64,000 nucleotides of DNA from IMG/VR virus record IMGVR_UViG_3300037524_002016, positions 18,530-82,529 of that record. One strand, written 5' to 3'. This DNA is from a virus. Numbering within the stretch: the first letter of the stretch is position 1; each line of letters starts with the position of its first letter. A model generated the notes under the pieces. The model ran no database searches, was not told where the DNA came from, and saw only the letters and a program-made list of their open reading frames with translations. Positions 1-64,000 of the stretch are shown here, one piece after another. The translations under genes and the position numbers were made by a program.

Positions 1-2
1 GC

Positions 3-1277
3 CCCGAGGAACTGGAGGAGATCGACCAGGTCATGGTCGACCTTATGAGTATCAACACGCCGGAGAGCATGGCGGTTCTGTTGGGTTGGTTCGCCGCGGC
101 CCACCTCAAGGCCCACATCGCGGCCGGCCGCACGAAAGAATTCCCACTGCTCAACGTCTGGGGCAATGCCGGTTCCGGCAAATCCAAGACCACCCGCCTG
201 TTGGCGCTGTTGAGCGGGGTCGAGACAGCCGATGCCGAGTACGCCATCGACCTTCCCGGGACCACCCGTTTCCCGGTGTTTGCTTACGTCGGATCAACCA
301 CCACGGTGCCCCGCATCCTGGAGGAGTTTAACAAGTCCAAGTTTGTCGGTCATGCCAAGGGCCACTACATGGCGCTGTTCGAAATCTTCAAAGCGGCCTG
401 GGACATGACGCCGGTATCACGGGGCGTTGTTGGCGGCAACGGCACGAGCGGCTCCCGCAAGCGGGTGAACGCCTCGATTGTCGAGATCACGCCGATCGCA
501 CCAATCATCATCGTGTCGGAGCAGGCCCCGGACGAGCCGGCCCTGCAGCACCGGACCCTTCAGGTCTTGCTGACCGGCGCCGGCCGGGACCGCGGTACCC
601 CGCATTTCCAGGCGATAACCCATGACGTGACGCGCAAGGAGAAGATCCGCTATGTGGCCCGGGCCCTGGTCAGCCAGGCCATGGCCTCCGACGTCAGCCA
701 GGTCTACCAGTGGATCGACAGTTGCCCGATCCGGTTTCCGGCCTCGCTGGAGAACCGGCCGCGGTGGAGTTACCACGTGGTCTGGGGTGGGCTCCAATTT
801 TTGGAGGCCACCCTGCGGCGCAGCCGGTTGACCCGGTCCGTGGATCGACTGCAGGAATTGATGGCCCGGATGCAGGAAAAATTGGAGCGGGATGGCTCCT
901 ACATCAGCCGGCGCGTAGCGCGTTCGGAGGTGGATGCCGTGGTCGACGACATGGCCATGGCGGCACGAATGGCCGTCAACGACCACACCAAGACCGACCT
1001 TCTCACCTCCGGGGTCCATTACAAAGTCGAAGGCAACGTGCTGTACCTGGATTGGCTGGTCGGCCACGCCATCTACATGCGCTTCGTCCGGCAGCAGGGC
1101 AAGACCGTGGTCCTCGACAATCCCAGCCGGTTCCTCGAACTCATGGAGCACGAGGAATACTACATGGGGAAGACCCGGGGAGCGCTGCCGACCAACTGGG
1201 ACGTGGCGATGTTGGACATTGCGAAGATGCGGGAGAAGGGGATTCGGCCTGAGTTGTTTGAGGGAGTCACCACATGA
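3..1277 (+). CDS. C-terminal ATPase part of a phage primase/helicase-like protein (5' partial)
   Basis: Frame is open to the window edge; Walker A GNAGSGKS and Walker-B-like RILEEF; lies directly upstream of the helicase and polymerase genes. Confidence 0.65.
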   Translation, partial: PEELEEIDQVMVDLMSINTPESMAVLLGWFAAAHLKAHIAAGRTKEFPLLNVWGNAGSGKSKTTRLLALLSGVETADAEYAIDLPGTTRFPVFAYVGSTTTVPRILEEFNKSKFVGHAKGHYMALFEIFKAAWDMTPVSRGVVGGNGTSGSRKRVNASIVEITPIAPIIIVSEQAPDEPALQHRTLQVLLTGAGRDRGTPHFQAITHDVTRKEKIRYVARALVSQAMASDVSQVYQWIDSCPIRFPASLENRPRWSYHVVWGGLQFLEATLRRSRLTRSVDRLQELMARMQEKLERDGSYISRRVARSEVDAVVDDMAMAARMAVNDHTKTDLLTSGVHYKVEGNVLYLDWLVGHAIYMRFVRQQGKTVVLDNPSRFLELMEHEEYYMGKTRGALPTNWDVAMLDIAKMREKGIRPELFEGVTT

Positions 1278-2785
1278 CTGCAGCCACAGTTGCAAAGGAA
1301 CCCAAACCCCTCACCCTGGCCGACATCCTCGACCAGATCAAGGTTCGCAACCTCAAGGCCGCCCAGAACGTTCATCTCAAGGTGGTGCCCGAGCCCCACC
1401 AGATCAGTGGGTTCAGCGCCGCGATTCGCAGCGACAACCTTCGTTACGGTCTCTACGATGACCCGGGCCTGGGCAAGTCCCTGGTCAGTTATCTGTTCCT
1501 GGCTTACTACCTGCTGCAGGGCAACCGGGCCTTGGTGTTGATGCCGCCCATTCTCCTGACCCAGTACGTCGAGGAATTCCAACGCATGTTGGAATTCCGG
1601 GACTCTAAGCCAACGATGCACATCCTGAACGAGAGCCCGGCGGCGCGGAAGGAACTCTACGCCCACTGGAACAGCAACCTCCGGCGGAACTGGCCGAGGG
1701 TCTTGCTCATGTCGTACCAGCTTTTTCTGAAGATCCGGGGAGAACTCGCCCTGGACCTCTATGACGTGCTGATTGCCGATGAGTCCCATGCCCTCAAGGA
1801 GCCCACCTCGGGGATCCACCAGGCCGTCGCCGAATTCCTGGGGCCGTCTTGGCTCCGCGACGGCAAGGCCTTCCTGTCCATGACCGGTACGGTGATGCCG
1901 ACCGACATCGGCTGCGCCTACGGCATGATCAAACTGGTCAGCCCGAACTGCTATCACGACAAGCGCGCTTTCGAACGGGAACATGCCGTCAAGGTGCTAG
2001 ATTCCTACGGCAAGGCCAAGATCGTGGCCTGGAAAAATTACCCGGAACTGACCCGTAAGTTGTACCGGAACGGCCGCCGCAAAACCATCGACGAGGTGCT
2101 GCCGATGAACCGGCCCACTATCATCGAGACCGCGATCGATTTGCATCCAAAGCACCTGGAACTGTACCGGAAGCTCCTAACGGAACGGATGCTGGAGTTC
2201 GAAGACGGCTCGGTGCTGGACGCCACCCAGGTGCAAGCACTCCGCATGCATGCCCGGAAGATCATCGCGAACCCGGACGAGTACAGCGATTCACCCATCA
2301 AGAACCACGTCCACCTGGCTGTCGACCAGTTGCTGGACTCCATCGGGACCCGGGAGAACAAGGTCATCATCTTCGCTTGGTTCCAGATGACCATCGAGGC
2401 ATTGGCGGCCCGCTACAAAGACCTCAACCCGGCCGTGATTTATGGTGGGAGCAACACCGAAAAGAACAAACGGAAGTTCCTGGAGGACCCCAGTTGCCGG
2501 GTGGCCCTCATCAATCCCGACTCTGGCGGCATGGGCCTCAACTTCCAGGGGGTTTGTTGTACCGAGATTTTTGCGGAGGCCCTTACCACTCCGAAGTCGT
2601 TCGAACAAGGGATTGCACGGGTGGCACGAAAGGGGCAGACTCGCCCAGTCAGGGTCTATCCTCTCCGGGTCCGGGGTACGGTGTCCACCCACATGATGAA
2701 CGTCATGCTGAAGCGTGTAGAAGCTCGGCGAGATGTGCTGCTGGACAAGAAAACTGTATTCGACATGTTACTGGGGAGAGAGTGA
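1274..2785 (+). CDS. SNF2-family (SF2) helicase
   Basis: DDPGLGKS (motif I), IADESH (motif II), MTGT (motif III), GMGLNFQ (motif V), QGIARVARKGQ (motif VI). Confidence 0.9.
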   Translation: MTAATVAKEPKPLTLADILDQIKVRNLKAAQNVHLKVVPEPHQISGFSAAIRSDNLRYGLYDDPGLGKSLVSYLFLAYYLLQGNRALVLMPPILLTQYVEEFQRMLEFRDSKPTMHILNESPAARKELYAHWNSNLRRNWPRVLLMSYQLFLKIRGELALDLYDVLIADESHALKEPTSGIHQAVAEFLGPSWLRDGKAFLSMTGTVMPTDIGCAYGMIKLVSPNCYHDKRAFEREHAVKVLDSYGKAKIVAWKNYPELTRKLYRNGRRKTIDEVLPMNRPTIIETAIDLHPKHLELYRKLLTERMLEFEDGSVLDATQVQALRMHARKIIANPDEYSDSPIKNHVHLAVDQLLDSIGTRENKVIIFAWFQMTIEALAARYKDLNPAVIYGGSNTEKNKRKFLEDPSCRVALINPDSGGMGLNFQGVCCTEIFAEALTTPKSFEQGIARVARKGQTRPVRVYPLRVRGTVSTHMMNVMLKRVEARRDVLLDKKTVFDMLLGRE

Positions 2786-2792
2786 CACCCAC

Positions 2793-2821
2793 TTGACACC
2801 ACATTGTGGGTATGTTAGAAT
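2793..2821 (+). promoter_or_regulatory. sigma70-type promoter with a palindromic operator in the spacer
   Basis: TTGACA-17 nt-TAGAAT with extended -10 TG; spacer contains CCAC-ATT-GTGG. Confidence 0.8.
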
Positions 2822-2837
2822 CACAACGGAGAAGTCG

Positions 2838-3062
2838 ATGAAGAAGATTAATACATATCTGGCGGATCGCCAGATTGACGGATTAGACGAATTGGCTACG
2901 AAGACGGGCATCAAGTCTTCGGAGCACATCAGGCGTGCAATCGACGCCTACCTCGCCGAGCAGGCTGGCCTGCTCAAAACCGAGCATTACTCGCTCGGAA
3001 ACCCTAAACCTAAATCAGAAGGAAACGACAATGGCACTACAGAGAACCGCTCAAATCGATAG
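2838..3062 (+). CDS. Ribbon-helix-helix (CopG/Arc-like) transcription regulator
   Basis: MKKINTYLADRQIDGLDELATKTGIKSSEHIRRAIDAYL fits the RHH strand-helix-helix pattern; GGAG RBS upstream. Confidence 0.8.
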   Translation: MKKINTYLADRQIDGLDELATKTGIKSSEHIRRAIDAYLAEQAGLLKTEHYSLGNPKPKSEGNDNGTTENRSNR

Positions 3063-3789
3063 CGATCCCTTCTCAAACGAAAACGACCCCTTTGAAGGTG
3101 GCGCCCCGGCGGTAACCGGAGCGCCCGCGGAAACGGAAAACCACCAGGCCCTCGCAGTTGCACCCTCTGCCTCAGTCCCCGTCGTCGCGTCCCGTGCAAA
3201 AGGCTACGACGTCTCGGAGGTCCTGTCGCCCGAGGAAATGGAAGGTCTGGAACTCGGCTTCGGCTCGTTCCCGATCGTCACTCTAGACGGCAAGGAGTTC
3301 GATTGCAAGGGCCAGAACTGGACCCTGGGTGACTCCTTCACCGGCCGCATCTTCTCCTACCGGCCCAAGTACCTGGCCAAGGTCCGGGCCGACAAGGACG
3401 CCATCAAGGAGCTGGGCATCGACCCGGTCATCGTCTACACCTACGACGACTTCCGCAAGGATCCCGGCGCCCTGGACACCAACGGCGTTCCGATCGCCGA
3501 CCGCGTGGCCTACTGGAAGGGCAAGGGCAAGGGCTACGAGTTCGACAAGTACATGGAAGTAAACTTCGAGATGATCGACCCGGGCCAGCCCTGGGACGGC
3601 GTTCTCGTCCAGTTGTCGGTCTCTAAGGCCTCGGTGCCGAAGTTCTCCGCCTATGTGATGGCTGCCCTGGCCGGCCAACAGAAGAAGCGCTACGACGCCG
3701 TCATCACCAAGGTCCACAAGGGCGACCGCATTACGGTCGGCACCGACGTCTTCCGTCCCTGGGCGTTCTCGTACGTCAGAGATCTCTAA
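3031..3789 (+). CDS. Hypothetical protein, possibly ssDNA-binding
   Basis: Strong codon bias, acidic disordered N-terminus, aromatic beta-rich core, located immediately before the polymerase; function inferred from context only. Confidence 0.4.
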   Translation: MALQRTAQIDSDPFSNENDPFEGGAPAVTGAPAETENHQALAVAPSASVPVVASRAKGYDVSEVLSPEEMEGLELGFGSFPIVTLDGKEFDCKGQNWTLGDSFTGRIFSYRPKYLAKVRADKDAIKELGIDPVIVYTYDDFRKDPGALDTNGVPIADRVAYWKGKGKGYEFDKYMEVNFEMIDPGQPWDGVLVQLSVSKASVPKFSAYVMAALAGQQKKRYDAVITKVHKGDRITVGTDVFRPWAFSYVRDL

Positions 3790-3885
3790 TTCGCCGGGTG
3801 GCCGACCTGCGGTCGGTCACCCGAAGGACCGGAATCTTTGACCTCGCACCCGGCTCCGGCCGGGTGCCTGCCCACGAGGAACGCC

Positions 3886-6657
3886 ATGGAACCTTTTTCC
3901 TTTCACGTGCTCCTCGACCTGAGGGGCCTGGTCCTTCGCGCCTACCATTCCGGGGTCGATCCCGACGCCTACCCGGTGGAAGGGCGTCCCGTCAACACCG
4001 CGGCCTACGGCCTCGATGTCTTCATTGACCGGTACCTGAAGCCGGTCCTTACCTACGCCCAGCCACTCGACATCATTGCCGTTCACGACGCCGGCAACGA
4101 GTACCGGCGCGCCCTTTATCCGGACTACAAGCTCAAGCGCCGCGAGAAACTCGCCGGCGAGTTCGAGAAACAGCAGGCCGACCTGTTGATGCGGCTGGTT
4201 CGGGACCTGCTGGCCCAGTTGGGCTGCCTTCAGGTCTACTGTGAAAAGACCGAAGCCGACGATGTCGTGGCCTATCTGGTCGAGAAGTTACACGGCAACA
4301 AAGCCATCTACACGGTTGACGAAGACCTCGTACAACTGGCCACCCCTGACGGGGTGACCGTTTTTCGTGGAGACGACTGCTTCACCGATGAAATCCACGG
4401 CATCCCAGCCGAGCTTCTGGTCCTCCGCAAATCCATCATTGGTGATTCTTCCGATGGCTATGGCGGTGTCGAGGGGGTCGGTCCCAAGGGCTTCGACAGC
4501 CTGCGGGACGACTTCGGTATCGATGGTCTCTACGAACTGGACAAGATCGTCCGGACCCAAGACTGGAATGACCTTGCTGCCTGTTGCACAGGCAGCAAGG
4601 TAATACAAAAGCTCTATGATCAGCGCCAGCAGTGGCACCTCTGCTACCAACTGGCCCGGCTGCATCCCGAGATCTGCTACCAGATCAAGGACCGGAGCCT
4701 GAGGACATTGAAATGGCTCAAGCGACTCCCGAGTCGGGACAATGTTGCCAGTTTGCTTGAGCAGACGGGCAACACCCACCACCTGGAGGCCCTGGAGAAG
4801 TTCTTGCCGCGGTTCACCCTGGTTACCCAGGCCAACCTGATGCAGGTGCTCCCCGAGATCAAGGGCTACCTCGCGGAGAACAGCTTTGCCGCGTTCGACT
4901 ACGAAACCTATGACCCCGTCCAGTGGGAGCCCTTCCAGCGGGCCAACAAGCGGGGCCAGTACCTCGACATTCTGAGTCACATGCCGACCGGTGCATCCTT
5001 TGCCGTGGGTCCCAACAACGCCCGGGCCTACTACTTCTCGACCGAGCACAAGGACACGGCCAACGTGCCAGCTGGGGTCATTGGCGGGATGATCCAGTAC
5101 ATCGAACTGGAGCGGAAGATTCCCCTGGCCGCCCACAACGTCGCCTTCGAAGACGCCGTCACCGGCAACACCTTCCACTATCGATTGCAGTCCCGCTGGG
5201 ACACGATGCTGATTCAGCGGCACCTGGATGAAGAGGGTTTCTCCGGTCTCAAGCACCTGTCGAAGCACTACTTGGCCTACGACCAGACGACGTATGCGGA
5301 GTGTTTAGCTCAGGCTGGGCACACAGCAGCCATGGCTGCTGTGTGCGAAGACTCCGAGGGCGACTTGCCGCCCACGGCCGCCGTCCACATGGCCGATCTG
5401 ACCGGCGAGGAAGTCCTCCACTACGCCTGTGACGACGCCCTGGTGACGGCACACCTGCTCCCGCTCATGGTCCGGCTGGGCCAGATCGAGGGCTGGTGGA
5501 ACCATGTCCGGGAAACGGAGTTCACTGCGGCAGCGCCCCTGGTCGACGTCTACCTGGATGGTGTGCCGGTGGACTATGAGCGGCTGGACTACCTCGCCAG
5601 CGAGGACCGGAAGACCATCGCCGCCGGCCAGGTCAGGGTCCGTGAACTCCTGCAGGCTCACTGCACGAGCGCATCTGACGAGGCCGTGGACCGGTTGATG
5701 GAGGAACTGGAACCCTTCATCCGGGCCAAGGCCAAGGCCGACGGCAAGACCGCCACCGAGGCCACGGAGAAGGTCAAAGCCGAGCGCGCGTACTTCGAGA
5801 TCGAAGGCAGTTACCGGCCGTGGATCGAGATCACGGAACGGATTCCCTTCAATCCGACGGCGACCCAACTGAACAAGGTGGGCGAAGCCCTGGGCGTGGT
5901 GACGCCGCTGGAGAAACTGACCAAGGGCACGCTGACGGCCTACATCAGTCAGGCCATGGCCGAGCATCGACCGGATCCGGATTCCGATCTGGGGCGGTTC
6001 CTCGATCTGTTGCGGCATGCCACCGGCAAGGCCTTCAAGGAATTGAATTCGCCGGAGCGTCTGGCTCTGATCAACTTCTGCGAGGGCATCCTGGGCCAGA
6101 ACATTAAGACCACCTGGACCGGCAGCGAGTTGAACTCAGGCAGCGGCAAGCAGATGCAAGCCTTCCTCTACGTGATGCTGGATTTGCCGATTCGCCTCCG
6201 TTCGAAAGTCGACAAGGGCTCGACGCGGGAGCAACTCGGCTTCGAGGGCGCGCCCTCGACCAACGAGAAGGCCATCAAGGTGGCGATCGCCGAGGACACC
6301 AAAGGCAAGGGTTTGCCGGACACCTGGATGCCCTGGGCCGAACTGCAGAAAGCCATCGAGGTTTCGGCGAACGGCGACTGGAAGGCCGAGGTCCTGCTGA
6401 CCTGGTTGGCTGTCGGCAAGGCCCAGACCCGGGAAGAACTGTACTGGACGCCCTACCCGCTGTGGAAGCACCCGAAGGACGGACGCATCCACCCCTTCTT
6501 CCGGCCGTCCGGCACGGAAACACGGCGGCCGACCGGGTCGTCGCCGAACCTGTTCCAGGTTTCGAAGAAGGACGGCGGGTATGTCCGTTCAATGTTCGTG
6601 CCGTTTGAACCGGAGCGGGCACGGGTGGTGCCAACTAATGTGGAGAAAGCAGCATGA
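3886..6657 (+). CDS. polA: Family A DNA polymerase, N-terminal subunit (5'-3' exonuclease, 3'-5' exonuclease, thumb and start of palm)
   Basis: YPDYKLKR, EADDVV, DEDLVQL, IIGDSSDGYGGVEGVGPK (5'-3' exo); FDYET, HNVAFED, YACDD (ExoI-III); GRIHP..TETRRPTGSSPNLFQV..VRSMF; ends before motif A. Confidence 0.9.
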   Translation: MEPFSFHVLLDLRGLVLRAYHSGVDPDAYPVEGRPVNTAAYGLDVFIDRYLKPVLTYAQPLDIIAVHDAGNEYRRALYPDYKLKRREKLAGEFEKQQADLLMRLVRDLLAQLGCLQVYCEKTEADDVVAYLVEKLHGNKAIYTVDEDLVQLATPDGVTVFRGDDCFTDEIHGIPAELLVLRKSIIGDSSDGYGGVEGVGPKGFDSLRDDFGIDGLYELDKIVRTQDWNDLAACCTGSKVIQKLYDQRQQWHLCYQLARLHPEICYQIKDRSLRTLKWLKRLPSRDNVASLLEQTGNTHHLEALEKFLPRFTLVTQANLMQVLPEIKGYLAENSFAAFDYETYDPVQWEPFQRANKRGQYLDILSHMPTGASFAVGPNNARAYYFSTEHKDTANVPAGVIGGMIQYIELERKIPLAAHNVAFEDAVTGNTFHYRLQSRWDTMLIQRHLDEEGFSGLKHLSKHYLAYDQTTYAECLAQAGHTAAMAAVCEDSEGDLPPTAAVHMADLTGEEVLHYACDDALVTAHLLPLMVRLGQIEGWWNHVRETEFTAAAPLVDVYLDGVPVDYERLDYLASEDRKTIAAGQVRVRELLQAHCTSASDEAVDRLMEELEPFIRAKAKADGKTATEATEKVKAERAYFEIEGSYRPWIEITERIPFNPTATQLNKVGEALGVVTPLEKLTKGTLTAYISQAMAEHRPDPDSDLGRFLDLLRHATGKAFKELNSPERLALINFCEGILGQNIKTTWTGSELNSGSGKQMQAFLYVMLDLPIRLRSKVDKGSTREQLGFEGAPSTNEKAIKVAIAEDTKGKGLPDTWMPWAELQKAIEVSANGDWKAEVLLTWLAVGKAQTREELYWTPYPLWKHPKDGRIHPFFRPSGTETRRPTGSSPNLFQVSKKDGGYVRSMFVPFEPERARVVPTNVEKAA

Positions 6658-6902
6658 AGTTTTGTAAGGACTGTGTGCACGTTGAAGTACTGGGAAAAGC
6701 AACGTCTTGTTACTGGTGCAATCGGGCCCTCACTTTTTATCAGGACCCGGTCACCGGGGATAGAATAGAGACAGGCAGCCGACAGTGCATGGACGAACGC
6801 TCGAACGAAGGCCTCTACCATTGCGGACCCGAGGGCCAGTACTTCATCAAGCGTCGGCCCTGGTGGGCCAAGTGGGTGGACCTGTGGTTCGGAGGTCACT
6901 GA
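6654..6902 (+). CDS. Small Cys-rich phage protein between the two polymerase genes
   Basis: CKDC...C..C...DPVTG...C..ER...CG pattern; ATGA and TGATG overlaps with both neighbours. Confidence 0.7.
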   Translation: MKFCKDCVHVEVLGKATSCYWCNRALTFYQDPVTGDRIETGSRQCMDERSNEGLYHCGPEGQYFIKRRPWWAKWVDLWFGGH

Positions 6903-7798
6903 TGGCACACGTCATCATTTCGGCCGACTTCAACCAGCAGGAACTGCGTTTGTTGGCCTCGGAATCCGAGGACGCCACCCTGATGGACGCCTACCTCGGG
7001 GAAACGCAGAAGGACCTCCACACTATCACGGCCTGTGCCATTGCCCCCGGCGAGATCTTGCGCAGCGGGGGCCGGTTCATTCTTCGTGACGTCGAATTGG
7101 ACTCGGCCACGGGCCGAGTCCGATATGACTTCTATGAACAGGCCCGGAAACAGAAGGACGACCTCGGCCAGTTCCTGGACAACATCCGCGGCAAGGGCGC
7201 CAAGCCGGCCAACTTCCTGATCGTGTTCGGGGGCGGGGCCGGGACCTTGGCAGCGAACCTGATGATCAAGCGGCAGATCGCCCAGGAATACGTCGAGGGC
7301 TGGCTGGACACCTATCCCGGGGTGCCGAAGTGGTGGGCCAAGGTCGACGAATTCGCTCGCCGCAACGGTTATGTTCAGACCGTCTATGGAACCAGGAGAC
7401 ATTGCTGGCCGAATATCGTGTCGCAAGATAGCAACCAACGTTCAGCTATGGAGAGACAGTGTCGCAATTTTCTTATACAGGGAAGTGCATCAGAAATTCT
7501 CAAAATTGTCTTAGCTGGTACAGCTAAGACCCGGCTCTTCAAGGAGACCGGTGCCAAACTCATCGCCCCGGTCTACGACGAAATCACGGCTTCAGTGCCC
7601 GTCGAGGCCGTGGTCGAGTACTGCGGTCGGCTGTCGGCTTTGATGGCCATCACCCCACCTGGACACAAGGTCCCCATGGTCCCCGAGATCTCCATCGGCC
7701 GAGAGAACTGGGGCAACAAAGTTGAACTGGGCGCATTCCCATCAGCGGAGGCCATTGAGGCCGCGGTGCGGGGTGAGCCTATGGAGAATGCGGCTTGA
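6902..7798 (+). CDS. polA: Family A DNA polymerase, C-terminal catalytic subunit
   Basis: Motif A ISADFNQQELRLLA at the N-terminus, DLH, motif B AKPANFLIVFGGG, NFLIQGSASEILK, motif C VYDEI; own GGAGG RBS. Confidence 0.9.
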   Translation: MAHVIISADFNQQELRLLASESEDATLMDAYLGETQKDLHTITACAIAPGEILRSGGRFILRDVELDSATGRVRYDFYEQARKQKDDLGQFLDNIRGKGAKPANFLIVFGGGAGTLAANLMIKRQIAQEYVEGWLDTYPGVPKWWAKVDEFARRNGYVQTVYGTRRHCWPNIVSQDSNQRSAMERQCRNFLIQGSASEILKIVLAGTAKTRLFKETGAKLIAPVYDEITASVPVEAVVEYCGRLSALMAITPPGHKVPMVPEISIGRENWGNKVELGAFPSAEAIEAAVRGEPMENAA

Positions 7799-7986
7799 AT
7801 AAGATTCAGACTTCCAAAACCGTCCTCAAGTGCTCGGACTGTGGCCGGGCCATTCCCGTTCGGCAGCCTCATTACAAGAACATCGAGACGGGAGAAGTGA
7901 CTCACCCGAACTGCGATCTCTATCGCAGCCAGCCCCTCTTTGAACCACGGAACTCCCATGCTCGAATCGCTCGTCATCGTCGTTGA
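7795..7986 (+). CDS. Small hypothetical protein, possibly Zn-binding
   Basis: CSDC...HPNC; coupled to the preceding stop; TTG start. Confidence 0.45.
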   Translation: MNKIQTSKTVLKCSDCGRAIPVRQPHYKNIETGEVTHPNCDLYRSQPLFEPRNSHARIARHRR

Positions 7987-8668
7987 CCTCGAAACCACCG
8001 GCGTCGACCCTAAGACCTGCGGCATCGTCCAGATCGGGGCCGTCACCTATCATCCCGAGCGCGAGCACTATGCGGTCGCGCTTAACCAACTGGTAGACCC
8101 CGGTATGCCGATCCCGGCCGGGGCCTCGGCAGTTCACGGGATCACCGACGAGCACGTCCGGTATGCGCCGGCCCAGAAAACTGCGATCCGGCTCTTGGAA
8201 AATTCGATCTTCATGATCGCCAGGGTCGCGGAGCGGGTGCCGGTCATTGCCGGTTTCAACTGTGCCAGTTATGACTTCAAGGTCTTGGAGGCCAACGGCA
8301 TGGAACTGGTCCGGGAGCGGACTCTGGACGTCCGCTGGCTGACGGACCGCTACTACCCGCACAACGGCGGCACCCTCAGTGCCACCTATCAGGCAGCTAC
8401 CGGCAAGCCGCCGCTCGATGCCCACGATGCGGTGGCCGACTGCATCATGACCACCGAGATTCTGCACACCCACCTGCAGGCTACCGGCAAGACTATCGAC
8501 GCTCTCCTGGAGGAGTTCAAGACCCCGCAAGTCTTGGAGATTTGCGCGCTCAAGGCACATGCCGGGAAACCCTGGAACGAGGTCCCGAAACACTATGTCC
8601 GCTGGTGCCGGGACAACTTCACGAACCTCTCGCCGGACCTGGCACTGACGCTGAGGACCTATGCCTGA
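7958..8668 (+). CDS. DEDDh 3'-5' exonuclease (DnaQ/exonuclease X-like)
   Basis: VDLETTG, VHGITDE, GFNCASYD, AHDAVAD; C-terminal HAGKPWNEVPKHYVRW resembles the ExoX C-terminal motif. Confidence 0.9.
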   Translation: MLESLVIVVDLETTGVDPKTCGIVQIGAVTYHPEREHYAVALNQLVDPGMPIPAGASAVHGITDEHVRYAPAQKTAIRLLENSIFMIARVAERVPVIAGFNCASYDFKVLEANGMELVRERTLDVRWLTDRYYPHNGGTLSATYQAATGKPPLDAHDAVADCIMTTEILHTHLQATGKTIDALLEEFKTPQVLEICALKAHAGKPWNEVPKHYVRWCRDNFTNLSPDLALTLRTYA

Positions 8669-8858
8669 GTGGCCGGAGTTCCGGCTACCTCCCATCAACT
8701 TGTGGGTGATGCCGCCCTGGCGTGGGCGGACACCCGAAAAGCGGTGCGTCAAGCAGTGCCGACTGAATCGGCGCACCCAAACCTGCGATGGCTGTGGACG
8801 TACCATGGCTGAGATTAAACAAGCGTACGAGAGAATAACATGTCCCAAGACCCGTTGA
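8661..8858 (+). CDS. DUF1289-like four-cysteine protein
   Basis: CVKQCRLN...TCDGCGRTMAEI. Confidence 0.7.
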   Translation: MPEWPEFRLPPINLWVMPPWRGRTPEKRCVKQCRLNRRTQTCDGCGRTMAEIKQAYERITCPKTR

Positions 8859-11800
8859 AAACTCCCTACCAACAATTCATCCACCGGTCGAAGTATGCCC
8901 GCTGGCTGCCGGAGAAAGGCCGCCGCGAGACCTGGGAAGAAACCGTTTGGCGCTACGTCGACTACTGGTGGAACCGCGGGGTGATCACCCCATCTGAGCG
9001 GCTCGCCTTGTTCACGGCCATCTACAACCTGGAGGTGATGCCGTCGATGCGGGCGCTGATGACTGCTGGCGCAGCATTGGATCGTGATGTAACAGCAGGG
9101 TACAATTGTAGCTTCATAGCGGTAGGCGGTAGCGGCAAAGACATCACAATTGAACACCCCGACCTGGACCAACCCTACATCTTGCATGTGGGGTCGCCGA
9201 TCGACTTCGACGAGATCCTTTATGTGCTGATGTGCGGTACTGGGGTGGGATACTCCGTCGAACGTCAGTACATCAACCGTCTGCCGGTGGTCGGCGACTC
9301 GTTGAACCGCAGCATCTACGCGCCAACCGAGGAAAATTTCCCGGGCGTGCCGGCTGATGAACTGTCGGTTTTCCTGTCCGCAGAGAACCGGATTGTGGTG
9401 GCTGACAGCAAATGCGGGTGGGCTTCCGCGCTACGCATCCTGCTGGTTGAGCTTTATAACGGCAACTTCGACGTCACCTGGGACGTCAGCCAAGTCAGGC
9501 CGGCCGGGGCCAGGCTGAAGACGTTCGGGGGCCGGGCTTCCGGACCGGAACCGCTGCTGCGGCTGTTCGACTACTGCGTGCAGTTGTTCAGGGCCGCGGA
9601 GGGCCGAAGGCTGAATTCCATCGAGTGTCACGGCCTGGTCTGCAAGATTGCTGACATCGTGGTGGTGGGCGGTGTGCGCCGGTCGGCTTTGCTCTCGTTG
9701 AGCAACCTGTCGGACAACCGCATGCGGCATGCCAAGACCGGCAGCTGGTGGATCGAGAACCCGCACTTTTCTCTGGCCAACAACAGCGTGGCTTTCACGG
9801 AGAAGCCCACAGCCGGGGCCTTCATGGCGGAGTGGCTGTCGCTCTACGACAGCAAGAGCGGTGAGCGAGGCATCTTCAACCGGCAGGCAGCCACCAAGTT
9901 GCAGCCGGCGAGAAGGGCGGCCTTAGGGTATAACGAGTGGGGTACAAATCCTTGCTCAGAAATTGTACTAAGGTCACGCCAAAAATGCAATCTCAGCGAG
10001 GTAGTGGTACGACCCAGTGACACCCAAGAGACCCTGTTCTACAAGATCGAAATCGCCGCGATCCTCGGCACCCTGCAGGCCACGCTGACCGACTTCCGCT
10101 ACCTCTCTCCGAAGTGGAAGGAGAACTGCGAAGAAGAACGCCTCCTCGGGGTCAGCTTGACCGGCATCATGGATCACCCGCTGCTGAGCACGGTCAGCGA
10201 AGAGTCCGGGCGCTTGCTCCGAGGACTCCGCGACCATGCGGTGACGATCAACCAACTGTGGGCCGACGCTCTGGAGATCAATCCTGCTACGGCCGTGACC
10301 TGCGTGAAGCCGTCCGGCACGGTTTCGCAACTGGTTGACGCCGCCAGCGGTATCCATCCTCGCTACGCGCCGCACTACATCCGGACCGTGCGGGCCGACA
10401 AGAAGGATCCCCTGGCCCAACTGATGCGGGACCAGGGCGTGCCCTGCGAGGACGACGTCATGCGGCCTGACTCCACCTGGGTGTTCTCTTTCCCGGTGGA
10501 GGCCCCGGCCGGGTCGGTGTTCCGAGATGATCGCTCAGCTTTGGAGCAGTTGGAGTTGTGGAAGCACTATCAACTCAACTTCTGCGAGCACAAACCATCT
10601 TGCTTTTCGGCAAAGACACGTTTCATTACGGACCAAGGTTTGGTGTCGTTTGAGGAGGTATTGGCAGGCAGAGAAACAGCCGAAGTTAAAGTCCTCAACA
10701 AAGTCGGTGAATTCGTGCCGGCCACGGTAAATAGGTTTGGCAGGCAAGAAATATGGGAAATCACGTTAACTTCAGGTAAGAAGTCATTTACCTTGGAGAC
10801 AACGGCCGATCACTTGTGGCCTGTTACTTACCACCATCAGAGGTGGGCAGGCTGGGATGAGAAGCTTTACCAGACTAAAAGTCTGCCGATAGGAAAGCAG
10901 TTTGTCTCGGTATATCAGAAAACCGACTACAACTCCTTTGCTTTAGAGGGGTTTCTACATGGTGTGGTTTTTGGTGACGGCACCGAATACAACAAACACC
11001 GCGCCAACTCACATTGCAGAGTAGACCTATGTGGAGACAAAGGCCCTGACTTAGTTCCGTTCTTTGAAAAGTTTGGGTTAAGTGCCACGACCAACAAAGC
11101 CGGTAACATGCAGAGCGTTTACAGGTTACCGAATCACTGGAAAACGTTGCCAGATATCTTGGAGGAATCCTCTGAATATTTGAGGGGCTTTATCATGGGC
11201 TGGTTCGCGACAGACGGGTATGTCGATAGAAAGGGCGCTGCCTTTTCTATTTCCAGTTCCAGGCGAGAATACCTGGAGTGGTTACAGGCGGCTGCTCCAA
11301 AGGCTGGAATAGGTGTGTCTGTTAACCTTCAACAAGGTGTTTCAGGGGCCACCGCGTATGCAAACGTTAGGAACCCAGAAATAGACCGCACCTTTTACTG
11401 GGTGTGTTTCCTGAAAGAGTCATTATCCAAGGATTTCTTTGTAAGAGCAAAGCACAAAGACAGGTTTACAGTGACAGAGCAGTCTTCCAAGCGTTGGAAG
11501 ATTAGTCAGGTACGGAACACAGGTAGGCTCGAGGAAGTTTTCTGTGTAACTGAACCGGTTGGCCATCACTTTGTGTTGGAAGGAAACATCCTCACACACA
11601 ACTGCACGGTTTACGTGAAGGAACATGAATGGCCCGCAGTCGGCGCCTGGGTCTACGACAACTTCGACATCGTCAGCGGCATCAGCTTCTTGCCGCACTC
11701 CGACCACAGTTACCAGCAGGCGCCCTACCAGGAGGTCGACGAACTGACCTACAAGACAGCCCTGGCCGTGTTCCCCGAGATCGACTGGGATCAACTGCGT

Positions 11801-11869
11801 GAAGAGGACGACCAGACCACAGGGTCACAGGAGTATGCGTGCGTGGGCGGGGCCTGTGAACTCACGTAG
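8840..11869 (+). CDS. nrdJ: Class II (B12-dependent) ribonucleotide reductase containing an intein
   Basis: SKYARW..GRRETWEETV, PSMRAL, YNC, VVVGGVRRSALLSL, GTNPCSEI, CNLSEV, VKPSGTVSQL, C-terminal ACVGGACE; no beta-subunit gene nearby. Confidence 0.93.
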   Translation: MSQDPLKTPYQQFIHRSKYARWLPEKGRRETWEETVWRYVDYWWNRGVITPSERLALFTAIYNLEVMPSMRALMTAGAALDRDVTAGYNCSFIAVGGSGKDITIEHPDLDQPYILHVGSPIDFDEILYVLMCGTGVGYSVERQYINRLPVVGDSLNRSIYAPTEENFPGVPADELSVFLSAENRIVVADSKCGWASALRILLVELYNGNFDVTWDVSQVRPAGARLKTFGGRASGPEPLLRLFDYCVQLFRAAEGRRLNSIECHGLVCKIADIVVVGGVRRSALLSLSNLSDNRMRHAKTGSWWIENPHFSLANNSVAFTEKPTAGAFMAEWLSLYDSKSGERGIFNRQAATKLQPARRAALGYNEWGTNPCSEIVLRSRQKCNLSEVVVRPSDTQETLFYKIEIAAILGTLQATLTDFRYLSPKWKENCEEERLLGVSLTGIMDHPLLSTVSEESGRLLRGLRDHAVTINQLWADALEINPATAVTCVKPSGTVSQLVDAASGIHPRYAPHYIRTVRADKKDPLAQLMRDQGVPCEDDVMRPDSTWVFSFPVEAPAGSVFRDDRSALEQLELWKHYQLNFCEHKPSCFSAKTRFITDQGLVSFEEVLAGRETAEVKVLNKVGEFVPATVNRFGRQEIWEITLTSGKKSFTLETTADHLWPVTYHHQRWAGWDEKLYQTKSLPIGKQFVSVYQKTDYNSFALEGFLHGVVFGDGTEYNKHRANSHCRVDLCGDKGPDLVPFFEKFGLSATTNKAGNMQSVYRLPNHWKTLPDILEESSEYLRGFIMGWFATDGYVDRKGAAFSISSSRREYLEWLQAAAPKAGIGVSVNLQQGVSGATAYANVRNPEIDRTFYWVCFLKESLSKDFFVRAKHKDRFTVTEQSSKRWKISQVRNTGRLEEVFCVTEPVGHHFVLEGNILTHNCTVYVKEHEWPAVGAWVYDNFDIVSGISFLPHSDHSYQQAPYQEVDELTYKTALAVFPEIDWDQLREEDDQTTGSQEYACVGGACELT
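10601..11602 (+). mobile_element. Intein (334 aa) with LAGLIDADG homing endonuclease
   Basis: HKPS/CFSAKTRF...ILTHN/CTVYV junctions; block B TTADHLW; FLHGVVFGDG and FIMGWFATDG motifs; visibly lower GC than the exteins. Confidence 0.95.
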
Positions 11870-12353
11870 ATCCGGCGCCCAAGCCAACACCGGCGAAGCG
11901 CTCCAGGTCAAGATCCAGGACGCCGGGAAACTCCTCACCGAGGACCATCCCGGCTTCATGGACCGCATCTACGACAGCAAGTCGGCCCGGGGTTTCATCC
12001 CGGAACGCCCGGGCGACTTCTACCTGCTGCTCTACGGCCGGTCTTTTCTGATCGAGGCCAAATCCAGTCTGGTTCACGCCAGCCTGGCGAAGGCCTCGCT
12101 CAAGAGTCTGATCAAGCCTCATCAGATTACCTCCTCCCGACTCTGGACCCGGGCCGGAGGCATCTCCGTGTTCGTCTTTCATCACCTGACGGCCAAGGAG
12201 GTGGAAATCTGGGCCGGGCCCCAGGTCGTGCAGGCGTACCTCCAGAAGAAGGTGAAACTGACCGAGCCCTGGCACCGCTGCCCCTACACCGCCGCCGGCA
12301 TCGCCGGCGGATTCCTGCATCTCATTCAACACGAGAACGACCATGTCCGATAA
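11856..12353 (+). CDS. PD-(D/E)XK nuclease, probable Holliday junction resolvase (RecU-like)
   Basis: PGDFYLLLYGRSFLIEAKS...IKPHQ; start codon uncertain. Confidence 0.65.
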   Translation: MNSRRSGAQANTGEALQVKIQDAGKLLTEDHPGFMDRIYDSKSARGFIPERPGDFYLLLYGRSFLIEAKSSLVHASLAKASLKSLIKPHQITSSRLWTRAGGISVFVFHHLTAKEVEIWAGPQVVQAYLQKKVKLTEPWHRCPYTAAGIAGGFLHLIQHENDHVR

Positions 12354-12660
12354 CACCGAAATCCGTGTCCTCTACCCCCCCGATCACACCAGCGGCAACG
12401 CCGCCCGTTTCAATGCAGACCTGACCCAGGAGGCGGCCATCGTCGTCGGCACCCAGGGCAGCGGGGCCCTGGCCAATGCCAAGAAACTGGGCCGCCTCCT
12501 GGGCTACCGGGTGGTGTTCAACTTCTGGTGCTCGAGCAGCGAAATCCCCCGCGGGGTCCTGGCCGTGTGCGAACCCAACTTCGACTGGGCGGCACGGAGC
12601 CGGGACGTCAAAGTCATCGATTTCGCGGAACTTAAAGACCAACTGGCGGAGGCAGCATGA
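12343..12660 (+). CDS. Hypothetical protein
   Basis: Coupled ORF with phage-like codon use. Confidence 0.65.
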   Translation: MSDNTEIRVLYPPDHTSGNAARFNADLTQEAAIVVGTQGSGALANAKKLGRLLGYRVVFNFWCSSSEIPRGVLAVCEPNFDWAARSRDVKVIDFAELKDQLAEAA

Positions 12661-13076
12661 ACGAAGAAACCACGATCTACTTCCTGCAGAAAGAAGGCGT
12701 CTACAGTCACGGCATTTTTTGGATTGGGTTCGACCTGGAGGAAGGCAAACACCAAGCCGACCGAGCGGCGGCCCGAGATGAGGATGACCACCATGGCTGG
12801 GTCTTGTATCGCTATGTGGCCCCAGGTCAGGACGCCGAGTACTGGGAATACCCAGGCAGTGTCGCGGACTCCCACGAACGGGTTTACTCGGCAAGTAAAC
12901 ATGCAGCTCCATACCCTTGTCTTTTGATCAGCAAAGACGAAGAAAAAACAATCGAGTACAAGGTGCCGTACAAACTTTACGACACATTGAATCCAAATGA
13001 TGCAGGTACGTATTACGAACGCTCCCATTTTCTGGAAGATAAGGGGGTATGGGTTTACAAGGAGATACCAGAATGA
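12657..13076 (+). CDS. Hypothetical protein
   Basis: ATGA overlaps at both ends, GGAGG RBS; lower GC in 3' half. Confidence 0.65.
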   Translation: MNEETTIYFLQKEGVYSHGIFWIGFDLEEGKHQADRAAARDEDDHHGWVLYRYVAPGQDAEYWEYPGSVADSHERVYSASKHAAPYPCLLISKDEEKTIEYKVPYKLYDTLNPNDAGTYYERSHFLEDKGVWVYKEIPE

Positions 13077-14161
13077 GTGCAGACCTGACCATCATCGGCG
13101 ACATCCACCTCGGGGTGGAGCGCGTTTCCCACACGACGCCGGTGGGCCGGGAGCGTCTTCGTCAAAAAATCTTCGACCGGGCCGCAGACATTGTTCGCCG
13201 AGCCGACGGCTACGTGGTTCAGGCTGGCGATTTATTTGACAAGACCCGCAACGATGACAAGACTTTGTTCCAAGGCTACTCGATCGTCAGCCAAGTGCCG
13301 GTCGTGCTGGCAGGCAACCACGACGTGGCGAACCGGGCTAATGGTCTTTCCAGTCTGCAGATGGTCGACGCAATGCTGCCGGATGGGCCTGTTGATCTAC
13401 CTGACTACAACGACCCGTCGCCGATCTTTCACGACTCCTATCCTGCAACCGCCCTTTTCACCTGCCCTTATCAGCCCACCCAAGAGGCTTTCGTGCGAGC
13501 TTTAGACTCGGCGCTGGTCTCTGGTCGGGAAAGCCGCAGTGCGGATCGGTTCGACGGGATAGAAAGTGTTTTCGTTCTTGTTCTTCACTGCAACTACGAC
13601 CTCACCTTCGCCAAGGACGACCCCCTCACCAACAACCTGTCGCCGGAGAAAGCCGAGGAACTCCTGGAGGTCTTCGACTACATCTTCTGCGGCCACGAGC
13701 ACAACCCCCGGGTTCTCCACAACGGCCGGCTGATCATGACGGGCTCTATCATGCCGCTGAGCTTTGCCGAGATGACGGACAAGTTCATTTGGCGTGTCGA
13801 GAACGGCAAAGTCACCTACGAACTCATCTGGTCCGTCGACCGACACTACCGGTGCCTCGACGCAGTCGAGGCACCGGACGTTTTGGCTGCCGAACTGGAG
13901 TTCATCAAGGTCACCGGCACCGTCTCGGCCTCCGAGTACGCCGATCTCCTCCGCAAGGTCCAGACCTGGTGGCAGGAGAGCCCCAACCTTCTGGCCGTCA
14001 ACATCAGCGAAGTCGAAGTTGAAGGCCTCGTCACCTCCGGAGGAGGTGACGAAATCTTTAAACCCATGGCGGTCCGGCCCCTGGCAGAGAGCATGGAAGC
14101 CTTGCTGCAAGACTCGGGACTCCTGGAACTGTGGCGACAGATTTATGCGGAGATGACCTGA
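13073..14161 (+). CDS. sbcD: SbcD/Mre11-like metallophosphoesterase nuclease
   Basis: GDIHLG, AGDLFD, AGNHD, GHEH motifs; adjacent to an SbcC-like gene. Confidence 0.9.
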   Translation: MSADLTIIGDIHLGVERVSHTTPVGRERLRQKIFDRAADIVRRADGYVVQAGDLFDKTRNDDKTLFQGYSIVSQVPVVLAGNHDVANRANGLSSLQMVDAMLPDGPVDLPDYNDPSPIFHDSYPATALFTCPYQPTQEAFVRALDSALVSGRESRSADRFDGIESVFVLVLHCNYDLTFAKDDPLTNNLSPEKAEELLEVFDYIFCGHEHNPRVLHNGRLIMTGSIMPLSFAEMTDKFIWRVENGKVTYELIWSVDRHYRCLDAVEAPDVLAAELEFIKVTGTVSASEYADLLRKVQTWWQESPNLLAVNISEVEVEGLVTSGGGDEIFKPMAVRPLAESMEALLQDSGLLELWRQIYAEMT

Positions 14162-16293
14162 TGCTTTACCTTGACAGACTGAGTCTGAAGGACTTTAGAA
14201 AGCACAGCGACCTGTCCGTGGACTTCACGGCCGGCCTCAACGTCATCGCCGGCCCCAACTGGGTCGGCAAGACCACCCTTAAGTACGCCATCCTGTTCGC
14301 CCTCTACGGGGCCAAGGAGGTGCCCGGCGGCAAGGCCGGTATCGTGCCCCGGCAGAAGCCTGAAGCGAAGCCCAAGGTCACCCTGGGCTTTGGGCCGTAC
14401 CGGCTGGAGCGGACCCTCTCATCGGCAACGCTCTATCGGGACGGCGAGCCCATTGCCAGGGGCGCATCCGAGGTCACGGCCCTGGTCGACGAACTTCTGG
14501 AACTGCCCAAGGCCACCTTCCTCGACATGCGGGTGAGCTACCAGGGCGAGGCGGCGGCGCTTCTTTCGATGACGGGGACCGAACTCAAGCAACTAGTCGA
14601 GCGCCTGGCCGGCGTCGACACCATCGACCGCGCGCTGCAGCGGATTGCCGATCGGACCAAGATTGTGCGGGGCCGTCTTGACGTGCTTCGGCCTCAAGTG
14701 GAACAAGGCCAGCGGGAGGTCGCCGAAGCGACCTCCCGTAAGACTGAGCTTGCCGGCGAACTGGCGGCCTTGACCGAACAGACCGGCGTCCTCGCCTGCG
14801 AGATCGAGCAGCAGGAGGCCGAGCAGAAAAGGCTGGCGGCCGAGGTGAATACGGCGGAACGACGGCACCGGGAATTCGTGCGGGCTGAGGCCAAGCGCGA
14901 GACTTTGTCTGCCCAGTGCGAATCCATTGAAAATCGCCTGGTGATCGAGGAGGACCAACTCCAAAATTTCTGTAACGAAATAGGAGGTGGTCTGAGTTGG
15001 TGTGATGAGCGGATCGCTGAGCTTGAGGCCATTCTGGACGCGAGTGCACGGGTGTCCATGAAAAGGGAGCGTCTGCGGGGCCAACTGGAGAGCACCCAGC
15101 GGGCTTTGGACACTGCCAACACAGAGTTGCAAGCCCTAGTGGTGCCAGAGGACCCATCCGAGGTGTTGAAGGCGGCCCAGGACCGGCACCTGTTGGCAGG
15201 TAGTCTGGCCAGCAACTGCGCCGACCGTCGAAAACAACTGCTAACCAGTCTGGAGCAGGCCGTGTGCCGCACCTGCCTGCGGCCTTTCGATGTCGGCGAG
15301 ACCGAGAAAGTGAAAGCTGAACTGGCGGGTGTTGAGGTCCAACTCAAAGGCTACGACGAGACTTACTCTGCTGCCTCAGAGGACCTGGACCAAGCTCGAA
15401 GGGCCCAAGAGTCTTATCAGCTAGCCGTGTACCGCCGCCTTCAACTGCGGAACCGGATCGAGGACCTGCAGCGGGATGTGAGCACCTACCAGGGGTCGCT
15501 TGCCGAAATGGGCCCGGCCCTCGACCCGTCAGTGATTGAACAACATCGGGCCAACCTCACCGAATTGCGTCGCGTCAAGGGCGAAGCCGAGCGCCTGACT
15601 CGCTCCTGCCGGCAACTGACCCAGGATCTCGCCGGGCTCCGAAAGGAACTGGAGGCCCTGGAAGGGATCACGGACGTTGATCCGGAGCCTCTCAAGCTTC
15701 GACTGAACACGATGACTGCGGAGCTTGGCGAAGCCAAGCTCCGCTTACAGCGGGCTCAGACTGACCTGGAGAACCGACGTGCCGAGTGGAACCGCCTCAC
15801 CAAGCTGATCCTGGACCAGGCCGAGAAGAAGGCCCAACTGGACCGGGAGATCAACCTGGAGGCCGATCTGGGGCGCCTGTCCAAACTGGTCAAGCAGAAC
15901 CGGGACAAGTTCCTGGGCGACGTCTGGGAAGGTTTGCTCGGCACGGCCTCGCAGTTCGTGACCACCTGCACGGCTGGCGGGATCGAGCGGATAGGCAAAG
16001 GGGAAAACTTCGACCTCTACTTCGTCGAGGAAGGCTACGCCATGCCCCTGGTCAGCGCCTCCGGGGCCCAACGCAGCATCATTGGACTGGGATTGCGGGT
16101 GGCCGTGGGCCGTCTGCAACCCTGTCAAGCTGGATTCATCCTATTGGATGAAGTCACCGCCGACATGTCACCCGCCGTGTCGGCCCTGACGGAGGCGGCC
16201 TTGAGGGCAGCCTACCCGCAGGTGGTATCCATCACCCACCGGGAGATGGACCAAGTGTTGGCGGACAACCTGATCGTGTTGGGCGCGACCTAG
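14161..16293 (+). CDS. sbcC: SbcC/Rad50-like ABC ATPase
   Basis: Walker A GPNWVGKT, long coiled coil with CRTC zinc hook, signature ASGAQ, Walker B ILLDEV, SITH. Confidence 0.92.
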   Translation: MLYLDRLSLKDFRKHSDLSVDFTAGLNVIAGPNWVGKTTLKYAILFALYGAKEVPGGKAGIVPRQKPEAKPKVTLGFGPYRLERTLSSATLYRDGEPIARGASEVTALVDELLELPKATFLDMRVSYQGEAAALLSMTGTELKQLVERLAGVDTIDRALQRIADRTKIVRGRLDVLRPQVEQGQREVAEATSRKTELAGELAALTEQTGVLACEIEQQEAEQKRLAAEVNTAERRHREFVRAEAKRETLSAQCESIENRLVIEEDQLQNFCNEIGGGLSWCDERIAELEAILDASARVSMKRERLRGQLESTQRALDTANTELQALVVPEDPSEVLKAAQDRHLLAGSLASNCADRRKQLLTSLEQAVCRTCLRPFDVGETEKVKAELAGVEVQLKGYDETYSAASEDLDQARRAQESYQLAVYRRLQLRNRIEDLQRDVSTYQGSLAEMGPALDPSVIEQHRANLTELRRVKGEAERLTRSCRQLTQDLAGLRKELEALEGITDVDPEPLKLRLNTMTAELGEAKLRLQRAQTDLENRRAEWNRLTKLILDQAEKKAQLDREINLEADLGRLSKLVKQNRDKFLGDVWEGLLGTASQFVTTCTAGGIERIGKGENFDLYFVEEGYAMPLVSASGAQRSIIGLGLRVAVGRLQPCQAGFILLDEVTADMSPAVSALTEAALRAAYPQVVSITHREMDQVLADNLIVLGAT

Positions 16294-16907
16294 TCGAGGC
16301 TATCCCCACCTGGCCACCCGCTCGTGATGTCGACGGCCTCGGGATTGTCCGAGGCCTCGATGAGCGCAGCCAGTTCCTCCTCCCGATCGAAGCAGGCCTG
16401 GACGTGGTCAACTACCGCGGCCAGGGCCTGTCGGACCTTGGCCTTGTTCAGGGTGACCCAGCCGTCCTGGGCTTTCCAACGGAACTCTTTGTTGGCGGCG
16501 ACATCGGCGGCGTTGAACAGGGACTGCAGGTTTGACCTGGAGGTTCTGTCCGTTTGAAAACGAACACCTTCGCGGTTGATGCCTTTGGTCTCGTGCGAGA
16601 AGCGCCTGGAGGCCAGTTCCTTCAGGCGTTTTTCTTTGCGTTCGGCCAGAGTCGGAGGGGCAGGTGGAGTGTCCGTTCCAACCAGGAAAGCAGGCGGCAC
16701 CGGCAGCAGAGGCTGTCCCGACTTGGACCAGTCCCGCAGTTGCTGGCGATATTCCAGCAGCCGAGCGTACTCGGTGCCGGACAAGGTGGTCGGTGTGCCG
16801 GTCTCCAATTGGTCCCGATGTCGGGTGACCCACCAGTCCGTGGCCGTCAGCCGTTGGCGGGCGCTTTCCTGTAGACGGGCAGGGGTGGCCAGCAAATCAA
16901 TGCGCAT
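16290..16907 (-). CDS. Tail assembly chaperone-like domain fused to a DUF4376-like domain
   Basis: RLTATDW.V.RHRDQ...YRQQLRDW followed by ETKGI...FQTDRTSR...WK..DGWVTL...HVQACFDRE. Confidence 0.75.
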   Translation of the reverse strand: MRIDLLATPARLQESARQRLTATDWWVTRHRDQLETGTPTTLSGTEYARLLEYRQQLRDWSKSGQPLLPVPPAFLVGTDTPPAPPTLAERKEKRLKELASRRFSHETKGINREGVRFQTDRTSRSNLQSLFNAADVAANKEFRWKAQDGWVTLNKAKVRQALAAVVDHVQACFDREEELAALIEASDNPEAVDITSGWPGGDSLD

Positions 16908-17301
16908 GGAACTGGTGCTCCCAGGTACGGTACGGCCAAAGATCGACTCGAATCCGGTAAAGACCCTCGGCTCCGGCAGTCAATTCCAGGGGACCCCCAT
17001 CGGTCGTGAATTCGGCCGGTGCAGGCCCCCAGATGGTGACCTTGGCGCCCGCAGGGACACCGGTTATCGTCAGAACGTCGGCGCCATCTGCGGTAAGTGA
17101 AGTCTTGTCGGCCGATATCGATAAGGTGGGTCGAGGGACGGCTGTCAAGGACTCCAGATCGATTTGATATTCCCGACCATCGTAGAGGCCGTCAATTCTT
17201 TTGTAGTTGGGATAGACGGTATCCAAGGCATCCAGGGCGCCTGTTGTATGCCAACCAATAATGAGGCCGGTGGCTGGATCATAGTAAGTGACATTGTTCA
17301 T
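16897..17301 (-). CDS. Small tail-associated protein
   Basis: Coupled downstream of the tail tip gene; YYDPATGLI N-terminus and Ig-like C-terminus. Confidence 0.6.
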   Translation of the reverse strand: MNNVTYYDPATGLIIGWHTTGALDALDTVYPNYKRIDGLYDGREYQIDLESLTAVPRPTLSISADKTSLTADGADVLTITGVPAGAKVTIWGPAPAEFTTDGGPLELTAGAEGLYRIRVDLWPYRTWEHQFHAH

Positions 17302-20300
17302 CGTTTGCCTGTAAATACGTGAATACGTAAATCACTGATATATGGGTTTGCATTCCAGTTTGCATTTATCGAACCGAACGGCAAATTAACTGCACCAATA
17401 GACGTTGTTTCAAACCTTAACCTGAGCCAGGGTTGATAGTTAGGTGAAATAGAGAAGCTTTCAGTAAAAGTAAAGCTTGCTGAACTACCGTTCCAAGGCG
17501 CAGAGTAAAGCGGGACAGCATTACCATGTGAGCTATACCAGTTACCATTGGTATGTTGATGTTGGACAAACACCTTCAATTCACCGGGAGTTCCGTCAGT
17601 TAAGTTTATAGTAAAAGAAACAAATATAATACGCCTAGTGTCAATATCAGTGATGGCCACGGGCATGGCATCTGTATAAGTGTACTGCGTGTTCCAAGTA
17701 GCGGGGGTGACGGCCAAATAACGATACTCAGTTAACGAACTACCGGCTCCACCCCAATACCACCAAACTGATTCAGGCACTGTAACCGCATTGTTCTCGA
17801 TTTTGAGTGTACTAACGGCCGCATCCTTAATGAATGCACGGGTGATAGCCGCCGACTCCATATAGACGCCGATGTTGGTTTCGGTCATCTTATCTAACCA
17901 GGCAAACTGCTCAAACTTAGGTTGACCAGCATGCAACAATACTTTGCCTGCTCGGTTAAATATAACGAACTCGCCGCCTGCAATAGTAAAGTAACCGTCT
18001 TTGTCTATGGACCAGGTAGGAAGGCTGGGGTGGCCCCATTCACTGCCGCCAGGTGGAAACGTGTGTGTCCGATTCGATTGAATGACATTGCCGATATAGG
18101 CATTATCAATACAACCAGCTGCAATATAGGTTCCGATGTTGCTGTCGTTAATTTTGTCAATATGGGCAAAATCACCTAATGGCGGGGTACCTGAACTCAA
18201 TACAAGCTGTCCGGCTGCATTGAACAATTCAAACAGACCACCATAAATACGTAGTTGTCCGGCTTTATTTAAAGACCAAGCCGGTAAACCAGCATCAAAC
18301 GGTGACGTTGCCGTTGCCTTAATTTCATCTCCGATCAGAAGATTATTAACAGCTCCGTTGGCGATATAGGTGCCGATATTATTGGCTTGCAGTTGACCGG
18401 CCGTTGCAAAAATACCTAGACCCTGAATACGGTTAACATTCAGATTCTGACCGGAACTGAAAATGATGTTGCCGTTGGCATCGCGGATATCTAGATTCCT
18501 AGTGTCGATGTGATCCGCGGTGATGGACTTCGGCAGCATCTGCACGTTCTGCAGGGCCCCGCTGCCTACTTGAACGTTGTTGATGTAGACGCCCGGCTGC
18601 ACGGTAGTGCCGTTGACCGTGGTCGGCGACGTGATCACCATCAGAGGATAGGCCGGGGCCACGGCAGCATTGCCGGGACTGATCACGGCAAACTTGTCGG
18701 CCCGGACAATGAACTCGGACGTGGGTGTGCCGTTGACTGAAGTACTGGCTAGGCCATAGCCCGTGACGTAGCCGTTGTTGTCGATCTTGACGGTGTACTG
18801 GGCTGAAAGACCACCAACAATGTTGTTGGTGGTTTGAATTGACGTGGTATGGCCGTTGACCGTCTGACTGAGAGTGGATACGGTATTGGCGGTATTGGCA
18901 GCCAAGTCCGCAGTGGTTTGAAAGGTATTTAACGTGACCCGATTTTGCAATTCATTGCCAAGGTAAAGGAAATCACCGGTCACGCTTTGTTTGTAGTTGA
19001 CATAGTCCGGCGATAACTGCAGGGTTTGGTCAAACGCTGCCTTGGTAACGGCATTGGTGGTTAGATTGCCAACTTGGCTATTGAGCGTGCTGATGGACCC
19101 GTTAACCGAGCTTTTGAAGTTGACATAGTCAGAAGAAACCGTCAGCTTTTGATCAAAGGCGGCCTGGGTAATTCCAATGTTGGCGACATCAGCAATATCC
19201 TGGTCAATCCGTGCGATCTCTCCGGCAACACTGGTTTTGTAGTTGACATACTCGGGCGACAACAGCAGGGTTTGATCGAAGGCGGCTTTCGTGACAGCAT
19301 TAGTGTTCAGATTGCCAACCTGCGTATTCAACGTGCTGATGGAGCCATTGACTGAGGCCTTGTAGTTGACATAGTCCGCGGCAACGACAAGCTTTTCGTC
19401 GAAGGCGGCCTGAGTAATGCCGACATTGGCAAGGTCCGCAATATCACCGTCAATCCGTTGGATTTCCCCAGAAACACTGGTCTTGTAGTTAATGTATTCT
19501 GGTGATACTTGTAAAGTTTGATCGAACGAAGCCCGGGTAATGCTGTTATTAGCCAAGTCTTGCACATCGTCAGTCAACCCTTGAATGTTGTTATTCAAGG
19601 ACGTAATAGACCCATTGACCGAGGTCTTGTAGTTAACATAGTCCGAAGCAACAGACAGCCGTTGATCGAACACGGCCTGGGTAATGCCTGCCGCAGCGAC
19701 ACTTTGAATATCTCCTTCAAGCCTTGTAATCTCACCGGAGACACTGGTTTTGTAGCCTATATAGTCTGGCGACGAGATTAGACTTTGCTCAAACTCGCTC
19801 TTGCTGAGCTTGGTGGTCTTGATGTTGTTGACATCAACGTCCACGGACTGACGCCACGACGTCAACCCAGTCAGGTACGTGTCGTGGTCTGCCGTCAGGT
19901 CCACGACCTGTTGGAACTCACTTCGAGTAACCTGTCCGGTCTTTAACCCGGTGATGTCCTGGTCGATGTCCTGGCGCCAGAACCCCAGGCTCGTGATGTA
20001 CTGGGTGTGTTCGTCTGTCTTGTCGACGACCTGTTGGAACTCGTTGCGGGTCACCTGCCCGGCCGTCAAGTCTTCAAAGGTCGTGTCGATCTCACTGAAT
20101 TTGGCCCAGGCCTCGTTCAGTTGATTCTGAGCATCGATCGCCAGGATCTGGGCCAAGCCCGTGATTGGCGGCACTTCCAGGTCCTGCACCCGCAGATCAA
20201 GATCGGGAATGACATCGATCTTGGCGCCCAGGTCCTGGGCCAGTTGGCTCTCCGTGATCGCCCCTTCCAGCAGTTCCAGGTATTTCTGGGGGTCCGGCGG

Positions 20301-23300
20301 GATCGTGGTCGCGACTCCGGTGGTCGGAGACGGCACGAGATCGGACAGCATCTCCTCGTAGTCGGCGTTTCGGATCCAGTAGTAATAGGTCTCGCCGGTA
20401 TCCAGCCGGAGGTCGAGGACAGGCGACGACCGGTACAGGCCGATTCGGGTGGCCGTGGCGAAATCATTGGTCTGGCTCCGCCACACCTCGGTGCCGATCA
20501 AGTCCCAAGGCGCCGGGGTCGGCTGCTCCCATTTGAGTTCAGCCTGCCAAGTGTCCGGCGTCACCGTGAAGTTGAGCGGCGCCGGTGGCGGCAAGCCATC
20601 GCCGATCAGGACCCGACCCGAGAGGCCGTTCAGAAGATCGTTTGGCACCCAGGCCGAGAAGTTGCCCGAGGTGTCGACTGCGCGAATCCAGAACCAGCGG
20701 GTGCCTTGGTCGGTCACCGCCAGAAAATAAGTCGTGCCTTGGGGCCTTGCGATGAGCGTCGCCGACGCGTGGTTGTTGACCGGGGCCATCCAGATTTCGA
20801 TGTGGCTCAGGTCCCGGTCCACCGGATTGTCCCAAGTCAACGTGAGACCGTTGATGGCGCGCTCGATCTGGAAGTTGGAGGGCGGCTGCGGCGGAGCGTC
20901 CTTGGCCTCGACCGTGATCGTTTGGGTGACCCAGGCCGAGACCCCGGCCCGGTTGACGGTGCGGACCCGGACGTCGTAGGTCTTGGTCGGCAGGGCCCCG
21001 CCAATTACATACTTGAGGGTGGCTTTGCCGACGGCGACGCCGAACCAGGATGCGATTAGGTTCTCTTTCCACTCCAGTTCGTAGTGGTCGACATTGCCGA
21101 TGCCGGCCACGGCCCAGGTGGCGTGGATGTAGTAATCGACCTCACCGGTGGGTCGGACCTCGTAGAGGGCGGCAAGGCTCAGTTCGGTCGGCGCCGGGCT
21201 GGCGCCCTGGCTGTAAAGCTGGGCGACATCGTATTCCTTGTAGGCTGACCAGGAACTCCAACGGTTGTAGCGGGACAACGCCCGGGCACTGATGTAGAGG
21301 CGAGTGGCCATCGGCTGGACATTGCCGTCCACCGTCTCCAATGGCATCGGAATATTGCCGATGCGGGTCGCCAACACGTCGCCGTCCACGCTGACCGTTT
21401 GTTCGGCCAGCAACAGCAATAGGTTGTCAGGATCCGTCGTGTCGCTGACGTAGTAGCGGAGTTCCACCCGGGCAATCGGTACCCCGGAGTTGGTGTAGCT
21501 TCCGGCTAGGTCGTAGTCACGGACGCTGGAGGTGGACAGCAACCAGGCCACCCAAACTTCGGTCAATGGCATGCCGGAGGCCGAGAACGCCACGGTCGTG
21601 CCATCGCCCCAGATGCGGGTGATCACCGGCGGCTGCGGGTTCAACATCTCCGGCGGGACGCTGATGACCGCGTCGAAAGAGGCGTAATCAGCCGAGTCAG
21701 TAGCCAAAGCCTCGGCGGCCGGTACTAGGCTGAGGGTGGCCGAGAGATCGGCCCTGTAATCGATCTGGGCGACCTTAGCAAGCAGGGTATCCTTGGTGGA
21801 CTGGCCGAAGGTCAGCAGGTCACCGACATTGATCCCGGTCACCGGCGGGCTGAAGGTCAGGGTCCGGGAAGTCTTCTCCGGCTCGCCGGCGGAGGCGATA
21901 TTGACCACGTTGGCGAGGCGCAAGGTCACGTTGTCGCGGCCGGCTGCATCCGGCGTCCGGATGCGGGCGACGTAGGGCACCGGAGTTGGTGCGCCAGGGG
22001 CGGAGTAGGTGAACGTGATCTCTTCGTCGACCACAGCGCTGGTCGCTTCGCCGTTGACGTTGAAGGTCAACCCCACAATACGGGTGTTGTGGAGACCGAT
22101 AAGCATCGCGTCGTTGGCGATGCGGACGCAACTGCCGCGATGGACGGCCAAGCATTCGAAGTCCACGTCCAGGGTGTAGGTCTCCGGGCGCAACCGCATG
22201 GTGTTCAGGAAGTATTTGCCGTGCCGCTTGGCCAAGGCCATGTCGGTCACGCCCTGGGTTTCCAACAGTTCCCAGGTGCGTGCGGTGGCCTCGGTCTTTT
22301 CGAAGGCATAGACCACGATCTCGGTGTCGGTCCACACGTTCTTGTCGATGTAGCGGACCCGGAGAGCCTCGGGCTGCTTCGCAAAGCGCTTCTCCATCCG
22401 AAAGTTGCGGCTGTTGCGCGGCGTGAACTGTTGGACCGGAACGAAGTTGTCGAGATAGGGCGCCTGGGGGCCTTTGAACTCGCGAATGACGCTGAACTGG
22501 CCGTTGGCGTTCAAGTGCCAGCCGGCAAAGCCGGTCTTACAGATCGCGGCGGCCCGCTCCAGTTCGGTCTCCTCGGTGGTGTGGTACCAGTTGTAGGTGA
22601 CCTTTTCACGGGCACACCAATCCGCCCAGTCCGCCAACTCGGACAGGTCCAGTTGAGCATCGGTGATCGGGTACTGCAGTTGCGGGCCCTTAAGCGAGTC
22701 CGCATAGATCCAGGCCGGGTTGCAGGTGGCCTGAGTCACCCAGGTGCCGGAACCCGGCTGATAGACCGGCAGACAGGAGGTGCCGACGACAGCCACCTCG
22801 TCGACCTGTCCATTCAACTGCCGCGTGTCCTTGATGGCAATCATCATCAGGACGGCGTTGTCACCCCCGTTGTAGTTGGTGATGCGCCAGGGCTCGTTGT
22901 CAGGACTGAGAGCCTTGTAGTTCCGCATGGCCACCAAGGTGGTATTGGAAACGATCGCAGCATTGCCGGCAATGAACGTCGACAGGCGGGTAATTTCAAC
23001 GTCCCACTTACCGGCCGACGGAAAGACAATACGGGGGTTAAAGTGGCGTGGATTGTGAAACTTGCCAGTCACCTCATAGTAGTTGGCATTACCAAACTGA
23101 ACTACCTGGTAAGCAGAGAACGGCTGCCCGTCCTGTTTGATGCGAAAACGGAAACGAACCCCTGACTGGTCTTCCTTGCCGTCGCCGTCAACGCAGTAGA
23201 GCGCCGAGATCACGAGGTCGAAGCGGGCTTCGACCGTGTCTGGTATCGTCGAGATTTGCTGTGATTCTTGCGGGCTGTCATTGAGCCAGCCCTGAAAAGG

Positions 23301-24239
23301 AGTGGGTTTGTCGGCGCCTTGGCGGGGGAAATCCCGAGACAGGTTGTCCTGGTAAGTGTCTCGCAGCAGTTTTTGCAGCAGCGGTTGGCGTGTTTGCCGC
23401 AACTGGCTCCAGTGGCCTATCTCCCAGCGGACCCCGGAAAACTCGGAAAGGTCTGTGTTGCCCATGGTGAGGTGACCAGACCGAAGGGCCGTCGGACTGA
23501 TGGCAATATCGCCCGGCCCCAGAATGTTGTTGGAGTAACTGGGTCGCTTGAACACCAATTTCGGATGCAGGGTCCCGGTCAACGGATCCTTGCCGACCGT
23601 GTAGCCTCCGGTGACCGTGCCATCGTCATTGACCGTGCCGTTGATGTTGAGGGGGCCGTAGCCGAGGCAGACAATGAAAAGCAGCCACTGGCTTTCCTCG
23701 TCGCTTTCCGTAATGTAGTTGCAGGCCAGCGGCGGGATCATCCGATAGTTGCCATACAGTTTCGGCATCGGCTCGTAGCGGGCCGGTTGGTTGGCACCGC
23801 TGTTGAGAGCCGAATAGCGGCCACTCTGCGTGAATCCGCCGCTGTTGCCGACTGTCGGATTTTGCGGACGGATCAGTGCCGGCAGCATCATCAATGCCGT
23901 CAGGCCAACGGTCATCACCACGTTGGTCACGGCCGTGGCGGCAAGGATCGCCATGGACGAAGCACCGATGGCGACCATGGCAGAATCAACCGCTGCCACG
24001 GCAACGGCAACGATGGCCGCCTTGGCCGGTCCCCGCGGCAGGTTCACCGCCGTCACTAGGTCGCCATCGATCGGATAGGTGTCAGCCCAGTGCTCATGCG
24101 GCAGCGGGTCGCCGTTGATGGCGACTTCGACGGTCGGGTAGACAGTGCCGAGGATCTCGGCCACGGACAAGCCGGGCTCAACTTCCGCGGTGTAGGCCTC
24201 GCGTTCGAGGACGTTGAAGACGGCGACGACGTTAATCAT
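17298..24239 (-). CDS. Tail tip / central fibre host-specificity protein (lambda gpJ-like)
   Basis: Ubiquitin-like N-terminus, PKLYG, TCNPAWIY, FN3-like repeats, coiled-coil repeats, SAQYTVKIDNNGYVTGYGL...FIVRADKFAV (DUF1983-like). Confidence 0.9.
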   Translation of the reverse strand: MINVVAVFNVLEREAYTAEVEPGLSVAEILGTVYPTVEVAINGDPLPHEHWADTYPIDGDLVTAVNLPRGPAKAAIVAVAVAAVDSAMVAIGASSMAILAATAVTNVVMTVGLTALMMLPALIRPQNPTVGNSGGFTQSGRYSALNSGANQPARYEPMPKLYGNYRMIPPLACNYITESDEESQWLLFIVCLGYGPLNINGTVNDDGTVTGGYTVGKDPLTGTLHPKLVFKRPSYSNNILGPGDIAISPTALRSGHLTMGNTDLSEFSGVRWEIGHWSQLRQTRQPLLQKLLRDTYQDNLSRDFPRQGADKPTPFQGWLNDSPQESQQISTIPDTVEARFDLVISALYCVDGDGKEDQSGVRFRFRIKQDGQPFSAYQVVQFGNANYYEVTGKFHNPRHFNPRIVFPSAGKWDVEITRLSTFIAGNAAIVSNTTLVAMRNYKALSPDNEPWRITNYNGGDNAVLMMIAIKDTRQLNGQVDEVAVVGTSCLPVYQPGSGTWVTQATCNPAWIYADSLKGPQLQYPITDAQLDLSELADWADWCAREKVTYNWYHTTEETELERAAAICKTGFAGWHLNANGQFSVIREFKGPQAPYLDNFVPVQQFTPRNSRNFRMEKRFAKQPEALRVRYIDKNVWTDTEIVVYAFEKTEATARTWELLETQGVTDMALAKRHGKYFLNTMRLRPETYTLDVDFECLAVHRGSCVRIANDAMLIGLHNTRIVGLTFNVNGEATSAVVDEEITFTYSAPGAPTPVPYVARIRTPDAAGRDNVTLRLANVVNIASAGEPEKTSRTLTFSPPVTGINVGDLLTFGQSTKDTLLAKVAQIDYRADLSATLSLVPAAEALATDSADYASFDAVISVPPEMLNPQPPVITRIWGDGTTVAFSASGMPLTEVWVAWLLSTSSVRDYDLAGSYTNSGVPIARVELRYYVSDTTDPDNLLLLLAEQTVSVDGDVLATRIGNIPMPLETVDGNVQPMATRLYISARALSRYNRWSSWSAYKEYDVAQLYSQGASPAPTELSLAALYEVRPTGEVDYYIHATWAVAGIGNVDHYELEWKENLIASWFGVAVGKATLKYVIGGALPTKTYDVRVRTVNRAGVSAWVTQTITVEAKDAPPQPPSNFQIERAINGLTLTWDNPVDRDLSHIEIWMAPVNNHASATLIARPQGTTYFLAVTDQGTRWFWIRAVDTSGNFSAWVPNDLLNGLSGRVLIGDGLPPPAPLNFTVTPDTWQAELKWEQPTPAPWDLIGTEVWRSQTNDFATATRIGLYRSSPVLDLRLDTGETYYYWIRNADYEEMLSDLVPSPTTGVATTIPPDPQKYLELLEGAITESQLAQDLGAKIDVIPDLDLRVQDLEVPPITGLAQILAIDAQNQLNEAWAKFSEIDTTFEDLTAGQVTRNEFQQVVDKTDEHTQYITSLGFWRQDIDQDITGLKTGQVTRSEFQQVVDLTADHDTYLTGLTSWRQSVDVDVNNIKTTKLSKSEFEQSLISSPDYIGYKTSVSGEITRLEGDIQSVAAAGITQAVFDQRLSVASDYVNYKTSVNGSITSLNNNIQGLTDDVQDLANNSITRASFDQTLQVSPEYINYKTSVSGEIQRIDGDIADLANVGITQAAFDEKLVVAADYVNYKASVNGSISTLNTQVGNLNTNAVTKAAFDQTLLLSPEYVNYKTSVAGEIARIDQDIADVANIGITQAAFDQKLTVSSDYVNFKSSVNGSISTLNSQVGNLTTNAVTKAAFDQTLQLSPDYVNYKQSVTGDFLYLGNELQNRVTLNTFQTTADLAANTANTVSTLSQTVNGHTTSIQTTNNIVGGLSAQYTVKIDNNGYVTGYGLASTSVNGTPTSEFIVRADKFAVISPGNAAVAPAYPLMVITSPTTVNGTTVQPGVYINNVQVGSGALQNVQMLPKSITADHIDTRNLDIRDANGNIIFSSGQNLNVNRIQGLGIFATAGQLQANNIGTYIANGAVNNLLIGDEIKATATSPFDAGLPAWSLNKAGQLRIYGGLFELFNAAGQLVLSSGTPPLGDFAHIDKINDSNIGTYIAAGCIDNAYIGNVIQSNRTHTFPPGGSEWGHPSLPTWSIDKDGYFTIAGGEFVIFNRAGKVLLHAGQPKFEQFAWLDKMTETNIGVYMESAAITRAFIKDAAVSTLKIENNAVTVPESVWWYWGGAGSSLTEYRYLAVTPATWNTQYTYTDAMPVAITDIDTRRIIFVSFTINLTDGTPGELKVFVQHQHTNGNWYSSHGNAVPLYSAPWNGSSASFTFTESFSISPNYQPWLRLRFETTSIGAVNLPFGSINANWNANPYISDLRIHVFTGKR

Positions 24240-24634
24240 TTGGGCCAGTAAAATCCGTCAGGTTTTTTTCGAAAGGCGTCCACCGCTTCTTTCACGGCGG
24301 CCTTGCCGCGCTCCACATGCAGCATCTGGCGGTCATCGACCATGACCCCACAATGCAGGCAACCGTAGGGGAAGCTAAACAGCACGACAGCGAACGGTCG
24401 GGGCTCTTCGATGCGGGTCCAGAGCGGTTCGAAGGTCGTCCAGGCGGCCGAGACCCCGGCGCCGACCTCGGCCGACTCATAGTGCTCGGTGTAGCTGGGC
24501 ATCCAGATGCCGAGTTGCTCGCCCAGGACCAAGCGGGCCAAGCCATAACAATCGCAACCATCCCAGGTTCGGCCCTTGTCGACGAACGGGATGCCGATGT
24601 AAGGTGCCCACCAGAGGCGGTCCGGCTCAGGCAT
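24236..24634 (-). CDS. NlpC/P60 tail assembly protein
   Basis: YIGIPFVDKGR...GCDCYGL...HCGVM...MLH. Confidence 0.9.
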   Translation of the reverse strand: MPEPDRLWWAPYIGIPFVDKGRTWDGCDCYGLARLVLGEQLGIWMPSYTEHYESAEVGAGVSAAWTTFEPLWTRIEEPRPFAVVLFSFPYGCLHCGVMVDDRQMLHVERGKAAVKEAVDAFRKKPDGFYWPK

Positions 24635-25115
24635 AAAGCCCCGGCGCCAGATTGGGCGTGAACTTGTGGATGACCGCTGGCTCGTTGAGGAAGTCCACCC
24701 GGTAGCCGAGCGTGCCCTCGATGACGAAGGCGTCGGCCGAGACCGACAACAGGGAGTAGACCGTGGGCCCAAATTCACGGACCACGCCGGTGCCGATGCG
24801 AAAGATCTCGACCGTAATCACCGGGGCATCGTTGACGTTGGCGGCTCTGATGGCGGCGATCAGGTCGCGGCTGACGTTGTCGGCCCGGATTTGAGCTTTA
24901 GGTACAGTGTCTTCGTTGTCCTGGGCCAGGGTGAAATCAAACGGCGCCGCCCGGTAAATTTGACCGCCGTAGACCACGTCCTCGGTGTTGGCGATCATCC
25001 GAAAGGTTTCGCCGGACGCGCCTTCTGGCGGAGCAAAGGTAATGCCGACCGTCCAGACGTCGGCCGTCTGCTCGGCAAACATGGAACGAATGCCGTCAAT
25101 GGAAACTGCAGGCAT
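24627..25115 (-). CDS. Minor tail protein (DUF1833-like)
   Basis: NTEDVV..GQIYRAAPFDFTL...DNVSR...FTPNLAPGL; synteny. Confidence 0.8.
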   Translation of the reverse strand: MPAVSIDGIRSMFAEQTADVWTVGITFAPPEGASGETFRMIANTEDVVYGGQIYRAAPFDFTLAQDNEDTVPKAQIRADNVSRDLIAAIRAANVNDAPVITVEIFRIGTGVVREFGPTVYSLLSVSADAFVIEGTLGYRVDFLNEPAVIHKFTPNLAPGLYA

Positions 25116-25480
25116 TACTGGGTGACTCCAAGGAGGAAACGGGGGAACGACACCCGCCAGCGGTCGTCCTTTTCCGGGTCCGGTTCTTGAATCCAGGGCT
25201 CCGGGATTCGAGCCAACACCGTGGTACCGCGCCAGGGGTGGGTGAAATCGAACGCCAGTGCCCCGCCTTTGAGGTCGTTGCGCCAAAAGGTGTCGAAGGC
25301 GACGAATTGGGTTGACGACATCAGGATCGTGAAACTGGCTTCCTCCGGCACCGCGGTGGAGCGGCGCCGGTATTTGGGTGGGCCGGCGTCGACCTCGGAC
25401 ACGATCACGTTGTTGCCGGGCTGGCAGCGCCAGCTATTGCGAACCGGCATGCGGGGAACCGTGTTGGGCCAGGCTGGCAT
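25115..25480 (-). CDS. Distal/minor tail protein
   Basis: MPAWP...SEVDAGPPKYRRRSTA...FDTFW...GALAFDFTHP; directly after the tape measure gene. Confidence 0.8.
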   Translation of the reverse strand: MPAWPNTVPRMPVRNSWRCQPGNNVIVSEVDAGPPKYRRRSTAVPEEASFTILMSSTQFVAFDTFWRNDLKGGALAFDFTHPWRGTTVLARIPEPWIQEPDPEKDDRWRVSFPRFLLGVTQ

Positions 25481-25483
25481 GTG

Positions 25484-28400
25484 TTATCTCCTGATCGGGG
25501 GTCGACGGGTGCCCATGTTGACGGCGTGGGTCCGGTCCATAGAACCGCTGGAAAACTCGGACTTCATGGCCTCGCGCACAAAGACGCGGAGTTCTTCCTT
25601 GCCGCCGGGCTGTTTCCGGCGTTGCACCTCCATGTCAGGTGCGGAAGCGGATCGCTGGTCAATGATTTGGACGTCCACCGGGCTGCCATTATAACCCGAC
25701 TGTGAAGATGTGGACGGCGCACCCGAGAGCATTCCACCGCGCGCGAACTTGCCTTGGAGCGCTCCCCGGTTGACCCGGTTGATGAAGTCCGGGCCCAGCA
25801 TCTTGGTGGCCTTGGCGTTGAGGATGGCTTCCTCGGTCGAGACCGCGATGTAGCCCTTGACGGTGCGGCCCTGGGTGAGCAGAGCCGGGATCGAGTCCGA
25901 CGTCGGGGTGCCCTTGCCCTTAATGATGCCGCCGACTCCGCGGGTGAGGCCGCCGCCTGCGAACTTGGCGAGCACCGGCTCCGCGGCGACCTGGACTTCG
26001 TCCAGGACTTTGCCAGTGGCGAACTTGCCGAGCGGTTTACCGGCCGGAAGCTCGTTGAGGACCGCGCCGTCCCGGGCAAATAGCCCGACAATGGAACTGA
26101 AGATGCCGGCCCCACTGCTGCCGCCACCGCCGCTGAACAGCCCGCCGACCGCATTGACGATGCCGCCACCGCCGCTGAACAGCCCGCCGACCGCATTGAC
26201 GATGCCGCCGAGGCCGCCGATCAGGACGCTGGCGAGGGTCGAAAAGAAGCCGTTGTTGCCGTTGAGGAAGCCGGTGACGCTCTTCTCAACGGCACCGAAG
26301 CCATTCTTGAAGGTGTCAGCGATGCCCGTGAAGGCCTGTTCCGAGGCTTCCTTGACGCCGGGCTCACCACCCTGGCCCTTGGCCCCGCCCTTGCCCGTGA
26401 AGCCGCCCAGGATCGATTCCGCGAGGCTTCCGAAGATGCCCTTGTAGATCTGGCTGGAGATTCCGGAAAGGAGATCCCGGCCGATCTGCTCGAAGGTTCC
26501 GGCCGTGCCTTCAGCGTTGGGCGAGGACGAACTGGTGGTGGTCTGCCGGGTGCGGCGCAGTTTGAAGCGGGAGGTGTCGCCCTTGGTATAGATGTCGCCA
26601 CGTGCCGGTCCTACGGTGCCCACCGTATTGGGTTCGACGGACCACTCCTCGGTGGAATCCGACCGTTCCGAGACCGTCTTCTGCTTGGTCTGGAACATGG
26701 CCGCACCCAGCGCATCGGCCACCCGACGAGTCGCGGCACCGAACTCGTCGGCGATGTTGGCCGCCATGTCGAACATCGTGCCGAGGTTGCGGCGGAGCGC
26801 ATCCCGCAGGCGGTCCGCGGAGAAGCCTTCCGCGAGCGCCTGGGTGAAAGACATGTTGAGCCGGTCGGACTCGGCTGAGAGTTCGGCAAAGCGCTGACCG
26901 AGTTCCCGCAACCGGTTGTTGAGGTTGATGACAGCCGTGCTGTCAGCGCCTTGGGTGCGGATGGCCTCATCGCGCAGCCGGATCTTTTCCTGGATCGAGC
27001 GCTCGGTCAGCAGTTGTTCGCTGACGATCTGCTCCCGCCGCCGTTCTGGCGTGATTTCCAACCCCATGCCGGTGCGGTAGATGTCCTCCGGTTGGGTGAT
27101 GGTACTGATGCCCTGCTGGTAGCGGCGCTCCTCCCGGTCGATTCGATTCGCCAAAAAGACACGACGCTCGTTTTCCACCAACTGCTTGCGGGCCTGCCAC
27201 TCCTTCTGGGCCAGTTCGCGGTTGTTGTTGTCGAGCAGGTCCTTTTCGTACTGCGCATCGGCCTGGCGCTCCAGGAGACGAATGTAGGTCTCCTGGTGTT
27301 TCTCGACCTCGGCCGTGTTGTAGAGGCCCTGGGCGGCAAACTCGTACGAGCGCTTGGCGGCTTCCACCTCCTTGGCCAGGGTCTCCAGGTTGGTAGCAAC
27401 CAACTCACGCCGACGCTTGTCCTCGATCTCCAGCCGTTGTTCCGCAAGTTTGCGGATGGCCGATTCCCGGGCAGAGATAGTCTGGACGACATCGTTCTTA
27501 CGCTGGGCTTCGGTCGCCGGGTTGGCCTGGGACGGAACCGCCTTGACGGTGTTTTCATACTCGGTCAGCCGGGCCTGGGCCTTTTGCACATTGGCGTCGG
27601 CAATGGCCAATTGTTCACGGGCAATCTGACCCAACAAACCCTTGGCCTGCAGCAACTGCTTGACGACCTCGTCAAGCCCGAGTTGGGTGTCGAGCGGCTG
27701 CGGGGTCGGACCCAGGAGGGCGGTGTAGTCTTTTTTCTTTTCCGCCTCGGCAATCTGAGATCGCACCTCGGCGCCGACAAACGGCTTGGGGTAGAGCCGG
27801 AGCGCCTGGGGACCGCGCTCACGCACGAAGCGATCGTAGGCGGCCTCCTGGCTCAGACGTTGATCAGCCAGACGCCGAGTGGTCTTCTCCAGTTCGATCT
27901 CGGCCTTGACGACGTTCTCCGCCAGAGTCCGGCGCTCTTCGTCGCTGACGGGCAGGTTCTCGCTGCGCTTCTGGGTGCGCTTGGCGTAGTCGACCCGTTC
28001 CTGGGCCAACCTCAGTTCGACCTTGGCGAGGTCGGCCAGGGCACTCTGCGGGGCCACCAACTGGGCGCGAACGTCGTCCAGGTTGGTGTCTGGATTGAGG
28101 TAGGATGAGCCCTGTCCAAAGAGCCCCACCCAGTCGCGCTTGGCAACCGCCGACTGCACTCTGATGTCGGCCAGTTCCCGTTGCCGCATCGTCTCGACCG
28201 GCTCGACGAACGGCCGACGCAACTGGTCGATGTCAGCCTGGCGTTGGTTGGCCGCCAGGACACTGGCCTCGGTGACAGTCTTCTTGAGGGTAGTCAGGAA
28301 CGAGCTTTCCGCGAGGCGTTCACGGGCCGCGGGCGCTTGCTGAGCACCTTGCTGGGTCGCCAGCAGGTATGCGTTCTGGGCATACATCTGACGCTTTTGG

Positions 28401-31400
28401 GTCTGCGGGTCGCCAGCCCGCTCCACATACTTGGCGAAGATGACTGCCTTGTCCTCAACGCTTTGGGCGCGCTGCATCAGTTTGTAGGCGACCTCAGATT
28501 GACGGTCACGAACTTCGCTGCGTCCCGTCATCTCGTTGACGATGTGAGTCAACTGAGATTCCAAGGTCCGGCCAAGGCCCTTCTGCCGGGCCCCCATGTG
28601 TTGGAAGAGGCCGACTGACTTGCCGTTATCTGGCGTCAGGTTCGGATCAAACTTGGCGTTCTCCTGAACCACGTTGCCGGCCACTGCGGCGGCATCTGCC
28701 AAAGACAGGCCCAGGTTCTGCAGGACCTTGATGGACTGAACGATCTTTTCGGGGTCGGCGCCGTTGAAGTTCAGCTTGGCGGTGTCGATCTTCGGAGCCG
28801 CACCAGCGCGCACAGCCGGTATTGCCGCACCGAGAGTATCCCGGTACACCTGCCGAGTGGCCGGCCGGTCAGACCGCTCGATGTGCCACCCTTCGTGGTC
28901 CATGCGGAAGTTGAGACCGAACTGCTTGGCGTTCTCGTGGAACCACTTCTGCGTCTCGGCTGACTTGAACCGCATGTCCGCCGCTTCGCCCAGGTTGTGC
29001 TGGGAAAGCCCCGGAGGCGCCGCCCACTTCCGGGCCTCGGCACCGCGCTTGGCCTGGACCTGCTGGAAGATGCGAACCTGCTCGTCATAGTCCCGAAAAC
29101 CCGAATAGATCTCGGCTTTACCGGGTGCTGCCTGGATCATCTTGGCCAGGCGCTCAGCAAATTCCGGACTGAATTTATCGGCCCGATCCTTCTTGCTGGT
29201 GACCAATGCGCCGCGAATCACCTGCAGGCTTTCCGGGCTGGCCTGGGTTGCGCCACGCGTCGCCTGGTAGGCTTCCTGCCACTGAGCCTTGGACGGCAGG
29301 AAGTCCCGGCCCACAGGCGGTGCTTGGGTCCTGCTGCCTCCTGGCAACACCTGGCTCGGAGCCTGACCACCCATCACTTCCAGCAATTCGTCGACCGTCG
29401 GCAACTTGTTGACGTCGAAGGTCTTGCCGTAGCGCTCGAAGATCACCTTCATCGACTTGGCGAGTTCGCCGCTGGTGTCTTCCTTGAGCGCGACGGACAG
29501 TTGCTCCAGCCACCGTTGGGTGTCGGCGCGCAGGCGCTCGTTGGTCTGGTCGATCTCAAAATTCAGCCGATCGGCCGTGCCGCTGAGAACGGAACGGGAC
29601 TGCTCCAGTGCCGTCCGCTGCTCAGGCGGCAGGTAGTTGGGGTTGGCGACGCGGGCACCCCGGCCACCGGTGTAGGTGGCGGCCTGGTCCGCGGAGGCCT
29701 GCAGCCGGGTGTCGATCTCCTGGATCAACCGGGTGATCCGCTCAATCTCATCAACGCCGGTCAACTGCAGTTCGCTCAGGGCCTTGATCAGTTCGTCGCC
29801 CTTAAGCTTCATCAGCCGCTCGACTTCGCGGCCTGCTGCCTCGGCTCGTAGGCGCTTCTCGGCTTCCCGCAGATTCTCGACGGCTTCACCGGAACTGCGC
29901 TCGAAGACCCGGCGGTACACCTGGAGGATGGCGTTCGAAACCACCTGCAGGTCCGGCGAGTTGAAGTCCGGGTTGGTGATGATGGCGTCGGCCTCGGCGG
30001 CCAGTGCCTTGTTGTACTCGTCGATGGGGTGCTCGACGGCAAACCGGAGTTGCTTCAGGAGGTCGTCACGCGCGCCGATCACGGCCCGGGAGGAATCCCG
30101 GAACTGTGCCGCCATCTTGGAAAGCGTTTCATCTTGGCCGCGGTCGAATTCCTTGAAGGAGGTCAGCTTGGCCAGCCGGCTCATCAAGGTCTTGTGGGTC
30201 TGACCGAAAGCGTCAGTACCCTGCTCCGCCAGTTGCACGAGCAGCGTCCGGGCCTCGCCAATCTGGTCTTCACGGACCTTGAACGATTTCCGCAGGGTGT
30301 TGTCGACGGCTTCCAGATTCGATTGGGCCGTCTGCACCAAGGCCGTCTGGCCCTTCTCATTGCCGGGGTCAACCTGGGCAAACTGGTCCTTGATGCTGGC
30401 CAGTTGAGCCTTCTTCTTTTCCGCCTCGCCTTCGAGTGAATTCACCCGGTCAGCCAGGGTGTCGGCGTCCTCTTCCTTGAACAGGTCGATGAGGCTCAGG
30501 ATGCTGGTGACAATGCCGATGATGAGGCCGATCAAGCCGGTGAAGCCGGCCAGACGGGGGCCCAGCAGCTTGGCGGCACCCCACATCCGCGACAGCCGCC
30601 CGGCGCCAGCAGCGACCGGGGCCAAGGATTCGCCAGCGCCACCCAACATCGTCGCAGCGGTACCGGCAGTGGCAGCGGCCGAAGCAGCCGGCTGCGCCGA
30701 TTTGAACCACCGCGAGAAGATACCGCCCGATGCAGTAGACGTCGGTTTGTTCGTCTGCGTGGACGTGCTGGTCGGCGTGGTCTCGGTGGTCGTTTCCGGC
30801 ACAATCCGAGTGGTTCTGAGATTCCGGGCCAGGACATTGAGGGACGCGTAGATGCTGGCCACGGCTCCAGCCAGACTCAGGGCCCGGCCAGTGCTTTCCT
30901 CGGGGGCCGCGGCTGTCGCAGCCGTACCAGCTCCGGCCGCAACCGCTGTGGTACCAAGGAACACCGCGGCCTTCTTGGCGAACGAGCCCTTGTACCCGGC
31001 CGTGACCGCGAGGCCGGTACCGACTGCGGCCTGCAGCACGGGCATGAAGCCGGCCGGACCACCCAGAGCCTTGGCCCGGGTGATGACATCGTCCAGCTTG
31101 GTGATCAGCTTGGTCAGGCCGTCCGTCCACCGCTCTAGGGTCTCGACCATCGGCCCGCCCAGGTTGGAGGTGACAGCAACGATGACAGCCTTCAGGTTGT
31201 TAAAACTCTTGGTGAGCGACTCCATTTGAGTCGTCGCGCCACGCGCCGCTGCGCCGCCAGAGGACAGGGCCGCCAGCTTTTCTTCGAGTTCGCCGAGGTT
31301 CGAGACCAGCGCGGCGATGGCGTTCTCACCTTCGACGTTGGCGAATGCGCCCTTGAAGTCGAAGGCGCCGGAACCACCCAGTCCCAGCCGCTGGTACTCG

Positions 31401-34093
31401 CGCAAGACCTCCAGGGGATTGCCGCCCTGGGCGTAGGCCAGGAACCGGGCCTTGATCTGCGGTGCGGTGAACTGCTGACCCAGCGCGCGGTAGCGCTTCT
31501 GAAGAACCGCCGTCAGTTTCTCGTCCGGCGACAACAGGTCGATGACGGCCTGCCGGAAGTTGGTGGCGATGGTGGATTCTTTGAGGCCGGCGTTCCGGAG
31601 CACTGCGGCGGCGGCCAGGAACTGTTCGGCGGTGAAGCCGTATTCGCGGGCGGTTTGCGCACCTCGGCTGACGATGGTGGTGAGACCTTCACCGGTCAGC
31701 TTGGAGATGTTGATCGCCTTGGTCAGGAGGTCAGCTGTCCGGGCGTCGCCCATCTTGCCGAACACGTCCTGCATCGTGGTGATGGTATCGGCTGCCGTCT
31801 CCAGTGTCGTCTCGGTCGCAGTGGCGTACTGGGCCACGCTCTTGAGCGAGGCGGCAATCTTCTCGGGCGCCACACCGGCCTGCGACAGCACCTGGGCTGC
31901 CTTGGCCAACTCATCCGTGGAGAACGGCGTCTCCATGCTAGTGATGAGCCCGCGGACCGCCGCCGAGATGTTGTTGATCTGGCGGGTGGTAGCTTCGGAA
32001 ACCGCCTGGACCGATTTCAGCTTGTCCTGGAAGCTGACAACGCTTTTGCCGAGCGCCGTGATGGCGTTCAGCATCGCATAGAGCGATCCATACTCCAGGG
32101 CGTAGCGCACGAACAGGCGGAAGGCCAGGCCCATCTGATGCAGGGCGCCGCGAAGACCCTCAGTTCGGGCTCGGGTATCGGAAAGGGCCTGCTGATGGTC
32201 GATAAGCGACCGGGAAGTTTCCCGGAATTGCGTGGTGTTCTGTTTGCCTTGACGAGAGAGTTGTTCCATTTCCTGGGACAACTCGCGCACCCGCGTCTTC
32301 AGGTACACATTGGCGGCTGGAAGCTCATCCGGACCCAGGTGACGGGTGCCTCCGAGACCGGTTCGCTGAACCGCCTGTTGGCCGGCATCATAAACGGCAG
32401 GACGCTTGGTCTGTTCCCGGTTGAGTCGCTGCTGAATCTGCTCGGCTTCCCGCAGGCGCTTGGTATAGGATGCGATCTTCTTATCGGCCGCGTCCCGGGC
32501 CTGGACATCCTCTTTCGACAAGGTGAGGTGAGCCTGCCGGAGCCGGCGCTGCTCAGATAGCGCGGTCTTCAGGGACTCGGTGTAGGTCAGCAGTTTCTGC
32601 TGGTCGACGATCTCCAATTTGCTGAGGTTGCCGATCTCGCGACGCCGGCGCAGAACATCACGCGTAGCTGTGAGCGAGGACTCTTCCAGCTTCGCGATCT
32701 GCTTCTGCCGGCGTTCAATGTCCACGCCGGAGCGTTGCCGATCCAAGGTCCGGACCTGGGTCTCGACGTCCTTGATGAGGGTCTGAGTTTGAACAAGGGC
32801 TTCGCGCGCCTGCGAGAGCGCCACCTGGTCGCCCGCCTTGCGTGCTTCCTGCAGGCGTTGCCGGAGAACGCTCTCCTCGTCCTTCAATTGCTGCTGGACC
32901 TGACGAGGGTCCTGCAACTGCTTGACGCCGCCGACCTGGGCAATGGTTCGGCGAGCTTCCAGCCCGGACTCGGTCCCGGTGCGAAGGTAGTTCGCCATCT
33001 CCTGCTCGCGCCGGAGACTCTTGCTGCTGACCCGCTGCAGCGTTTCCTCGACCTTTCGCAGTTCCTGGATATAGATCGCGGCCTTGTTGATGGCCTTCTG
33101 CAGGGACTCCTCGACCACCGTGGTCGTGTTGCGGTGGGTCTTGGCCAGGCTGTTCTGTTCCTGGATCGCTTGCTGGATCGACGTCCGATAGGCCTGCAGG
33201 GTGGTCTTGTCCTGTGGGCCGGCTGTCGCCAGATCGCCCAGGCCAGCCCGACGCTGCAGCATCTCCAGGCGGGCGGCGCGGGCCGATTTTTCGGCCTGTT
33301 CGATCTTTTCCCTTTCCTTGGTCTGGGCCGTGCCAGCGCGTTCGTCCACGTCGGCCTTGGCCGCCTGCCGGAATGCCCGTTCGCCTGGGGCCACCACGTT
33401 CCGTTCCATGGTGGCGATGAAGGCGTCGAACTGCGGGGAGATGATCTTCTGGCCATCGATCAGGCCTTTGGCCAACTGGTCGCTGGCGGTCTTAAAGGCC
33501 TGTAGCCGGCGCCGGATCAGCGCCTGCATGCGGGCGATGATCTCCCGCTCGGAAGCCTCGAACTTCTTCAGGTCAAAGCCGCTGGCGGTCCACCGGCTGT
33601 AGAGGTCCATGGCCCTGGCCCGGGCCTTCTCATCGCCAAATTCCCCGAGATCCTTAACGTTGGCACCGAAGGCCTTCAGATCATCCAGGTTGGTGTTGCC
33701 GCTCAGGGCGACCAGTAGTGCTTGGGCGTCTTTGGCGGCCTGTTGGCGCTCAGGTGTAATGGCGTTGTCCAGGCCCTTCTGCGCATAAGTCTTCTTGCGC
33801 TTGGTGGCCGTGTCATCGGCCAGGGTCTTGCGCCACTGCTCGATCTTGGCGGCCGGCGTAGGTGCGGCTTCGATGATGCCAGACAGCCTTTGCAGTTCCG
33901 TCGCGATGTCGGTCTTGAACTGGTCCAAATTGAACCCGGGCTCAATGTCGATCGGCAGGACCTGAGGCGGCAACTTCATGCCCTTCATGGTCGCCGCGAC
34001 CATCTTGTTGACCTGGTTGTCAAATGCTTTGCTGTCGACCTTGTTCAGGCCAAGCAACACATCGACAAGAAGTTTGACGTCAATTTGAGCCAT
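25484..34093 (-). CDS. Tape measure protein with M15 peptidase and phage-tail-lysozyme domains
   Basis: 2869 aa, helical and Ala/Gln-rich; TP901-like core; YSGFRDYDEQ..AAPPGLSQHNLGEAADM..EGWHI; AAAVAGNVVQEN..GLFQH. Confidence 0.92.
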   Translation of the reverse strand: MAQIDVKLLVDVLLGLNKVDSKAFDNQVNKMVAATMKGMKLPPQVLPIDIEPGFNLDQFKTDIATELQRLSGIIEAAPTPAAKIEQWRKTLADDTATKRKKTYAQKGLDNAITPERQQAAKDAQALLVALSGNTNLDDLKAFGANVKDLGEFGDEKARARAMDLYSRWTASGFDLKKFEASEREIIARMQALIRRRLQAFKTASDQLAKGLIDGQKIISPQFDAFIATMERNVVAPGERAFRQAAKADVDERAGTAQTKEREKIEQAEKSARAARLEMLQRRAGLGDLATAGPQDKTTLQAYRTSIQQAIQEQNSLAKTHRNTTTVVEESLQKAINKAAIYIQELRKVEETLQRVSSKSLRREQEMANYLRTGTESGLEARRTIAQVGGVKQLQDPRQVQQQLKDEESVLRQRLQEARKAGDQVALSQAREALVQTQTLIKDVETQVRTLDRQRSGVDIERRQKQIAKLEESSLTATRDVLRRRREIGNLSKLEIVDQQKLLTYTESLKTALSEQRRLRQAHLTLSKEDVQARDAADKKIASYTKRLREAEQIQQRLNREQTKRPAVYDAGQQAVQRTGLGGTRHLGPDELPAANVYLKTRVRELSQEMEQLSRQGKQNTTQFRETSRSLIDHQQALSDTRARTEGLRGALHQMGLAFRLFVRYALEYGSLYAMLNAITALGKSVVSFQDKLKSVQAVSEATTRQINNISAAVRGLITSMETPFSTDELAKAAQVLSQAGVAPEKIAASLKSVAQYATATETTLETAADTITTMQDVFGKMGDARTADLLTKAINISKLTGEGLTTIVSRGAQTAREYGFTAEQFLAAAAVLRNAGLKESTIATNFRQAVIDLLSPDEKLTAVLQKRYRALGQQFTAPQIKARFLAYAQGGNPLEVLREYQRLGLGGSGAFDFKGAFANVEGENAIAALVSNLGELEEKLAALSSGGAAARGATTQMESLTKSFNNLKAVIVAVTSNLGGPMVETLERWTDGLTKLITKLDDVITRAKALGGPAGFMPVLQAAVGTGLAVTAGYKGSFAKKAAVFLGTTAVAAGAGTAATAAAPEESTGRALSLAGAVASIYASLNVLARNLRTTRIVPETTTETTPTSTSTQTNKPTSTASGGIFSRWFKSAQPAASAAATAGTAATMLGGAGESLAPVAAGAGRLSRMWGAAKLLGPRLAGFTGLIGLIIGIVTSILSLIDLFKEEDADTLADRVNSLEGEAEKKKAQLASIKDQFAQVDPGNEKGQTALVQTAQSNLEAVDNTLRKSFKVREDQIGEARTLLVQLAEQGTDAFGQTHKTLMSRLAKLTSFKEFDRGQDETLSKMAAQFRDSSRAVIGARDDLLKQLRFAVEHPIDEYNKALAAEADAIITNPDFNSPDLQVVSNAILQVYRRVFERSSGEAVENLREAEKRLRAEAAGREVERLMKLKGDELIKALSELQLTGVDEIERITRLIQEIDTRLQASADQAATYTGGRGARVANPNYLPPEQRTALEQSRSVLSGTADRLNFEIDQTNERLRADTQRWLEQLSVALKEDTSGELAKSMKVIFERYGKTFDVNKLPTVDELLEVMGGQAPSQVLPGGSRTQAPPVGRDFLPSKAQWQEAYQATRGATQASPESLQVIRGALVTSKKDRADKFSPEFAERLAKMIQAAPGKAEIYSGFRDYDEQVRIFQQVQAKRGAEARKWAAPPGLSQHNLGEAADMRFKSAETQKWFHENAKQFGLNFRMDHEGWHIERSDRPATRQVYRDTLGAAIPAVRAGAAPKIDTAKLNFNGADPEKIVQSIKVLQNLGLSLADAAAVAGNVVQENAKFDPNLTPDNGKSVGLFQHMGARQKGLGRTLESQLTHIVNEMTGRSEVRDRQSEVAYKLMQRAQSVEDKAVIFAKYVERAGDPQTQKRQMYAQNAYLLATQQGAQQAPAARERLAESSFLTTLKKTVTEASVLAANQRQADIDQLRRPFVEPVETMRQRELADIRVQSAVAKRDWVGLFGQGSSYLNPDTNLDDVRAQLVAPQSALADLAKVELRLAQERVDYAKRTQKRSENLPVSDEERRTLAENVVKAEIELEKTTRRLADQRLSQEAAYDRFVRERGPQALRLYPKPFVGAEVRSQIAEAEKKKDYTALLGPTPQPLDTQLGLDEVVKQLLQAKGLLGQIAREQLAIADANVQKAQARLTEYENTVKAVPSQANPATEAQRKNDVVQTISARESAIRKLAEQRLEIEDKRRRELVATNLETLAKEVEAAKRSYEFAAQGLYNTAEVEKHQETYIRLLERQADAQYEKDLLDNNNRELAQKEWQARKQLVENERRVFLANRIDREERRYQQGISTITQPEDIYRTGMGLEITPERRREQIVSEQLLTERSIQEKIRLRDEAIRTQGADSTAVINLNNRLRELGQRFAELSAESDRLNMSFTQALAEGFSADRLRDALRRNLGTMFDMAANIADEFGAATRRVADALGAAMFQTKQKTVSERSDSTEEWSVEPNTVGTVGPARGDIYTKGDTSRFKLRRTRQTTTSSSSPNAEGTAGTFEQIGRDLLSGISSQIYKGIFGSLAESILGGFTGKGGAKGQGGEPGVKEASEQAFTGIADTFKNGFGAVEKSVTGFLNGNNGFFSTLASVLIGGLGGIVNAVGGLFSGGGGIVNAVGGLFSGGGGSSGAGIFSSIVGLFARDGAVLNELPAGKPLGKFATGKVLDEVQVAAEPVLAKFAGGGLTRGVGGIIKGKGTPTSDSIPALLTQGRTVKGYIAVSTEEAILNAKATKMLGPDFINRVNRGALQGKFARGGMLSGAPSTSSQSGYNGSPVDVQIIDQRSASAPDMEVQRRKQPGGKEELRVFVREAMKSEFSSGSMDRTHAVNMGTRRPPIRR
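26121..26204. repeat. Exact 42-bp tandem duplication in the tape measure gene
   Basis: ccgccaccgccgctgaacagcccgccgaccgcattgacgatg twice (IVNAVGGLFSGGGG x2). Confidence 0.95.
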
Positions 34094-34097
34094 GGTC

Positions 34098-34682
34098 TTA
34101 TCCGTTCATCATCTTGAAGAAGTCGGCGGGGTTATCCACCGTCGTGGTATTGGCGTCGTCCGCCGGCTTGTCGTCTTCAGCGTAGTGGCCGCCCATTCCG
34201 TAGAGGACGGCCTCGAACTGATAGGTGTGCTCCTCGATCACACGGAGGAGGTAGCTGTTCACCATCTCCAGCACGTCGTCGCGGTCGACCTGGGCGTAAT
34301 AGAACTCGGCCCGGGCATAGTCGTAGCGGCACATCTGCAGCAGCAGATCCGTGATTGGAATTTTTTCGAGGATGGCAGCCTGGAACGAGGTGCCCAGACT
34401 CTTTTTCGGGGGCGGCTTGTCCGGGTCCGAAGGCGCTTTGTCGTCCTTCAGCGCGGCTTGCAGCTTTTCATCGAACTGCCGGATGTCGTCCGGCGTCGGA
34501 TTCGGCACGCCACAGCACTCCCGCAGCACCGTGACCAGAGCACCAGCCACGGCATCGTGCAGGGCGTCCGGCTCCAGCTCTGCCTCGGTGATGTCCTTGA
34601 ACAGTGCGAACGCCCGTTCGTAGGCCAGCAGCGGCAAGACGAGATGGCGACCGTAGCGGCGCTGATAAAACAGAGAGGCCAT
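34098..34682 (-). CDS. Probable tail assembly chaperone
   Basis: Only ORF between the major tail and tape measure genes; acidic and helical. Confidence 0.6.
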   Translation of the reverse strand: MASLFYQRRYGRHLVLPLLAYERAFALFKDITEAELEPDALHDAVAGALVTVLRECCGVPNPTPDDIRQFDEKLQAALKDDKAPSDPDKPPPKKSLGTSFQAAILEKIPITDLLLQMCRYDYARAEFYYAQVDRDDVLEMVNSYLLRVIEEHTYQFEAVLYGMGGHYAEDDKPADDANTTTVDNPADFFKMMNG

Positions 34683-34696
34683 GCCGTTTTCTCAAC

Positions 34697-34720
34697 AAAA
34701 AGGCGGCCCGAAGGCCGCCT
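34697..34720 (-). terminator. Rho-independent terminator after the major tail gene
   Basis: AGGCGGCC-TTCG-GGCCGCCT followed by a T-run on the minus strand. Confidence 0.85.
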
Positions 34721-34748
34721 CGTATCCGTCTCGGGAGCGGAGTGGGGA

Positions 34749-35570
34749 TCAGACTGCGCCGCCGGCGAACATTCCCGTGGGGTGGCTGGGGATGATGTCC
34801 CGCAGGTGGTAGAGCGGATCGTTGCTGGTGGCGTACTCGGAGTCGGTCGGACGGTTGATTTTCAGTTCCAGCGCGGTGGAGGCAAAGTCCCGGGGGTTGT
34901 TGCCGAGCGACATACCGGTGCCGATGGAGGCCTTCCAGAAGTGGAAGACCTGCGGTACGCCGGACGCCTGGTCCACCATGACGATGGAGACCGAGAAGTA
35001 TTGGGTCTGGGTGATACCGCCGATCGAAACCGGGTGGGCCTTGACGCACTTGACGGTGCTGGCCGTGCCATTCAATGCCGTGGTCAGGCCGAGGGTCAGG
35101 GTCAGGTCGTTGCCGTTCTTGGAAGCGACGCGGTCGATCGTCACGGACTCGGGATCGCCTTCCTTGTAGAGCGCGACAATGTCGTTGGCGGCGAAAGCCG
35201 TGCCGGAGGCCACCGTGACCACGGTTGCACCGAGAATGCTGTTGGAGGTGACGGTCGTCGAAGCAGCCGTCGGCTCGCTGGCCAGATCACCCACGCCCAT
35301 GCCGAGCAGCATCTTGATGTTACGGCGAGAGTACTCGCGGAGGTTGCCCTTGACGGTAGCGGTCTGGGAAATAACGGCGGTGGCGACCGGGGTCGGCGGA
35401 TAGCCGCCCATCAGGTCGACGGACTCCTGGGCCACTTCGGTCGACACGTCATCGACGAGACCGATGGAGTGGGCACTGGAGTGCTTCATGGCGAGGGTCA
35501 TCGGCGCTACCCGAACTTCCGCGGTGCCGATGGGGAACTTGGTGGTTTTGGCTGAGCCGAGATTCGACAT
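34749..35570 (-). CDS. Major tail (tube) protein
   Basis: Ser/Thr/Gly-rich beta protein, strong codon bias, own promoter and terminator, two genes upstream of the tape measure. Confidence 0.75.
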   Translation of the reverse strand: MSNLGSAKTTKFPIGTAEVRVAPMTLAMKHSSAHSIGLVDDVSTEVAQESVDLMGGYPPTPVATAVISQTATVKGNLREYSRRNIKMLLGMGVGDLASEPTAASTTVTSNSILGATVVTVASGTAFAANDIVALYKEGDPESVTIDRVASKNGNDLTLTLGLTTALNGTASTVKCVKAHPVSIGGITQTQYFSVSIVMVDQASGVPQVFHFWKASIGTGMSLGNNPRDFASTALELKINRPTDSEYATSNDPLYHLRDIIPSHPTGMFAGGAV

Positions 35571-35605
35571 CTGCGTAGTCTCATAGGTAGGTTGAGGATA
35601 CGCAG

Positions 35606-35633
35606 ATTATACCCACGACGTGGGTAGACGCAA
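35606..35633 (-). promoter_or_regulatory. Promoter for the major tail gene with a palindromic operator
   Basis: TTGCGT-16 nt-TATAAT; TACCCAC-GTC-GTGGGTA palindrome overlaps the spacer and -10. Confidence 0.7.
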
Positions 35634-35644
35634 CACCTATTGTG

Positions 35645-36439
35645 CTAGGTCGTGGCTTTTAAATGACGCTCCAAGTCGCGTCCCCAGGCTGCGGCCAGTT
35701 CAGGCAATAGCGGACGATACAGTTGGGGTCTTTTTTCGCCTGGAACCTCACCGAACATGAGACGCTCTAGCGGTTCCTGAGCTTTCCATTCGCGCCCGGC
35801 CAAGCCCGGCCGCGAGGGGGTGCCGGTCACATAGGATTGCCGAACCAGGCCATCCAGAGGCAATGGCAGCTTGACCAGGTCGAAGCCCATTTCGACTAAG
35901 ACGTCGACGGTACCTGGCTGTGGGCGCGCTGCCAACGGCAGTCCGTAGCGTTTGTACTCCTTGGTCACGCTGACAGGCTTCACCCGGCTACCGGATTCTA
36001 CATACCCGCGGCGCGCGATCTTGGGGTCGCCAATGGGTTTGGCCGCGCCTTTGGTGGCCAGCGCCACGGCAACGGCCCGGGCCATGGCACCGGTGCGCTG
36101 CTTGTGGCGGTGAGAGTAACCCTGTTTAACCTTGCGATACAGGTAATACTGGTTCAGTTCTTCCCAGGGGGTGGAAAATTCCACTGTCGGATTGGCCGGT
36201 GGCCCAAACTTCTTGGAACCCACCGCGGCTGCGGCCCCACCTGGGGCATTCTCAAGAGCGGCAGTCAGCGCTCGCAGCGAACTCTCGTAGTGCTCGCGGA
36301 TGTGCTTCAGGTACACCGGCCGTTGTTCCTTGGCGGCCTTGGTCGCCAAGTGCGACGCCATCATGCCGTCATTCTGGACGGCCTCCAGCACGGTCACCGA
36401 CAGTTTGCCGCGAGCCTTGAGCCCTCTGAAATTAGCCAT
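35645..36439 (-). CDS. Putative neck/tail completion protein
   Basis: Basic protein in the neck gene cluster; synteny only. Confidence 0.45.
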   Translation of the reverse strand: MANFRGLKARGKLSVTVLEAVQNDGMMASHLATKAAKEQRPVYLKHIREHYESSLRALTAALENAPGGAAAAVGSKKFGPPANPTVEFSTPWEELNQYYLYRKVKQGYSHRHKQRTGAMARAVAVALATKGAAKPIGDPKIARRGYVESGSRVKPVSVTKEYKRYGLPLAARPQPGTVDVLVEMGFDLVKLPLPLDGLVRQSYVTGTPSRPGLAGREWKAQEPLERLMFGEVPGEKRPQLYRPLLPELAAAWGRDLERHLKATT

Positions 36440-36887
36440 AAGACACTGCCTTGCCGGCCACCGAGGCCATGCGGAAACTGGAGGTGCGATCCATCAACTG
36501 CGGGTCCACCCGGGCGTCCTGCATCAGCAGGTAGCCGCACACGGGACCCGGATCGGCGCCGGAATAGTCCCGGATGTCGAGGCGCGGCGAGGTCTCGATG
36601 GCCGTCTTGAGTTTGCCGGCCAGGGCCAGAATGTTGTAACTGCTGGGGTCGGACATGCCCACGGCACCCACCGAGAACACCACGGTGTTCATGGAGCCGA
36701 ACCGGTCTTCGGATTCGAGCCGCAGGAATTCCCAGGCAATGGCCGGTTCCTCGGTCGCCATAATGGCTTCCAACTGGGTGGGATCATCGAGATCGAACAC
36801 AGGCGGCGGCGGGGTGGCGATCGTGGCGGCCATGTCATAGAGAAAGCGGTCGAGGGTGGACTTCACGGCCAGGAGAAAGTTGCTCAT
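36432..36887 (-). CDS. Putative tail terminator
   Basis: About 150 aa, acidic, upstream of the major tail gene; synteny. Confidence 0.45.
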   Translation of the reverse strand: MSNFLLAVKSTLDRFLYDMAATIATPPPPVFDLDDPTQLEAIMATEEPAIAWEFLRLESEDRFGSMNTVVFSVGAVGMSDPSSYNILALAGKLKTAIETSPRLDIRDYSGADPGPVCGYLLMQDARVDPQLMDRTSSFRMASVAGKAVSYG

Positions 36888-37429
36888 CGCTTCACAGCCT
36901 CAACCACAAACAGGTGGTTTTCCTTCAGCACATTGCGGATATCGAAGGTCATGCCGGCAACCTTGACCAGGTGGTCGACCCCCAGCGTGGTGTCTCCCGG
37001 AAAATAGAAAACCACCTGATTGAACTCGCCGGTTGGCAGGGTGGAGTTCACCGAATCCGTCCGCTCATAATCGCAAGGCACGGTCGTCGCCAGGGTCTCC
37101 ACCGGCGCCCGGCGCGCGCCGGAAGCCGCAGTCGTGGTGGCGAGCGTGTAAATCTCCGCCGTGTAGGGCGCCGGCCGCAGGTGGTGTACAAATCCATGGG
37201 AGGTGTAATCCGGTTCGATGTTGTACAAGAGATAGAGACGACCATCCGGACCGCGCAGACGGTGGACGATCGGGTCCAGGGCAGTCGGGGCAATCAGTTG
37301 TCGGTAGGGTTGGGAGCGCTCCAGGGACGCGCGGAGACTGCCGACCAGAATGTCAGGTTGCCACCGGCTGGATGCAAAGCCTTCGAAGCGATCGGTGCTG
37401 AGCTTTTGGATGACCCGGTTCAGGTTCAT
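36884..37429 (-). CDS. Putative head closure protein
   Basis: Beta-rich, ends with DHLVKVAGMTFDIRNV...VVEAVKR like stopper proteins; synteny. Confidence 0.5.
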   Translation of the reverse strand: MNLNRVIQKLSTDRFEGFASSRWQPDILVGSLRASLERSQPYRQLIAPTALDPIVHRLRGPDGRLYLLYNIEPDYTSHGFVHHLRPAPYTAEIYTLATTTAASGARRAPVETLATTVPCDYERTDSVNSTLPTGEFNQVVFYFPGDTTLGVDHLVKVAGMTFDIRNVLKENHLFVVEAVKR

Positions 37430-38799
37430 GCGGCCTCCGTGGTGGCAATAGCTCGCTGACCAATCGAGATGCCGCCGATGCCGCCCACACCGGTGCCACT
37501 ACCGGCGAACTCTGCCCAGGCGCTGCTCTCCGCTGTTGCCGCACCCCCGAGCTTGATGGCCGTCGACAAATCACCCGATGCAGTGGCACGGGCCTGGGCC
37601 TGCTGGACGTCGAGAGCCGGTGTCGTCAGGTTGCCGGTGGTGGTGGCTTGACCCAGGGCGTTACCTGTCAACCGGATACCCGTGGTCAGGCTGCCGGAGC
37701 CTGTTGCGCCGGCGCGAGCCAATGCGGCTATACCGCCCACCGGGCCCAAAGATTCTGTGGCCCTGGAACCGCCAATGGAACTGGCCCCGATACTCTGAAT
37801 GCCGACGGCACTGCCCGGCGTGCTGGACGCCGGCTGTGACGTGCCGAAGGTCGTCAGATCGCCGGTGGCCTCGGCACGTCCCTGGGCATTGCCCGTCAAT
37901 CGGATGCCTGTGGTCAGGTTGCCAGAGGCCATTGCTTGGCCCAGGGCGGCACCTTCGAAACGAGCCACAGCACCTGGTGCGGTCAGGGTGCCGGAAGCCA
38001 AAGCTTGACCCAAGGCGGAACCCGTCAACCGGATGCCTGTGGTCAGGTTGCCGGTCGCCGAGGCGCGTCCGATTGCCGAGCCCGACATCGAGGCCGGTTC
38101 GCCCGGTGCGGTCAGCATGGCCGAAGCACTGGCCTCAGCAACCGCCGTACCTGTCAACTTGACACCTGTGGTCAAGACGCCGGAAGCGGTTGCCCGGACT
38201 TGGGCAGCGCCGGAGAATTGGGTGCCGATGACGGTTAGGTCACCCGAGGCGAGGGCCTGGGCAGCAGCGTTGCCGCTCAAACGAATCGCCGTAGAGAGGT
38301 TGCCCGAAGAAGTGACCTGGCTGACGGCATTGCCGCCCAACAGTGCGGAGCCGCCGCCCGTGGTGAGATCTCCAGTCGCGGTCGCCCGGCCCTCAGCAGC
38401 GCCGGTGATCTTGGCGCCCGAGGTCGTCAGGCTGGCTCCAGCGGTGGCTTCTGCCACGGCACGCGCCCGGATCTCGGCGCCGACCACGGTCATCTCGTAG
38501 ACCGACGCCACGATCACCAGCGCGCTATTGGTGCTGGCTACGGCTGACAGCGCGTCGCCTGACCCCAGATTCAGAGTACCCGGCCACGCCGAAACGGCGC
38601 GCCGGGCGCGAACCGAAAAACCCTGAGCCAGGGTCTGTGCAGATCCCCCTACCGGGGTGTAATAGAGGTCGTAGGTGACCGAAGCGTCGCTGTTGTTGGA
38701 TACAACCAGGTCATGAACGGAAGCTTCCCTGCCCGTCGGGCAGGTGTAGACCGTCTGATTGTTCGTGCTCAGGGCTTTGGGGGCGGTCTTGAGACCCAT
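37426..38799 (-). CDS. Ala/Gly/Thr-rich repeat virion protein
   Basis: N-terminal VYTCP...VSN domain followed by many ~20-aa GNLTTGIRLTGxAxGxAxA repeats. Confidence 0.7.
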   Translation of the reverse strand: MGLKTAPKALSTNNQTVYTCPTGREASVHDLVVSNNSDASVTYDLYYTPVGGSAQTLAQGFSVRARRAVSAWPGTLNLGSGDALSAVASTNSALVIVASVYEMTVVGAEIRARAVAEATAGASLTTSGAKITGAAEGRATATGDLTTGGGSALLGGNAVSQVTSSGNLSTAIRLSGNAAAQALASGDLTVIGTQFSGAAQVRATASGVLTTGVKLTGTAVAEASASAMLTAPGEPASMSGSAIGRASATGNLTTGIRLTGSALGQALASGTLTAPGAVARFEGAALGQAMASGNLTTGIRLTGNAQGRAEATGDLTTFGTSQPASSTPGSAVGIQSIGASSIGGSRATESLGPVGGIAALARAGATGSGSLTTGIRLTGNALGQATTTGNLTTPALDVQQAQARATASGDLSTAIKLGGAATAESSAWAEFAGSGTGVGGIGGISIGQRAIATTEAA

Positions 38800-38817
38800 G
38801 GTTAACCCACTTCATGA

Positions 38818-40890
38818 TCAACCAACACCAGAGCCTTTGGCGAGCAGAAGCCAGTTGGTGCCGTTGAATACGACCTCGACCCACTCTCCAGTAGCCAGCG
38901 CCGCTAAGGTACCGGCACCTGGCCCGCCATTGACAATGGACAAAGCAGACGCACCGGTGCTGTCTGCCGTTCTGCGTATGGTGCGCCGCTGCCCGGTCGG
39001 GACCGGAATGACGGAATAGGGGAGGGAATTGGAATCCGCGATGACAGCGGCCAGGGTAACGGTCCTGCCGGTGGTCAGCGGAGCCGTGCAGAGGGTGTCC
39101 CTTGCCCAGTCCGAATACATTGTAATGTTTGCGTCACCGAGAACCTGCGTGCTGTCGTTGAACTCCGGCAGCGGCAGGAATTCGCCGAACCGCTTGAGTA
39201 TCCGAGAGCGCCACGAGTTTGCGGTTGCGAAATCCAGGCTGGTGCTGGTCGATTCACAAAGCGTAATTTGGGCGGGTTCGGTCGCGGTCACGCCGGCCGG
39301 GTCGTAGCTATCGATGGCGCACGACGCATTGCGGGTACTCGTGGCGTCCGCGCGAACGACGGCAACCGGTGTGGCATCGAACAGTGTTCGGTGAATTCCC
39401 ACTGCATGTCGCAGTCGGCCCACCCGGACCCGGCTTGAGGTGCCCACCGAGAACAGGCCACGCGGAGTTGCGTTGGTGGTTGTGGTGCCGCAGTTCTGAA
39501 TAGTAATGGCCTGAGCTTCAAGGGTAGAACCCGAGAACACTTTGAACATGCCGGTGCAAGAGGTCCCCATCGCGCACCCCTCAACGTGGATACTCGATGC
39601 CGCAACGCCACGCGCGGTATCTAAAATGAAAGGTGCGGACCCCGAGCCGGTGAACTCCGACCACTCGATGTTGAGTTGGTTAATTGTGGTCTCCTCGACC
39701 GCCGCACCGCCAGATGAGTTGCCCAAACGGAACGCACAGAAAGCTGATCCGGCGTTTACCGTGCCCGCACTCGCTCCGGCATCGCCATTACTGATGTGGA
39801 TGTTGCTCCAGATGTTTCCGGTGCCCTTGACGTTCTGGTAAATACCGTAATTGTAATAATTACGGATGCGTATGTTCTCGAATTTGCACGAAAATAGAAA
39901 CGGCAACGTGGCACCGGAAAACAGAATTCCATTGCGGATGTACTTGGGGTTATCCGACGGGTTGCTGTAGACATCTCCAATATCAATGTTCCGGAACTCG
40001 CTCATCCAGGCTCGCACACCTTGAAGGCCTGCGCCGGCCGACTGCCCAACTTGACTGGCCCCATAGCGAAGCCAAACACCGTCCACACTCACCCGGTTGA
40101 CGCTCGCCGAACTGGCGGGGTTGCCGATAGTCATTACCGGGACGCCGTTCGTGAACTGCGTGATCCTGGCCTTGGTCGTGCCAAGCCAGCGACACAAGTC
40201 AGGCACTACGATTCCATTGGTACCTTCGATTTCGATCTCGCCGGCAGGGAAAAAAGCGATGTTGCCGGCGGCGGCGGCCGTCACCAGGGCAGCATTCACC
40301 GCGGTGCAGTTGTCTTGACGCTGCTGCGAGGTGACCCCTGCTCCCGTGACAACACCGGGGAGAGAGGCCAATTGCACCAGACCAACCAGACCCATCGCCG
40401 CCGGCACCCATGCGGTACCGGACCACTGCGGCACCTGCCCCGTGGTGGCGCCGGACTGCGTGAGGGTGTCCAACGCCTGGGTACCTGTGTGGGTGGAACG
40501 GTCCCTCAATTCCGCATTGGTAGCAAGGCCGGCCAACTTGGTCTGCATGGCCGCAGTCATAACGCCCGCATTAGTCCCGTCAGCAGCCGGTAAAACCGCG
40601 TCGGTTCCTGATGCAGATAAGACGGTGACCGTGGTCGCGTCACGTGACGTGGTAAGGTTCGTGGAGGCGCTGCCGCCACTTAAGACCCGAGTTATGAAAC
40701 TCGAAACCCCATCCCATTCCCTGATGGTGCCGGGAGGATCTGTCGCAACAATCACCCATTCTCCATCGGCAAGAACAGGCGTGCCGTTACTGACGTTAAC
40801 TGTTTCCGCGGCCCTCCACGCTTCAAGGGTAGTCTCGTCTGGACAGTGGTGAGGGGACCCACTAGAACGTGAAAAGCGTAAGTTTGACAC
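38818..40890 (-). CDS. Tailspike-like protein with pectate-lyase-type beta helix
   Basis: LPAA...AGVMTAA..TKL and RDRSTHTGTQ fibre motifs; DNCTAVNAAL...FFPAG start of a beta helix. Confidence 0.65.
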   Translation of the reverse strand: MSNLRFSRSSGSPHHCPDETTLEAWRAAETVNVSNGTPVLADGEWVIVATDPPGTIREWDGVSSFITRVLSGGSASTNLTTSRDATTVTVLSASGTDAVLPAADGTNAGVMTAAMQTKLAGLATNAELRDRSTHTGTQALDTLTQSGATTGQVPQWSGTAWVPAAMGLVGLVQLASLPGVVTGAGVTSQQRQDNCTAVNAALVTAAAAGNIAFFPAGEIEIEGTNGIVVPDLCRWLGTTKARITQFTNGVPVMTIGNPASSASVNRVSVDGVWLRYGASQVGQSAGAGLQGVRAWMSEFRNIDIGDVYSNPSDNPKYIRNGILFSGATLPFLFSCKFENIRIRNYYNYGIYQNVKGTGNIWSNIHISNGDAGASAGTVNAGSAFCAFRLGNSSGGAAVEETTINQLNIEWSEFTGSGSAPFILDTARGVAASSIHVEGCAMGTSCTGMFKVFSGSTLEAQAITIQNCGTTTTNATPRGLFSVGTSSRVRVGRLRHAVGIHRTLFDATPVAVVRADATSTRNASCAIDSYDPAGVTATEPAQITLCESTSTSLDFATANSWRSRILKRFGEFLPLPEFNDSTQVLGDANITMYSDWARDTLCTAPLTTGRTVTLAAVIADSNSLPYSVIPVPTGQRRTIRRTADSTGASALSIVNGGPGAGTLAALATGEWVEVVFNGTNWLLLAKGSGVG

Positions 40891-40895
40891 TGCCT

Positions 40896-41348
40896 TTAAC
40901 CTGCACCGGTAACTGGATCATAACTTGGCGTTGAAACACCGAGAATCGAAGAGGATGTGGGGGCCGTGACCGGCGTGTTCTTCAACAGCGCCCGGTAACT
41001 CTCAACTTTTTGAGAGGCCTGCGCGGCCACAGCCTTCATGTCGACATTGAAGCGGACCGCTTCGACCTTACCATCGGTATACCGCTGCAGCATGGCCAGC
41101 GGCATCTGGGCCAGTTGCAGCGCTCCGAACCAGGCGCAGTACCGTTGCAGGTGCCGGGTCGCGGCATCCTGGCCGGCAAACACCGTGGCGTGGGTTGGCA
41201 GCCAGGTTTCGAGATCGATGAGCAAATCCTCCCCGAACCCGGCCGCCTCGATGAGGCTGTCGGGAATGTCGGTCTCATCCAGGCCAATGCAGGCGCGTAT
41301 GGCGGCTGCCGTGGTGTACGGATGGTCGTCGTCGGGGAGATTGAGCAC
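40896..41348 (-). CDS. Putative head-tail adaptor
   Basis: YTTAAAIRACIGL..D helical protein ending in DPVTG; size and synteny. Confidence 0.55.
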   Translation of the reverse strand: MLNLPDDDHPYTTAAAIRACIGLDETDIPDSLIEAAGFGEDLLIDLETWLPTHATVFAGQDAATRHLQRYCAWFGALQLAQMPLAMLQRYTDGKVEAVRFNVDMKAVAAQASQKVESYRALLKNTPVTAPTSSSILGVSTPSYDPVTGAG

Positions 41349-41358
41349 CGCTCAAGCC

Positions 41359-41646
41359 TTACTCTTCCGGCAGGGGCGGGAACTCGTCGGCCGGCGAGCC
41401 GGGGACGATGTCGGCCAGCGCCTGGGCTTTTTCCTTGAGCAGTTCCAGGGTGGCTTCGGCGTCGGCCGGCAGTTCGATGTTCAGTAACTGGTCTTCGAGG
41501 TCGGTAATCTTGTCGAGGATTTCGGCGTGACCTTCATTGAGCTTGTTGAGGATGTCGGTCTGCTGGGCAGCCAGTTCATCGAGACGAGTCATGATGCTCT
41601 CCAGGGGCTCACCGCCCACGTAATTGTTGATAATGGTGGTACTCAT
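41359..41646 (-). CDS. Acidic coiled-coil hypothetical protein
   Basis: Heptad pattern; coupled to the upstream gene. Confidence 0.6.
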   Translation of the reverse strand: MSTTIINNYVGGEPLESIMTRLDELAAQQTDILNKLNEGHAEILDKITDLEDQLLNIELPADAEATLELLKEKAQALADIVPGSPADEFPPLPEE

Positions 41647-41963
41647 CGGTTCATCGCCCGATGGTGAAGGTTCAACTCTGTGATGGACTCGGCCAGGACC
41701 TTTAATGCCTCGGCTGTTTTCATCTGGGCTTCGGTAGAGTGGCGGTACGCAGTCAAGAATTCGGCGTTCAAGCGACTGTGTTCAAGTGCCAAGTTTTTAT
41801 ACTGCTCCACCTGTGCCGCCTGCAGGGCGACCAGTTGGGTGTTCTGGTTGGCTTGCATCCTGAACCACATCCAGGCAAACAAGAGCAGTACGCTACCCGC
41901 AATGCCGTAGTGTTCTAGGGATTCCGGGCCCCACGAGATAGCATCCATGATCGCGATGTTCAT
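41643..41963 (-). CDS. Single-TM protein with coiled coil, holin-like
   Basis: YGIAGSVLLLFAWMWF hydrophobic helix followed by a coiled coil. Confidence 0.5.
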   Translation of the reverse strand: MNIAIMDAISWGPESLEHYGIAGSVLLLFAWMWFRMQANQNTQLVALQAAQVEQYKNLALEHSRLNAEFLTAYRHSTEAQMKTAEALKVLAESITELNLHHRAMNR

Positions 41964-41966
41964 TGG

Positions 41967-42263
41967 TCATAACACCCTGCTCTTCAAGACTTCCTGAGAC
42001 CCTTCGTCAACACCCGCATGCGGCGCCGTCGCTTCCCATCGCCAGCGCCAGAGGCCTGGAGATGTGAAGATAATGTACGCATGATAACGCCCAACGGTAT
42101 CTTTTACCAGTTCGGCTGCAGTGCCAAAGACGTACGTGGTCTTGGTTCCAGAGGGGGCCCTGACAATGAGTTGGAGGCCGCCGGGGTCGGCCAGAGTGCC
42201 GCCATCGTTGTAGGTGTCTAGATCGATGCGAGCGGCCTGACCTTGATACCAAACTTCAACCAT
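41967..42263 (-). CDS. Small Ig-like virion protein
   Basis: LADP...RAPSG...GRYHA...PGLWRWRWEA. Confidence 0.6.
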   Translation of the reverse strand: MVEVWYQGQAARIDLDTYNDGGTLADPGGLQLIVRAPSGTKTTYVFGTAAELVKDTVGRYHAYIIFTSPGLWRWRWEATAPHAGVDEGSQEVLKSRVL

Positions 42264-43878
42264 GACTGACCCTCGTAACGAGTCGTCCCCGTTTGCTGAT
42301 TCGTGAAGTCAAATACCGGGCTCGACCGGTGCGGGACCACAGACGGAGCGGAATACCTGCGGCGGAGGGCGTTGTCAGGGCCGCCAGTGCCGTGGCTCTG
42401 ACTGCGGCGTGGCCAGCCAGAAGAATGGATACCGAAAGGGTGCCAGTGGCATCGGCCTGGGCCAGGGCAGCAGCCGACAACGGAATTTGGGTAGTTAAGG
42501 TGGCAGAGGCCGCGCTTTCGGCAATAGCGTTGCCTTGGAATTGACTGGCACCGACCAGGAGAGAGCCCGACGCCTGGGCCGCAGCCAGAGCGTCGCCAGA
42601 CAGCAGGATTTGAACTGTCAAAACAGCCGTTGACATGGTTTCGGCCAGGGCAGAGCCGGCGACCAGAATGGCAGTTGAGAGATCACCGGTGGCCGAGGCT
42701 TCGCCGGCGGCAGAGCCGGCGAGGCCGTCAGTCGGTACAGTCAGACTGCCGGTGGCCGCTGCTTCACCGGTTGCAGTTCCGGCCAAACGAATGTCAGTGG
42801 TCAGGTTGCCGGTGGCGGAAGCCTCGCCGATGGCGGTTCCGGCCAAGGGTATGCCAGTGGTCACATCACCGGTGGCCGCTGCTTCACCGGTTGCAGTTCC
42901 GGCCAAACGAATGTCAGTGGCCAACACCGCAGCAGCCACAGCCTGTGCCATCGCCGTCGCCGACAAGGTAATGGTTGCGGTCAGGTCGCCAGTCGCCACG
43001 GAGCCGGCCACCGCAGCGCCTTCCATGGGAATTGACGTCGTCAGCGTACCGGTGGCGGTGGTCAACGAAAGGGCCACACCATCGAGGGTTACAGATGTAG
43101 CTATACTGCCAGAGGCACTAGCCTGAGCCAGGGCAGTGCCCGACAACTGAGCCTGGGCAGGCGAATCGGCAGATCCCAGCAAAAAGATGACCTTGTTTTG
43201 TCGGTCGAACATCGCCCACGGGTTAGTCCCAAGTTCTTCCAATAACTCTGGGGACAATTTTGGAAATTCCGCTAAAAGATAAACCCTAATTGGCGCAGTA
43301 AAACCAAGGCCAGAATTGGTTTTCTTTGCCAGGATATCCCAAGAAGAGCCCGCCAAGGCATTAAACGTTATAGCTATACGTCTAATGCCTGCCCAGTTAT
43401 TGCTGGAGCCTATTGTGGTGGATGGTATTCCATCGAACCACGTAGGAGTTTGAATAGCAGCAGAGCCAGCACGTTCAACACGGGTACGGTTTTTATCTCC
43501 GGCAGCAGCGTAGGAGTTTCCTAGCTGCACAGACACGTAATTACTATCATTATCGTGCCGGCTGTTTAAAAGGAAAGGAATAGCAGACGCGGTTTCGCAG
43601 TTTATTCTGGATTCAGCAACGGCAATGATAGAGGCTGAACTCGGCGGAGAGTTACTCAGAGCAATACATCTGTCAGTGCCGACAACACCTCCAAAAATAT
43701 TTGTTTCAACGCCAAAAGCTACGCCTTCTTGGCCTCGGTAGACACCGACATTCGTCCCAATACTGCTGATTAGCCTGTTATCCTGCCAAGCCGGGACAAT
43801 AAGTCTATTAGGTCGGCCGAATTTTTCCAGCACCCTTTGCGGGTACGGTGGCTGGGTACGCCATGTCCGGTTGATCAC
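42256..43878 (-). CDS. Virion protein: low-GC N-terminal lectin-like domain plus 20-aa Ala/Thr/Gly repeats
   Basis: L..NPWAMF motif closes the N-domain; TDIRLAGTATGEAAATG repeats; exact DNA repeat at 42749-42800 and 42869-42920. Confidence 0.65.
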   Translation of the reverse strand: MINRTWRTQPPYPQRVLEKFGRPNRLIVPAWQDNRLISSIGTNVGVYRGQEGVAFGVETNIFGGVVGTDRCIALSNSPPSSASIIAVAESRINCETASAIPFLLNSRHDNDSNYVSVQLGNSYAAAGDKNRTRVERAGSAAIQTPTWFDGIPSTTIGSSNNWAGIRRIAITFNALAGSSWDILAKKTNSGLGFTAPIRVYLLAEFPKLSPELLEELGTNPWAMFDRQNKVIFLLGSADSPAQAQLSGTALAQASASGSIATSVTLDGVALSLTTATGTLTTSIPMEGAAVAGSVATGDLTATITLSATAMAQAVAAAVLATDIRLAGTATGEAAATGDVTTGIPLAGTAIGEASATGNLTTDIRLAGTATGEAAATGSLTVPTDGLAGSAAGEASATGDLSTAILVAGSALAETMSTAVLTVQILLSGDALAAAQASGSLLVGASQFQGNAIAESAASATLTTQIPLSAAALAQADATGTLSVSILLAGHAAVRATALAALTTPSAAGIPLRLWSRTGRARYLTSRISKRGRLVTRVSHG

Positions 43879-43881
43879 AGG

Positions 43882-44334
43882 TTACGCCCAGGAGTAGGTG
43901 AACGGAGTAACTTTTACGAAAATATTACTACCGGTTCCGGTTATAGCTACTCCAGCTTTATTTTCTATGTAGAAAAAAGCCTTCTCAATACCTTCCAAGG
44001 AAATTATAGTACTCACCCTTTGCTCTTCATCTGTATCGTAAATAACGAAGGCTCCCATAAACCTGGCAGACTCAATGTCGGTTCCTGTGGGAGCCGACGT
44101 TTCATCTTGGGTCCCATCGACATCCTGCAGTACTGCATATAGGTTTACTACAGAATTATTAGTTGGGATGCCCCCGAAAGTAGCAGGAGCATGCAGTACA
44201 GCGCGCGCAAAAGGATACAACAACGTGCTGTTATCGAATAACGTAGTTCCACCTGCAACTGCGTTATTAGCCAGATCGGCGGTCAAATCAATGACAGTGA
44301 CCGGCGAATCAAACTTCATCTTAAGGTCAGGCAC
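43882..44334 (-). CDS. Hypothetical structural protein
   Basis: GTG start with AGGTG RBS; beta-rich; low GC. Confidence 0.6.
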   Translation of the reverse strand: MPDLKMKFDSPVTVIDLTADLANNAVAGGTTLFDNSTLLYPFARAVLHAPATFGGIPTNNSVVNLYAVLQDVDGTQDETSAPTGTDIESARFMGAFVIYDTDEEQRVSTIISLEGIEKAFFYIENKAGVAITGTGSNIFVKVTPFTYSWA

Positions 44335-44342
44335 TGTGTCAC

Positions 44343-44843
44343 CTAAATTTGGTTGGCCTGGAATGCAGTTGACACATCGTCGTAGGTAACCGTATCGACA
44401 AAACCAAGGCGTAATCCTGTTACAGTAAGGGTTGTTACCGTTGTGCCACCCAGAATTAACTGCACATTTGTTGCTTTCCGCAGGCACGATTGTAGCAACG
44501 GCACAGCGTCAGTGGACCCCCAAACATCTGTAATAGCCTTGCGATATTTGCTTTTACGCATATCCAAAGGGCTGAAAGCCAACATCAACCGCCAAGCATC
44601 TCGCTTACCGGCAGACAGAGTGTCAAACTTTGTGATATCTGTGGCCTCAAACAAAGAGGTCGAAGCCATGGCGTAATCCCAAACATACTCAGTAGTCAGA
44701 CTGTTCAGCCAATCAGCCATACGGATGTTGTCACAATCGTTGCCGTTCGAATAAATAAGACTTTGAACATAGGGATCGGCAGAGGCCCTAAGCGCTGTAA
44801 CCAAAGTAGTCTGCTGACTCGGAGTGAGAACCGTATAAACCAC
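44343..44843 (-). CDS. Hypothetical protein
   Basis: AAGGAG RBS, GTG start; low GC. Confidence 0.65.
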   Translation of the reverse strand: MVYTVLTPSQQTTLVTALRASADPYVQSLIYSNGNDCDNIRMADWLNSLTTEYVWDYAMASTSLFEATDITKFDTLSAGKRDAWRLMLAFSPLDMRKSKYRKAITDVWGSTDAVPLLQSCLRKATNVQLILGGTTVTTLTVTGLRLGFVDTVTYDDVSTAFQANQI

Positions 44844-44894
44844 GTTGATCTCCTTAATATGTTGTTGTTGTATAAGTGTATCCGGACGTAATAC

Positions 44895-45011
44895 TTAAAT
44901 CACCGTGTCGCCATCAATGACTGCCACATGGGACCGCTTCGAAAAACCGGTCAGCATCCGGATCAGGATAGAGCCCGGCGCAGTGCTACGAGATAAAATC
45001 AGGCGAAGCAT
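44895..45011 (-). pseudogene. Truncated remnant resembling the N-terminus of a permuted papain-like (YiiX/YebB-type) amidase
   Basis: Own translation: MLRLILSRSTAPGSILIRMLTGFSKRSHVAVIDGDTVI*; GAGGT RBS; stops where IEA would be expected. Confidence 0.55.
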
Positions 45012-45012
45012 G

Positions 45013-46062
45013 TCAGACCTCGTACTCGAAGCCGGCATTCAGCACGGTAATGTAGTTCGTGGCGGTGGCGGCTTCGGCATAAATATTCCCATATGGTTCT
45101 ACAGGTAAAGCCGAAATCCCGCTGTACATGGTGGTATTTGCCGCCGGAGTATATAAGCTCACCAACGCATTAAACACAGAATTAGTGTCTACTACCGATT
45201 GGTTACTTACAGCGCCTTTGGCGACCCCTGCCGATGTGGTGTCCCCTACTCCGATATTTAAAAAGGCTCGAGTCGTTGAATAGGGAAAGTGCGCAAACGT
45301 ATAGACGTTGCCGGCAGTTGACCCAGTAACAGTCAGCATGGTGTACGGTTCTCTATACATAAACCGCCGCGTATTTGACTTGTTTTCTGAGATACAGTAC
45401 CCCAACATTAGTGCTGTGCTGGCAGCCGCAGTGCGAACACAACCAATAAAACGATAAGCATTACCTAAGTCGTATGTGGTCCAACCTAAGCCGTCAAAGC
45501 TCTCTTGAGCAGTGTAATCACCGTTATACCTTTGCCAACCATAAGCCAGGTTGCCCCCGGAAATGTAAGCGTAGATAAAAATCAACGAATCATTGGCCAG
45601 CGTGGACCCGGACAAAGCCGTGGTGCCGTCAAGTGTAACGACAGTATTACCTGTCTTACTGTAGCGTTTACCCTGAATATAAATGTAACCACCACCCACG
45701 TTAACAGAAGTATCTGATGCCCGGCTGACCTGAAAGCCACTGATCGTTCCGAAATCAGCCGCATACCCCACGCGTTGTGCCGTCTGCGTCAGATAAACCT
45801 TCGCCGCACTCGTGAAGCTCACCCGGGACCCGGAACTGGATTCCTCCAACGTGCCTCGGGTCACCGTGTTGGTGCCGTTCGTGAAAGTGCAATCCCGGCA
45901 AATCTCCCAGTTCGTACCTTCCTCAATCAAGATGTCGACCACCTTGTTGGCGCCAAACGTCGTGAAGGCCTGATGACCCGACAACGCGGCGCCCAGGGTA
46001 ATGGTGCCCGTCCCCGGCGTGCCGGAGACGTTGCACCCAATGCGGTTGCGGTACTCAGGCAT
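45013..46062 (-). CDS. Fibre-like virion protein with variable low-GC C-terminus
   Basis: N-terminal GTPGTGTITLGAA..GHQAF...WEI...TVTR...SSSG..VSF..A.VYLT module; GC drops after about residue 100. Confidence 0.65.
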   Translation of the reverse strand: MPEYRNRIGCNVSGTPGTGTITLGAALSGHQAFTTFGANKVVDILIEEGTNWEICRDCTFTNGTNTVTRGTLEESSSGSRVSFTSAAKVYLTQTAQRVGYAADFGTISGFQVSRASDTSVNVGGGYIYIQGKRYSKTGNTVVTLDGTTALSGSTLANDSLIFIYAYISGGNLAYGWQRYNGDYTAQESFDGLGWTTYDLGNAYRFIGCVRTAAASTALMLGYCISENKSNTRRFMYREPYTMLTVTGSTAGNVYTFAHFPYSTTRAFLNIGVGDTTSAGVAKGAVSNQSVVDTNSVFNALVSLYTPAANTTMYSGISALPVEPYGNIYAEAATATNYITVLNAGFEYEV

Positions 46063-46074
46063 CGCGAGGCTCTC

Positions 46075-46596
46075 TTAGTTGTTGTCGATCTGGAAGGTGA
46101 ACGCGTCCACGGCAATGGACGGCGCGGCGTCGCCGGCGTTCACGGTCTTCGGCGAGATCGAGGTATAGACCCAAAGATTGCCAGAGGTGGCATCTTTGAG
46201 GCCGATGCAGTTGATCACGCCCCACGCAACGCCACCGGAGCCCGCTGCCGTCGGTGCGCCGTACTGAATGATGCTGGCATTCGACGTGGTGCCGTTATTG
46301 CCCGAGGAAGCCGAACCGGTGGTGCCTTGGGTGCCTTTCCAGTTCGTCATGTTGGCTGTCACCGCGACCGGCGCGTAGTTGGTATTGACCGTCGACACTT
46401 CCGTACCAGCCGAACTGTCGGTCGGACAGGTCGTGTACAAAGCCACGTGCCAGGTCGCCGGGATCCCAGAGGCCTGACCACGCATTATGGCGTCGATGAG
46501 TTTGTTTTCGGCGAAATCGGTCAGCGCAACAGCCGAGGCGTTGCTGGCAAACAGGCTCGCTGCGACCATCAAGAGGGGGATCAAAAACTTTTTCAT
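46075..46596 (-). CDS. Virion-type protein with a predicted Sec signal peptide
   Basis: MKKFLIPLLMVAASLFASNASA then ALTDFAENKLIDAI.RG...VALYT..PTD...GTEVS...WG.I...GL.DA.SGNL. Confidence 0.65.
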   Translation of the reverse strand: MKKFLIPLLMVAASLFASNASAVALTDFAENKLIDAIMRGQASGIPATWHVALYTTCPTDSSAGTEVSTVNTNYAPVAVTANMTNWKGTQGTTGSASSGNNGTTSNASIIQYGAPTAAGSGGVAWGVINCIGLKDATSGNLWVYTSISPKTVNAGDAAPSIAVDAFTFQIDNN

Positions 46597-46614
46597 GTTC
46601 AACTCCTAAGGTTG

Positions 46615-46640
46615 AAAAAATGGCCGCCCGAAGGCGGCCA
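46615..46640 (-). terminator. Rho-independent terminator
   Basis: TGGCCGCC-TTCG-GGCGGCCA plus T6 on the minus strand. Confidence 0.85.
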
Positions 46641-46668
46641 AACGGAGGCCGCAAGGGAACGGGAAACG

Positions 46669-47322
46669 TTACTTCTTGGCCGAAGCCGTGGTGTCCACGG
46701 TGTCGGGTAGTTCAGGGGGCGGCGTGGTCACGCTGGGTTCGTTCATCGTCGCCCAATCCAGGTCCGCATCCGGAACCAGCACACCCAGTTCTTCGAATGC
46801 GGGGGCGACCAAACCCGTGTTGACCGCGTCGGCACCGGTGCCCATCCAGCGGAGGATGCAGTCATCGACCGTGGTGAAGCATTCCATGATGTCCACGTAG
46901 TCTTCATTGGCGATGTAGGACTGGGTCTTGGCCGAGTCCACCCGCAGCATCACGCGACAGGTGTTGAAGATTTCCGACAGCACCCGCTTGGTCTTCACGT
47001 TGCGGATGCGCTGGATCTCCTTCTGGTCCGGCAGCAGGATGGAGAAACCGTACTCATAGACGCCGTTCGGAAGGTCGTTGTGCGCCATGGAGAACTCCAG
47101 TTCTTCCTTGGCGATCTTCCACTGGGCAATGATTTTGCGGATGTCCCGGGGCCGGGCCTTGGACGCCGTGTTGTTCGAGTCACACTCGAGCAGGAACAGC
47201 ATCAGGCGGGTCAGTTGCTCCAGCACCTGGTGCAGCCGGTAGTTCTCGAGCTTGTGTTCGACGACGTCAATCTTCTGGCCGCCTACGACCAGGGGATCGA
47301 CCTTGTTCAGTTCGGTGATCAT
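46669..47322 (-). CDS. Hypothetical helical protein with strong codon bias
   Basis: GAGGT RBS before ATG at 47322; own terminator. Confidence 0.7.
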   Translation of the reverse strand: MITELNKVDPLVVGGQKIDVVEHKLENYRLHQVLEQLTRLMLFLLECDSNNTASKARPRDIRKIIAQWKIAKEELEFSMAHNDLPNGVYEYGFSILLPDQKEIQRIRNVKTKRVLSEIFNTCRVMLRVDSAKTQSYIANEDYVDIMECFTTVDDCILRWMGTGADAVNTGLVAPAFEELGVLVPDADLDWATMNEPSVTTPPPELPDTVDTTASAKK

Positions 47323-47341
47323 GAGAGACCTCACTTTCTTT

Positions 47342-47424
47342 GAGGCGGCCCTGAACCGCCTCGACTTGGTGCCGCCCCAGGGGAGTTCAGGGCTCCCCGG
47401 CCAGAGGAGGCGGCGTAGCTGGCC
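47342..47424 (-). ncRNA. Candidate structured RNA: pseudoknot plus two hairpins with complementary 7-nt loops
   Basis: Stems GGCCAG/CUGGCC, GCCGCCUC/GGGGCGGC, GGGGAG/CUCCCC, GAGGCGG/CCGCCUC; loops CCCUGAA and UUCAGGG. Confidence 0.6.
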
Positions 47425-47428
47425 TTGC

Positions 47429-47656
47429 TTACTCTGCGATCAGCACGCCAGCTGCAACCTGGCAGTCGATCCAGTTGTCGGAGACAATTGGCTCCGTCGG
47501 GTAGAGCGTTTCGAAGAAGATGTCCCGGTAGGGATGCTTGCGCCGGTGGCCGACCGAGGTGTAACGCTTCAACTCGGGCCCCGCCGCGGCGGGCTTGGGA
47601 GCCCGCTGCTGGCGTTCCTTGAGCACTTCGGCCTGGACCTTGGAAAGTTCCGTCAT
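47429..47656 (-). CDS. Small protein downstream of the capsid gene
   Basis: AAGGAG RBS; synteny. Confidence 0.7.
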   Translation of the reverse strand: MTELSKVQAEVLKERQQRAPKPAAAGPELKRYTSVGHRRKHPYRDIFFETLYPTEPIVSDNWIDCQVAAGVLIAE

Positions 47657-47666
47657 GGAAATCTCC

Positions 47667-48860
47667 TTACAGGGTCAGGGTCAGCATCTTCCAGGCGTCC
47701 GGATACAGCTTGCGCATGATCCAGCCCCAATCCAGTCGCAGGCTGGTGGCCTTCCGCATTACGTATTCCTCGATCGCCGAGTAGCTCGCGCTGACGTTGG
47801 TCACCCGCTGCACGCCGTACCGGGAATCCAGGCAAGCCATGGTGTTGGCGCCCAGGACGCTGGTATCCAGCGGCAGGAAGCCGACATCGGACATGCCCAA
47901 CTGATCGATCAGCAACTCCGCATTAATGCGGGGCGAGGTGTTGTTGTCGGTCGAAGTCGTTGGCTTGCCAGAGCGGTTCTGAATCGCCAGCGCGCAGTCG
48001 ATGTCGCCGGCCATCCAGTCGATGGAGAGCTTCTTGTAGTCGGCCCACAGGAACTTCACCCAGGCTTTCTGGGTGATGACACCGGCCGCGTTGATCGTGC
48101 TGTCGAAGGTGACAGCCTTCTGGCTGACCGAAACCGCAGCCTCGCCCAGATCGGTGTCGCCATTGATCAGGGTCGCGAACGCCCGGCTGGCCTGGGCAAT
48201 CCGGCGGGCCCGGGTGTTGGCTTCCAGGGTCTTGGCGATCACATCCAGCGTGGTGTTCTGCTGGGCTTCATCCGAAAAGGTCAAGCCCACCGCATGAGTA
48301 GGAATCCGGAACTGCCGGGAACCCGTGGTGAACGAGATCATGATCGGCGGTTCGGTCAGCTGGCCGACCGGCTGCGAGGAATCGACCTCGGCTTCCTTGA
48401 TGTTGATGATCGGCTGATCCACCCAGGCCTGGGTGACGCTCAGGTCCTGGGCCACCAAGCTGTCGAGACCCATGAGGAACTTGTCGTTGCTCTCACGAAG
48501 TTCCGCCTCGACCAGGGCCATCAGCACTTCGGGATAGAGCAGGCGACCTGATACGGTCTGCCGGTCCGCACCGTCCGGACGAATGATGGCGCCGGCCTTG
48601 ATGTCGAGCCCGCCTTCCAGCACCTGGGCCAGCGTCGGCGGTCGAATTCCCAGTTTGGCATCGCCACGCACGAAGAGACCGGCCGATTGCACGAGCTGGT
48701 CGAAAGTCGTCATAGATTGGTGGGACGTCGGGAAGTGCCGATTCACGTACTGGCGGAGAGACAGGCCCTCCTTGTTGGCCGCTTTGTATGCGGTCACGTC
48801 CAGCTTCAGTTCAGTCTGCTTGCCGCTGGCGTCGACAAAGCTGTATGCAAAATTGTCCAC
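47667..48860 (-). CDS. Major capsid protein
   Basis: 397 aa, strong codon bias, follows the protease and decoration genes; HK97-like size and C-terminal pattern. Confidence 0.8.
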   Translation of the reverse strand: MDNFAYSFVDASGKQTELKLDVTAYKAANKEGLSLRQYVNRHFPTSHQSMTTFDQLVQSAGLFVRGDAKLGIRPPTLAQVLEGGLDIKAGAIIRPDGADRQTVSGRLLYPEVLMALVEAELRESNDKFLMGLDSLVAQDLSVTQAWVDQPIINIKEAEVDSSQPVGQLTEPPIMISFTTGSRQFRIPTHAVGLTFSDEAQQNTTLDVIAKTLEANTRARRIAQASRAFATLINGDTDLGEAAVSVSQKAVTFDSTINAAGVITQKAWVKFLWADYKKLSIDWMAGDIDCALAIQNRSGKPTTSTDNNTSPRINAELLIDQLGMSDVGFLPLDTSVLGANTMACLDSRYGVQRVTNVSASYSAIEEYVMRKATSLRLDWGWIMRKLYPDAWKMLTLTL

Positions 48861-48883
48861 TGTTAGTTCTCCAGGGCTAGCGA

Positions 48884-49330
48884 TTAAATGCGTTCCAGCA
48901 GCACTTTCGTGCCTGCCGTGCCGTCACCGTAACGGCGAATGACCCGCCACTTGTACGTGGACGGGGTCCCGGTCTTGACCTTGGGGGCTCCTGCAGTACC
49001 GAGGGCCACCTGGGTGTCGGCCACAACCAGGTCGAGCACGGCCATGGCCGTGGCACCTTGGTTGGCGCCGACCTCGGCAATGAAGCGCTTGTTGCGCTGC
49101 ACGGAGCCGAAGCTGAAACCGGAATTGACCGTGAAGTCGGCGATCGTGGCCACGAAGCCTTCGATCTCGTCACCACCGGTCGCGAGCACGTAGTTCTGGG
49201 CGTTGCCCATCTTCACGCACTTGCCGATGTCCTTCATGTTGAACTTGCCACTCGAATTGGCGCCAAGAGCCGCGTCAACGACATCCGCCAAAGGGGCGTT
49301 GACCAGCTCGGAAAAGGCAAAGGTAGTCAT
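48884..49330 (-). CDS. Head decoration/cement protein
   Basis: 148-aa Gly/Ala/Thr-rich beta protein between the protease and capsid genes. Confidence 0.7.
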   Translation of the reverse strand: MTTFAFSELVNAPLADVVDAALGANSSGKFNMKDIGKCVKMGNAQNYVLATGGDEIEGFVATIADFTVNSGFSFGSVQRNKRFIAEVGANQGATAMAVLDLVVADTQVALGTAGAPKVKTGTPSTYKWRVIRRYGDGTAGTKVLLERI

Positions 49331-49347
49331 GTGATCGCTCCTTTGGG

Positions 49348-51060
49348 TTAATCAATAATGCAAAGCTTGGCCAGCGCAGCGTCGAGCACCTTGGCGGAGG
49401 CTTCCACCAAGGCGTCTTCGTCCGCACCTTCTTCCACTGCCGCCGTCTTGGCGCCGCCCGGGAACCGTTTCGCAAAGTCCGGCTGCAGAGCGCCGTACTG
49501 TACGAGCAACAGTTCCACCGGCAGCGCATCGAGATTCAGCGCGGGGCCGCCCATGGCGACCTGCATGCGGTTGATCTCGGTCCGCAACACCGGCAGGGTC
49601 TGGGCCATCTGGCTGCTCAACTTGGCGACATCCCCGGCAAGCGAGGCGTTGACGGCATTGGCCTGGGCCAGTTGCGCGGTCAGTTCCTCGATCTGAGCTT
49701 GCAATGGCGCAGCCGTAGCCTTGGCTACGGCTGCGCTATCAACAGGTTCGGGTCCAGATTCAGGGAGAGAAGCCAGCTTGATCGTGGGACTGATCACCAG
49801 GGGCGCTGCGGCCTTGGCTTCGTCCGAGCGGTCGTCGACCACGGAGACGCGGATCAGGCCGGGGCCCTCGCCGAAGACGTCCACTTTGTCGGTGCGGGTG
49901 TCCAAGACCAGCAACGTCAGTTGTTCCTGACCAGATCCTGCGGTGGCCGACCGAAGGTCGGTCACCGCCTGATTGGGTTCAGAAACAGGTGCCGCAACGG
50001 TCTCTGCAGCGCTCTCTGCGTCCGCTGCCGGACTCGATTCGGTGATCTTCATGGGTACAACAGCCATACGTTGTGTGTTACCGCGAATCCTACCATATCC
50101 ACTTTGTGGGTCAACATTTCGCCTTGACAAAATATGGCCAACCAGACCCGAGAAGGTGCCCACCTGGTTTGCGAGTCCAAGCTGTACCGCCTTTTCACCA
50201 GTGAACACACTGCCGTCCGCAATCTTGTCCAAGATATGTGACGTGGACTTGCCGATGTTCCGGGAGAGCCCTTCCACGAAGAACAGGCGCGATTCCTCTA
50301 AACGGGCCTGGATCACATCGGCTGCTTTATCGCTCAGCTTCTCGTAGGGGTTTCCCAGGGCCTTGTTCTCTCCGGCGCGAAAGACCCTGATCGTCACGCC
50401 ATGATCAGCCATCATCTGCGTTAGCTCGGAGTGAATCGCGATCACACCAACTGACCCGTTCTCGGCCATCCTGGTCGTCCACACCTCATCCGCGGAGGTG
50501 CCCAACCAACAGGCCGCGCTGGTCATCCTGGACCCATTGAAGGAGTACACAGGGAGTACAGTGTCAGTGAACTGCGCAATAAAATGGGCGCAATCGTCGC
50601 AGCCCATCACCGACCCACCGGGCGAGGCCCAGTTCAGGATCACTTCCTTGGCGCCCAGGTCCTTGGCAGTCAGCATGGCCTCGGCGATCTCGTCGTAGCT
50701 CACCATCCCGTAAAACCGATTGAACGGATCGTTCTCGGAGGTCAGTTCGCCGGCGATATCGATCACACCGATACCGTTGCCCATGGCCAGGAGGTGGTGT
50801 CCACCCTCTTGTGCTCTTGTTTGGCGAAAAGGCTCTGGCTGATGGCCATCAGCCAGAGCGTTTATCCGCAAAGGAGGACGCACAAGTTCCTGAGCCAACA
50901 GCTTTTCCCGCTCGGTCGGCGTCAGATTCATGATTCGCTCACGCTTCTTCGCGTGCCGATGCTGAGAAGCTTCGTCACCGAACCACAGTTCAAAACCATG
51001 GCTGGCCTGGGTCCGGCTTGCCGGACCCAGGCTATTCGAGTTTTCAATTTGGTCGCTCAT
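49348..51060 (-). CDS. S49 (SppA-like) prohead protease with C-terminal scaffold region
   Basis: ASPGGSV, MTSAACWLGTSADEV, GSVGVI, AGENKALGNPYE; C-terminal low-complexity and coiled-coil region. Confidence 0.9.
   Translation of the reverse strand: MSDQIENSNSLGPASRTQASHGFELWFGDEASQHRHAKKRERIMNLTPTEREKLLAQELVRPPLRINALADGHQPEPFRQTRAQEGGHHLLAMGNGIGVIDIAGELTSENDPFNRFYGMVSYDEIAEAMLTAKDLGAKEVILNWASPGGSVMGCDDCAHFIAQFTDTVLPVYSFNGSRMTSAACWLGTSADEVWTTRMAENGSVGVIAIHSELTQMMADHGVTIRVFRAGENKALGNPYEKLSDKAADVIQARLEESRLFFVEGLSRNIGKSTSHILDKIADGSVFTGEKAVQLGLANQVGTFSGLVGHILSRRNVDPQSGYGRIRGNTQRMAVVPMKITESSPAADAESAAETVAAPVSEPNQAVTDLRSATAGSGQEQLTLLVLDTRTDKVDVFGEGPGLIRVSVVDDRSDEAKAAAPLVISPTIKLASLPESGPEPVDSAAVAKATAAPLQAQIEELTAQLAQANAVNASLAGDVAKLSSQMAQTLPVLRTEINRMQVAMGGPALNLDALPVELLLVQYGALQPDFAKRFPGGAKTAAVEEGADEDALVEASAKVLDAALAKLCIID
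50087..50114 (-). promoter_or_regulatory. Internal promoter in the protease gene with CCAC-N3-GTGG operator
   Basis: TTGACC-16 nt-TAGGAT with extended -10 TG; closely matches the promoter at 2793. Confidence 0.65.
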
Positions 51061-51070
51061 GACGATATCC

Positions 51071-52501
51071 TCAGGGTTTCGGGTCATTGTCTTCGCCGCC
51101 GGCTGAATTCGGCGTCTTCGGGGCCAAGGTCTTCTCCTGCGCGCCGTTATTGGCACTCGGCATGGCCTGGGCTTTCTGCTGGTGGAACATCGTTCCGGAG
51201 AGTTTCGGCGCGCCCGGCGCACGCGGGCCGGTGCCGAGGTACTCAGCGGCCTCCTCATCGGTGTAGAACCCGAGGGACAGAAGCTCCAGGATGCGGGCCT
51301 GCCGCATCTGCCGGTAGGCCTCCAGTTCGCCTTCCGGCCGCAGTTCAATGGGAGCGAACAGGAAGCGAACGTAAACATCGGCGCCGGTCAGCCGAACGGC
51401 CAGGGTCAGGGCCTTGCTCCAGAACTGTTCCACCGGCAGTTGGATGGCCCGGGCCATCTTCAGAAAGATCAGAGTCTCTGTGTTGCTGAGACTCTGACTT
51501 CCCTGAAGGCGAAGCCCCAGCACTGACGGCATGGACTTCAAGCTCGTCGCCATCAATCCGGACAACGCCTGCAGGATGGTCGTGTAGTCGGCCTTCTCCC
51601 CGGCGGTCTTCAGAGTCTCGAACTCGGCAGTGTCATAAAGGACCAAGGCGTCATCGGGGTTTAATCCTTGAAGGGATTTTTCTACGAGAGACTTCTCCGA
51701 TGCCAGGTGCTCAGACAGCTTGGCCGGGTCATTGCGAACCGCCACCGGGGCCGAATTGATGACCTTCTCCTGATTCAAAAGCACCACCAGCCGGCTGTGC
51801 CCCGACTGCCGGATCACCCGGACCATGTCCTCGATGAACTCGGCGTAGACAAAGGTCGTGTTCAGCGCTGCCTCGAACATCGACCGCGGGAAGAAGGTGT
51901 TGGCCGACTGGTTACTCCAGCACACCCAGAAGTTCGGGATGTCCAGCGGGATGTCGCCCTCCTGGCCCCGCTGCAGCGGGTACTTGGTGCCGTTGCCTTT
52001 GCTCCTCCACTGAATGGATTCCGCCGGAACGAGTGACACCCGTTCCGGCAGTTGAAACTTATTCAGAACAAGTTCACCGGCCAACATGCCGACCATGGCC
52101 GTCTCTTTCAGCTGGGTCTCGATCAGGGCCTGTAACGGCAACCGATCGTTGTAGCCCTGGGTGTAGTCATAGGCCGTATCCATCATCGCCAGGATGTTAC
52201 GGGCCGCCTGCGCACCCTCCGGACTGAACTGGTTGGTTCCGGTCTGATAGGCCATCACTTTGTAGTCGGTCATGGCCACCTGGACATAGGAGAACAGGGC
52301 CGTCGACACCGTGCCATTGAACCGGGACAGGGCCCGGATCGCCTTAATCGGACTGATCTGGCGCAGGGTCTTGATCGACTGGTTGACGTAGCTGTTTTCC
52401 GAGTCGCGGATGTCGGCATCCCGCTCACTGCTGAAGCCGGGGTCGGACACCTGGACCTTTTTCAAGGACCGCGGCAGGGTGACGGGAATGGATTCGGCCA
52501 T
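51071..52501 (-). CDS. Portal protein
   Basis: 476 aa between terminase and protease; helical; synteny. Confidence 0.8.
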   Translation of the reverse strand: MAESIPVTLPRSLKKVQVSDPGFSSERDADIRDSENSYVNQSIKTLRQISPIKAIRALSRFNGTVSTALFSYVQVAMTDYKVMAYQTGTNQFSPEGAQAARNILAMMDTAYDYTQGYNDRLPLQALIETQLKETAMVGMLAGELVLNKFQLPERVSLVPAESIQWRSKGNGTKYPLQRGQEGDIPLDIPNFWVCWSNQSANTFFPRSMFEAALNTTFVYAEFIEDMVRVIRQSGHSRLVVLLNQEKVINSAPVAVRNDPAKLSEHLASEKSLVEKSLQGLNPDDALVLYDTAEFETLKTAGEKADYTTILQALSGLMATSLKSMPSVLGLRLQGSQSLSNTETLIFLKMARAIQLPVEQFWSKALTLAVRLTGADVYVRFLFAPIELRPEGELEAYRQMRQARILELLSLGFYTDEEAAEYLGTGPRAPGAPKLSGTMFHQQKAQAMPSANNGAQEKTLAPKTPNSAGGEDNDPKP

Positions 52502-52562
52502 CGTTGTTACCTATACGTGTCAAATTCGACTTGACCCATTTTCAATGGGCCAAGTCGTTTAT

Positions 52563-54413
52563 TTAGCCAAGGTAGGACCGCCGGGGTCGGTCCGCCAGCC
52601 CCATGGGCTCGTCATCGCGGGGGCTGGGTATCCGCACCGACGTGATGGGCGGCAGGATGAGGCCCGCGGTGGCCGAGACGGAGCCCTCCTCCAAGATCGA
52701 GAACCCGATGCGGAGGTAGTTGAGGGCATGGGCAAAGTGGGTGTCCCCGGTGTCGACCCAGGTGCCCTTGGCGGAAGCGTCTTCGCGGACCTTCTTGATG
52801 TTCTGCAGGTGCCGCTTCACCGTCGGCATCTCCGGGCACTCGCAGAAGCGAATCCGGCCGCTGTTCACGTCCTTGGAGAGGTCGTCAAAGGCCGCCGTCC
52901 GGTTAGCGTGAACCAGGCCTTTCTCGAGGTCGATCCGGTGCCCGATCAACTGCTTGCGCTCGGACCCTTCCCGCTCGTAATAGCAACCGAAGGCTGAGCC
53001 TTCCGGCAGGTTGTTGGTCACATGCTTGGCGGTGGTGAAGTCCGGGGCCGCGTCCACAACTGCCATTACAGAGTGGAAGTCTTGGGCTACGCCCAAGACT
53101 TCCATTCCTAGAATAGGGTCATGGAGGTCGCGGGTGTCGATCCGGGCAATGTAAATGACGTCGATGAAGGCCCCATTCCGGGTTCCGACCACGATCCAGG
53201 ACACCTTGCCCACGTCACACCCCACCACCGTGGGCCGGCCCGACCAATGGGCCCGGTCCTGCAGTCGCAGGACCGTGCTTCTGTCGACCACGTCGATGAG
53301 GAAGGACGATTCGGCGTCCTCATAAGTCTCCCCGACCTTGTGGTTCACCCACTGGTACTTGTACTTATAATCGCCAAGCTGTCTCAGCGTCCTGGCGGGG
53401 GTGTTAATCTTCGGCAGATCGAACGAACTGATCTTGAAGCCCTTGTGAGTCCTGGACGGGTACTCATGGACCCAGGCCCGTGCTTCCGGATCTGCCAGGT
53501 TCTGACGAGTGATGGGTTGGCCGCAGCCCGGGTGGGGGCATTTGAGCCAGGCATCGTTGACCCTGATCCTATTGTTGGTATGGCTGGGTCCGGCTTCGCC
53601 GGACCCAGCAAAATCAGAAATAGAGTCTGATTCAAGGTCGTGTTGCTCGAGATGATGACGTTCAAAGAACCTCAAGCTGTCATCGAACCCCGGCACCACC
53701 ACGTCCTCGAAGAACTCCGGGGTCACCCAGCGGCTGCAAGCATAATGTTTGACGGCGTAACGCCCCTTAGACGACCCGCTGTAGAACTTGCTGATTCCGA
53801 AGCCCTGCACCGTGGGCGTGGAGAACCGCACGGTGTGATGCATGCCCTCTTCCTGGTGGCCCAAGCGGGACTGGTACGTGGTCAGCACGTCCGGATCGGA
53901 GAAGTCCACCTCGTCATGAAACAAGGCCGTGGCCGGGATCGAGATCGGGTCCATGCCGGCGGAGGCACCAGTGATGTGTAGGAACGAAGATCCCAACTTC
54001 TTCAAGGTGTTGTTGTCCACGTTGGGGTCCAACAGGCCCTTGATCGTCGGGGACCCGGCAATAGCGGGATCGATACGGGTGGTGCAGAACTTGTTCGCAA
54101 ACGCCGACGTCTGCAGGGTGTAAATAATCTGCGTCGGCTGTTTCACAATCAGATAGGCGGCGGCCATCCGAATCGCTAATTCCGAGACCCCGGCCTGTGA
54201 AATCTTCATGACCGAGGCTTGCTCCTCGGCAATGGCGGCGGCAATGTCCACCTGGAATTCGTGGTCCTTGAACGACCAAGGCCGATGCGGATCCGCGGGA
54301 TGAGACGTGAAATCCTCAATCCAGCGGGGAATGAAAGACAGGTCGCGGCCTCCGGAGACACCGAGCCGGATGCGGAGGAGGGTTTGGTCGATGCGATCAG
54401 ATCGAGATGGCAC
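52563..54413 (-). CDS. terL: Terminase large subunit (lambda gpA-like)
   Basis: HEFQ, MKISQAGVSE, FHDEVD, FSTPT..GFGI, VGCDVG nuclease motif, DTHFAHA. Confidence 0.88.
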   Translation of the reverse strand: MPSRSDRIDQTLLRIRLGVSGGRDLSFIPRWIEDFTSHPADPHRPWSFKDHEFQVDIAAAIAEEQASVMKISQAGVSELAIRMAAAYLIVKQPTQIIYTLQTSAFANKFCTTRIDPAIAGSPTIKGLLDPNVDNNTLKKLGSSFLHITGASAGMDPISIPATALFHDEVDFSDPDVLTTYQSRLGHQEEGMHHTVRFSTPTVQGFGISKFYSGSSKGRYAVKHYACSRWVTPEFFEDVVVPGFDDSLRFFERHHLEQHDLESDSISDFAGSGEAGPSHTNNRIRVNDAWLKCPHPGCGQPITRQNLADPEARAWVHEYPSRTHKGFKISSFDLPKINTPARTLRQLGDYKYKYQWVNHKVGETYEDAESSFLIDVVDRSTVLRLQDRAHWSGRPTVVGCDVGKVSWIVVGTRNGAFIDVIYIARIDTRDLHDPILGMEVLGVAQDFHSVMAVVDAAPDFTTAKHVTNNLPEGSAFGCYYEREGSERKQLIGHRIDLEKGLVHANRTAAFDDLSKDVNSGRIRFCECPEMPTVKRHLQNIKKVREDASAKGTWVDTGDTHFAHALNYLRIGFSILEEGSVSATAGLILPPITSVRIPSPRDDEPMGLADRPRRSYLG

Positions 54414-54897
54414 GGAGGCGGCGCTCCAAGTCGGTGATGTACTGTTCTTGGGCCTCTTCGGGGAGGTTCTTTACAGTTTCTATGAAGGCCGCTTCTATGG
54501 CAGAGAGTTCAGACTCCTTGTCCAGCTTTTCCTGGGCCTTTAGGTAAAGACTCAAGAAGCTCGTGAAAGCCGTCACCATCTCCCGGGCCTCCCGCACTTC
54601 GAAGCCGTCCCTCAGCTTATTGGTCAGGGGATTGACCAGGTTCTGGCGGAGGGCCTGGACCAGGGCGTACTGGGCCTTCACCTCTTGGTGGAGGTCGAAG
54701 GGTGCCGAGAGGTCGCCGGCAATCTCAGCCAGGGCCCTGCGCTGTCCCGGGGTCAAGTAGTTGTCCAACTCGGCAATGGTTTTCAAAGCCGCGGCAATCT
54801 TTTCCCCGGGCGTCAGCGGGGCTTCACCTAGGGTGGCGAAGGGGACCGGTTCAGCGGGTTTGGGGTGACGGGTCAGCATGGGATGGGGTCTCTTCAC
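54397..54897 (-). CDS. Probable terminase small subunit
   Basis: Helical protein of about 160 aa overlapping the terL start. Confidence 0.6.
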   Translation of the reverse strand: MKRPHPMLTRHPKPAEPVPFATLGEAPLTPGEKIAAALKTIAELDNYLTPGQRRALAEIAGDLSAPFDLHQEVKAQYALVQALRQNLVNPLTNKLRDGFEVREAREMVTAFTSFLSLYLKAQEKLDKESELSAIEAAFIETVKNLPEEAQEQYITDLERRLRAISI

Positions 54898-54944
54898 TAA
54901 AAGGTTTCGATAGCGCGGTGGCCGGCCAACGGCCGGTCACCGCA

Positions 54945-55181
54945 TTAGCGAATCTTTTTCGTCGCAGTAGCCCGGCCCCAGATCGACAGCAGCGCGCCGA
55001 TGCCGGACAGTCCAGTCATCACGGACGGGACCAAATCGGTCACGGTGTCCACGGCACAGTTCTTCAGCGCTTCGCTGACAGTGAAGTCGGTGGTGGCTGC
55101 CACGAATGAACTGACCAGGGTGATGAGGGCCCCGATGATGGTCTTCGAGGTGTACCAGGGCTTGATGTCATGGGTGTCCAT
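54945..55181 (-). CDS. Small two-TM holin-like protein
   Basis: KPWYTSKTIIGALITLVS...GALLSIWGR..A.KKI. Confidence 0.6.
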   Translation of the reverse strand: MDTHDIKPWYTSKTIIGALITLVSSFVAATTDFTVSEALKNCAVDTVTDLVPSVMTGLSGIGALLSIWGRATATKKIR

Positions 55182-55248
55182 TTTTCTGCTCTCTGTTGGG
55201 TGGGGTTTAAGTCAGGCGTGACCTCCGCTTCGCGGAGGTCACGCTCGG

Positions 55249-55479
55249 TTAAATCTCTCCCGACACAGAGTCGGGAAAGCTCGGAAACGCTCGATCGTCC
55301 ACGTAAATGTCCAGGAAGTGGTTCTTCCAGAACCGCGTGTAGAGCCAATAGCGGCGCCAGCGTCCGCCTTTCTGGTCCGGAAAGGTCTTCAGCTTGAAAA
55401 GCTGGAGACCTTTCCAATCTGAAGTACGGGGAGCATGGGCGGGATCGATATTCAGTCCCAAGGTCACGGTGATTTTCAT
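55249..55479 (-). CDS. Hypothetical protein
   Basis: AGGAA RBS before MKITVTLG. Confidence 0.45.
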   Translation of the reverse strand: MKITVTLGLNIDPAHAPRTSDWKGLQLFKLKTFPDQKGGRWRRYWLYTRFWKNHFLDIYVDDRAFPSFPDSVSGEI

Positions 55480-55576
55480 GGTGTTCCTGCGGGTCAAGGT
55501 CCAGGTTCGGGATCGGGCCCAGGGTGGTACGGCCAGGGGCCAGAAACTGTGTCTGTGTGGCTTTGGCGGGGAAAGC

Positions 55577-55930
55577 TCAGTACTCCTCGCTCGCATGGGG
55601 GCGCTCCAACAGTCGAGGTTTCTTTAAAGGGTCGGGATCGGGGGCCGGTGCAGGTCCACTGATAGAGTCAGAACCAGGGTTTGGGCCCGGCCCTGGCCCT
55701 CTGACAGAGTCAGAGTCGGAGGCAGAACCAGGGCTTGGCCCTTCTGCGGTAATCCTGGCGAACTCTTTCTGCGCGGCAGCGTAGGCCCGGTCCCGGGCTG
55801 CGCCCCAGTTGGGGGCCATGGGATCGCCGATGGTGTAGCCCAGGGCCTGGGTGCCGTTCGTTGCCGTGATCAGGCAGACGGTCACGTAGGTGCCGGGGAT
55901 AACATGGTAGAGGGTGGACACTGTACGCAT
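55577..55930 (-). CDS. Possible N4 gp49/Sf6 gp66-like protein with Pro/Gly/Ser tail
   Basis: GTYVTVCLITATNG..ALG...AARDRAY resembles the TVC.L.L.NG..V.G core of that family. Confidence 0.45.
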   Translation of the reverse strand: MRTVSTLYHVIPGTYVTVCLITATNGTQALGYTIGDPMAPNWGAARDRAYAAAQKEFARITAEGPSPGSASDSDSVRGPGPGPNPGSDSISGPAPAPDPDPLKKPRLLERPHASEEY

Positions 55931-56202
55931 GAGAGGATTCTAGCATGCGTATGGGGAGAGTCACACTGGTTGAGTCGGGGGCTGTGAAATGTACTGAAAA
56001 GTTGTCGAGATGAGGGAGGGGACTGTGGCGTTTTCAGAGAGAACCCCAAAATAAAAAGTGGTACCGGGTCTTTCCTTTAGAAAACAATCACTTAGACATC
56101 ACAACACTGTCACTACATGGTTTGTGACGAAATAGCAGGGTTGCGACATAAAAAATTAAATAGATACTGTAACCATGCTCCACAACAAAGAAGGACACCA
56201 CC

Positions 56203-56400
56203 ATGAAGACCAAGACCAACAACACGGCCACTAGGCAGTTAGTGGTCGGCACGTACAGGGGCATCACCCTGTACATCGGTCCCAAGGGCGGCGAGCCCAT
56301 GGGAGTTGAAACGATGGAATGGCAAAGTTTTGTTGAGGACTGCCCTGTGATGGGCGCCCTGTTGAAGAAAATGGCCGACGGGACACCTCACTATGTTTAA
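56203..56400 (+). CDS. Small early protein (paralog of 58131-58301)
   Basis: AAGGA RBS; LYIGP...WQSFVEDCPVMGALL..MADG..HY. Confidence 0.75.
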   Translation: MKTKTNNTATRQLVVGTYRGITLYIGPKGGEPMGVETMEWQSFVEDCPVMGALLKKMADGTPHYV

Positions 56401-56590
56401 AGAAGTTGCTCTGATGCTGATTCTCTTGACGGGTTGCACTACACACCCCGTCAAAGAGACCGCCATCGGCCTCGAAACGGCCTCAGCGGCCGAATTGGCC
56501 GCCAGTGTCGGCACAGCGCCGACACCAAGGATGGTGGAAATGCCGGTAGTCCCGGCAAAACGGCAAGAGATGCCGATACCGGCACGGTAA
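56393..56590 (+). CDS. Small lipoprotein
   Basis: MFKEVALMLILLTG-C lipobox. Confidence 0.6.
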   Translation: MFKEVALMLILLTGCTTHPVKETAIGLETASAAELAASVGTAPTPRMVEMPVVPAKRQEMPIPAR

Positions 56591-56671
56591 GAGATCAAAT
56601 TCCGCTGTTGACAGCGGAATTTGAAGGTTAGATCGCCCTCAGCGATCTGCAAAAGCGGCCGGCGGGCCGCA

Positions 56672-56699
56672 CCCTGGCAACAGGGACGCTCTTTAACAA
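56672..56699 (+). promoter_or_regulatory. boxB-boxA antitermination (nut/rrn-like) site
   Basis: CCCTG-GCAA-CAGGG hairpin with GNRA loop, then one base and CGCTCTTTAACAA (boxA consensus). Confidence 0.75.
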
Positions 56700-57005
56700 C
56701 GGAACAGGGCTCTTTCCCACTTGGGAAGGGGCATCAAGCGGACAATCCCGCGCGGATTGACGTTAAACCCGCCATCGGGTGAGTTTCGACTGCTATTTCA
56801 GGGTCGAAACAAGTTGCGATGGATCTGTAACACCAGTGTTACAGTCTACTTAACCGTAGGAACGGACAATTTAGCGTCAGTTTCGTGGTGCAATGTCAGG
56901 GCTTTAGGTAATCAACCCGCACATCCGCTCGAACCTGTTTCAACTTGCAACGAAGGGACCGCAAACCAGACGGTTTGCGGCAAAGACTCACATGAGGATA
57001 CGAAA

Positions 57006-57605
57006 ATGACCAATCAGACCAACGAAAAATACGCCGACCTTATTTCCCGTATCACCAATTACGGCAAGGAAAGCAAAAGCCACGCAACGATCGGTCACGG
57101 CTTGGCCGTGGAAGCCCTCCGAGCCAGCGTGGACGGGCACTGCGCCCCATTGAATGCGTTCATGGCAGTGCTCCGGGGCGGCCAGAGGAGCGACTTCGTC
57201 CAGTGGGTGAAAACCCACGGGAAACCCAGCTTCGACGGCAAAACCGGGAAGTTCTTCTTGCCGAAAGGCAGTAAGAAAGAATGGCGTCTTGATGAAGCGG
57301 AGAAAACCCCCTTCTGGATTCCTCCGACCAAGGAACCTAAAGCCCCGGCCCAGAAAACCGAGGCGGGCGCCAGACTGAAGAAGTACCTGGAAGGAATCAG
57401 CGCCGAATGCGTCGGCGACCCGGCCGCGAAAGCGGCAGTCGAGATGGCCCTTGCGGCTTTGGCTGGCAAGTCCGCTTACCAGCAAAAAGACCAGAGAATC
57501 AAAGACCTTGAGGCTGAGAATTCAGCCCTCAAAGCACAATTGGCGGCCCTGGAGAAGGGCACCATCCTGACAAAGAACGCCCCGGCCTTGGAAAAGGCCG
57601 CCTAA
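57006..57605 (+). CDS. Early phage protein of unknown function
   Basis: GAGGA RBS; H..A...L.....G....L......R...VQW..THG...F...K...AEKTPFW pattern resembles, from memory, early genes of other lytic phages; C-terminal coiled coil. Confidence 0.75.
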   Translation: MTNQTNEKYADLISRITNYGKESKSHATIGHGLAVEALRASVDGHCAPLNAFMAVLRGGQRSDFVQWVKTHGKPSFDGKTGKFFLPKGSKKEWRLDEAEKTPFWIPPTKEPKAPAQKTEAGARLKKYLEGISAECVGDPAAKAAVEMALAALAGKSAYQQKDQRIKDLEAENSALKAQLAALEKGTILTKNAPALEKAA

Positions 57606-57628
57606 CCCTCCCCCGTCCCATACCAACA

Positions 57629-57656
57629 CCCTGCCGGAGCAATCCGGCGGGGTTTT
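57629..57656 (+). terminator. Terminator-like hairpin
   Basis: CCCTGCCGGA-GCAA-TCCGGCGGGG plus TTTT. Confidence 0.65.
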
Positions 57657-57961
57657 GGTGCTTCCCTTTTCCCTTCGCCAGCAAGCCGTCCGGTTTGCGG
57701 TCCCTTCGTTGCACTGTCAGCTCCAAACCCTGAGATGCTGCACTAACCCCTTCCCATGGCCATGGATGGCCCCAATCCGTTTCCTCGATTAAACCAGAGA
57801 CAAGCGGGAAGGGCGGATGAGCATTGAGACAGGTTAACTCTCACTGACAGACCTCACGGGTTCGGATTAGGGCCAAAACCGCGCGCTGATCGACGTTCAG
57901 CACCCTAATCCGGCCCTTTATTAAGTCCATGTTTCGTGGGCTTAACAAAGGGAGTTCCAAA

Positions 57962-58186
57962 ATGCAACTTGCACTCCTAGCGCTACTAGGTACCAGCTCA
58001 TTAGCGCTGATCATCCTGAGCGCCATCCAAGCCTGGCGCAATCGAGAGGGCCAGGAATGGCTGACGTTCCTGGCCTTTATTTTGCTCATCGCAGCCATTC
58101 TGTGGCCCATGTTCACTTGGGAGATGCCCAATGGACACCCTCATCATCGCCTTTTGCGGGAACCTCCCGCTCTACATCGGCCCTAG
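57962..58186 (+). CDS. Small two-TM membrane protein
   Basis: GGGAG RBS; two hydrophobic helices. Confidence 0.6.
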   Translation: MQLALLALLGTSSLALIILSAIQAWRNREGQEWLTFLAFILLIAAILWPMFTWEMPNGHPHHRLLREPPALHRP

Positions 58187-58301
58187 TGCCGACTGTCCGG
58201 CCCATCTGGACACGATCCCCTGGCAGACCTTCTGCCAGGATTGCCCCGTCATGTCGGCCCTCCTGCGGGGCCTGGCGGACGGGGTGGCCCACTACCTCTG
58301 A
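58131..58301 (+). CDS. Small early protein (paralog of 56203-56400), not in the ORF track
   Basis: Own translation: MDTLIIAFCGNLPLYIGPSADCPAHLDTIPWQTFCQDCPVMSALLRGLADGVAHYL*; GGGAG RBS. Confidence 0.75.
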   Translation: MDTLIIAFCGNLPLYIGPSADCPAHLDTIPWQTFCQDCPVMSALLRGLADGVAHYL

Positions 58302-58328
58302 CAAGCTTGTCAGGGGTGTTCTGAACCG

Positions 58329-58359
58329 GGCTCCGAGATAGAATCGGGGCCTTTCTTTT
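58329..58359 (+). terminator. Terminator-like hairpin directly before the next RBS
   Basis: GGCTCCGA-N7-TCGGGGCC plus TTTCTTTT. Confidence 0.6.
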
Positions 58360-58371
58360 GCTCACAGGAGA

Positions 58372-58995
58372 ATGACCATGTTCTATGAAATCAATCAAGT
58401 GAATGCCGCCGCCCGCGAAGCGGGTTACTCCCTGATGACCGCACAAGCCGCCCTCCGCGTGCTCCGGCACGTGGAAACCGGAGGGTTCCTCGGTGCCAAC
58501 GCAGACCAGTACGCCATGGGCGTGCTGGCCCAAGATGGAACGATCCTGAAATCAGGATACGAGTGCTTCGATGAAGGCGTCCGGAAGGATGCCTACGCTT
58601 TGGCGGCCGAAGTCTGGCCCGACATCTGGGCCGTGGCGGAAGAAAACTTCCGCCAAGCGGCGGAAGAAGAGGGCGGGGAAATCGAAAACGGGGAAATCCT
58701 GTCCCCGGAACAAATGCTGGTCGCCTGCGGGCGGCTGGCCTCTTACGGCGGGGGGTATATGTACCCCGGTGCCGAGGTCGCGATATTCAATCCTGATGGC
58801 ACCGCGGTGCCGTTTCCGGTGCCGAGGCATTGCGTAAAGGCGTACGACCGCAAGTCGTACGGCGAAGAACAGGCCGAGGCCCTGGAAAGAGCCCCGATCG
58901 GGGCTGTGCTCAGGATCGTTGAAAAGTTCGACCGGAACACCGAAACCGACTGGACGAAGGTCCAGGATGGCTGGCAACTGACCTACCAGAAGTAG
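58372..58995 (+). CDS. Hypothetical acidic protein
   Basis: AGGAG RBS; phage-like codon use. Confidence 0.75.
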   Translation: MTMFYEINQVNAAAREAGYSLMTAQAALRVLRHVETGGFLGANADQYAMGVLAQDGTILKSGYECFDEGVRKDAYALAAEVWPDIWAVAEENFRQAAEEEGGEIENGEILSPEQMLVACGRLASYGGGYMYPGAEVAIFNPDGTAVPFPVPRHCVKAYDRKSYGEEQAEALERAPIGAVLRIVEKFDRNTETDWTKVQDGWQLTYQK

Positions 58996-59046
58996 GTCAG
59001 ACCCTAGTAACGCCCCACGACCAGGGCGTTACTTTCTCTTCACTAG

Positions 59047-59072
59047 AGGCCCCGCTCCGGGGCCTTTTTCTT
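59047..59072 (+). terminator. Rho-independent terminator
   Basis: AGGCCCCG-CTC-CGGGGCCT plus TTTTCTT. Confidence 0.7.
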
Positions 59073-59095
59073 GTCCACTCACACGGTGAAACCAA

Positions 59096-59265
59096 TGACC
59101 ACTCTCACAGAAGCCATTCTCCGCTTGATCGAAGAACTCAACTCCGATGACGAAGACGTCTTCGGACCAGAATTCGAGCCCGAGTCCAATCCGTACCGGG
59201 CCCAGGCCCTGGAAATCATCCGATTCGAGGGCCTGGACCACTACGCCGACCTGACGCCGGTGTAG
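59096..59265 (+). CDS. Small acidic hypothetical protein
   Basis: MTTLTEAILRLIEELNSDDEDVF...; start approximate. Confidence 0.55.
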
Positions 59266-59269
59266 TGCC

Positions 59270-59503
59270 ATGGACCTCACCAGAACCCCCAACGAAGTCC
59301 TGGACGCCGTTCTGGCGGCGGCCAGGCAGTCCCATTGTCAGCCCTCTGGCCTCTCGCGAGAGGCCAGAGAAATCCTTAAGGGGTTTCTTGCGCTGTCCGC
59401 GGAGGTGCGGGAGACCCTCATTCTCGACGTTTTCCGGGAGAAGCAAGCCCGGAAAGCCCGGGCCCGGTTATTCCACGAGTCTCTAAGTCCGGTTTGGCGG
59501 TAA
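59270..59503 (+). CDS. Hypothetical protein
   Basis: Follows the previous ORF by 4 nt. Confidence 0.5.
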   Translation: MDLTRTPNEVLDAVLAAARQSHCQPSGLSREAREILKGFLALSAEVRETLILDVFREKQARKARARLFHESLSPVWR

Positions 59504-59598
59504 AACCGCCAGCCAAAACGAAAAACGGCCGGGTTGACCGGCCGTTCCTTTATGCTTCGCTGCGGCGAAGCATAACCTTTTGTCAAGGAGAATGCAAT

Positions 59599-59946
59599 AT
59601 GGCTGCGATCCTGCAGATTGATAGCGGAGAACACTTGGCCCAGCGTCTCACCACGCTTCGCGAGGCGAAGCGTGCGATCGAGAAGGAACTAGACCAGGTC
59701 GAGGCCCAGATTCTGGCCCTCTACCCGGCCCTTGCGGTGCCCAATTCAGGTCCGCAAGGGCCATTCAAGGCCGAATTTCGGCGGCGATTGGTGCTCGACC
59801 CGGCCAAAGCGTGGCCGTTTGTGATCAAGCGGCCGGCCTTGAGACCGTTATTCGACCTCAAACTCCCAATCGGGGATTGGGAGAGGCTCGGGGAGCCCAA
59901 CATCGGCCGCGTTGAGACGGGTTCTCCCGGCCTCAAGGTTCGCTAG
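59599..59946 (+). CDS. Hypothetical protein with N-terminal coiled coil
   Basis: AAGGAG RBS; LREAKRAIEKELDQVEAQI. Confidence 0.65.
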   Translation: MAAILQIDSGEHLAQRLTTLREAKRAIEKELDQVEAQILALYPALAVPNSGPQGPFKAEFRRRLVLDPAKAWPFVIKRPALRPLFDLKLPIGDWERLGEPNIGRVETGSPGLKVR

Positions 59947-60474
59947 CGCCTCCGCAAGGGTTCGCGGGCGGCCCTTGTAATAGTCCCTGCGGGTGGGGTC
60001 TAGGAAGGTTTCGGGGTCCTCCCGGAACCTTCTGACCCAGCTGTTCACGGTGGCAACGCGGATATTCATGTCCCGACTGACCTGGTTTTGAGTGTGCCCC
60101 TCCTCGAAAATCCTTCGGATCACCTCTTTTTTCGCGATCACCCGCGACTGGCCCCACAGTCGCGGGGCCGGTTCGCTCAGGGTTCGCCTGGGCGGGCGGA
60201 CCCCTTCGCGGCGTCCCGGTCGCGGGAGGGCGGCCAAAGCATCGTATCCGCCCTCCTTATAGGTCGTCCACCACCGGTGGATGCTCGCGGAGGCGACACC
60301 TACCAGCTCTTTGATCTGCTCGTAGGTCCAGTGGGCGTTCAATAAGTCTACAGTTACGAACCTTCTAATGTAGAAGACGTCGTCCCGGTACTTTTCTGGC
60401 CAATTTTTTGAATTTTGTGCGATTATCATTCCACAATTGGTTAGAAACTGTTTTGGCGACAATCTTGGTGTCAT
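59848..60474 (-). CDS. Tandem helix-turn-helix DNA-binding protein
   Basis: WTYEQIKELVGVASASIHRWW..YKEGGYDALAALPRPGR and GHTQNQVSRDMNIRVATVNSWVRRFRE. Confidence 0.75.
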   Translation of the reverse strand: MTPRLSPKQFLTNCGMIIAQNSKNWPEKYRDDVFYIRRFVTVDLLNAHWTYEQIKELVGVASASIHRWWTTYKEGGYDALAALPRPGRREGVRPPRRTLSEPAPRLWGQSRVIAKKEVIRRIFEEGHTQNQVSRDMNIRVATVNSWVRRFREDPETFLDPTRRDYYKGRPRTLAEALANLEAGRTRLNAADVGLPEPLPIPDWEFEVE

Positions 60475-60938
60475 GACTGTTTCTCCGGAGTAAATTAGAG
60501 GCCCTTTTTAGCCTTGCGGGGGCCTTGCCTCTTTGGTTGTGACTTGACCGTCTTACAGTGAGTGACGAAACGTCCATTCTTCAAAAATAGATAGAACTCT
60601 CATCCAACTTCACTAGAGTGTATGACTGCGGCTGTGGAAAAAAGTTCTGAAGGCACTGAAAATAGTGAGATGTAGAATAAAACGTAATAAATTATACAAG
60701 TAATTATCAAAGTACAAATGTATAGGTATAGAGCCTTAGATCGAAAACACAAAGTTTTTTTGCAACCAAAAAACATTATGAAAGTGCCATTTTAGGGGGC
60801 CATATACCCACATTTTGGAAATCGAATTACCGTGAAAATAAAAGTGAAGAATTCTGAGTGCCGCTAAATTCAAGGCTTCCAGAAGTTTTAGTAATAGCAT
60901 TACGCATCCAGATTCTTATAATTTGTTAGTTACCCCAC

Positions 60939-61187
60939 ATGAAACCATTACGGAGTGGTAAAGGAATGGCCAAGACAAGTGTCAAATTCTGTGAAATCTG
61001 TGGCGCCCTCTATGTCAAGCGGTGCGGAAATTGCGTGTCAACCCCGCCTGATTTGGGAGACTTTGTGTCTCTCGATGTACTTGCTTGTGCGGTGAAAACC
61101 GCGTCACTTTCTGAGAATGAACGCAAGTTTGTCATTGAGACTCTTGACAAATGGCTTAGGAGGCGTTCCTGGCCGACAAACTCGTAA
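60939..61187 (+). CDS. Small putative Zn-ribbon protein
   Basis: CEIC...CGNC; lies in the AT-rich island; ATG at 60966 with AAGGA RBS is an alternative start. Confidence 0.5.
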   Translation: MKPLRSGKGMAKTSVKFCEICGALYVKRCGNCVSTPPDLGDFVSLDVLACAVKTASLSENERKFVIETLDKWLRRRSWPTNS

Positions 61188-61297
61188 ATCCCATAAAATA
61201 AATTAAGTTATTTTTTGGTCAGATAGTAATAAAAATTGAAACAGTAGTTTGCGTTATAGTCGTTTTGATGCACATTTCGCGGGGTGGTTTCAAGACC

Positions 61298-61363
61298 ATT
61301 CTGTGGATAACTCAAAAATAGTTGCTAGCGAAAGTGTATCTTTTGCTTAGTTATCCACAGAAT
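61298..61363. promoter_or_regulatory. Inverted pair of consensus DnaA boxes in an AT-rich region
   Basis: TGTGGATAA (61302-61310) and TTATCCACA (61351-61359) inside a perfect 15-bp inverted repeat. Confidence 0.65.
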
Positions 61364-61586
61364 TAAACCTTCTAAAACATTCCAAAATATGTGCGAGGCC
61401 AAGCGTCGGAGGTGGTCAAAAAATGACCATTCCAGAACCCGGAGAACATAAAGCGTTATATAACGTTTTATTCGTCGCGCAAAGTTTCTAAAAAACAAGT
61501 GGCTAACACGCAACAAACCCACTTTCTGCGAAATTTTCTTAAATCGCAGATCAGTTACACTGCCGAAGACAGGGGAGTTAAAAAAG

Positions 61587-61790
61587 ATGAACAGTTTTGC
61601 AGTCAGACCCAGCTCAGGGCCCCGGCCCTGGCTCCTCATCCAATTCGAGGGCGACTACCCTTATCCATACCGCGAGTTCTCCTCAAAGGCAGAAGCCGAG
61701 GCCGCGGCTGAAGAACTTAACAATTGGATGTCTTATGAATACGCTCCTACAGACCTACAACACCACCCGCCGACAATTGTCCGGCGCTGA
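61587..61790 (+). CDS. Hypothetical protein
   Basis: GGGGAG RBS; F.SKAEAEAAAEELN. Confidence 0.6.
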   Translation: MNSFAVRPSSGPRPWLLIQFEGDYPYPYREFSSKAEAEAAAEELNNWMSYEYAPTDLQHHPPTIVRR

Positions 61791-61955
61791 GGCCCCGGAT
61801 GCCTTGTTAGCTGGGACCCTGAATGTAAAAGCGCACATGGTTTTCTCCGCCCCCTTGTGGAGTGCCTCCTACCGTCTTGTAAGCGTTCCCGTTCACGTGG
61901 CCCTTCACCAAACCACAAAGGCCCTGGAAGGCCCAGGTCCCGACAGAGGAACCCC

Positions 61956-62162
61956 ATGACCACCCGCAAACCCGCCGATCTCACTTACAACAGGCACTGG
62001 GACGTCGTCATGGTCATAACATCCATCGACACCGTAGGCTCAGAGACCTACGATGACATTCGCGACCAAGTGGCAGACCTCATGTTCGTCGTCACGGGTC
62101 CCACCGCGGATCTGGAGCCTCATAGAGCCTTGAAGACCGCCACCGCACAGGAATCCCCATGA
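61956..62162 (+). CDS. Hypothetical protein
   Basis: GAGGA RBS; ATGA overlap with the next gene. Confidence 0.55.
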   Translation: MTTRKPADLTYNRHWDVVMVITSIDTVGSETYDDIRDQVADLMFVVTGPTADLEPHRALKTATAQESP

Positions 62163-62392
62163 ACACGACAGACAGGCTATACGCACCCCGCGAGCGGCTG
62201 ACGGATCAATGCCTCCTCTCGATGTCAATGGACGGAACCTACATAGACCTGAGGGCCCTGACCCTATTCAGGGCCCTGAACCTCGCCCAGGCCGGGTTCC
62301 ACGTCGTGTCAATGGCCCTCGACGAGGCCACTACTACCCCCGCACAGGAGTCCCTCTATCGTGCAACCCAAAGGAATTCACAGGAGCCCTGA
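62159..62392 (+). CDS. Hypothetical protein
   Basis: Coupled on both sides. Confidence 0.5.
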   Translation: MNTTDRLYAPRERLTDQCLLSMSMDGTYIDLRALTLFRALNLAQAGFHVVSMALDEATTTPAQESLYRATQRNSQEP

Positions 62393-62745
62393 TGTACACT
62401 TACTCCGCAATTATCGACCACGTGGTCGACGGCGACACCCTCGACCTCACCGTGGACCTGGGGTTTAAGCTTTCCGCCCGAATGCGGGTCCGGCTCGCAG
62501 GGGTAGATACCCCCGAGAAGGGCCAACCTCTCTATCAGTCTGCGAAACAGTTCGTGCTTGACCTCTGCGGAGCAGAGACAACGTCTGACCTGCCGCAGGC
62601 AGGCCAGACGGTCACCCTTCGCACTGAGAAGGTCTCGAAGTGGGGCTACTACCTGGCCCACATCACCTTGCCAGACGGAACCGATCTCTCCTCCCGTCTC
62701 ATCGAGGCCGGCTTGGGCCGGCCCTACAATGGAGGTCCGAAATGA
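62392..62745 (+). CDS. Thermonuclease (SNase) family protein
   Basis: VVDGDTLD..VDLGF...RVRLAGVDTPE...KWGYYLA...L...LIEAGL. Confidence 0.9.
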   Translation: MYTYSAIIDHVVDGDTLDLTVDLGFKLSARMRVRLAGVDTPEKGQPLYQSAKQFVLDLCGAETTSDLPQAGQTVTLRTEKVSKWGYYLAHITLPDGTDLSSRLIEAGLGRPYNGGPK

Positions 62746-62978
62746 AATTTTCAGAACTAGCCCCAGGCTCCTTTTTCCTAAGGCGCGATGCCTTCGGGGA
62801 ACTGGACCTCTGCCTCAAAATCCGCCCGCCGAGCCCCAGCTGGAACACCGTGTACCTGTTGGGGATTTACGCCGGGACCTGCTGCTTTACGGCCGATGAG
62901 GCCGAAGTGCAGCCTCAGTCTGAGCTTCAGCCTCAGTCTGAGCTTCAGCCTCAGCTTCAGCCTGTCGAAGACAAGTAG
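62742..62978 (+). CDS. Hypothetical protein with QPQSEL repeat
   Basis: MKFSELAPGSFF start, GGAGG RBS; 18-bp tandem repeat at the 3' end. Confidence 0.65.
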   Translation: MKFSELAPGSFFLRRDAFGELDLCLKIRPPSPSWNTVYLLGIYAGTCCFTADEAEVQPQSELQPQSELQPQLQPVEDK

Positions 62979-63049
62979 CCTCGCATAAGGTTGGCTCACC
63001 GGCGGTGAGCCAACTGTCTGACCTGCCTGTGGCAGGCCAGACGCTTTTA

Positions 63050-63079
63050 TTGCCCACGTCCGACTAACGTAGGTACAAT
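63050..63079 (+). promoter_or_regulatory. sigma70-like promoter following two hairpins
   Basis: TTGCCC-18 nt-TACAAT. Confidence 0.5.
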
Positions 63080-63098
63080 AGCCTCTGTCCCAACTCAC

Positions 63099-63398
63099 AT
63101 GAGACACACAACCATGAACCATAACCCTGCCCCCCACAAGGGCCATGACCCCCACAAGGGCCATGACCCCTATGAGAATCACCGGTTCGACCGGGTGATC
63201 CACACCTTGGTCAGCCGGGCCAAGGACAAAAATCTTCCCGGAGAGATCATCGACCGCACCGCGAAGGCCGCAAAGAAGGCCGCGGCTCGGGGCTACCCCA
63301 CCACCCGCCTGATGGACGAGTTCGTCCGGCCCCTGAAGAACCGGCATCGGCCGTACAAGCGGCCGGCCCCGAACAAGTGTCTGGTCGACCCATCATGA
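63099..63398 (+). CDS. Basic hypothetical protein
   Basis: PHKGHD x2 repeat; ATGA overlap with the next ORF. Confidence 0.55.
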   Translation: MRHTTMNHNPAPHKGHDPHKGHDPYENHRFDRVIHTLVSRAKDKNLPGEIIDRTAKAAKKAAARGYPTTRLMDEFVRPLKNRHRPYKRPAPNKCLVDPS

Positions 63399-63547
63399 TC
63401 ACCGCCAAGCGCGTGGTCCGGAAGGCGACCCGGAAGGCGACCCGGAAGGTGGTCCGGAAGGCGACCGCGTTTGCTACCTGGGATGCGACCCAATCTGCCG
63501 TTCAAACTGCAGTCCTGAACACCCAACACGGAAGGCAACCGCCATGA
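63395..63547 (+). CDS. 50-aa basic peptide with RKAT/RKVV tetrapeptide repeats, not in the ORF track
   Basis: Own translation: MITAKRVVRKATRKATRKVVRKATAFATWDATQSAVQTAVLNTQHGRQPP*; ATGA overlaps at both ends. Confidence 0.55.
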   Translation: MITAKRVVRKATRKATRKVVRKATAFATWDATQSAVQTAVLNTQHGRQPP

Positions 63548-64000
63548 CTACTGTAAAAGATGCGACCTGGGATGCGACCTGGGATGCGACCTGGGATGCG
63601 ACCCGGGATGCGACCTGGGATGCGACCCGGGCTGCGACCTGGGCTGCGACCTGGGATGCGACCCGGGATGCGACCCGGGCTGCGACCCGGGATGCGACCT
63701 GGGATGCGACCCGGGCTGCGACCCGGGATGCGACCTGGGATGCGACCCGGGATGCGACCCGGGATGCGACCCGGGCTGCGACCTGGGCTGCGACCTGGGA
63801 TGCGACCTGGGCTGCGACCTGGGATGCGACCGGGGCTGCGACCCGGGATGCGACCCGGGATGCGACCCGGGCTGCGACCCGGGATGCGACCTGGGATGCG
63901 ACCCGGGATGCGACCTGGGATGCGACCTGGGATGCGACCCGGGATGCGACCTGGGATGCGACCCGGGCTGCGACCTGGGCTGCGACCTGGGATGCGACCG
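63544..64000 (+). CDS. [DA]AT[WR] tetrapeptide-repeat protein (3' partial)
   Basis: MTTVK then DATW/DATR/AATW/AATR repeats, open to the window end; GGAAGG upstream. Confidence 0.7.
   Translation, partial: MTTVKDATWDATWDATWDATRDATWDATRAATWAATWDATRDATRAATRDATWDATRAATRDATWDATRDATRDATRAATWAATWDATWAATWDATGAATRDATRDATRAATRDATWDATRDATWDATWDATRDATWDATRAATWAATWDAT
63559..64000 (+). repeat. 12-bp tandem repeat array G[A/C]TGCGACC[T/C]GG, about 37 units
   Basis: Read directly; only positions 2 and 10 of the unit vary (one GGG exception near 63832). Confidence 0.97.

What the first reader, a model, noticed from the sequence alone, without database searches (positions are those of the whole stretch)
47342..47424. 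Compact pseudoknot and kissing-loop RNA behind the capsid genes
Seen on the minus (coding) strand within 83 nt: P1 GGCCAG/CUGGCC, whose loop GCCGCCUC pairs downstream with GGGGCGGC (the one non-canonical pair is G-U only on this strand); hairpin GGGGAG-CCCUGAA-CUCCCC; hairpin GAGGCGG-UUCAGGG-CCGCCUC. The two 7-nt loops are perfectly complementary. GCCGCCUC can alternatively pair with the 5' arm of the last hairpin, suggesting a switch. The element fills the gap between a stop codon (47429) and the RBS of 46669-47322, and has no U-tract on this strand. Established: complementary loops drive ring formation in phi29 pRNA and tertiary folding in riboswitches. Inference: a novel cis-regulatory or self-assembling RNA in the head operon.
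Basis: partly seen in the sequence, partly recalled or inferred. Interest (0 to 1): 0.75.

Follow-up and report, generated by a model that had tools for sequence, protein, structure and literature searches.

The report
Orphan hairpin cluster after capsid genes
The complementary stems and loops are really in the sequence, but this is most likely one phage's private version of the ordinary RNA hairpin found after capsid genes; nothing yet shows a special folded or self-assembling RNA.

Summary
The density of inverted repeats and the 7/7 loop match exceed chance for this window. Folding energy is no better than for shuffled sequence (z -0.64), and no Rfam family matches.

The element is an orphan. 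It is single-copy in its 82.5-kb phage record. A covariance model found it in none of 125 related loci or 5 related phage records. Covariation therefore cannot be tested.

The element lies where a ~6-kb accessory block, starting with a mosaic 217-aa gene, was inserted after the capsid genes. In 52 of 65 head-module relatives a simple hairpin follows the capsid gene, and none has complementary loops. Hairpin H3 closely resembles one of this phage's own terminators but lacks the U-tract. Contigs from RNA libraries read across the element.

Best reading: a leaky, tail-less intercistronic stem-loop cluster that acts as an mRNA barrier or attenuator. A true kissing-loop switch remains possible (~15%).

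The scan has noted kissing-loop leaders after capsid genes on other DNA (marine T4-like phages). They are unrelated by sequence.

The parts
47667..48860 (-). Major head protein gene (397 aa), upstream of the element
   Evidence: phrog_3922 major head protein, E 4.1e-47. 104 homologues. The pair with the 148-aa gene upstream is kept in 79 of 80 related loci.
47429..47656 (-). 75-aa ORF (orf75), 10 nt after the capsid gene; its stop codon TAA is at 47431-47429
   Evidence: GC3 0.80, like neighbouring genes. Weak homologues follow the capsid gene in 4 of 80 relatives. There the ORF lies after the post-capsid hairpin and runs directly into the next gene.
47342..47424 (-). The 83-nt hairpin cluster (the finding)
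47399..47424 (-). P1: GGCCAG / CUGGCC with a 14-nt loop that holds GCCGCCUC (47414-47407)
   Evidence: I10. Probability 0.01 in nested folding; it is possible only as a pseudoknot with the outer helix.
47371..47414 (-). Outer 8-bp helix GCCGCCUC / GGGGCGGC (one G-U) enclosing H2. It forms a long interrupted hairpin in the minimum-energy fold.
   Evidence: pair probabilities 0.57-0.98.
47380..47398 (-). H2: GGGGAG-CCCUGAA-CUCCCC
   Evidence: I9; present in the MFE structure.
47342..47362 (-). H3: GAGGCGG-UUCAGGG-CCGCCUC. A terminator-type hairpin without a U-tract.
   Evidence: I2; probability 0.98. It aligns with the canonical terminator at 34701-34720 but has an A-rich tail where that one has a U-rich tail. 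The same 21-mer precedes a T-run on the opposite strand in one bacterial genome (L052).
47323..47341 (-). A-rich single-stranded spacer (AAAGAAAG) and the Shine-Dalgarno GAGG (47332-47329) of the 217-aa gene
   Evidence: The SD is free or held only in a weak 5-bp local hairpin in 3 of 4 folding contexts. It is hidden by the H3 3' arm in 1 of 4.
46669..47322 (-). 217-aa gene (p217): a mosaic accessory gene of unknown function
   Evidence: No Pfam, PHROG, NCBIfam or PADLOC family. 112 homologues at 48-95% identity. In 49 of 49 loci no other window gene is a neighbour. Neighbours elsewhere are tail fibre, DNA polymerase and endolysin genes. Absent from 80 of 80 head-module relatives.
46615..46640 (-). 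Canonical intrinsic terminator after p217 (8-bp GC stem, UUCG loop, U6)
   Evidence: Contigs of three RNA libraries stop at 46695-46704 while a DNA run continues (weak hint).

Best explanation
The element is a lineage-specific cluster of stable RNA stem-loops in the late (head) polycistronic mRNA. It is a long interrupted hairpin (the GCCGCCUC/GGGGCGGC helix around H2) followed by the terminator-type hairpin H3. It sits at the junction where an accessory block was inserted behind the capsid genes. It is this phage's counterpart of the simple hairpin that follows the capsid gene in most relatives.

Because it lacks a U-tract it does not terminate efficiently, and RNA polymerase reads through into the 217-aa gene. 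Its most likely job is to act as a barrier and attenuator. After cleavage in the A-rich single-stranded spacer just downstream, the hairpins would protect the 3' end of the abundant capsid message from exonucleases. The accessory genes behind it would then be expressed at a lower level.

Shown: the pairings, the position, the orphan status, the positional analogy with relatives, the likeness of H3 to the phage's own terminator, and contigs from RNA libraries that bridge the element.

Inferred: the barrier/attenuator role, the cleavage site, and the view that the loop complementarity is a by-product.
For: 1. In nested thermodynamics H2 (0.96-0.99), H3 (0.98) and the outer helix (0.57-0.98) form with high probability.
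2. In head-module relatives, 52 of 65 distinct loci have a perfect hairpin of 6 bp or more within 130 nt after the capsid-gene stop. 19 of these have a T-run and 8 have two or more hairpins. The median gap is 67 nt in the 75 loci that could be measured. Here the first real gap after the capsid gene is this 106-nt one.
3. H3 aligns with the phage's canonical terminator at 34701-34720 (GAGGCGGCC-UUCG-GGCCGCCU plus a U-run). The outer helix uses the same GCCGCC/GGCGGC motif as the terminator at 46621-46640. The element has AAAGAAAG where those have U-runs.
4. Junction: in relatives, orf75-like genes run straight into a ~157-aa gene whose window homologue is at 40896-41348. The stretch 47428-41349 is therefore an insert that begins with this element. 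p217 is absent from 80 of 80 head-module relatives and shares no neighbours with 49 of 49 of its own relatives' loci.
5. RNA-library contigs bridge the element in 2 of 3 RNA runs laid (X4 46702-47675; X5 46982-47539). Contigs of all 3 RNA runs stop at 46695-46704, near the canonical terminator after p217, while the DNA run goes on.
6. [quoted passage not shown]
Against: - No transcript ends were mapped. All runs laid were contigs, which cannot show ends or levels. No silent stretch was laid, so DNA carried into the RNA libraries is not excluded.
- In X13 the RNA contigs leave 47324-47566 uncovered, with one contig ending at 47323. The cause is unexplained.
- The 7-nt loops differ from the UUCG tetraloops of this phage's real terminators.
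- The 7/7 loop match and the four-fold GCCGCCUC/complement motif are rarer than chance in this window. A plain barrier does not need them.
- A divergent strain or strains in run X18 show no change in 47210-47455 while the flanks differ by about 2.5-9%. This fits constraint on more than simple stems. However, 113 nt of coding sequence are equally invariant, so a recent recombination tract explains it as well.
- The folding energy is not better than shuffles.
Confidence: 0.5

Rival explanations
1. A real tertiary-structured regulatory RNA. The two loops kiss, or alternatively form the 9-bp helix GCCCUGAAC/GUUCAGGGC. P1 makes a pseudoknot, and the fold switches the ribosome-binding site of the 217-aa gene on or off, perhaps coupled to ribosomes terminating at the orf75 stop codon 5 nt upstream of P1.
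For: - The 7/7 loop match occurred in 0 of 5000 element shuffles, 0 of 40 whole-window shuffles and 0 of 131 natural loci.
- By my count, 69 of the 83 nt lie in mutually complementary segments.
- In one of four folding contexts (161 nt) the MFE is the 9-bp alternative helix together with a GCCUCA/UGAGGU hairpin that hides the SD (I1 probability 0.6, anti-SD 0.5-0.6).
- No substitution in the element in the variant strain(s) of run X18.
- Earlier notes of this scan describe conserved kissing-loop leaders after capsid genes in marine T4-like phages. These are leads only and I did not check them.
Against: - No relative carries the element, so there is no covariation.
- In 3 of 4 contexts the alternative state has probability 0.02 or less.
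- z-scores are -0.64 and -0.74.
- By a geometric estimate of mine (inference, not computed), an 8-nt linker cannot span a coaxial H2-kiss-H3 stack while the outer helix is formed. The full 'compact' model is therefore strained.
- The invariance in X18 extends equally into coding sequence.
Confidence: 0.15
2. No selected function. The 106 nt are a recombination-junction leftover: decayed terminator hairpins (U-tract lost) carried along when the accessory block or the p217 cassette was inserted. The loop match is coincidence.
For: - Orphan status.
- Exact position at an insertion junction.
- H3 resembles a terminator of the same genome with its tail changed.
- The genome is generally over-rich in hairpins: 260 against 111 +/- 10 expected, which raises the chance of coincidences.
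- The p217 homologues' upstream gaps range from -11 to 587 nt in the 38 loci measured and are unrelated in sequence.
Against: - Phage genomes are compact, and the other junctions measured in this head-gene stretch (49347-46063) are 10-23 nt.
- The element is unchanged in a strain or strains that differ by about 2.5-9% in the flanks.
- Inverted-repeat density has P about 0.001.
Confidence: 0.25
3. A DNA-level site: the inverted and direct repeats are bound by a protein (operator, recombination or packaging site) and do not act as RNA.
For: - Watson-Crick inverted repeats are strand-symmetric.
- The motif GCCGCCTC is over-represented in the window: 11 against 4.8 expected, reached by 1 of 100 shuffles.
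Against: - The G-U pair in the outer helix works only on the coding strand.
- No DNA-binding or recombinase gene was found among the five adjacent genes scanned.
- The 9-nt arms lie 28 nt apart, which by my recall is far for a dimeric operator.
- The other GCCGCCTC sites are scattered inside genes or are terminators.
Confidence: 0.05
4. A phi29 pRNA-like, self-assembling packaging RNA that multimerises through its complementary loops.
For: Only the existence of two complementary loops.
Against: - No match to any Rfam family in 46000-49000 at E up to 10, apart from three chance-level hits elsewhere in that stretch.
- No promoter-like site in the gap.
- RNA contigs run through it as part of the mRNA.
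- The phage has a large terminase (phrog_675).
- The two loops are in one molecule and match each other fully, which favours intramolecular pairing.
Confidence: 0.02

Closest known systems
Leaky intrinsic terminators or stem-loops that follow the major capsid gene in tailed phages (T7 T-phi after gene 10, from recall; weak read-through terminators of Pseudomonas phage LUZ7, passages read in PMC9163698)
   Same: It occupies the first gap after the capsid genes. It has GC-rich stable hairpins and is read through into downstream genes. Relatives with the same capsid family have a hairpin at that place in 52 of 65 loci.
   Different: There is no U-tract on either strand. There are two to three interlocked hairpins where relatives have one. 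The loops are 7 nt, not tetraloops, and complement each other. It is displaced by one small gene (orf75) from the capsid gene.
Tail-less ('I-shaped') terminator hairpins and intercistronic mRNA-stabiliser hairpins such as REP in malE-malF or the puf operon hairpins
   Same: A stable hairpin without a U-run inside a polycistronic message, between a highly expressed upstream gene and downstream genes needed in smaller amounts.
   Different: It is single-copy, whereas REP elements are dispersed repeats. No end-mapping or decay data exist for this site.
Kissing-loop leader RNAs after the capsid gene of uncultured marine T4-like phages
   Same: The position just behind the capsid genes and in front of the next gene. 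Two hairpins with complementary loops. A possible anti-Shine-Dalgarno stretch.
   Different: Those are reported as conserved in many contigs with co-varying loops. This one has no relatives at all. No sequence likeness was found. It is in a different phage type (GC-rich, lambda-like head module, tape measure).
phi29 prohead RNA (pRNA)
   Same: Complementary loops that could pair.
   Different: From recall, pRNA is a separate small transcript with intermolecular 4-nt loop pairing in phages with protein-primed replication and a gp16 packaging ATPase. Here the element is part of an mRNA, has no Rfam hit, and the phage has a classical terminase.
Purine riboswitch aptamer (loop-loop L2-L3 tertiary contact)
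   Same: Two adjacent hairpins whose loops could interact in cis, upstream of a ribosome-binding site.
   Different: No Rfam match. There is no three-way junction with a conserved core and no conservation. A full 7-bp loop helix is unlike the short L2-L3 contact (from recall).

Membership tests
Intrinsic (Rho-independent) terminator | GC-rich hairpin | tested here: met
   H3 has a 7-bp stem of which 6 pairs are G-C. The outer helix plus H2 gives 14 bp.
Intrinsic (Rho-independent) terminator | U-tract directly 3' of the hairpin | tested here: not met
   H3 is followed by AAAGAAAG on the minus strand and by GACTTGG on the plus strand. The terminator scan lists no site in the gap but does list the one at 46640-46621.
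Intrinsic (Rho-independent) terminator | Transcripts end there | tested here: inconclusive
   RNA-library contigs bridge the element in 2 of 3 runs. In the third, cover stops at 47323. Contigs cannot show ends.
phi29-type pRNA | Match to the catalogued family | tested here: not met
   No such hit in the Rfam scan of 46000-49000 at E up to 10.
phi29-type pRNA | Separate small transcript with its own promoter | tested here: not met
   No promoter-like site in the gap. RNA contigs run through from the capsid gene end into p217.
phi29-type pRNA | Complementary loops able to pair between molecules | tested here: inconclusive
   The loops are complementary, but within one molecule. Multimerisation cannot be tested here.
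H-type pseudoknot | Two helices with crossing topology | tested here: met
   P1 and the GCCGCCUC/GGGGCGGC helix cross. This is complementarity only.
H-type pseudoknot | Support from covariation or energetics | tested here: inconclusive
   There are no relatives to count pairs on. The nested fold already reaches -42.9 kcal/mol without P1, which has probability 0.01. No pseudoknot-capable folding program was on hand.
Conserved kissing-loop leader RNA (as in earlier notes on marine T4-like phages) | Loop-loop complementarity kept across relatives | tested here: not met
   Loops complementary over 5 nt or more in 0 of 65 post-capsid gaps; a loop match of 6 nt or more in 0 of 131 distinct loci. The model R1 finds no homologue.
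Conserved kissing-loop leader RNA (as in earlier notes on marine T4-like phages) | Built-in complement of the downstream ribosome-binding site that can hide it | tested here: inconclusive
   GCCUCA/UGAGGU pairing appears in 1 of 4 folding contexts (0.5-0.6). In the other three it is 0.05 or less.
Dispersed palindromic element (REP/MITE-like) | Many copies in the genome or in other genomes | tested here: not met
   One copy in the 82.5-kb record. The H2 19-mer has 0 matches in viral contigs. The 7 exact matches of the H3 21-mer in bacterial genomes share no flanks in 7 of 7 cases.
Moron-type cassette (gene with its own promoter and terminator inserted between conserved phage genes) | Inserted relative to relatives, with a terminator behind the gene | tested here: met
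   p217 is absent from 80 of 80 head-module relatives. A canonical terminator lies at 46640-46615.
Moron-type cassette (gene with its own promoter and terminator inserted between conserved phage genes) | Own promoter in front of the gene | tested here: not met
   No sigma-70-like site in 47323-47428.

The most novel reading that the evidence does not exclude
The element is a private, recently evolved three-state RNA switch. When H2 and H3 stand, their loops kiss and the ribosome-binding site of the 217-aa accessory gene is free. When the 9-bp alternative helix GCCCUGAAC/GUUCAGGGC forms, the freed CCUC arm of H3 hides that site. The P1 pseudoknot, 5 nt behind the orf75 stop codon, lets terminating ribosomes choose between the states. 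It would be a second, independent invention of the 'kissing-loop leader behind the capsid gene' that this scan noted in marine T4-like phages.
Probability: 0.13. Interest if true: 0.6.

Novelty: new member of a known kind. Interest (0 to 1): 0.27.

Why it matters
If the plain reading holds, this is one more example of how phages set the ratio of capsid to accessory proteins with read-through hairpins. It also shows such a hairpin cluster sitting exactly at a mosaic junction. That is useful for annotation but not surprising.

If the loop pairing is functional, it would mean that loop-loop leader RNAs behind capsid genes arise repeatedly in unrelated phages. That would make them a general design for post-capsid gene control, testable with a small reporter set.

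The wider oddity of this genome (a more than two-fold excess of perfect hairpins, many of them long palindromes inside genes) may deserve more attention than this single site.

Tried and rejected
- Rfam scan of 46000-49000 at E up to 10: only three chance-level hits, none in the element.
- Promoter/terminator scan: nothing in the gap.
- blastn of 3.4 kb against 50,697 phage records: one 96-nt match of 75% identity in a Pseudomonas phage, not at the element.
- The H2 19-mer in viral contigs: 0 matches.
- The H3 21-mer in genome contigs: 7 matches, all with unrelated flanks (coding sequence or, once, a terminator on the other strand). The mobile-element idea is rejected.
- The motifs GCCGCCTC and GCCCTGAAC elsewhere in the window (12430/12491, 62252-62281) are not similar elements.
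- The idea that H3 is an inverted duplicate of H2, which would give complementary loops for free: compared by eye, likeness does not go beyond the 9-mer, so it is not supported.
- The GC content of the gap (0.68) is not an outlier among this window's gaps (0.48-0.69), so it is no argument for structure.
- Function of p217: no family in four libraries. The AF2 model has mean pLDDT 75 and is mostly helical. No fold match at E <= 0.001 in PDB or BFVD. Atlas hits are below 0.9.
- Literature: 'downstream of the major' + capsid + terminator + phage + read-through gave 0 papers. 'kissing loop' + bacteriophage + intergenic + mRNA + capsid gave 2 papers, seen as listing only, neither on such an element. 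I therefore found no printed description of a kissing-loop element in a phage head operon in those two searches.
- Of PMC9163698 and PMC11512511 I read only the passages returned. I did not open their supplements. The terminator tables there could show how common tail-less phage terminators are.
- Depth differences between RNA contigs (about 7 against about 10-12 across the capsid gene boundary) are not used as evidence, because the tool states that contig depth cannot rank genes.
- The uncovered stretch 47324-47566 in X13 is likewise not used as evidence.
Full report
WHAT IS THERE

- P1: GGCCAG/CUGGCC.
- GCCGCCUC in the P1 loop, facing GGGGCGGC downstream. The single G-U pair exists only on this strand.
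- H2: GGGGAG-CCCUGAA-CUCCCC.
- H3: GAGGCGG-UUCAGGG-CCGCCUC.

The two 7-nt loops are perfect complements. With the closing pairs they form a 9-nt inverted repeat. GCCGCCUC occurs twice, and its complement occurs twice (once imperfectly). By my count 69 of the 83 nt lie in mutually complementary segments. H3 is followed by AAAGAAAG and then the Shine-Dalgarno GAGG, so there is no U-tract on either strand.

IS IT MORE THAN CHANCE?

- The 83 nt carry 7 perfect inverted repeats of 6 nt or more, against a mean of 1.58 in 5000 dinucleotide shuffles (P = 0.001). A loop match of 7 was seen in 0 of 5000 shuffles.
- A pair of perfect hairpins within 120 nt whose loops match over 6 nt or more occurs once in the real window (here). 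It occurs 0 times in 40 shuffles of the whole window and 0 times in 722,356 bases of 131 other natural loci.
- Against this, the folding energy is ordinary for the composition: z -0.64 on the minus strand, -0.31 on the plus strand, and -0.74 for a 161-nt context.
- The window as a whole is unusually hairpin-rich: 260 perfect hairpins against 111 +/- 10, and 65 hairpin clusters against 9.6. This raises the odds of coincidences.
- My rough estimate is a 0.1-0.4% chance of such a loop match in a window like this. That is notable for one window but expected somewhere in a very large scan.

WHAT FOLDS

In nested thermodynamics H2 (0.96-0.99), H3 (0.98) and the GCCGCCUC/GGGGCGGC helix (0.57-0.98) form. 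P1 has probability 0.01, because it can coexist with that helix only as a pseudoknot.

The simplest fold is therefore a long interrupted hairpin followed by H3. A loop-loop contact is compatible with it on paper (duplex -9.6 kcal/mol). The alternative 9-bp helix, together with a GCCUCA/UGAGGU hairpin that hides the ribosome-binding site, is the minimum-energy fold in one of four contexts tried. In the other three it has probability 0.02 or less. No pseudoknot-capable program was available. By my own geometric estimate, forming the outer helix and a coaxial kiss at once is strained by the 8-nt linker. That is inference.

CONTEXT

The window is the last 64 kb of a 98%-complete, 82.5-kb virus record. 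On the minus strand lie, in order:
- a large terminase gene;
- an S49 protease gene, a 148-aa gene and the major head protein gene (phrog_3922);
- 10 nt later, orf75;
- the element;
- the 217-aa gene (p217);
- a canonical terminator (8-bp stem, UUCG loop, U6) at 46640-46615;
- a Gp80-like fibre gene.

Further on are a tape-measure gene and a central tail fibre gene. The other junctions in this head-gene stretch are 10-23 nt.

RELATIVES OF THE DOWNSTREAM GENE

p217 has 112 homologues at 48-95% identity and belongs to no family.
- In 49 of 49 fetched loci it is the only gene shared with the window.
- Its neighbours elsewhere are tail-fibre, DNA polymerase or endolysin genes.
- Its upstream gaps range from -11 to 587 nt in the 38 of 41 loci where an upstream ORF could be defined. 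None resembles the element.

RELATIVES OF THE UPSTREAM GENES

- In 80 loci with the same capsid family, the 148-aa/capsid pair is kept in 79, p217 in 0, and an orf75-like gene in 4.
- In 52 of 65 distinct evaluable loci there is a perfect hairpin of 6 bp or more within 130 nt after the capsid stop. 19 have a clear T-run, 8 have two or more hairpins, and 0 have loops complementary over 5 nt or more. Fifteen of the 80 loci were dropped as exact duplicates or as having less than 130 nt after the stop.
- The median gap is 67 nt in the 75 loci that could be measured.
- Where an orf75-like gene exists, it lies behind that hairpin and runs straight into a ~157-aa gene. The window homologue of that gene is at 40896-41348.
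- So 47428-41349 is an insert relative to these phages, and the element is its first feature.

A covariance model of the element finds only itself. It was a single-sequence model built with the nested structure of 21 pairs. It scored 130.8 bits on itself, 22.3 bits on its own antisense, and 13 bits on a site at 9452-9523. It found nothing in 217,903 + 521,172 bases of related loci at E up to 10, and nothing in 5 near-complete related records at E up to 1.

LIKENESS TO THE PHAGE'S OWN TERMINATORS

H3 aligns with the canonical terminator at 34701-34720 (GAGGCGGCC-UUCG-GGCCGCCU followed by UUUUGUUG). H3 has two stem bases fewer, one loop base more, and AAAGAAAG as its tail. The terminator after p217 uses the same GCCGCC/GGCGGC stem motif. 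The H3 21-mer also occurs in 7 unrelated bacterial genomes with unrelated flanks, once as a hairpin with a T-run on the other strand. H3 is thus a terminator-type hairpin without its tail.

ENVIRONMENTAL READS

24 public runs hold the stretch, and 19 of them are recorded as RNA. I laid four, all kept as contigs.
- RNA-library contigs bridge the element in X4 (46702-47675) and X5 (46982-47539).
- In X13 cover stops at 47323 and resumes at 47567.
- In all three RNA runs contigs stop at 46695-46704, just upstream of the canonical terminator, while the DNA run X18 continues. The tool rates this only as a weak hint.
- X18 carries at least one divergent strain (branching contigs suggest two). Flanking contigs differ from the window by 13 of 389, 3-4 of 139 and 34 of 364 letters. 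The contig covering 47141-47455 differs by 2 of 315 letters, and neither difference is in 47210-47455.
- That could mean constraint. However, 113 coding bases are equally unchanged, so a shared recent recombination tract explains it as well.
- No silent stretch was laid as a control for DNA carry-over.

MOST LIKELY MECHANISM (confidence 0.5)

The element is a tail-less, read-through stem-loop cluster in the late mRNA. It is the positional counterpart of the post-capsid hairpin of relatives and was built from terminator-type hairpins at an insertion junction. It would protect the 3' end of the capsid message after cleavage in the A-rich spacer, and it would lower the expression of the accessory block.

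Passages of PMC9163698 report that most termination sites of phage LUZ7 are leaky, and that weak terminators tune phage gene expression.

The structure, position and read-through are shown or hinted by the calls above. Cleavage, protection and attenuation are inferred.

RIVALS

- A genuine kissing-loop/pseudoknot switch of p217 translation (0.15).
- A functionless junction scar (0.25).
- A DNA-level protein site (0.05).
- A pRNA-like assembling RNA (0.02).

EARLIER NOTES OF THIS SCAN

- Other readers saw the same genome's palindromes inside genes and the accessory block.
- A follow-up note reports an rrn-type antitermination signal in the early region. If real, it would fit read-through of tail-less hairpins.
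- Several follow-ups report conserved kissing-loop leaders after capsid genes in marine T4-like phages.

These notes raised my odds for the switch reading slightly. I did not test them, and they show no sequence likeness to this element.

VERDICT

The element is most likely an ordinary kind of feature in an unusual, private form.

Noticed in passing
window 1573-1598, 4571-4601, 5319-5346, 7099-7121, 7508-7530, 13849-13877, 14028-14052, 14713-14738, 15718-15744, 18810-18833, 49707-49736, 50832-50859, 51005-51032, 53074-53104, 53583-53609 (inside ORFs); 55216-55244, 56595-56624, 59006-59033, 62990-63014 (between ORFs): There are many long perfect palindromes (10-14-bp stems, mostly 3-4-nt loops), and most lie inside long ORFs. 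Overall the window has 260 perfect hairpins against 111 +/- 10 in shuffles. The palindromes at 51005 and 53583 share CTGGGTCCGGC. The phage also encodes an SbcC-like palindrome nuclease subunit (14131-16293).
   Followed up: partly
window 46669-47322 (-): The 217-aa protein is widespread (112 homologues, 48-95% identity, invariant LECDSNNT and RNVKxK motifs). It has no family and no fold match. It sits next to quite different genes in different phages: tail fibre, DNA polymerase, endolysin. It behaves as a mobile accessory gene of unknown function.
   Followed up: partly
window 41349-47428 and 37430-40895: Relative to phages with the same capsid family, about 6 kb are inserted between orf75 and the 150-aa gene at 40896-41348. 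Another ~3.5 kb lie between that gene and the next conserved ones at 36929-37429 and 36435-36887.
   Followed up: partly
window 46615-46640 and 34693-34720 (-): There are two near-twin canonical terminators (GC stem on the GCCGCC/GGCGGC motif, UUCG loop, U-run), one after p217 and one after the 273-aa gene at 34749-35570. Contigs of three RNA libraries stop at 46695-46704 while a DNA run continues.
   Followed up: partly
window 47635-47656 and 47296-47322 (-): orf75 and p217 begin alike (MTELSKV... and MITELNKV...), with similar DNA over about 20 nt. This may be chance, or a trace of recombination at gene starts.
   Followed up: no
window 47141-47455, run X18: In a freshwater DNA run one contig identical to the window apart from 2 letters is flanked on both sides by alternative contigs (two versions each at 46648-46780 and 47426-47564). 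Two or more strains seem to share this 315-nt piece while differing around it.
   Followed up: no
L058-L137, first 130 nt after the capsid-gene stop: A hairpin directly after the capsid gene is a near-constant feature of this capsid family (52 of 65 distinct loci). Several high-GC members have no T-run, for example GGGGGGTCGCAAGACCCCTC followed by AACCC in L085, L087 and L090.
   Followed up: partly

Follow-up and report, generated by a model that had tools for sequence, protein, structure and literature searches.

Locus organization

The window (the whole stretch of viral DNA that was analysed, 64 000 nucleotides; all positions refer to it) contains ORF199 (57006–57605, + strand), an open reading frame of 199 codons with relatives in protein databases, which was taken to be the first early gene. 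ORF199 represents a genuine protein family, and its product is modelled as a folded N-terminal domain followed by a C-terminal coiled coil (AF2 model, mean pLDDT 80.4). At E ≤ 1e-3, eight relatives were found among 1.84 billion representatives, the best two with 82% and 45% identity, and 15 structure matches were found in BFVD, all of them uncharacterized phage proteins. The match to phrog_1448 was weak (E 1.5e-4), no Pfam family scored above its cut-off, and Foldseek with the model against the PDB gave nothing at E ≤ 0.001. The best VIA wide match (Z 5.9) involved the coiled-coil part alone, Atlas returned unnamed viral clusters only, with DUF3102 as a sub-threshold lead at 0.76, and a cluster look-up returned no names. 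Profile searches with Pfam and phrog matched no transposase or recombinase family. An arginine-rich N terminus of the lambda N kind is absent from ORF199, the one early ORF checked for it. No related locus was recovered with ORF199 or a three-sequence alignment from viral, metagenome and genome collections, nor, from viral contigs, with P0006 and P0004, two remote members of the family.

The flanks of ORF199 are complementary to each other. The inverted-repeat arms at 56946–56978 and 57681–57713 (33 nt) are 94% complementary, and the pairing, read from the sequence, reaches 56985 and 57673 with one bulge and one mismatch, giving a helix of about 40 bp between a 5′ (leader) strand at 56946–56985 and a 3′ (trailer) strand at 57673–57713, both + strand. 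Its 22-nt perfect core occurs twice in the window, once per strand (0.00 expected, 100 shuffles). Across the 82 529-bp genome no other perfect inverted repeat with arms up to 5 kb apart is as long, the runner-up having 15 nt. The duplex energy is −72.2 kcal/mol versus −16.2 and −13.2 kcal/mol for the local hairpins of the arms, that of the leader arm lying inside the 5′ strand at 56959–56980, and the minimum-free-energy fold of 56595–57915 includes the helix. Several of its mismatches turn into G-U pairs on the + strand only, and its inner end lies about 10 nt short of the ORF199 Shine–Dalgarno sequence. A main helix of about 41 nt around the ORF had been predicted, and it stands far above chance in shuffles, genome-wide repeat scan and duplex energy. 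The 22-nt core had no match in IMG/VR, and a 20-nt core had a single match in 185 579 genomes, in a Hyphomicrobiales MAG with unlike flanks, where about one is expected by chance (estimate). Comparison of the locus with 50 697 phage records by blastn gave no match.

Leader region

A perfect palindrome of 14 + 14 nt with a 2-nt centre (56595–56624, 100% complementary, no strand assigned) carries TTGACA at its centre (56608–56613), and its half-site has just these two zero-mismatch copies in the window. It is possibly an operator or a piece of the early promoter; because no canonical sigma-70 promoter was called at 56595–56624, the promoter role is inferred, and no canonical −10/−35 pair was called upstream of the presumed transcript start. 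The leader RNA (about 320 nt, 56638–56957) was delimited by RNA contigs and folding and placed on the + strand, the strand not coming from the contigs. It is highly structured, with a fold of −124.8 kcal/mol (z −5.3 on + and −3.5 on −). The adjoining coding stretches fold equally well (z −5.9 for 56200–56590 and −6.6 for 57929–58300), and the fold z-scores are not locus-specific.

Near its start the leader contains two hairpins, at 56655–56670 and 56672–56685; the latter, boxB-like, has a 5-bp stem and a GCAA loop and lies 2 nt 5′ of GCTCTTTAACAA (56688–56699, + strand), a putative NusB–NusE(S10) binding site. Positions 56688–56698 (GCTCTTTAACA) fit GYTCTTTAANA, given as the boxA consensus in the relevant passage of PMC5725501, perfectly, the consensus being gamma-proteobacterial and perhaps not that of the host. 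This is the single match in the window (0.09 expected; at least one match in 8/100 shuffles) and in the whole 82.5-kb genome, both strands. When 56650–56705 was folded, both hairpins formed and boxA was unpaired (z −3.55, 0/200 shuffles as good). The order is therefore hairpin then boxA, about 50 nt after a start that is deduced from contig starts only, with no canonical promoter. No boxC was identified, no GU-rich stretch after boxA was seen by eye, and the boxB–boxA 22-mer had no match in JGI metagenomes.

Five records related by terminase (30–31% identity) were used for comparison. The consensus boxA was present in two of them, of one lineage, about 1.9 kb upstream of an opposite-strand terminase gene, as here; a reversed-pattern control gave 0 matches in the related records. 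In one record a promoter of canonical form (TTGACT-N17-TAATAT) and a hairpin precede the boxA. The leaders of the two phages are 93% identical and all of their 228 predicted pairs are kept (6 through double and 6 through one-sided changes, none broken); a 22-bp hairpin directly before the first ORF holds two of the double changes. Both relatives have a local hairpin ahead of the first ORF and no ORF-enclosing helix. The ORF199 profile matched none of the five records (0/5), and homology between the relatives' first ORF and ORF199 went undetected (hhalign probability 0.2).

Trailer and further pairings

A hairpin resembling an intrinsic terminator (T1, 57621–57660, + strand, located by folding) lies inside the loop that the long helix closes, between ORF199 and the 3′ arm. 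It has an 11-bp GC-rich stem and a GCAA loop followed by TTTTGG, and was missed by the consensus terminator scan, whose threshold is 5 T in 8; at −30.4 kcal/mol (z −6.2, 0/200 shuffles as good) it agrees with the terminator hairpin predicted between the ORF and the complementary trailer. The trailer RNA seen in RNA contigs (about 212 nt, 57704–57915, + strand) starts within the helix and ends directly after a second hairpin, T2 (57863–57912, + strand; −27.7 kcal/mol, z −3.6). T2, found by repeat scan and fold, combines a 10-bp perfect stem and an internal stem-loop with a following CCCTTTATT, and it marks where the trailer contig stops on its 3′ side. The trailer stems expected from the original prediction, CTGTCAG/CTGACAG, CCCTTCCC/GGGAAGGG and CGGATTAGGG/CCCTAATCCG, are all present.

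Three further pairings between leader and trailer had been proposed. Segments A (56919–56930) and B (56932–56943) of the leader are complementary, in crossing order, to A′ (57811–57822) and B′ (57824–57835) of the trailer, all on the + strand, so that both matches are real features of the sequence; individually they are at chance in 500 shuffles. The third, 56887–56905 with 57725–57744, exists as an interrupted match of 5 + 6 bp that falls below the scoring list. The score of the best ungapped leader–trailer helix was equalled in 104/500 shuffles and that of the second best in 14/500; six helices scored at least 22 versus a shuffle mean of 2.06, and an adjacent pair like A:A′/B:B′ arose in 2/1000 shuffles, a test picked post hoc with the data already seen. 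Segment B pairs within the leader when the leader is folded alone, and A′ likewise within the trailer. RNAduplex applied to the complete leader and trailer (231/300 shuffles as good) is uninformative, because the method forces a single long duplex. Cofolding of the leader and trailer pieces retained a 10-bp helix stub and gained −12.2 kcal/mol relative to folding each piece alone.

Environmental RNA

Part of the locus was found in 22 public runs, 18 of which are metatranscriptomes. No run contains more than 0.42 of the sampled words, and leader and trailer together account for 0.40 of the stretch. Contigs were examined in three RNA runs of the 18 metatranscriptomes; these are Logan contigs, which are strandless, whose ends cannot prove RNA ends and whose depth is a poor measure of expression. 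The leader was the deepest contig in all three (depth 22–30): 56638–56930 in run X14 (24.4), 56640–56957 in X4 (22) and 56665–56955 in X5 (29.9). The trailer was second deepest in two of the three (depth 10–12), at 57704–57915 in X4 (9.95) and 57704–57854 in X5 (12.3). Two contigs internal to the ORF had depths of 2.4–2.5, and across the three runs the flank contigs were about 4–12 times deeper than the ORF contigs, a low ORF199 depth that is equally compatible with cleavage followed by decay and with release for translation. RNA cover was absent from the bins at 55953–56603, and the data suggest a transcript start near 56638. The DNA run X13 contained short unlike pieces only and no relative.

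Two leader contigs stop at 56955 and 56957, the third at 56930, and both trailer contigs begin at 57704. Position 57704 pairs with 56955, and an end at 56957 therefore corresponds to a 2-nt 3′ overhang, the geometry of RNase III. The 22-nt perfect repeat is shorter than the 31-letter index words, and so should not be the cause of the contig breaks if the assembly words are taken to equal the index words. The environmental RNA thus suggests that the stem is cut and that two structured flanks outlive the message.

The Rfam search of the 64-kb window gave no match at the gathering score, and that of 56000–58500 at E ≤ 10 gave seven chance-level matches to unrelated small families; introns, GOLLD, ROOL and HEARO were not among them. 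The prediction that there is no group I or II intron core is upheld by this search, which also returned no described family; with no flanking exons and no joint either, an intron was rejected. ARAGORN found no two-piece tmRNA and no tRNA. An IS200/IS605-like element was rejected for want of a Y1 transposase match, and an insertion sequence or MITE was rejected since, although repeats are present, there is neither a transposase family match nor a further copy.

Discussion

The account that we prefer, and hold to be moderately probable, is a boxA-antiterminated early transcript in which RNase III cuts a leader–trailer helix, excising the mRNA and leaving stable flank RNAs. The locus would be the start of a rightward early transcription unit organized like an rRNA operon in which a protein gene stands where 16S rRNA would be. 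Transcription would begin near 56638–56640 and, about 50 nt into the RNA, the hairpin and boxA would recruit host NusB–NusE and other Nus factors, making RNA polymerase resistant to termination. The modified polymerase would pass T1 behind ORF199 and transcribe the trailer strand; T1 must be read through, and only then can the helix form. The trailer strand would oust the local hairpin of the leader arm in favour of the helix of about 40 bp, visible in the sequence and strongly favoured energetically, with the ORF looped out. Host RNase III may then cleave the two strands roughly a helical turn in from the outer end; the contig ends weakly indicate cuts after about 56957 on the leader strand and before 57704 on the trailer strand. 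The products would be an ORF199 mRNA free of the boxA–Nus loop, its ends kept in a duplex of about 28 bp, together with a 320-nt leader and a 212-nt trailer, which, being compact and end-protected, would accumulate well above the mRNA and may remain linked through the 10-bp stub.

An rRNA-operon-like processing stem was among the options originally raised, and it is borne out in part, by a boxA behind a hairpin, contig ends inside the helix with a 2-nt offset, and T1. The broader proposal of an undescribed ORF-enclosing non-coding RNA or RNP is not established: the extra pairings are individually non-significant, nothing ties the protein to the RNA, and the parts are of known kinds, namely Nus/boxA antitermination, leader–trailer processing helices and 5′–3′ UTR pairing.

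In rrn operons, according to the portions of PMC10250234 that concern them, boxB precedes boxA among the boxB–boxA–boxC signals, the 16S leader–trailer helix is cut by RNase III, and 17 bp of it are critical, a length that the ORF199 helix exceeds. The locus shares with an rRNA operon a long duplex from cargo-flanking sequences and would also resemble it in a predicted hairpin and then boxA soon after the presumed transcript start, and in a possible cut on both strands within the duplex. Unlike an rRNA operon, it belongs to a phage, carries a 600-nt protein gene as cargo and has a terminator-like hairpin within the loop; a boxC was not identified, the flanks seem to persist instead of vanishing, and no Rfam family resembles it in sequence.

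The lambda pL–nutL–N region is likewise comparable, its first early gene lying a few hundred nucleotides 3′ of a boxA-containing Nus site, with structured RNA and an RNase III target between that site and the ribosome-binding site. In lambda, boxA comes before boxB, the phage N protein is needed and RNase III acts on a local hairpin. Our locus does not show the lambda-type order of boxA 5′ of boxB, and ORF199 does not have an arginine-rich N terminus of the N kind; the hairpin precedes boxA and the putative RNase III target is formed by the sequences that flank the gene on its 5′ and 3′ sides. As described in part of PMC5725501, nutL is situated some 200 bp upstream of N and represses N translation through a Nus/RNA loop, with RNase III modulating the effect; a cut at the ORF199 helix would similarly liberate the message from a Nus–RNA loop. 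The mEpimmI group, going by the corresponding part of PMC11893012, comprises Nus-dependent non-lambdoid coliphages with three nut sites and an N-like arginine-rich antiterminator. They too are non-lambda phages with boxA/boxB sites in early transcripts; unlike the ORF199 locus they encode an N-like antiterminator, and that part of the paper describes no gene-enclosing helix for them.

T7-like phages have RNase III sites between their early genes, as local hairpins, and Caulobacter phage Cd1 has a 23-bp stem directly upstream of its first gene. The ORF199 locus resembles them in having a long stem ahead of the first early gene, and the ORF199 fold resembles uncharacterized proteins of T7-like phages (BFVD structure matches). 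Their stems are local hairpins and the ORF199 helix is not; the match of ORF199 to the first gene of Cd1 was weak and not significant (E 0.2). RNase III reportedly takes part in the 5′–3′ UTR pairing of icaR. Pairing of both untranslated ends of one mRNA is known from icaR of Staphylococcus aureus (PMC3868564) and hbs of Bacillus subtilis (PMC5737220), where it covers the ribosome-binding site or affects the decay of a cellular mRNA; the ORF199 helix ends about 10 nt before the Shine–Dalgarno sequence, has about 40 bp and sits in an antiterminated phage leader. Judged by title and abstract, the papers retrieved for leader–trailer helices together with phage did not deal with a phage mRNA.

The same RNA data could be read the other way round, with the flanks as the product: leader and trailer would stay paired after cleavage as an abundant two-piece non-coding RNA and the ORF would be the excised intervening message. 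The far deeper flank contigs suit this, as do the word content of the RNA runs, which never exceeds what leader plus trailer alone would give, the stub retained on cofolding with its energy gain, the mild excess of complementarity beyond the main helix (6 versus 2.06; 2/1000, post hoc) and the single-stranded boxA in the leader fold. Structured RNase III by-products may, however, accumulate without any function, contig depth measures abundance poorly, the extra pairings are individually at chance and have competing partners inside each piece, and no Rfam family was matched; we judge this reading improbable. One job for such an RNA would be that of a stable boxA decoy absorbing NusB–S10 and diverting the host rRNA antitermination machinery, another that of a scaffold for a phage protein. 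The decoy idea in its full form, in which a mimic of the rRNA operon drives the phage's long early operon and, as a leader and trailer still paired after loss of the ORF and with boxA exposed, titrates NusB–S10 and deprives host rRNA synthesis of antitermination factors, A:A′/B:B′ being architectural, is similarly doubtful. Under another reading, retroregulation of the lambda sib kind, the helix would form only on transcripts that read through T1, whereupon RNase III would destroy the ORF199 mRNA; ORF199 would be expressed from terminated transcripts and switched off once antitermination starts. The position of T1 between ORF and 3′ arm, which leaves terminated transcripts without the arm, fits this, as does the depth of the ORF contigs, the lowest at the locus, but any translated message beside compact RNAs should show low depth, boxA lies so early in the transcript that read-through would be the default and not a late switch, and a cut that keeps about 28 bp of duplex at the mRNA ends should protect them, not expose them. 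We consider such regulation unlikely.

Least probable, and in our estimate very unlikely, is that the inverted repeat works as DNA, whether as the ends of a small mobile or recombined cassette by which ORF199 arrived, an inversion site or paired protein-binding sites, with the RNA pairing incidental. A single gene bracketed by a 22-bp perfect inverted repeat would suit this, each arm contains a palindrome, the dinucleotide CT stands directly outside both arms (read from the sequence) and two paralogous micro-protein genes flank the locus. Yet ORF199 matches no transposase or recombinase family and the core has no second copy in the genome or IMG/VR, the one 20-mer match among the 185 579 genomes being that of chance. 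An inversion switch was rejected on the contig ends, since inversion would break contigs at the core ends (56967 and 57692) and not at 56955–56957 and 57704; nor would it make the flanks ten times deeper, and no contig joints were seen at the locus.

If the preferred account of an antiterminated transcript with an RNase III-excised message is true, an environmental phage outside the lambdoid group has taken over the entire rRNA-operon scheme (boxB–boxA leader, leader–trailer helix and RNase III excision) for a protein gene, and Nus/boxA control combined with leader–trailer processing would extend past rRNA, lambda-type nut sites and the few known cellular mRNAs. The locus offers a simple test system for how an antitermination complex aids the pairing of distant RNA ends. 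Since the leader is found in 18 small metatranscriptomes, it could mark active infection, and its persistence as an RNA with boxA, if real, would provide a testable idea of host takeover through titration of Nus factors.

Genome setting

The virus record comprises 82,529 bp and is rated 98% complete in IMG/VR; the window spans its bases 18530-82529. The same 12-bp tandem repeat occurs at both record ends (window 63395-64000 and the record's first bases), so that the assembly probably broke there, and the break point probably lies within a gene that carries the repeat, in a genome that is circular or permuted. Virion and packaging genes occupy the minus strand, the last of them encoding a GpA-type large terminase (52563-54413, Pfam E 2.8e-16). 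ORF199, a 199-aa ORF at 57006-57605 (+), and the helix enclosing it head a plus-strand gene block, on the strand opposite the terminase gene and 2-3.5 kb upstream of it.

Leader-trailer helix

The flanks of ORF199 had been predicted to be complementary and to form one main helix, which was borne out. The arms in the leader, 5′ of ORF199 (56946-56978), and in the trailer, 3′ of it (57681-57713), are 33 nt long and 94% complementary, and by sequence inspection pairing extends to 56985/57673 with one bulge and one mismatch. One of the two mismatches within the 33 nt becomes a G-U pair when read on the plus strand, the other when read on the minus strand. The 22-nt perfect core is present in two inverted copies in the window (0.00 expected), and no perfect inverted repeat within 5 kb is longer anywhere in the genome. 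The runner-up, ATTCTGTGGATAACT (61298-61363), has 15 nt of perfect repeat and a 36-nt spacer in low-GC surroundings (GC 0.47). No further copy of the core was found in the genome or in IMG/VR, and the only match among GTDB genomes was taken as chance. The duplex was calculated at -72.2 kcal/mol, versus -16.2 and -13.2 kcal/mol for the local hairpins of the individual arms, and the minimum-free-energy fold computed for the whole locus includes the helix.

Putative promoter region and boxA

The sequence GCTCTTTAACAA at 56688-56699 (+) fits perfectly to GYTCTTTAANA, the gamma-proteobacterial boxA consensus derived by Baniulyte et al. (PMC5725501). No other match occurs in the window, where 0.09 are expected, or anywhere else in the genome. 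This boxA is predicted to be single-stranded and lies 2 nt 3′ of a predicted 5-bp hairpin with a GCAA loop. In rrn operons, according to PMC10250234, a hairpin and then boxA follow shortly after the promoter, and boxA is necessary and sufficient for assembly of the antitermination complex; here a predicted hairpin precedes boxA.

Immediately 5′ of the inferred transcript start lies a perfect 30-bp palindrome (56595-56624) with TTGACA at its centre, which may be a repressor operator. Its half-site has 10 looser matches (2-3 mismatches) elsewhere in the window, giving a total of 12 with the palindrome's own two copies versus about 5 expected in all.

Other folds at the locus

A terminator-like hairpin, T1, was found between ORF199 and the trailer arm (57621-57660, +, z -6.2) and the trailer has stems of its own, both as predicted. 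Further leader-trailer pairings, also predicted, exist in the sequence and show a mild joint excess (six helices scoring at least 22, versus a shuffle mean of 2.06), but none stands out singly: a score as high as the best ungapped one turned up in 104 of 500 shuffles, and for the second best the count was 14 of 500. Two adjacent helices occurred in 2 of 1000 shuffles, in a test picked post hoc with the data already seen. Of the 12-nt pairings A (56919-56930) with A′ (57811-57822) and B (56932-56943) with B′ (57824-57835), B and A′ pair with other partners when leader and trailer are folded separately. By inspection, the mismatches of both pairings are G-U only when read on the plus strand.

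The leader fold had a z-score of -5.3, and the adjoining coding stretches gave -5.9 and -6.6, so that such scores are not specific to the locus. These unusually well folding stretches hold two paralogous small ORFs of 65 and 56 aa (56203-56400 and 58131-58301; 45% identity over 53 aa, E 2e-20), which bracket the locus, each adjoining a small lipoprotein-like or membrane ORF. The Rfam search raised by the original prediction returned no family at gathering score in the whole window, and at E<=10 only seven weak matches to unrelated small families around the locus. No tRNA or tmRNA was found.

ORF199

ORF199 is a real gene. A search of 1.84 billion representatives returned eight relatives at E<=1e-3, with 82% and 45% identity for the top two. 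The structural model (mean pLDDT 80.4) is confident for residues 1-110 and has a C-terminal coiled coil; its 15 BFVD matches at E<=1e-3 are all uncharacterized phage proteins, and T7-like phages encode many of them. No Pfam family scored above cut-off and no transposase or reverse transcriptase match was obtained, in line with the predicted lack of such motifs. By tblastn the only match, a weak one (E 0.2), was in Caulobacter phage Cd1, to its first annotated gene, which lies downstream of five early promoters, also annotated, and of a 23-bp stem. The frame is open for 95 codons 5′ of the ATG (56721-57005, TTG at 56721); the 82% relative, likewise 199 aa long, starts at the same alignment position, so this extension is probably not translated.

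RNA contigs

Parts of the locus occur in 22 public runs, 18 of which are metatranscriptomes (wetland or sediment). Three DNA runs contain the entire locus and may be its source, and the RNA runs contain at most 0.42 of the sampled words; the leader makes up 0.24 of the stretch and the trailer 0.16, together 0.40. Contigs from three RNA runs and one DNA run were placed on 54000-60500. They carry no strand, and their ends and depths were treated as hints only. The deepest RNA contigs, from three RNA runs, cover the leader (56640-56957, depth 22; 56665-56955, 29.9; 56638-56930, 24.4), followed at the locus by the trailer (57704-57915, depth 9.95; 57704-57854, 12.3), where one contig ends 3 nt past T2, the hairpin at the trailer end (57863-57912). 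Contigs inside ORF199 had depths of 2.4-2.5, and several adjoining bins were at 0.

With 56946+i pairing with 57713-i, position 57704 pairs with 56955, so that a leader ending at 56957 leaves a 2-nt 3′ overhang. Such an overhang is an RNase III signature, here hinted at by coinciding contig ends, which count as weak evidence. The 22-nt repeat is shorter than the 31-letter index words and so should not have broken the contigs, assuming assembly words of the same length. The second-deepest RNA signal across the 6.5 kb lies at 59695-60328 (depth 2.5-10.8, two metatranscriptomes), in the region of a minus-strand helix-turn-helix gene (59848-60474, HTH_28/HTH_29, E about 1e-9).

Proposed mechanism and alternatives

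The analysis shows the helix, boxA, hairpins and contig pattern, with a clear anatomy and suggestive RNA data. We infer that transcription would start near 56638, Nus factors would load at boxA and the modified polymerase would pass T1, after which the trailer strand would pair with the leader strand and RNase III would cut about one turn from the outer end of the helix. This would release the ORF199 mRNA from the boxA-polymerase loop, a loop described in PMC5725501 as repressing translation at suhB and lambda N, with RNase III modulating the repression at lambda N. As compact RNAs whose ends are protected, leader and trailer would persist, and may remain joined via a 10-bp stub. The rRNA-operon-like option in the original prediction is favoured by the boxA behind a predicted hairpin and by RNA contig ends inside the helix; antitermination and RNase III cutting are putative.

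As a whole, a boxA-antiterminated transcript whose helix is cut by RNase III, freeing the ORF199 mRNA while the flanks persist, is the reading we favour by a little. That leader and trailer instead constitute a functional two-piece RNA is unlikely, and a sib-like shut-off is given the same low probability. A repeat acting at the DNA level appears more improbable still. The locus had been proposed as an undescribed ORF-enclosing RNA. Its component parts are of known kinds, but for their combination, a phage protein gene enclosed by a leader-trailer helix and preceded by a boxA, both of rrn type, no description was found in the abstracts and passages searched.

Related phages

Eight IMG/VR loci have terminases 30-41% identical to the one here. 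The ORF-enclosing helix was not seen in two of these phage records, G003 and G004, and their first ORF has no detectable relation to ORF199. Both contain the consensus boxA (two of five records searched whole; reversed-pattern control, 0). As here, it lies on the strand opposite the terminase gene, about 1.9 kb upstream. In G003 a canonical TTGACT-N17-TAATAT promoter and a hairpin come before it, and after it come about 600 nt of leader and a 22-bp hairpin, immediately before the first ORF. The G003 locus (L016, 1841-2568) and that of G004 (L017) are 93% identical in this stretch and so represent one lineage, whose early leader spans about 700 nt and has promoter, hairpin, boxA and 22-bp hairpin. 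The RNAalifold consensus of the two leaders, of 228 pairs, has six two-sided changes, six one-sided changes and no broken pair. Given the boxA leaders of G003 and G004, it seems that phages of this group have structured boxA leaders.
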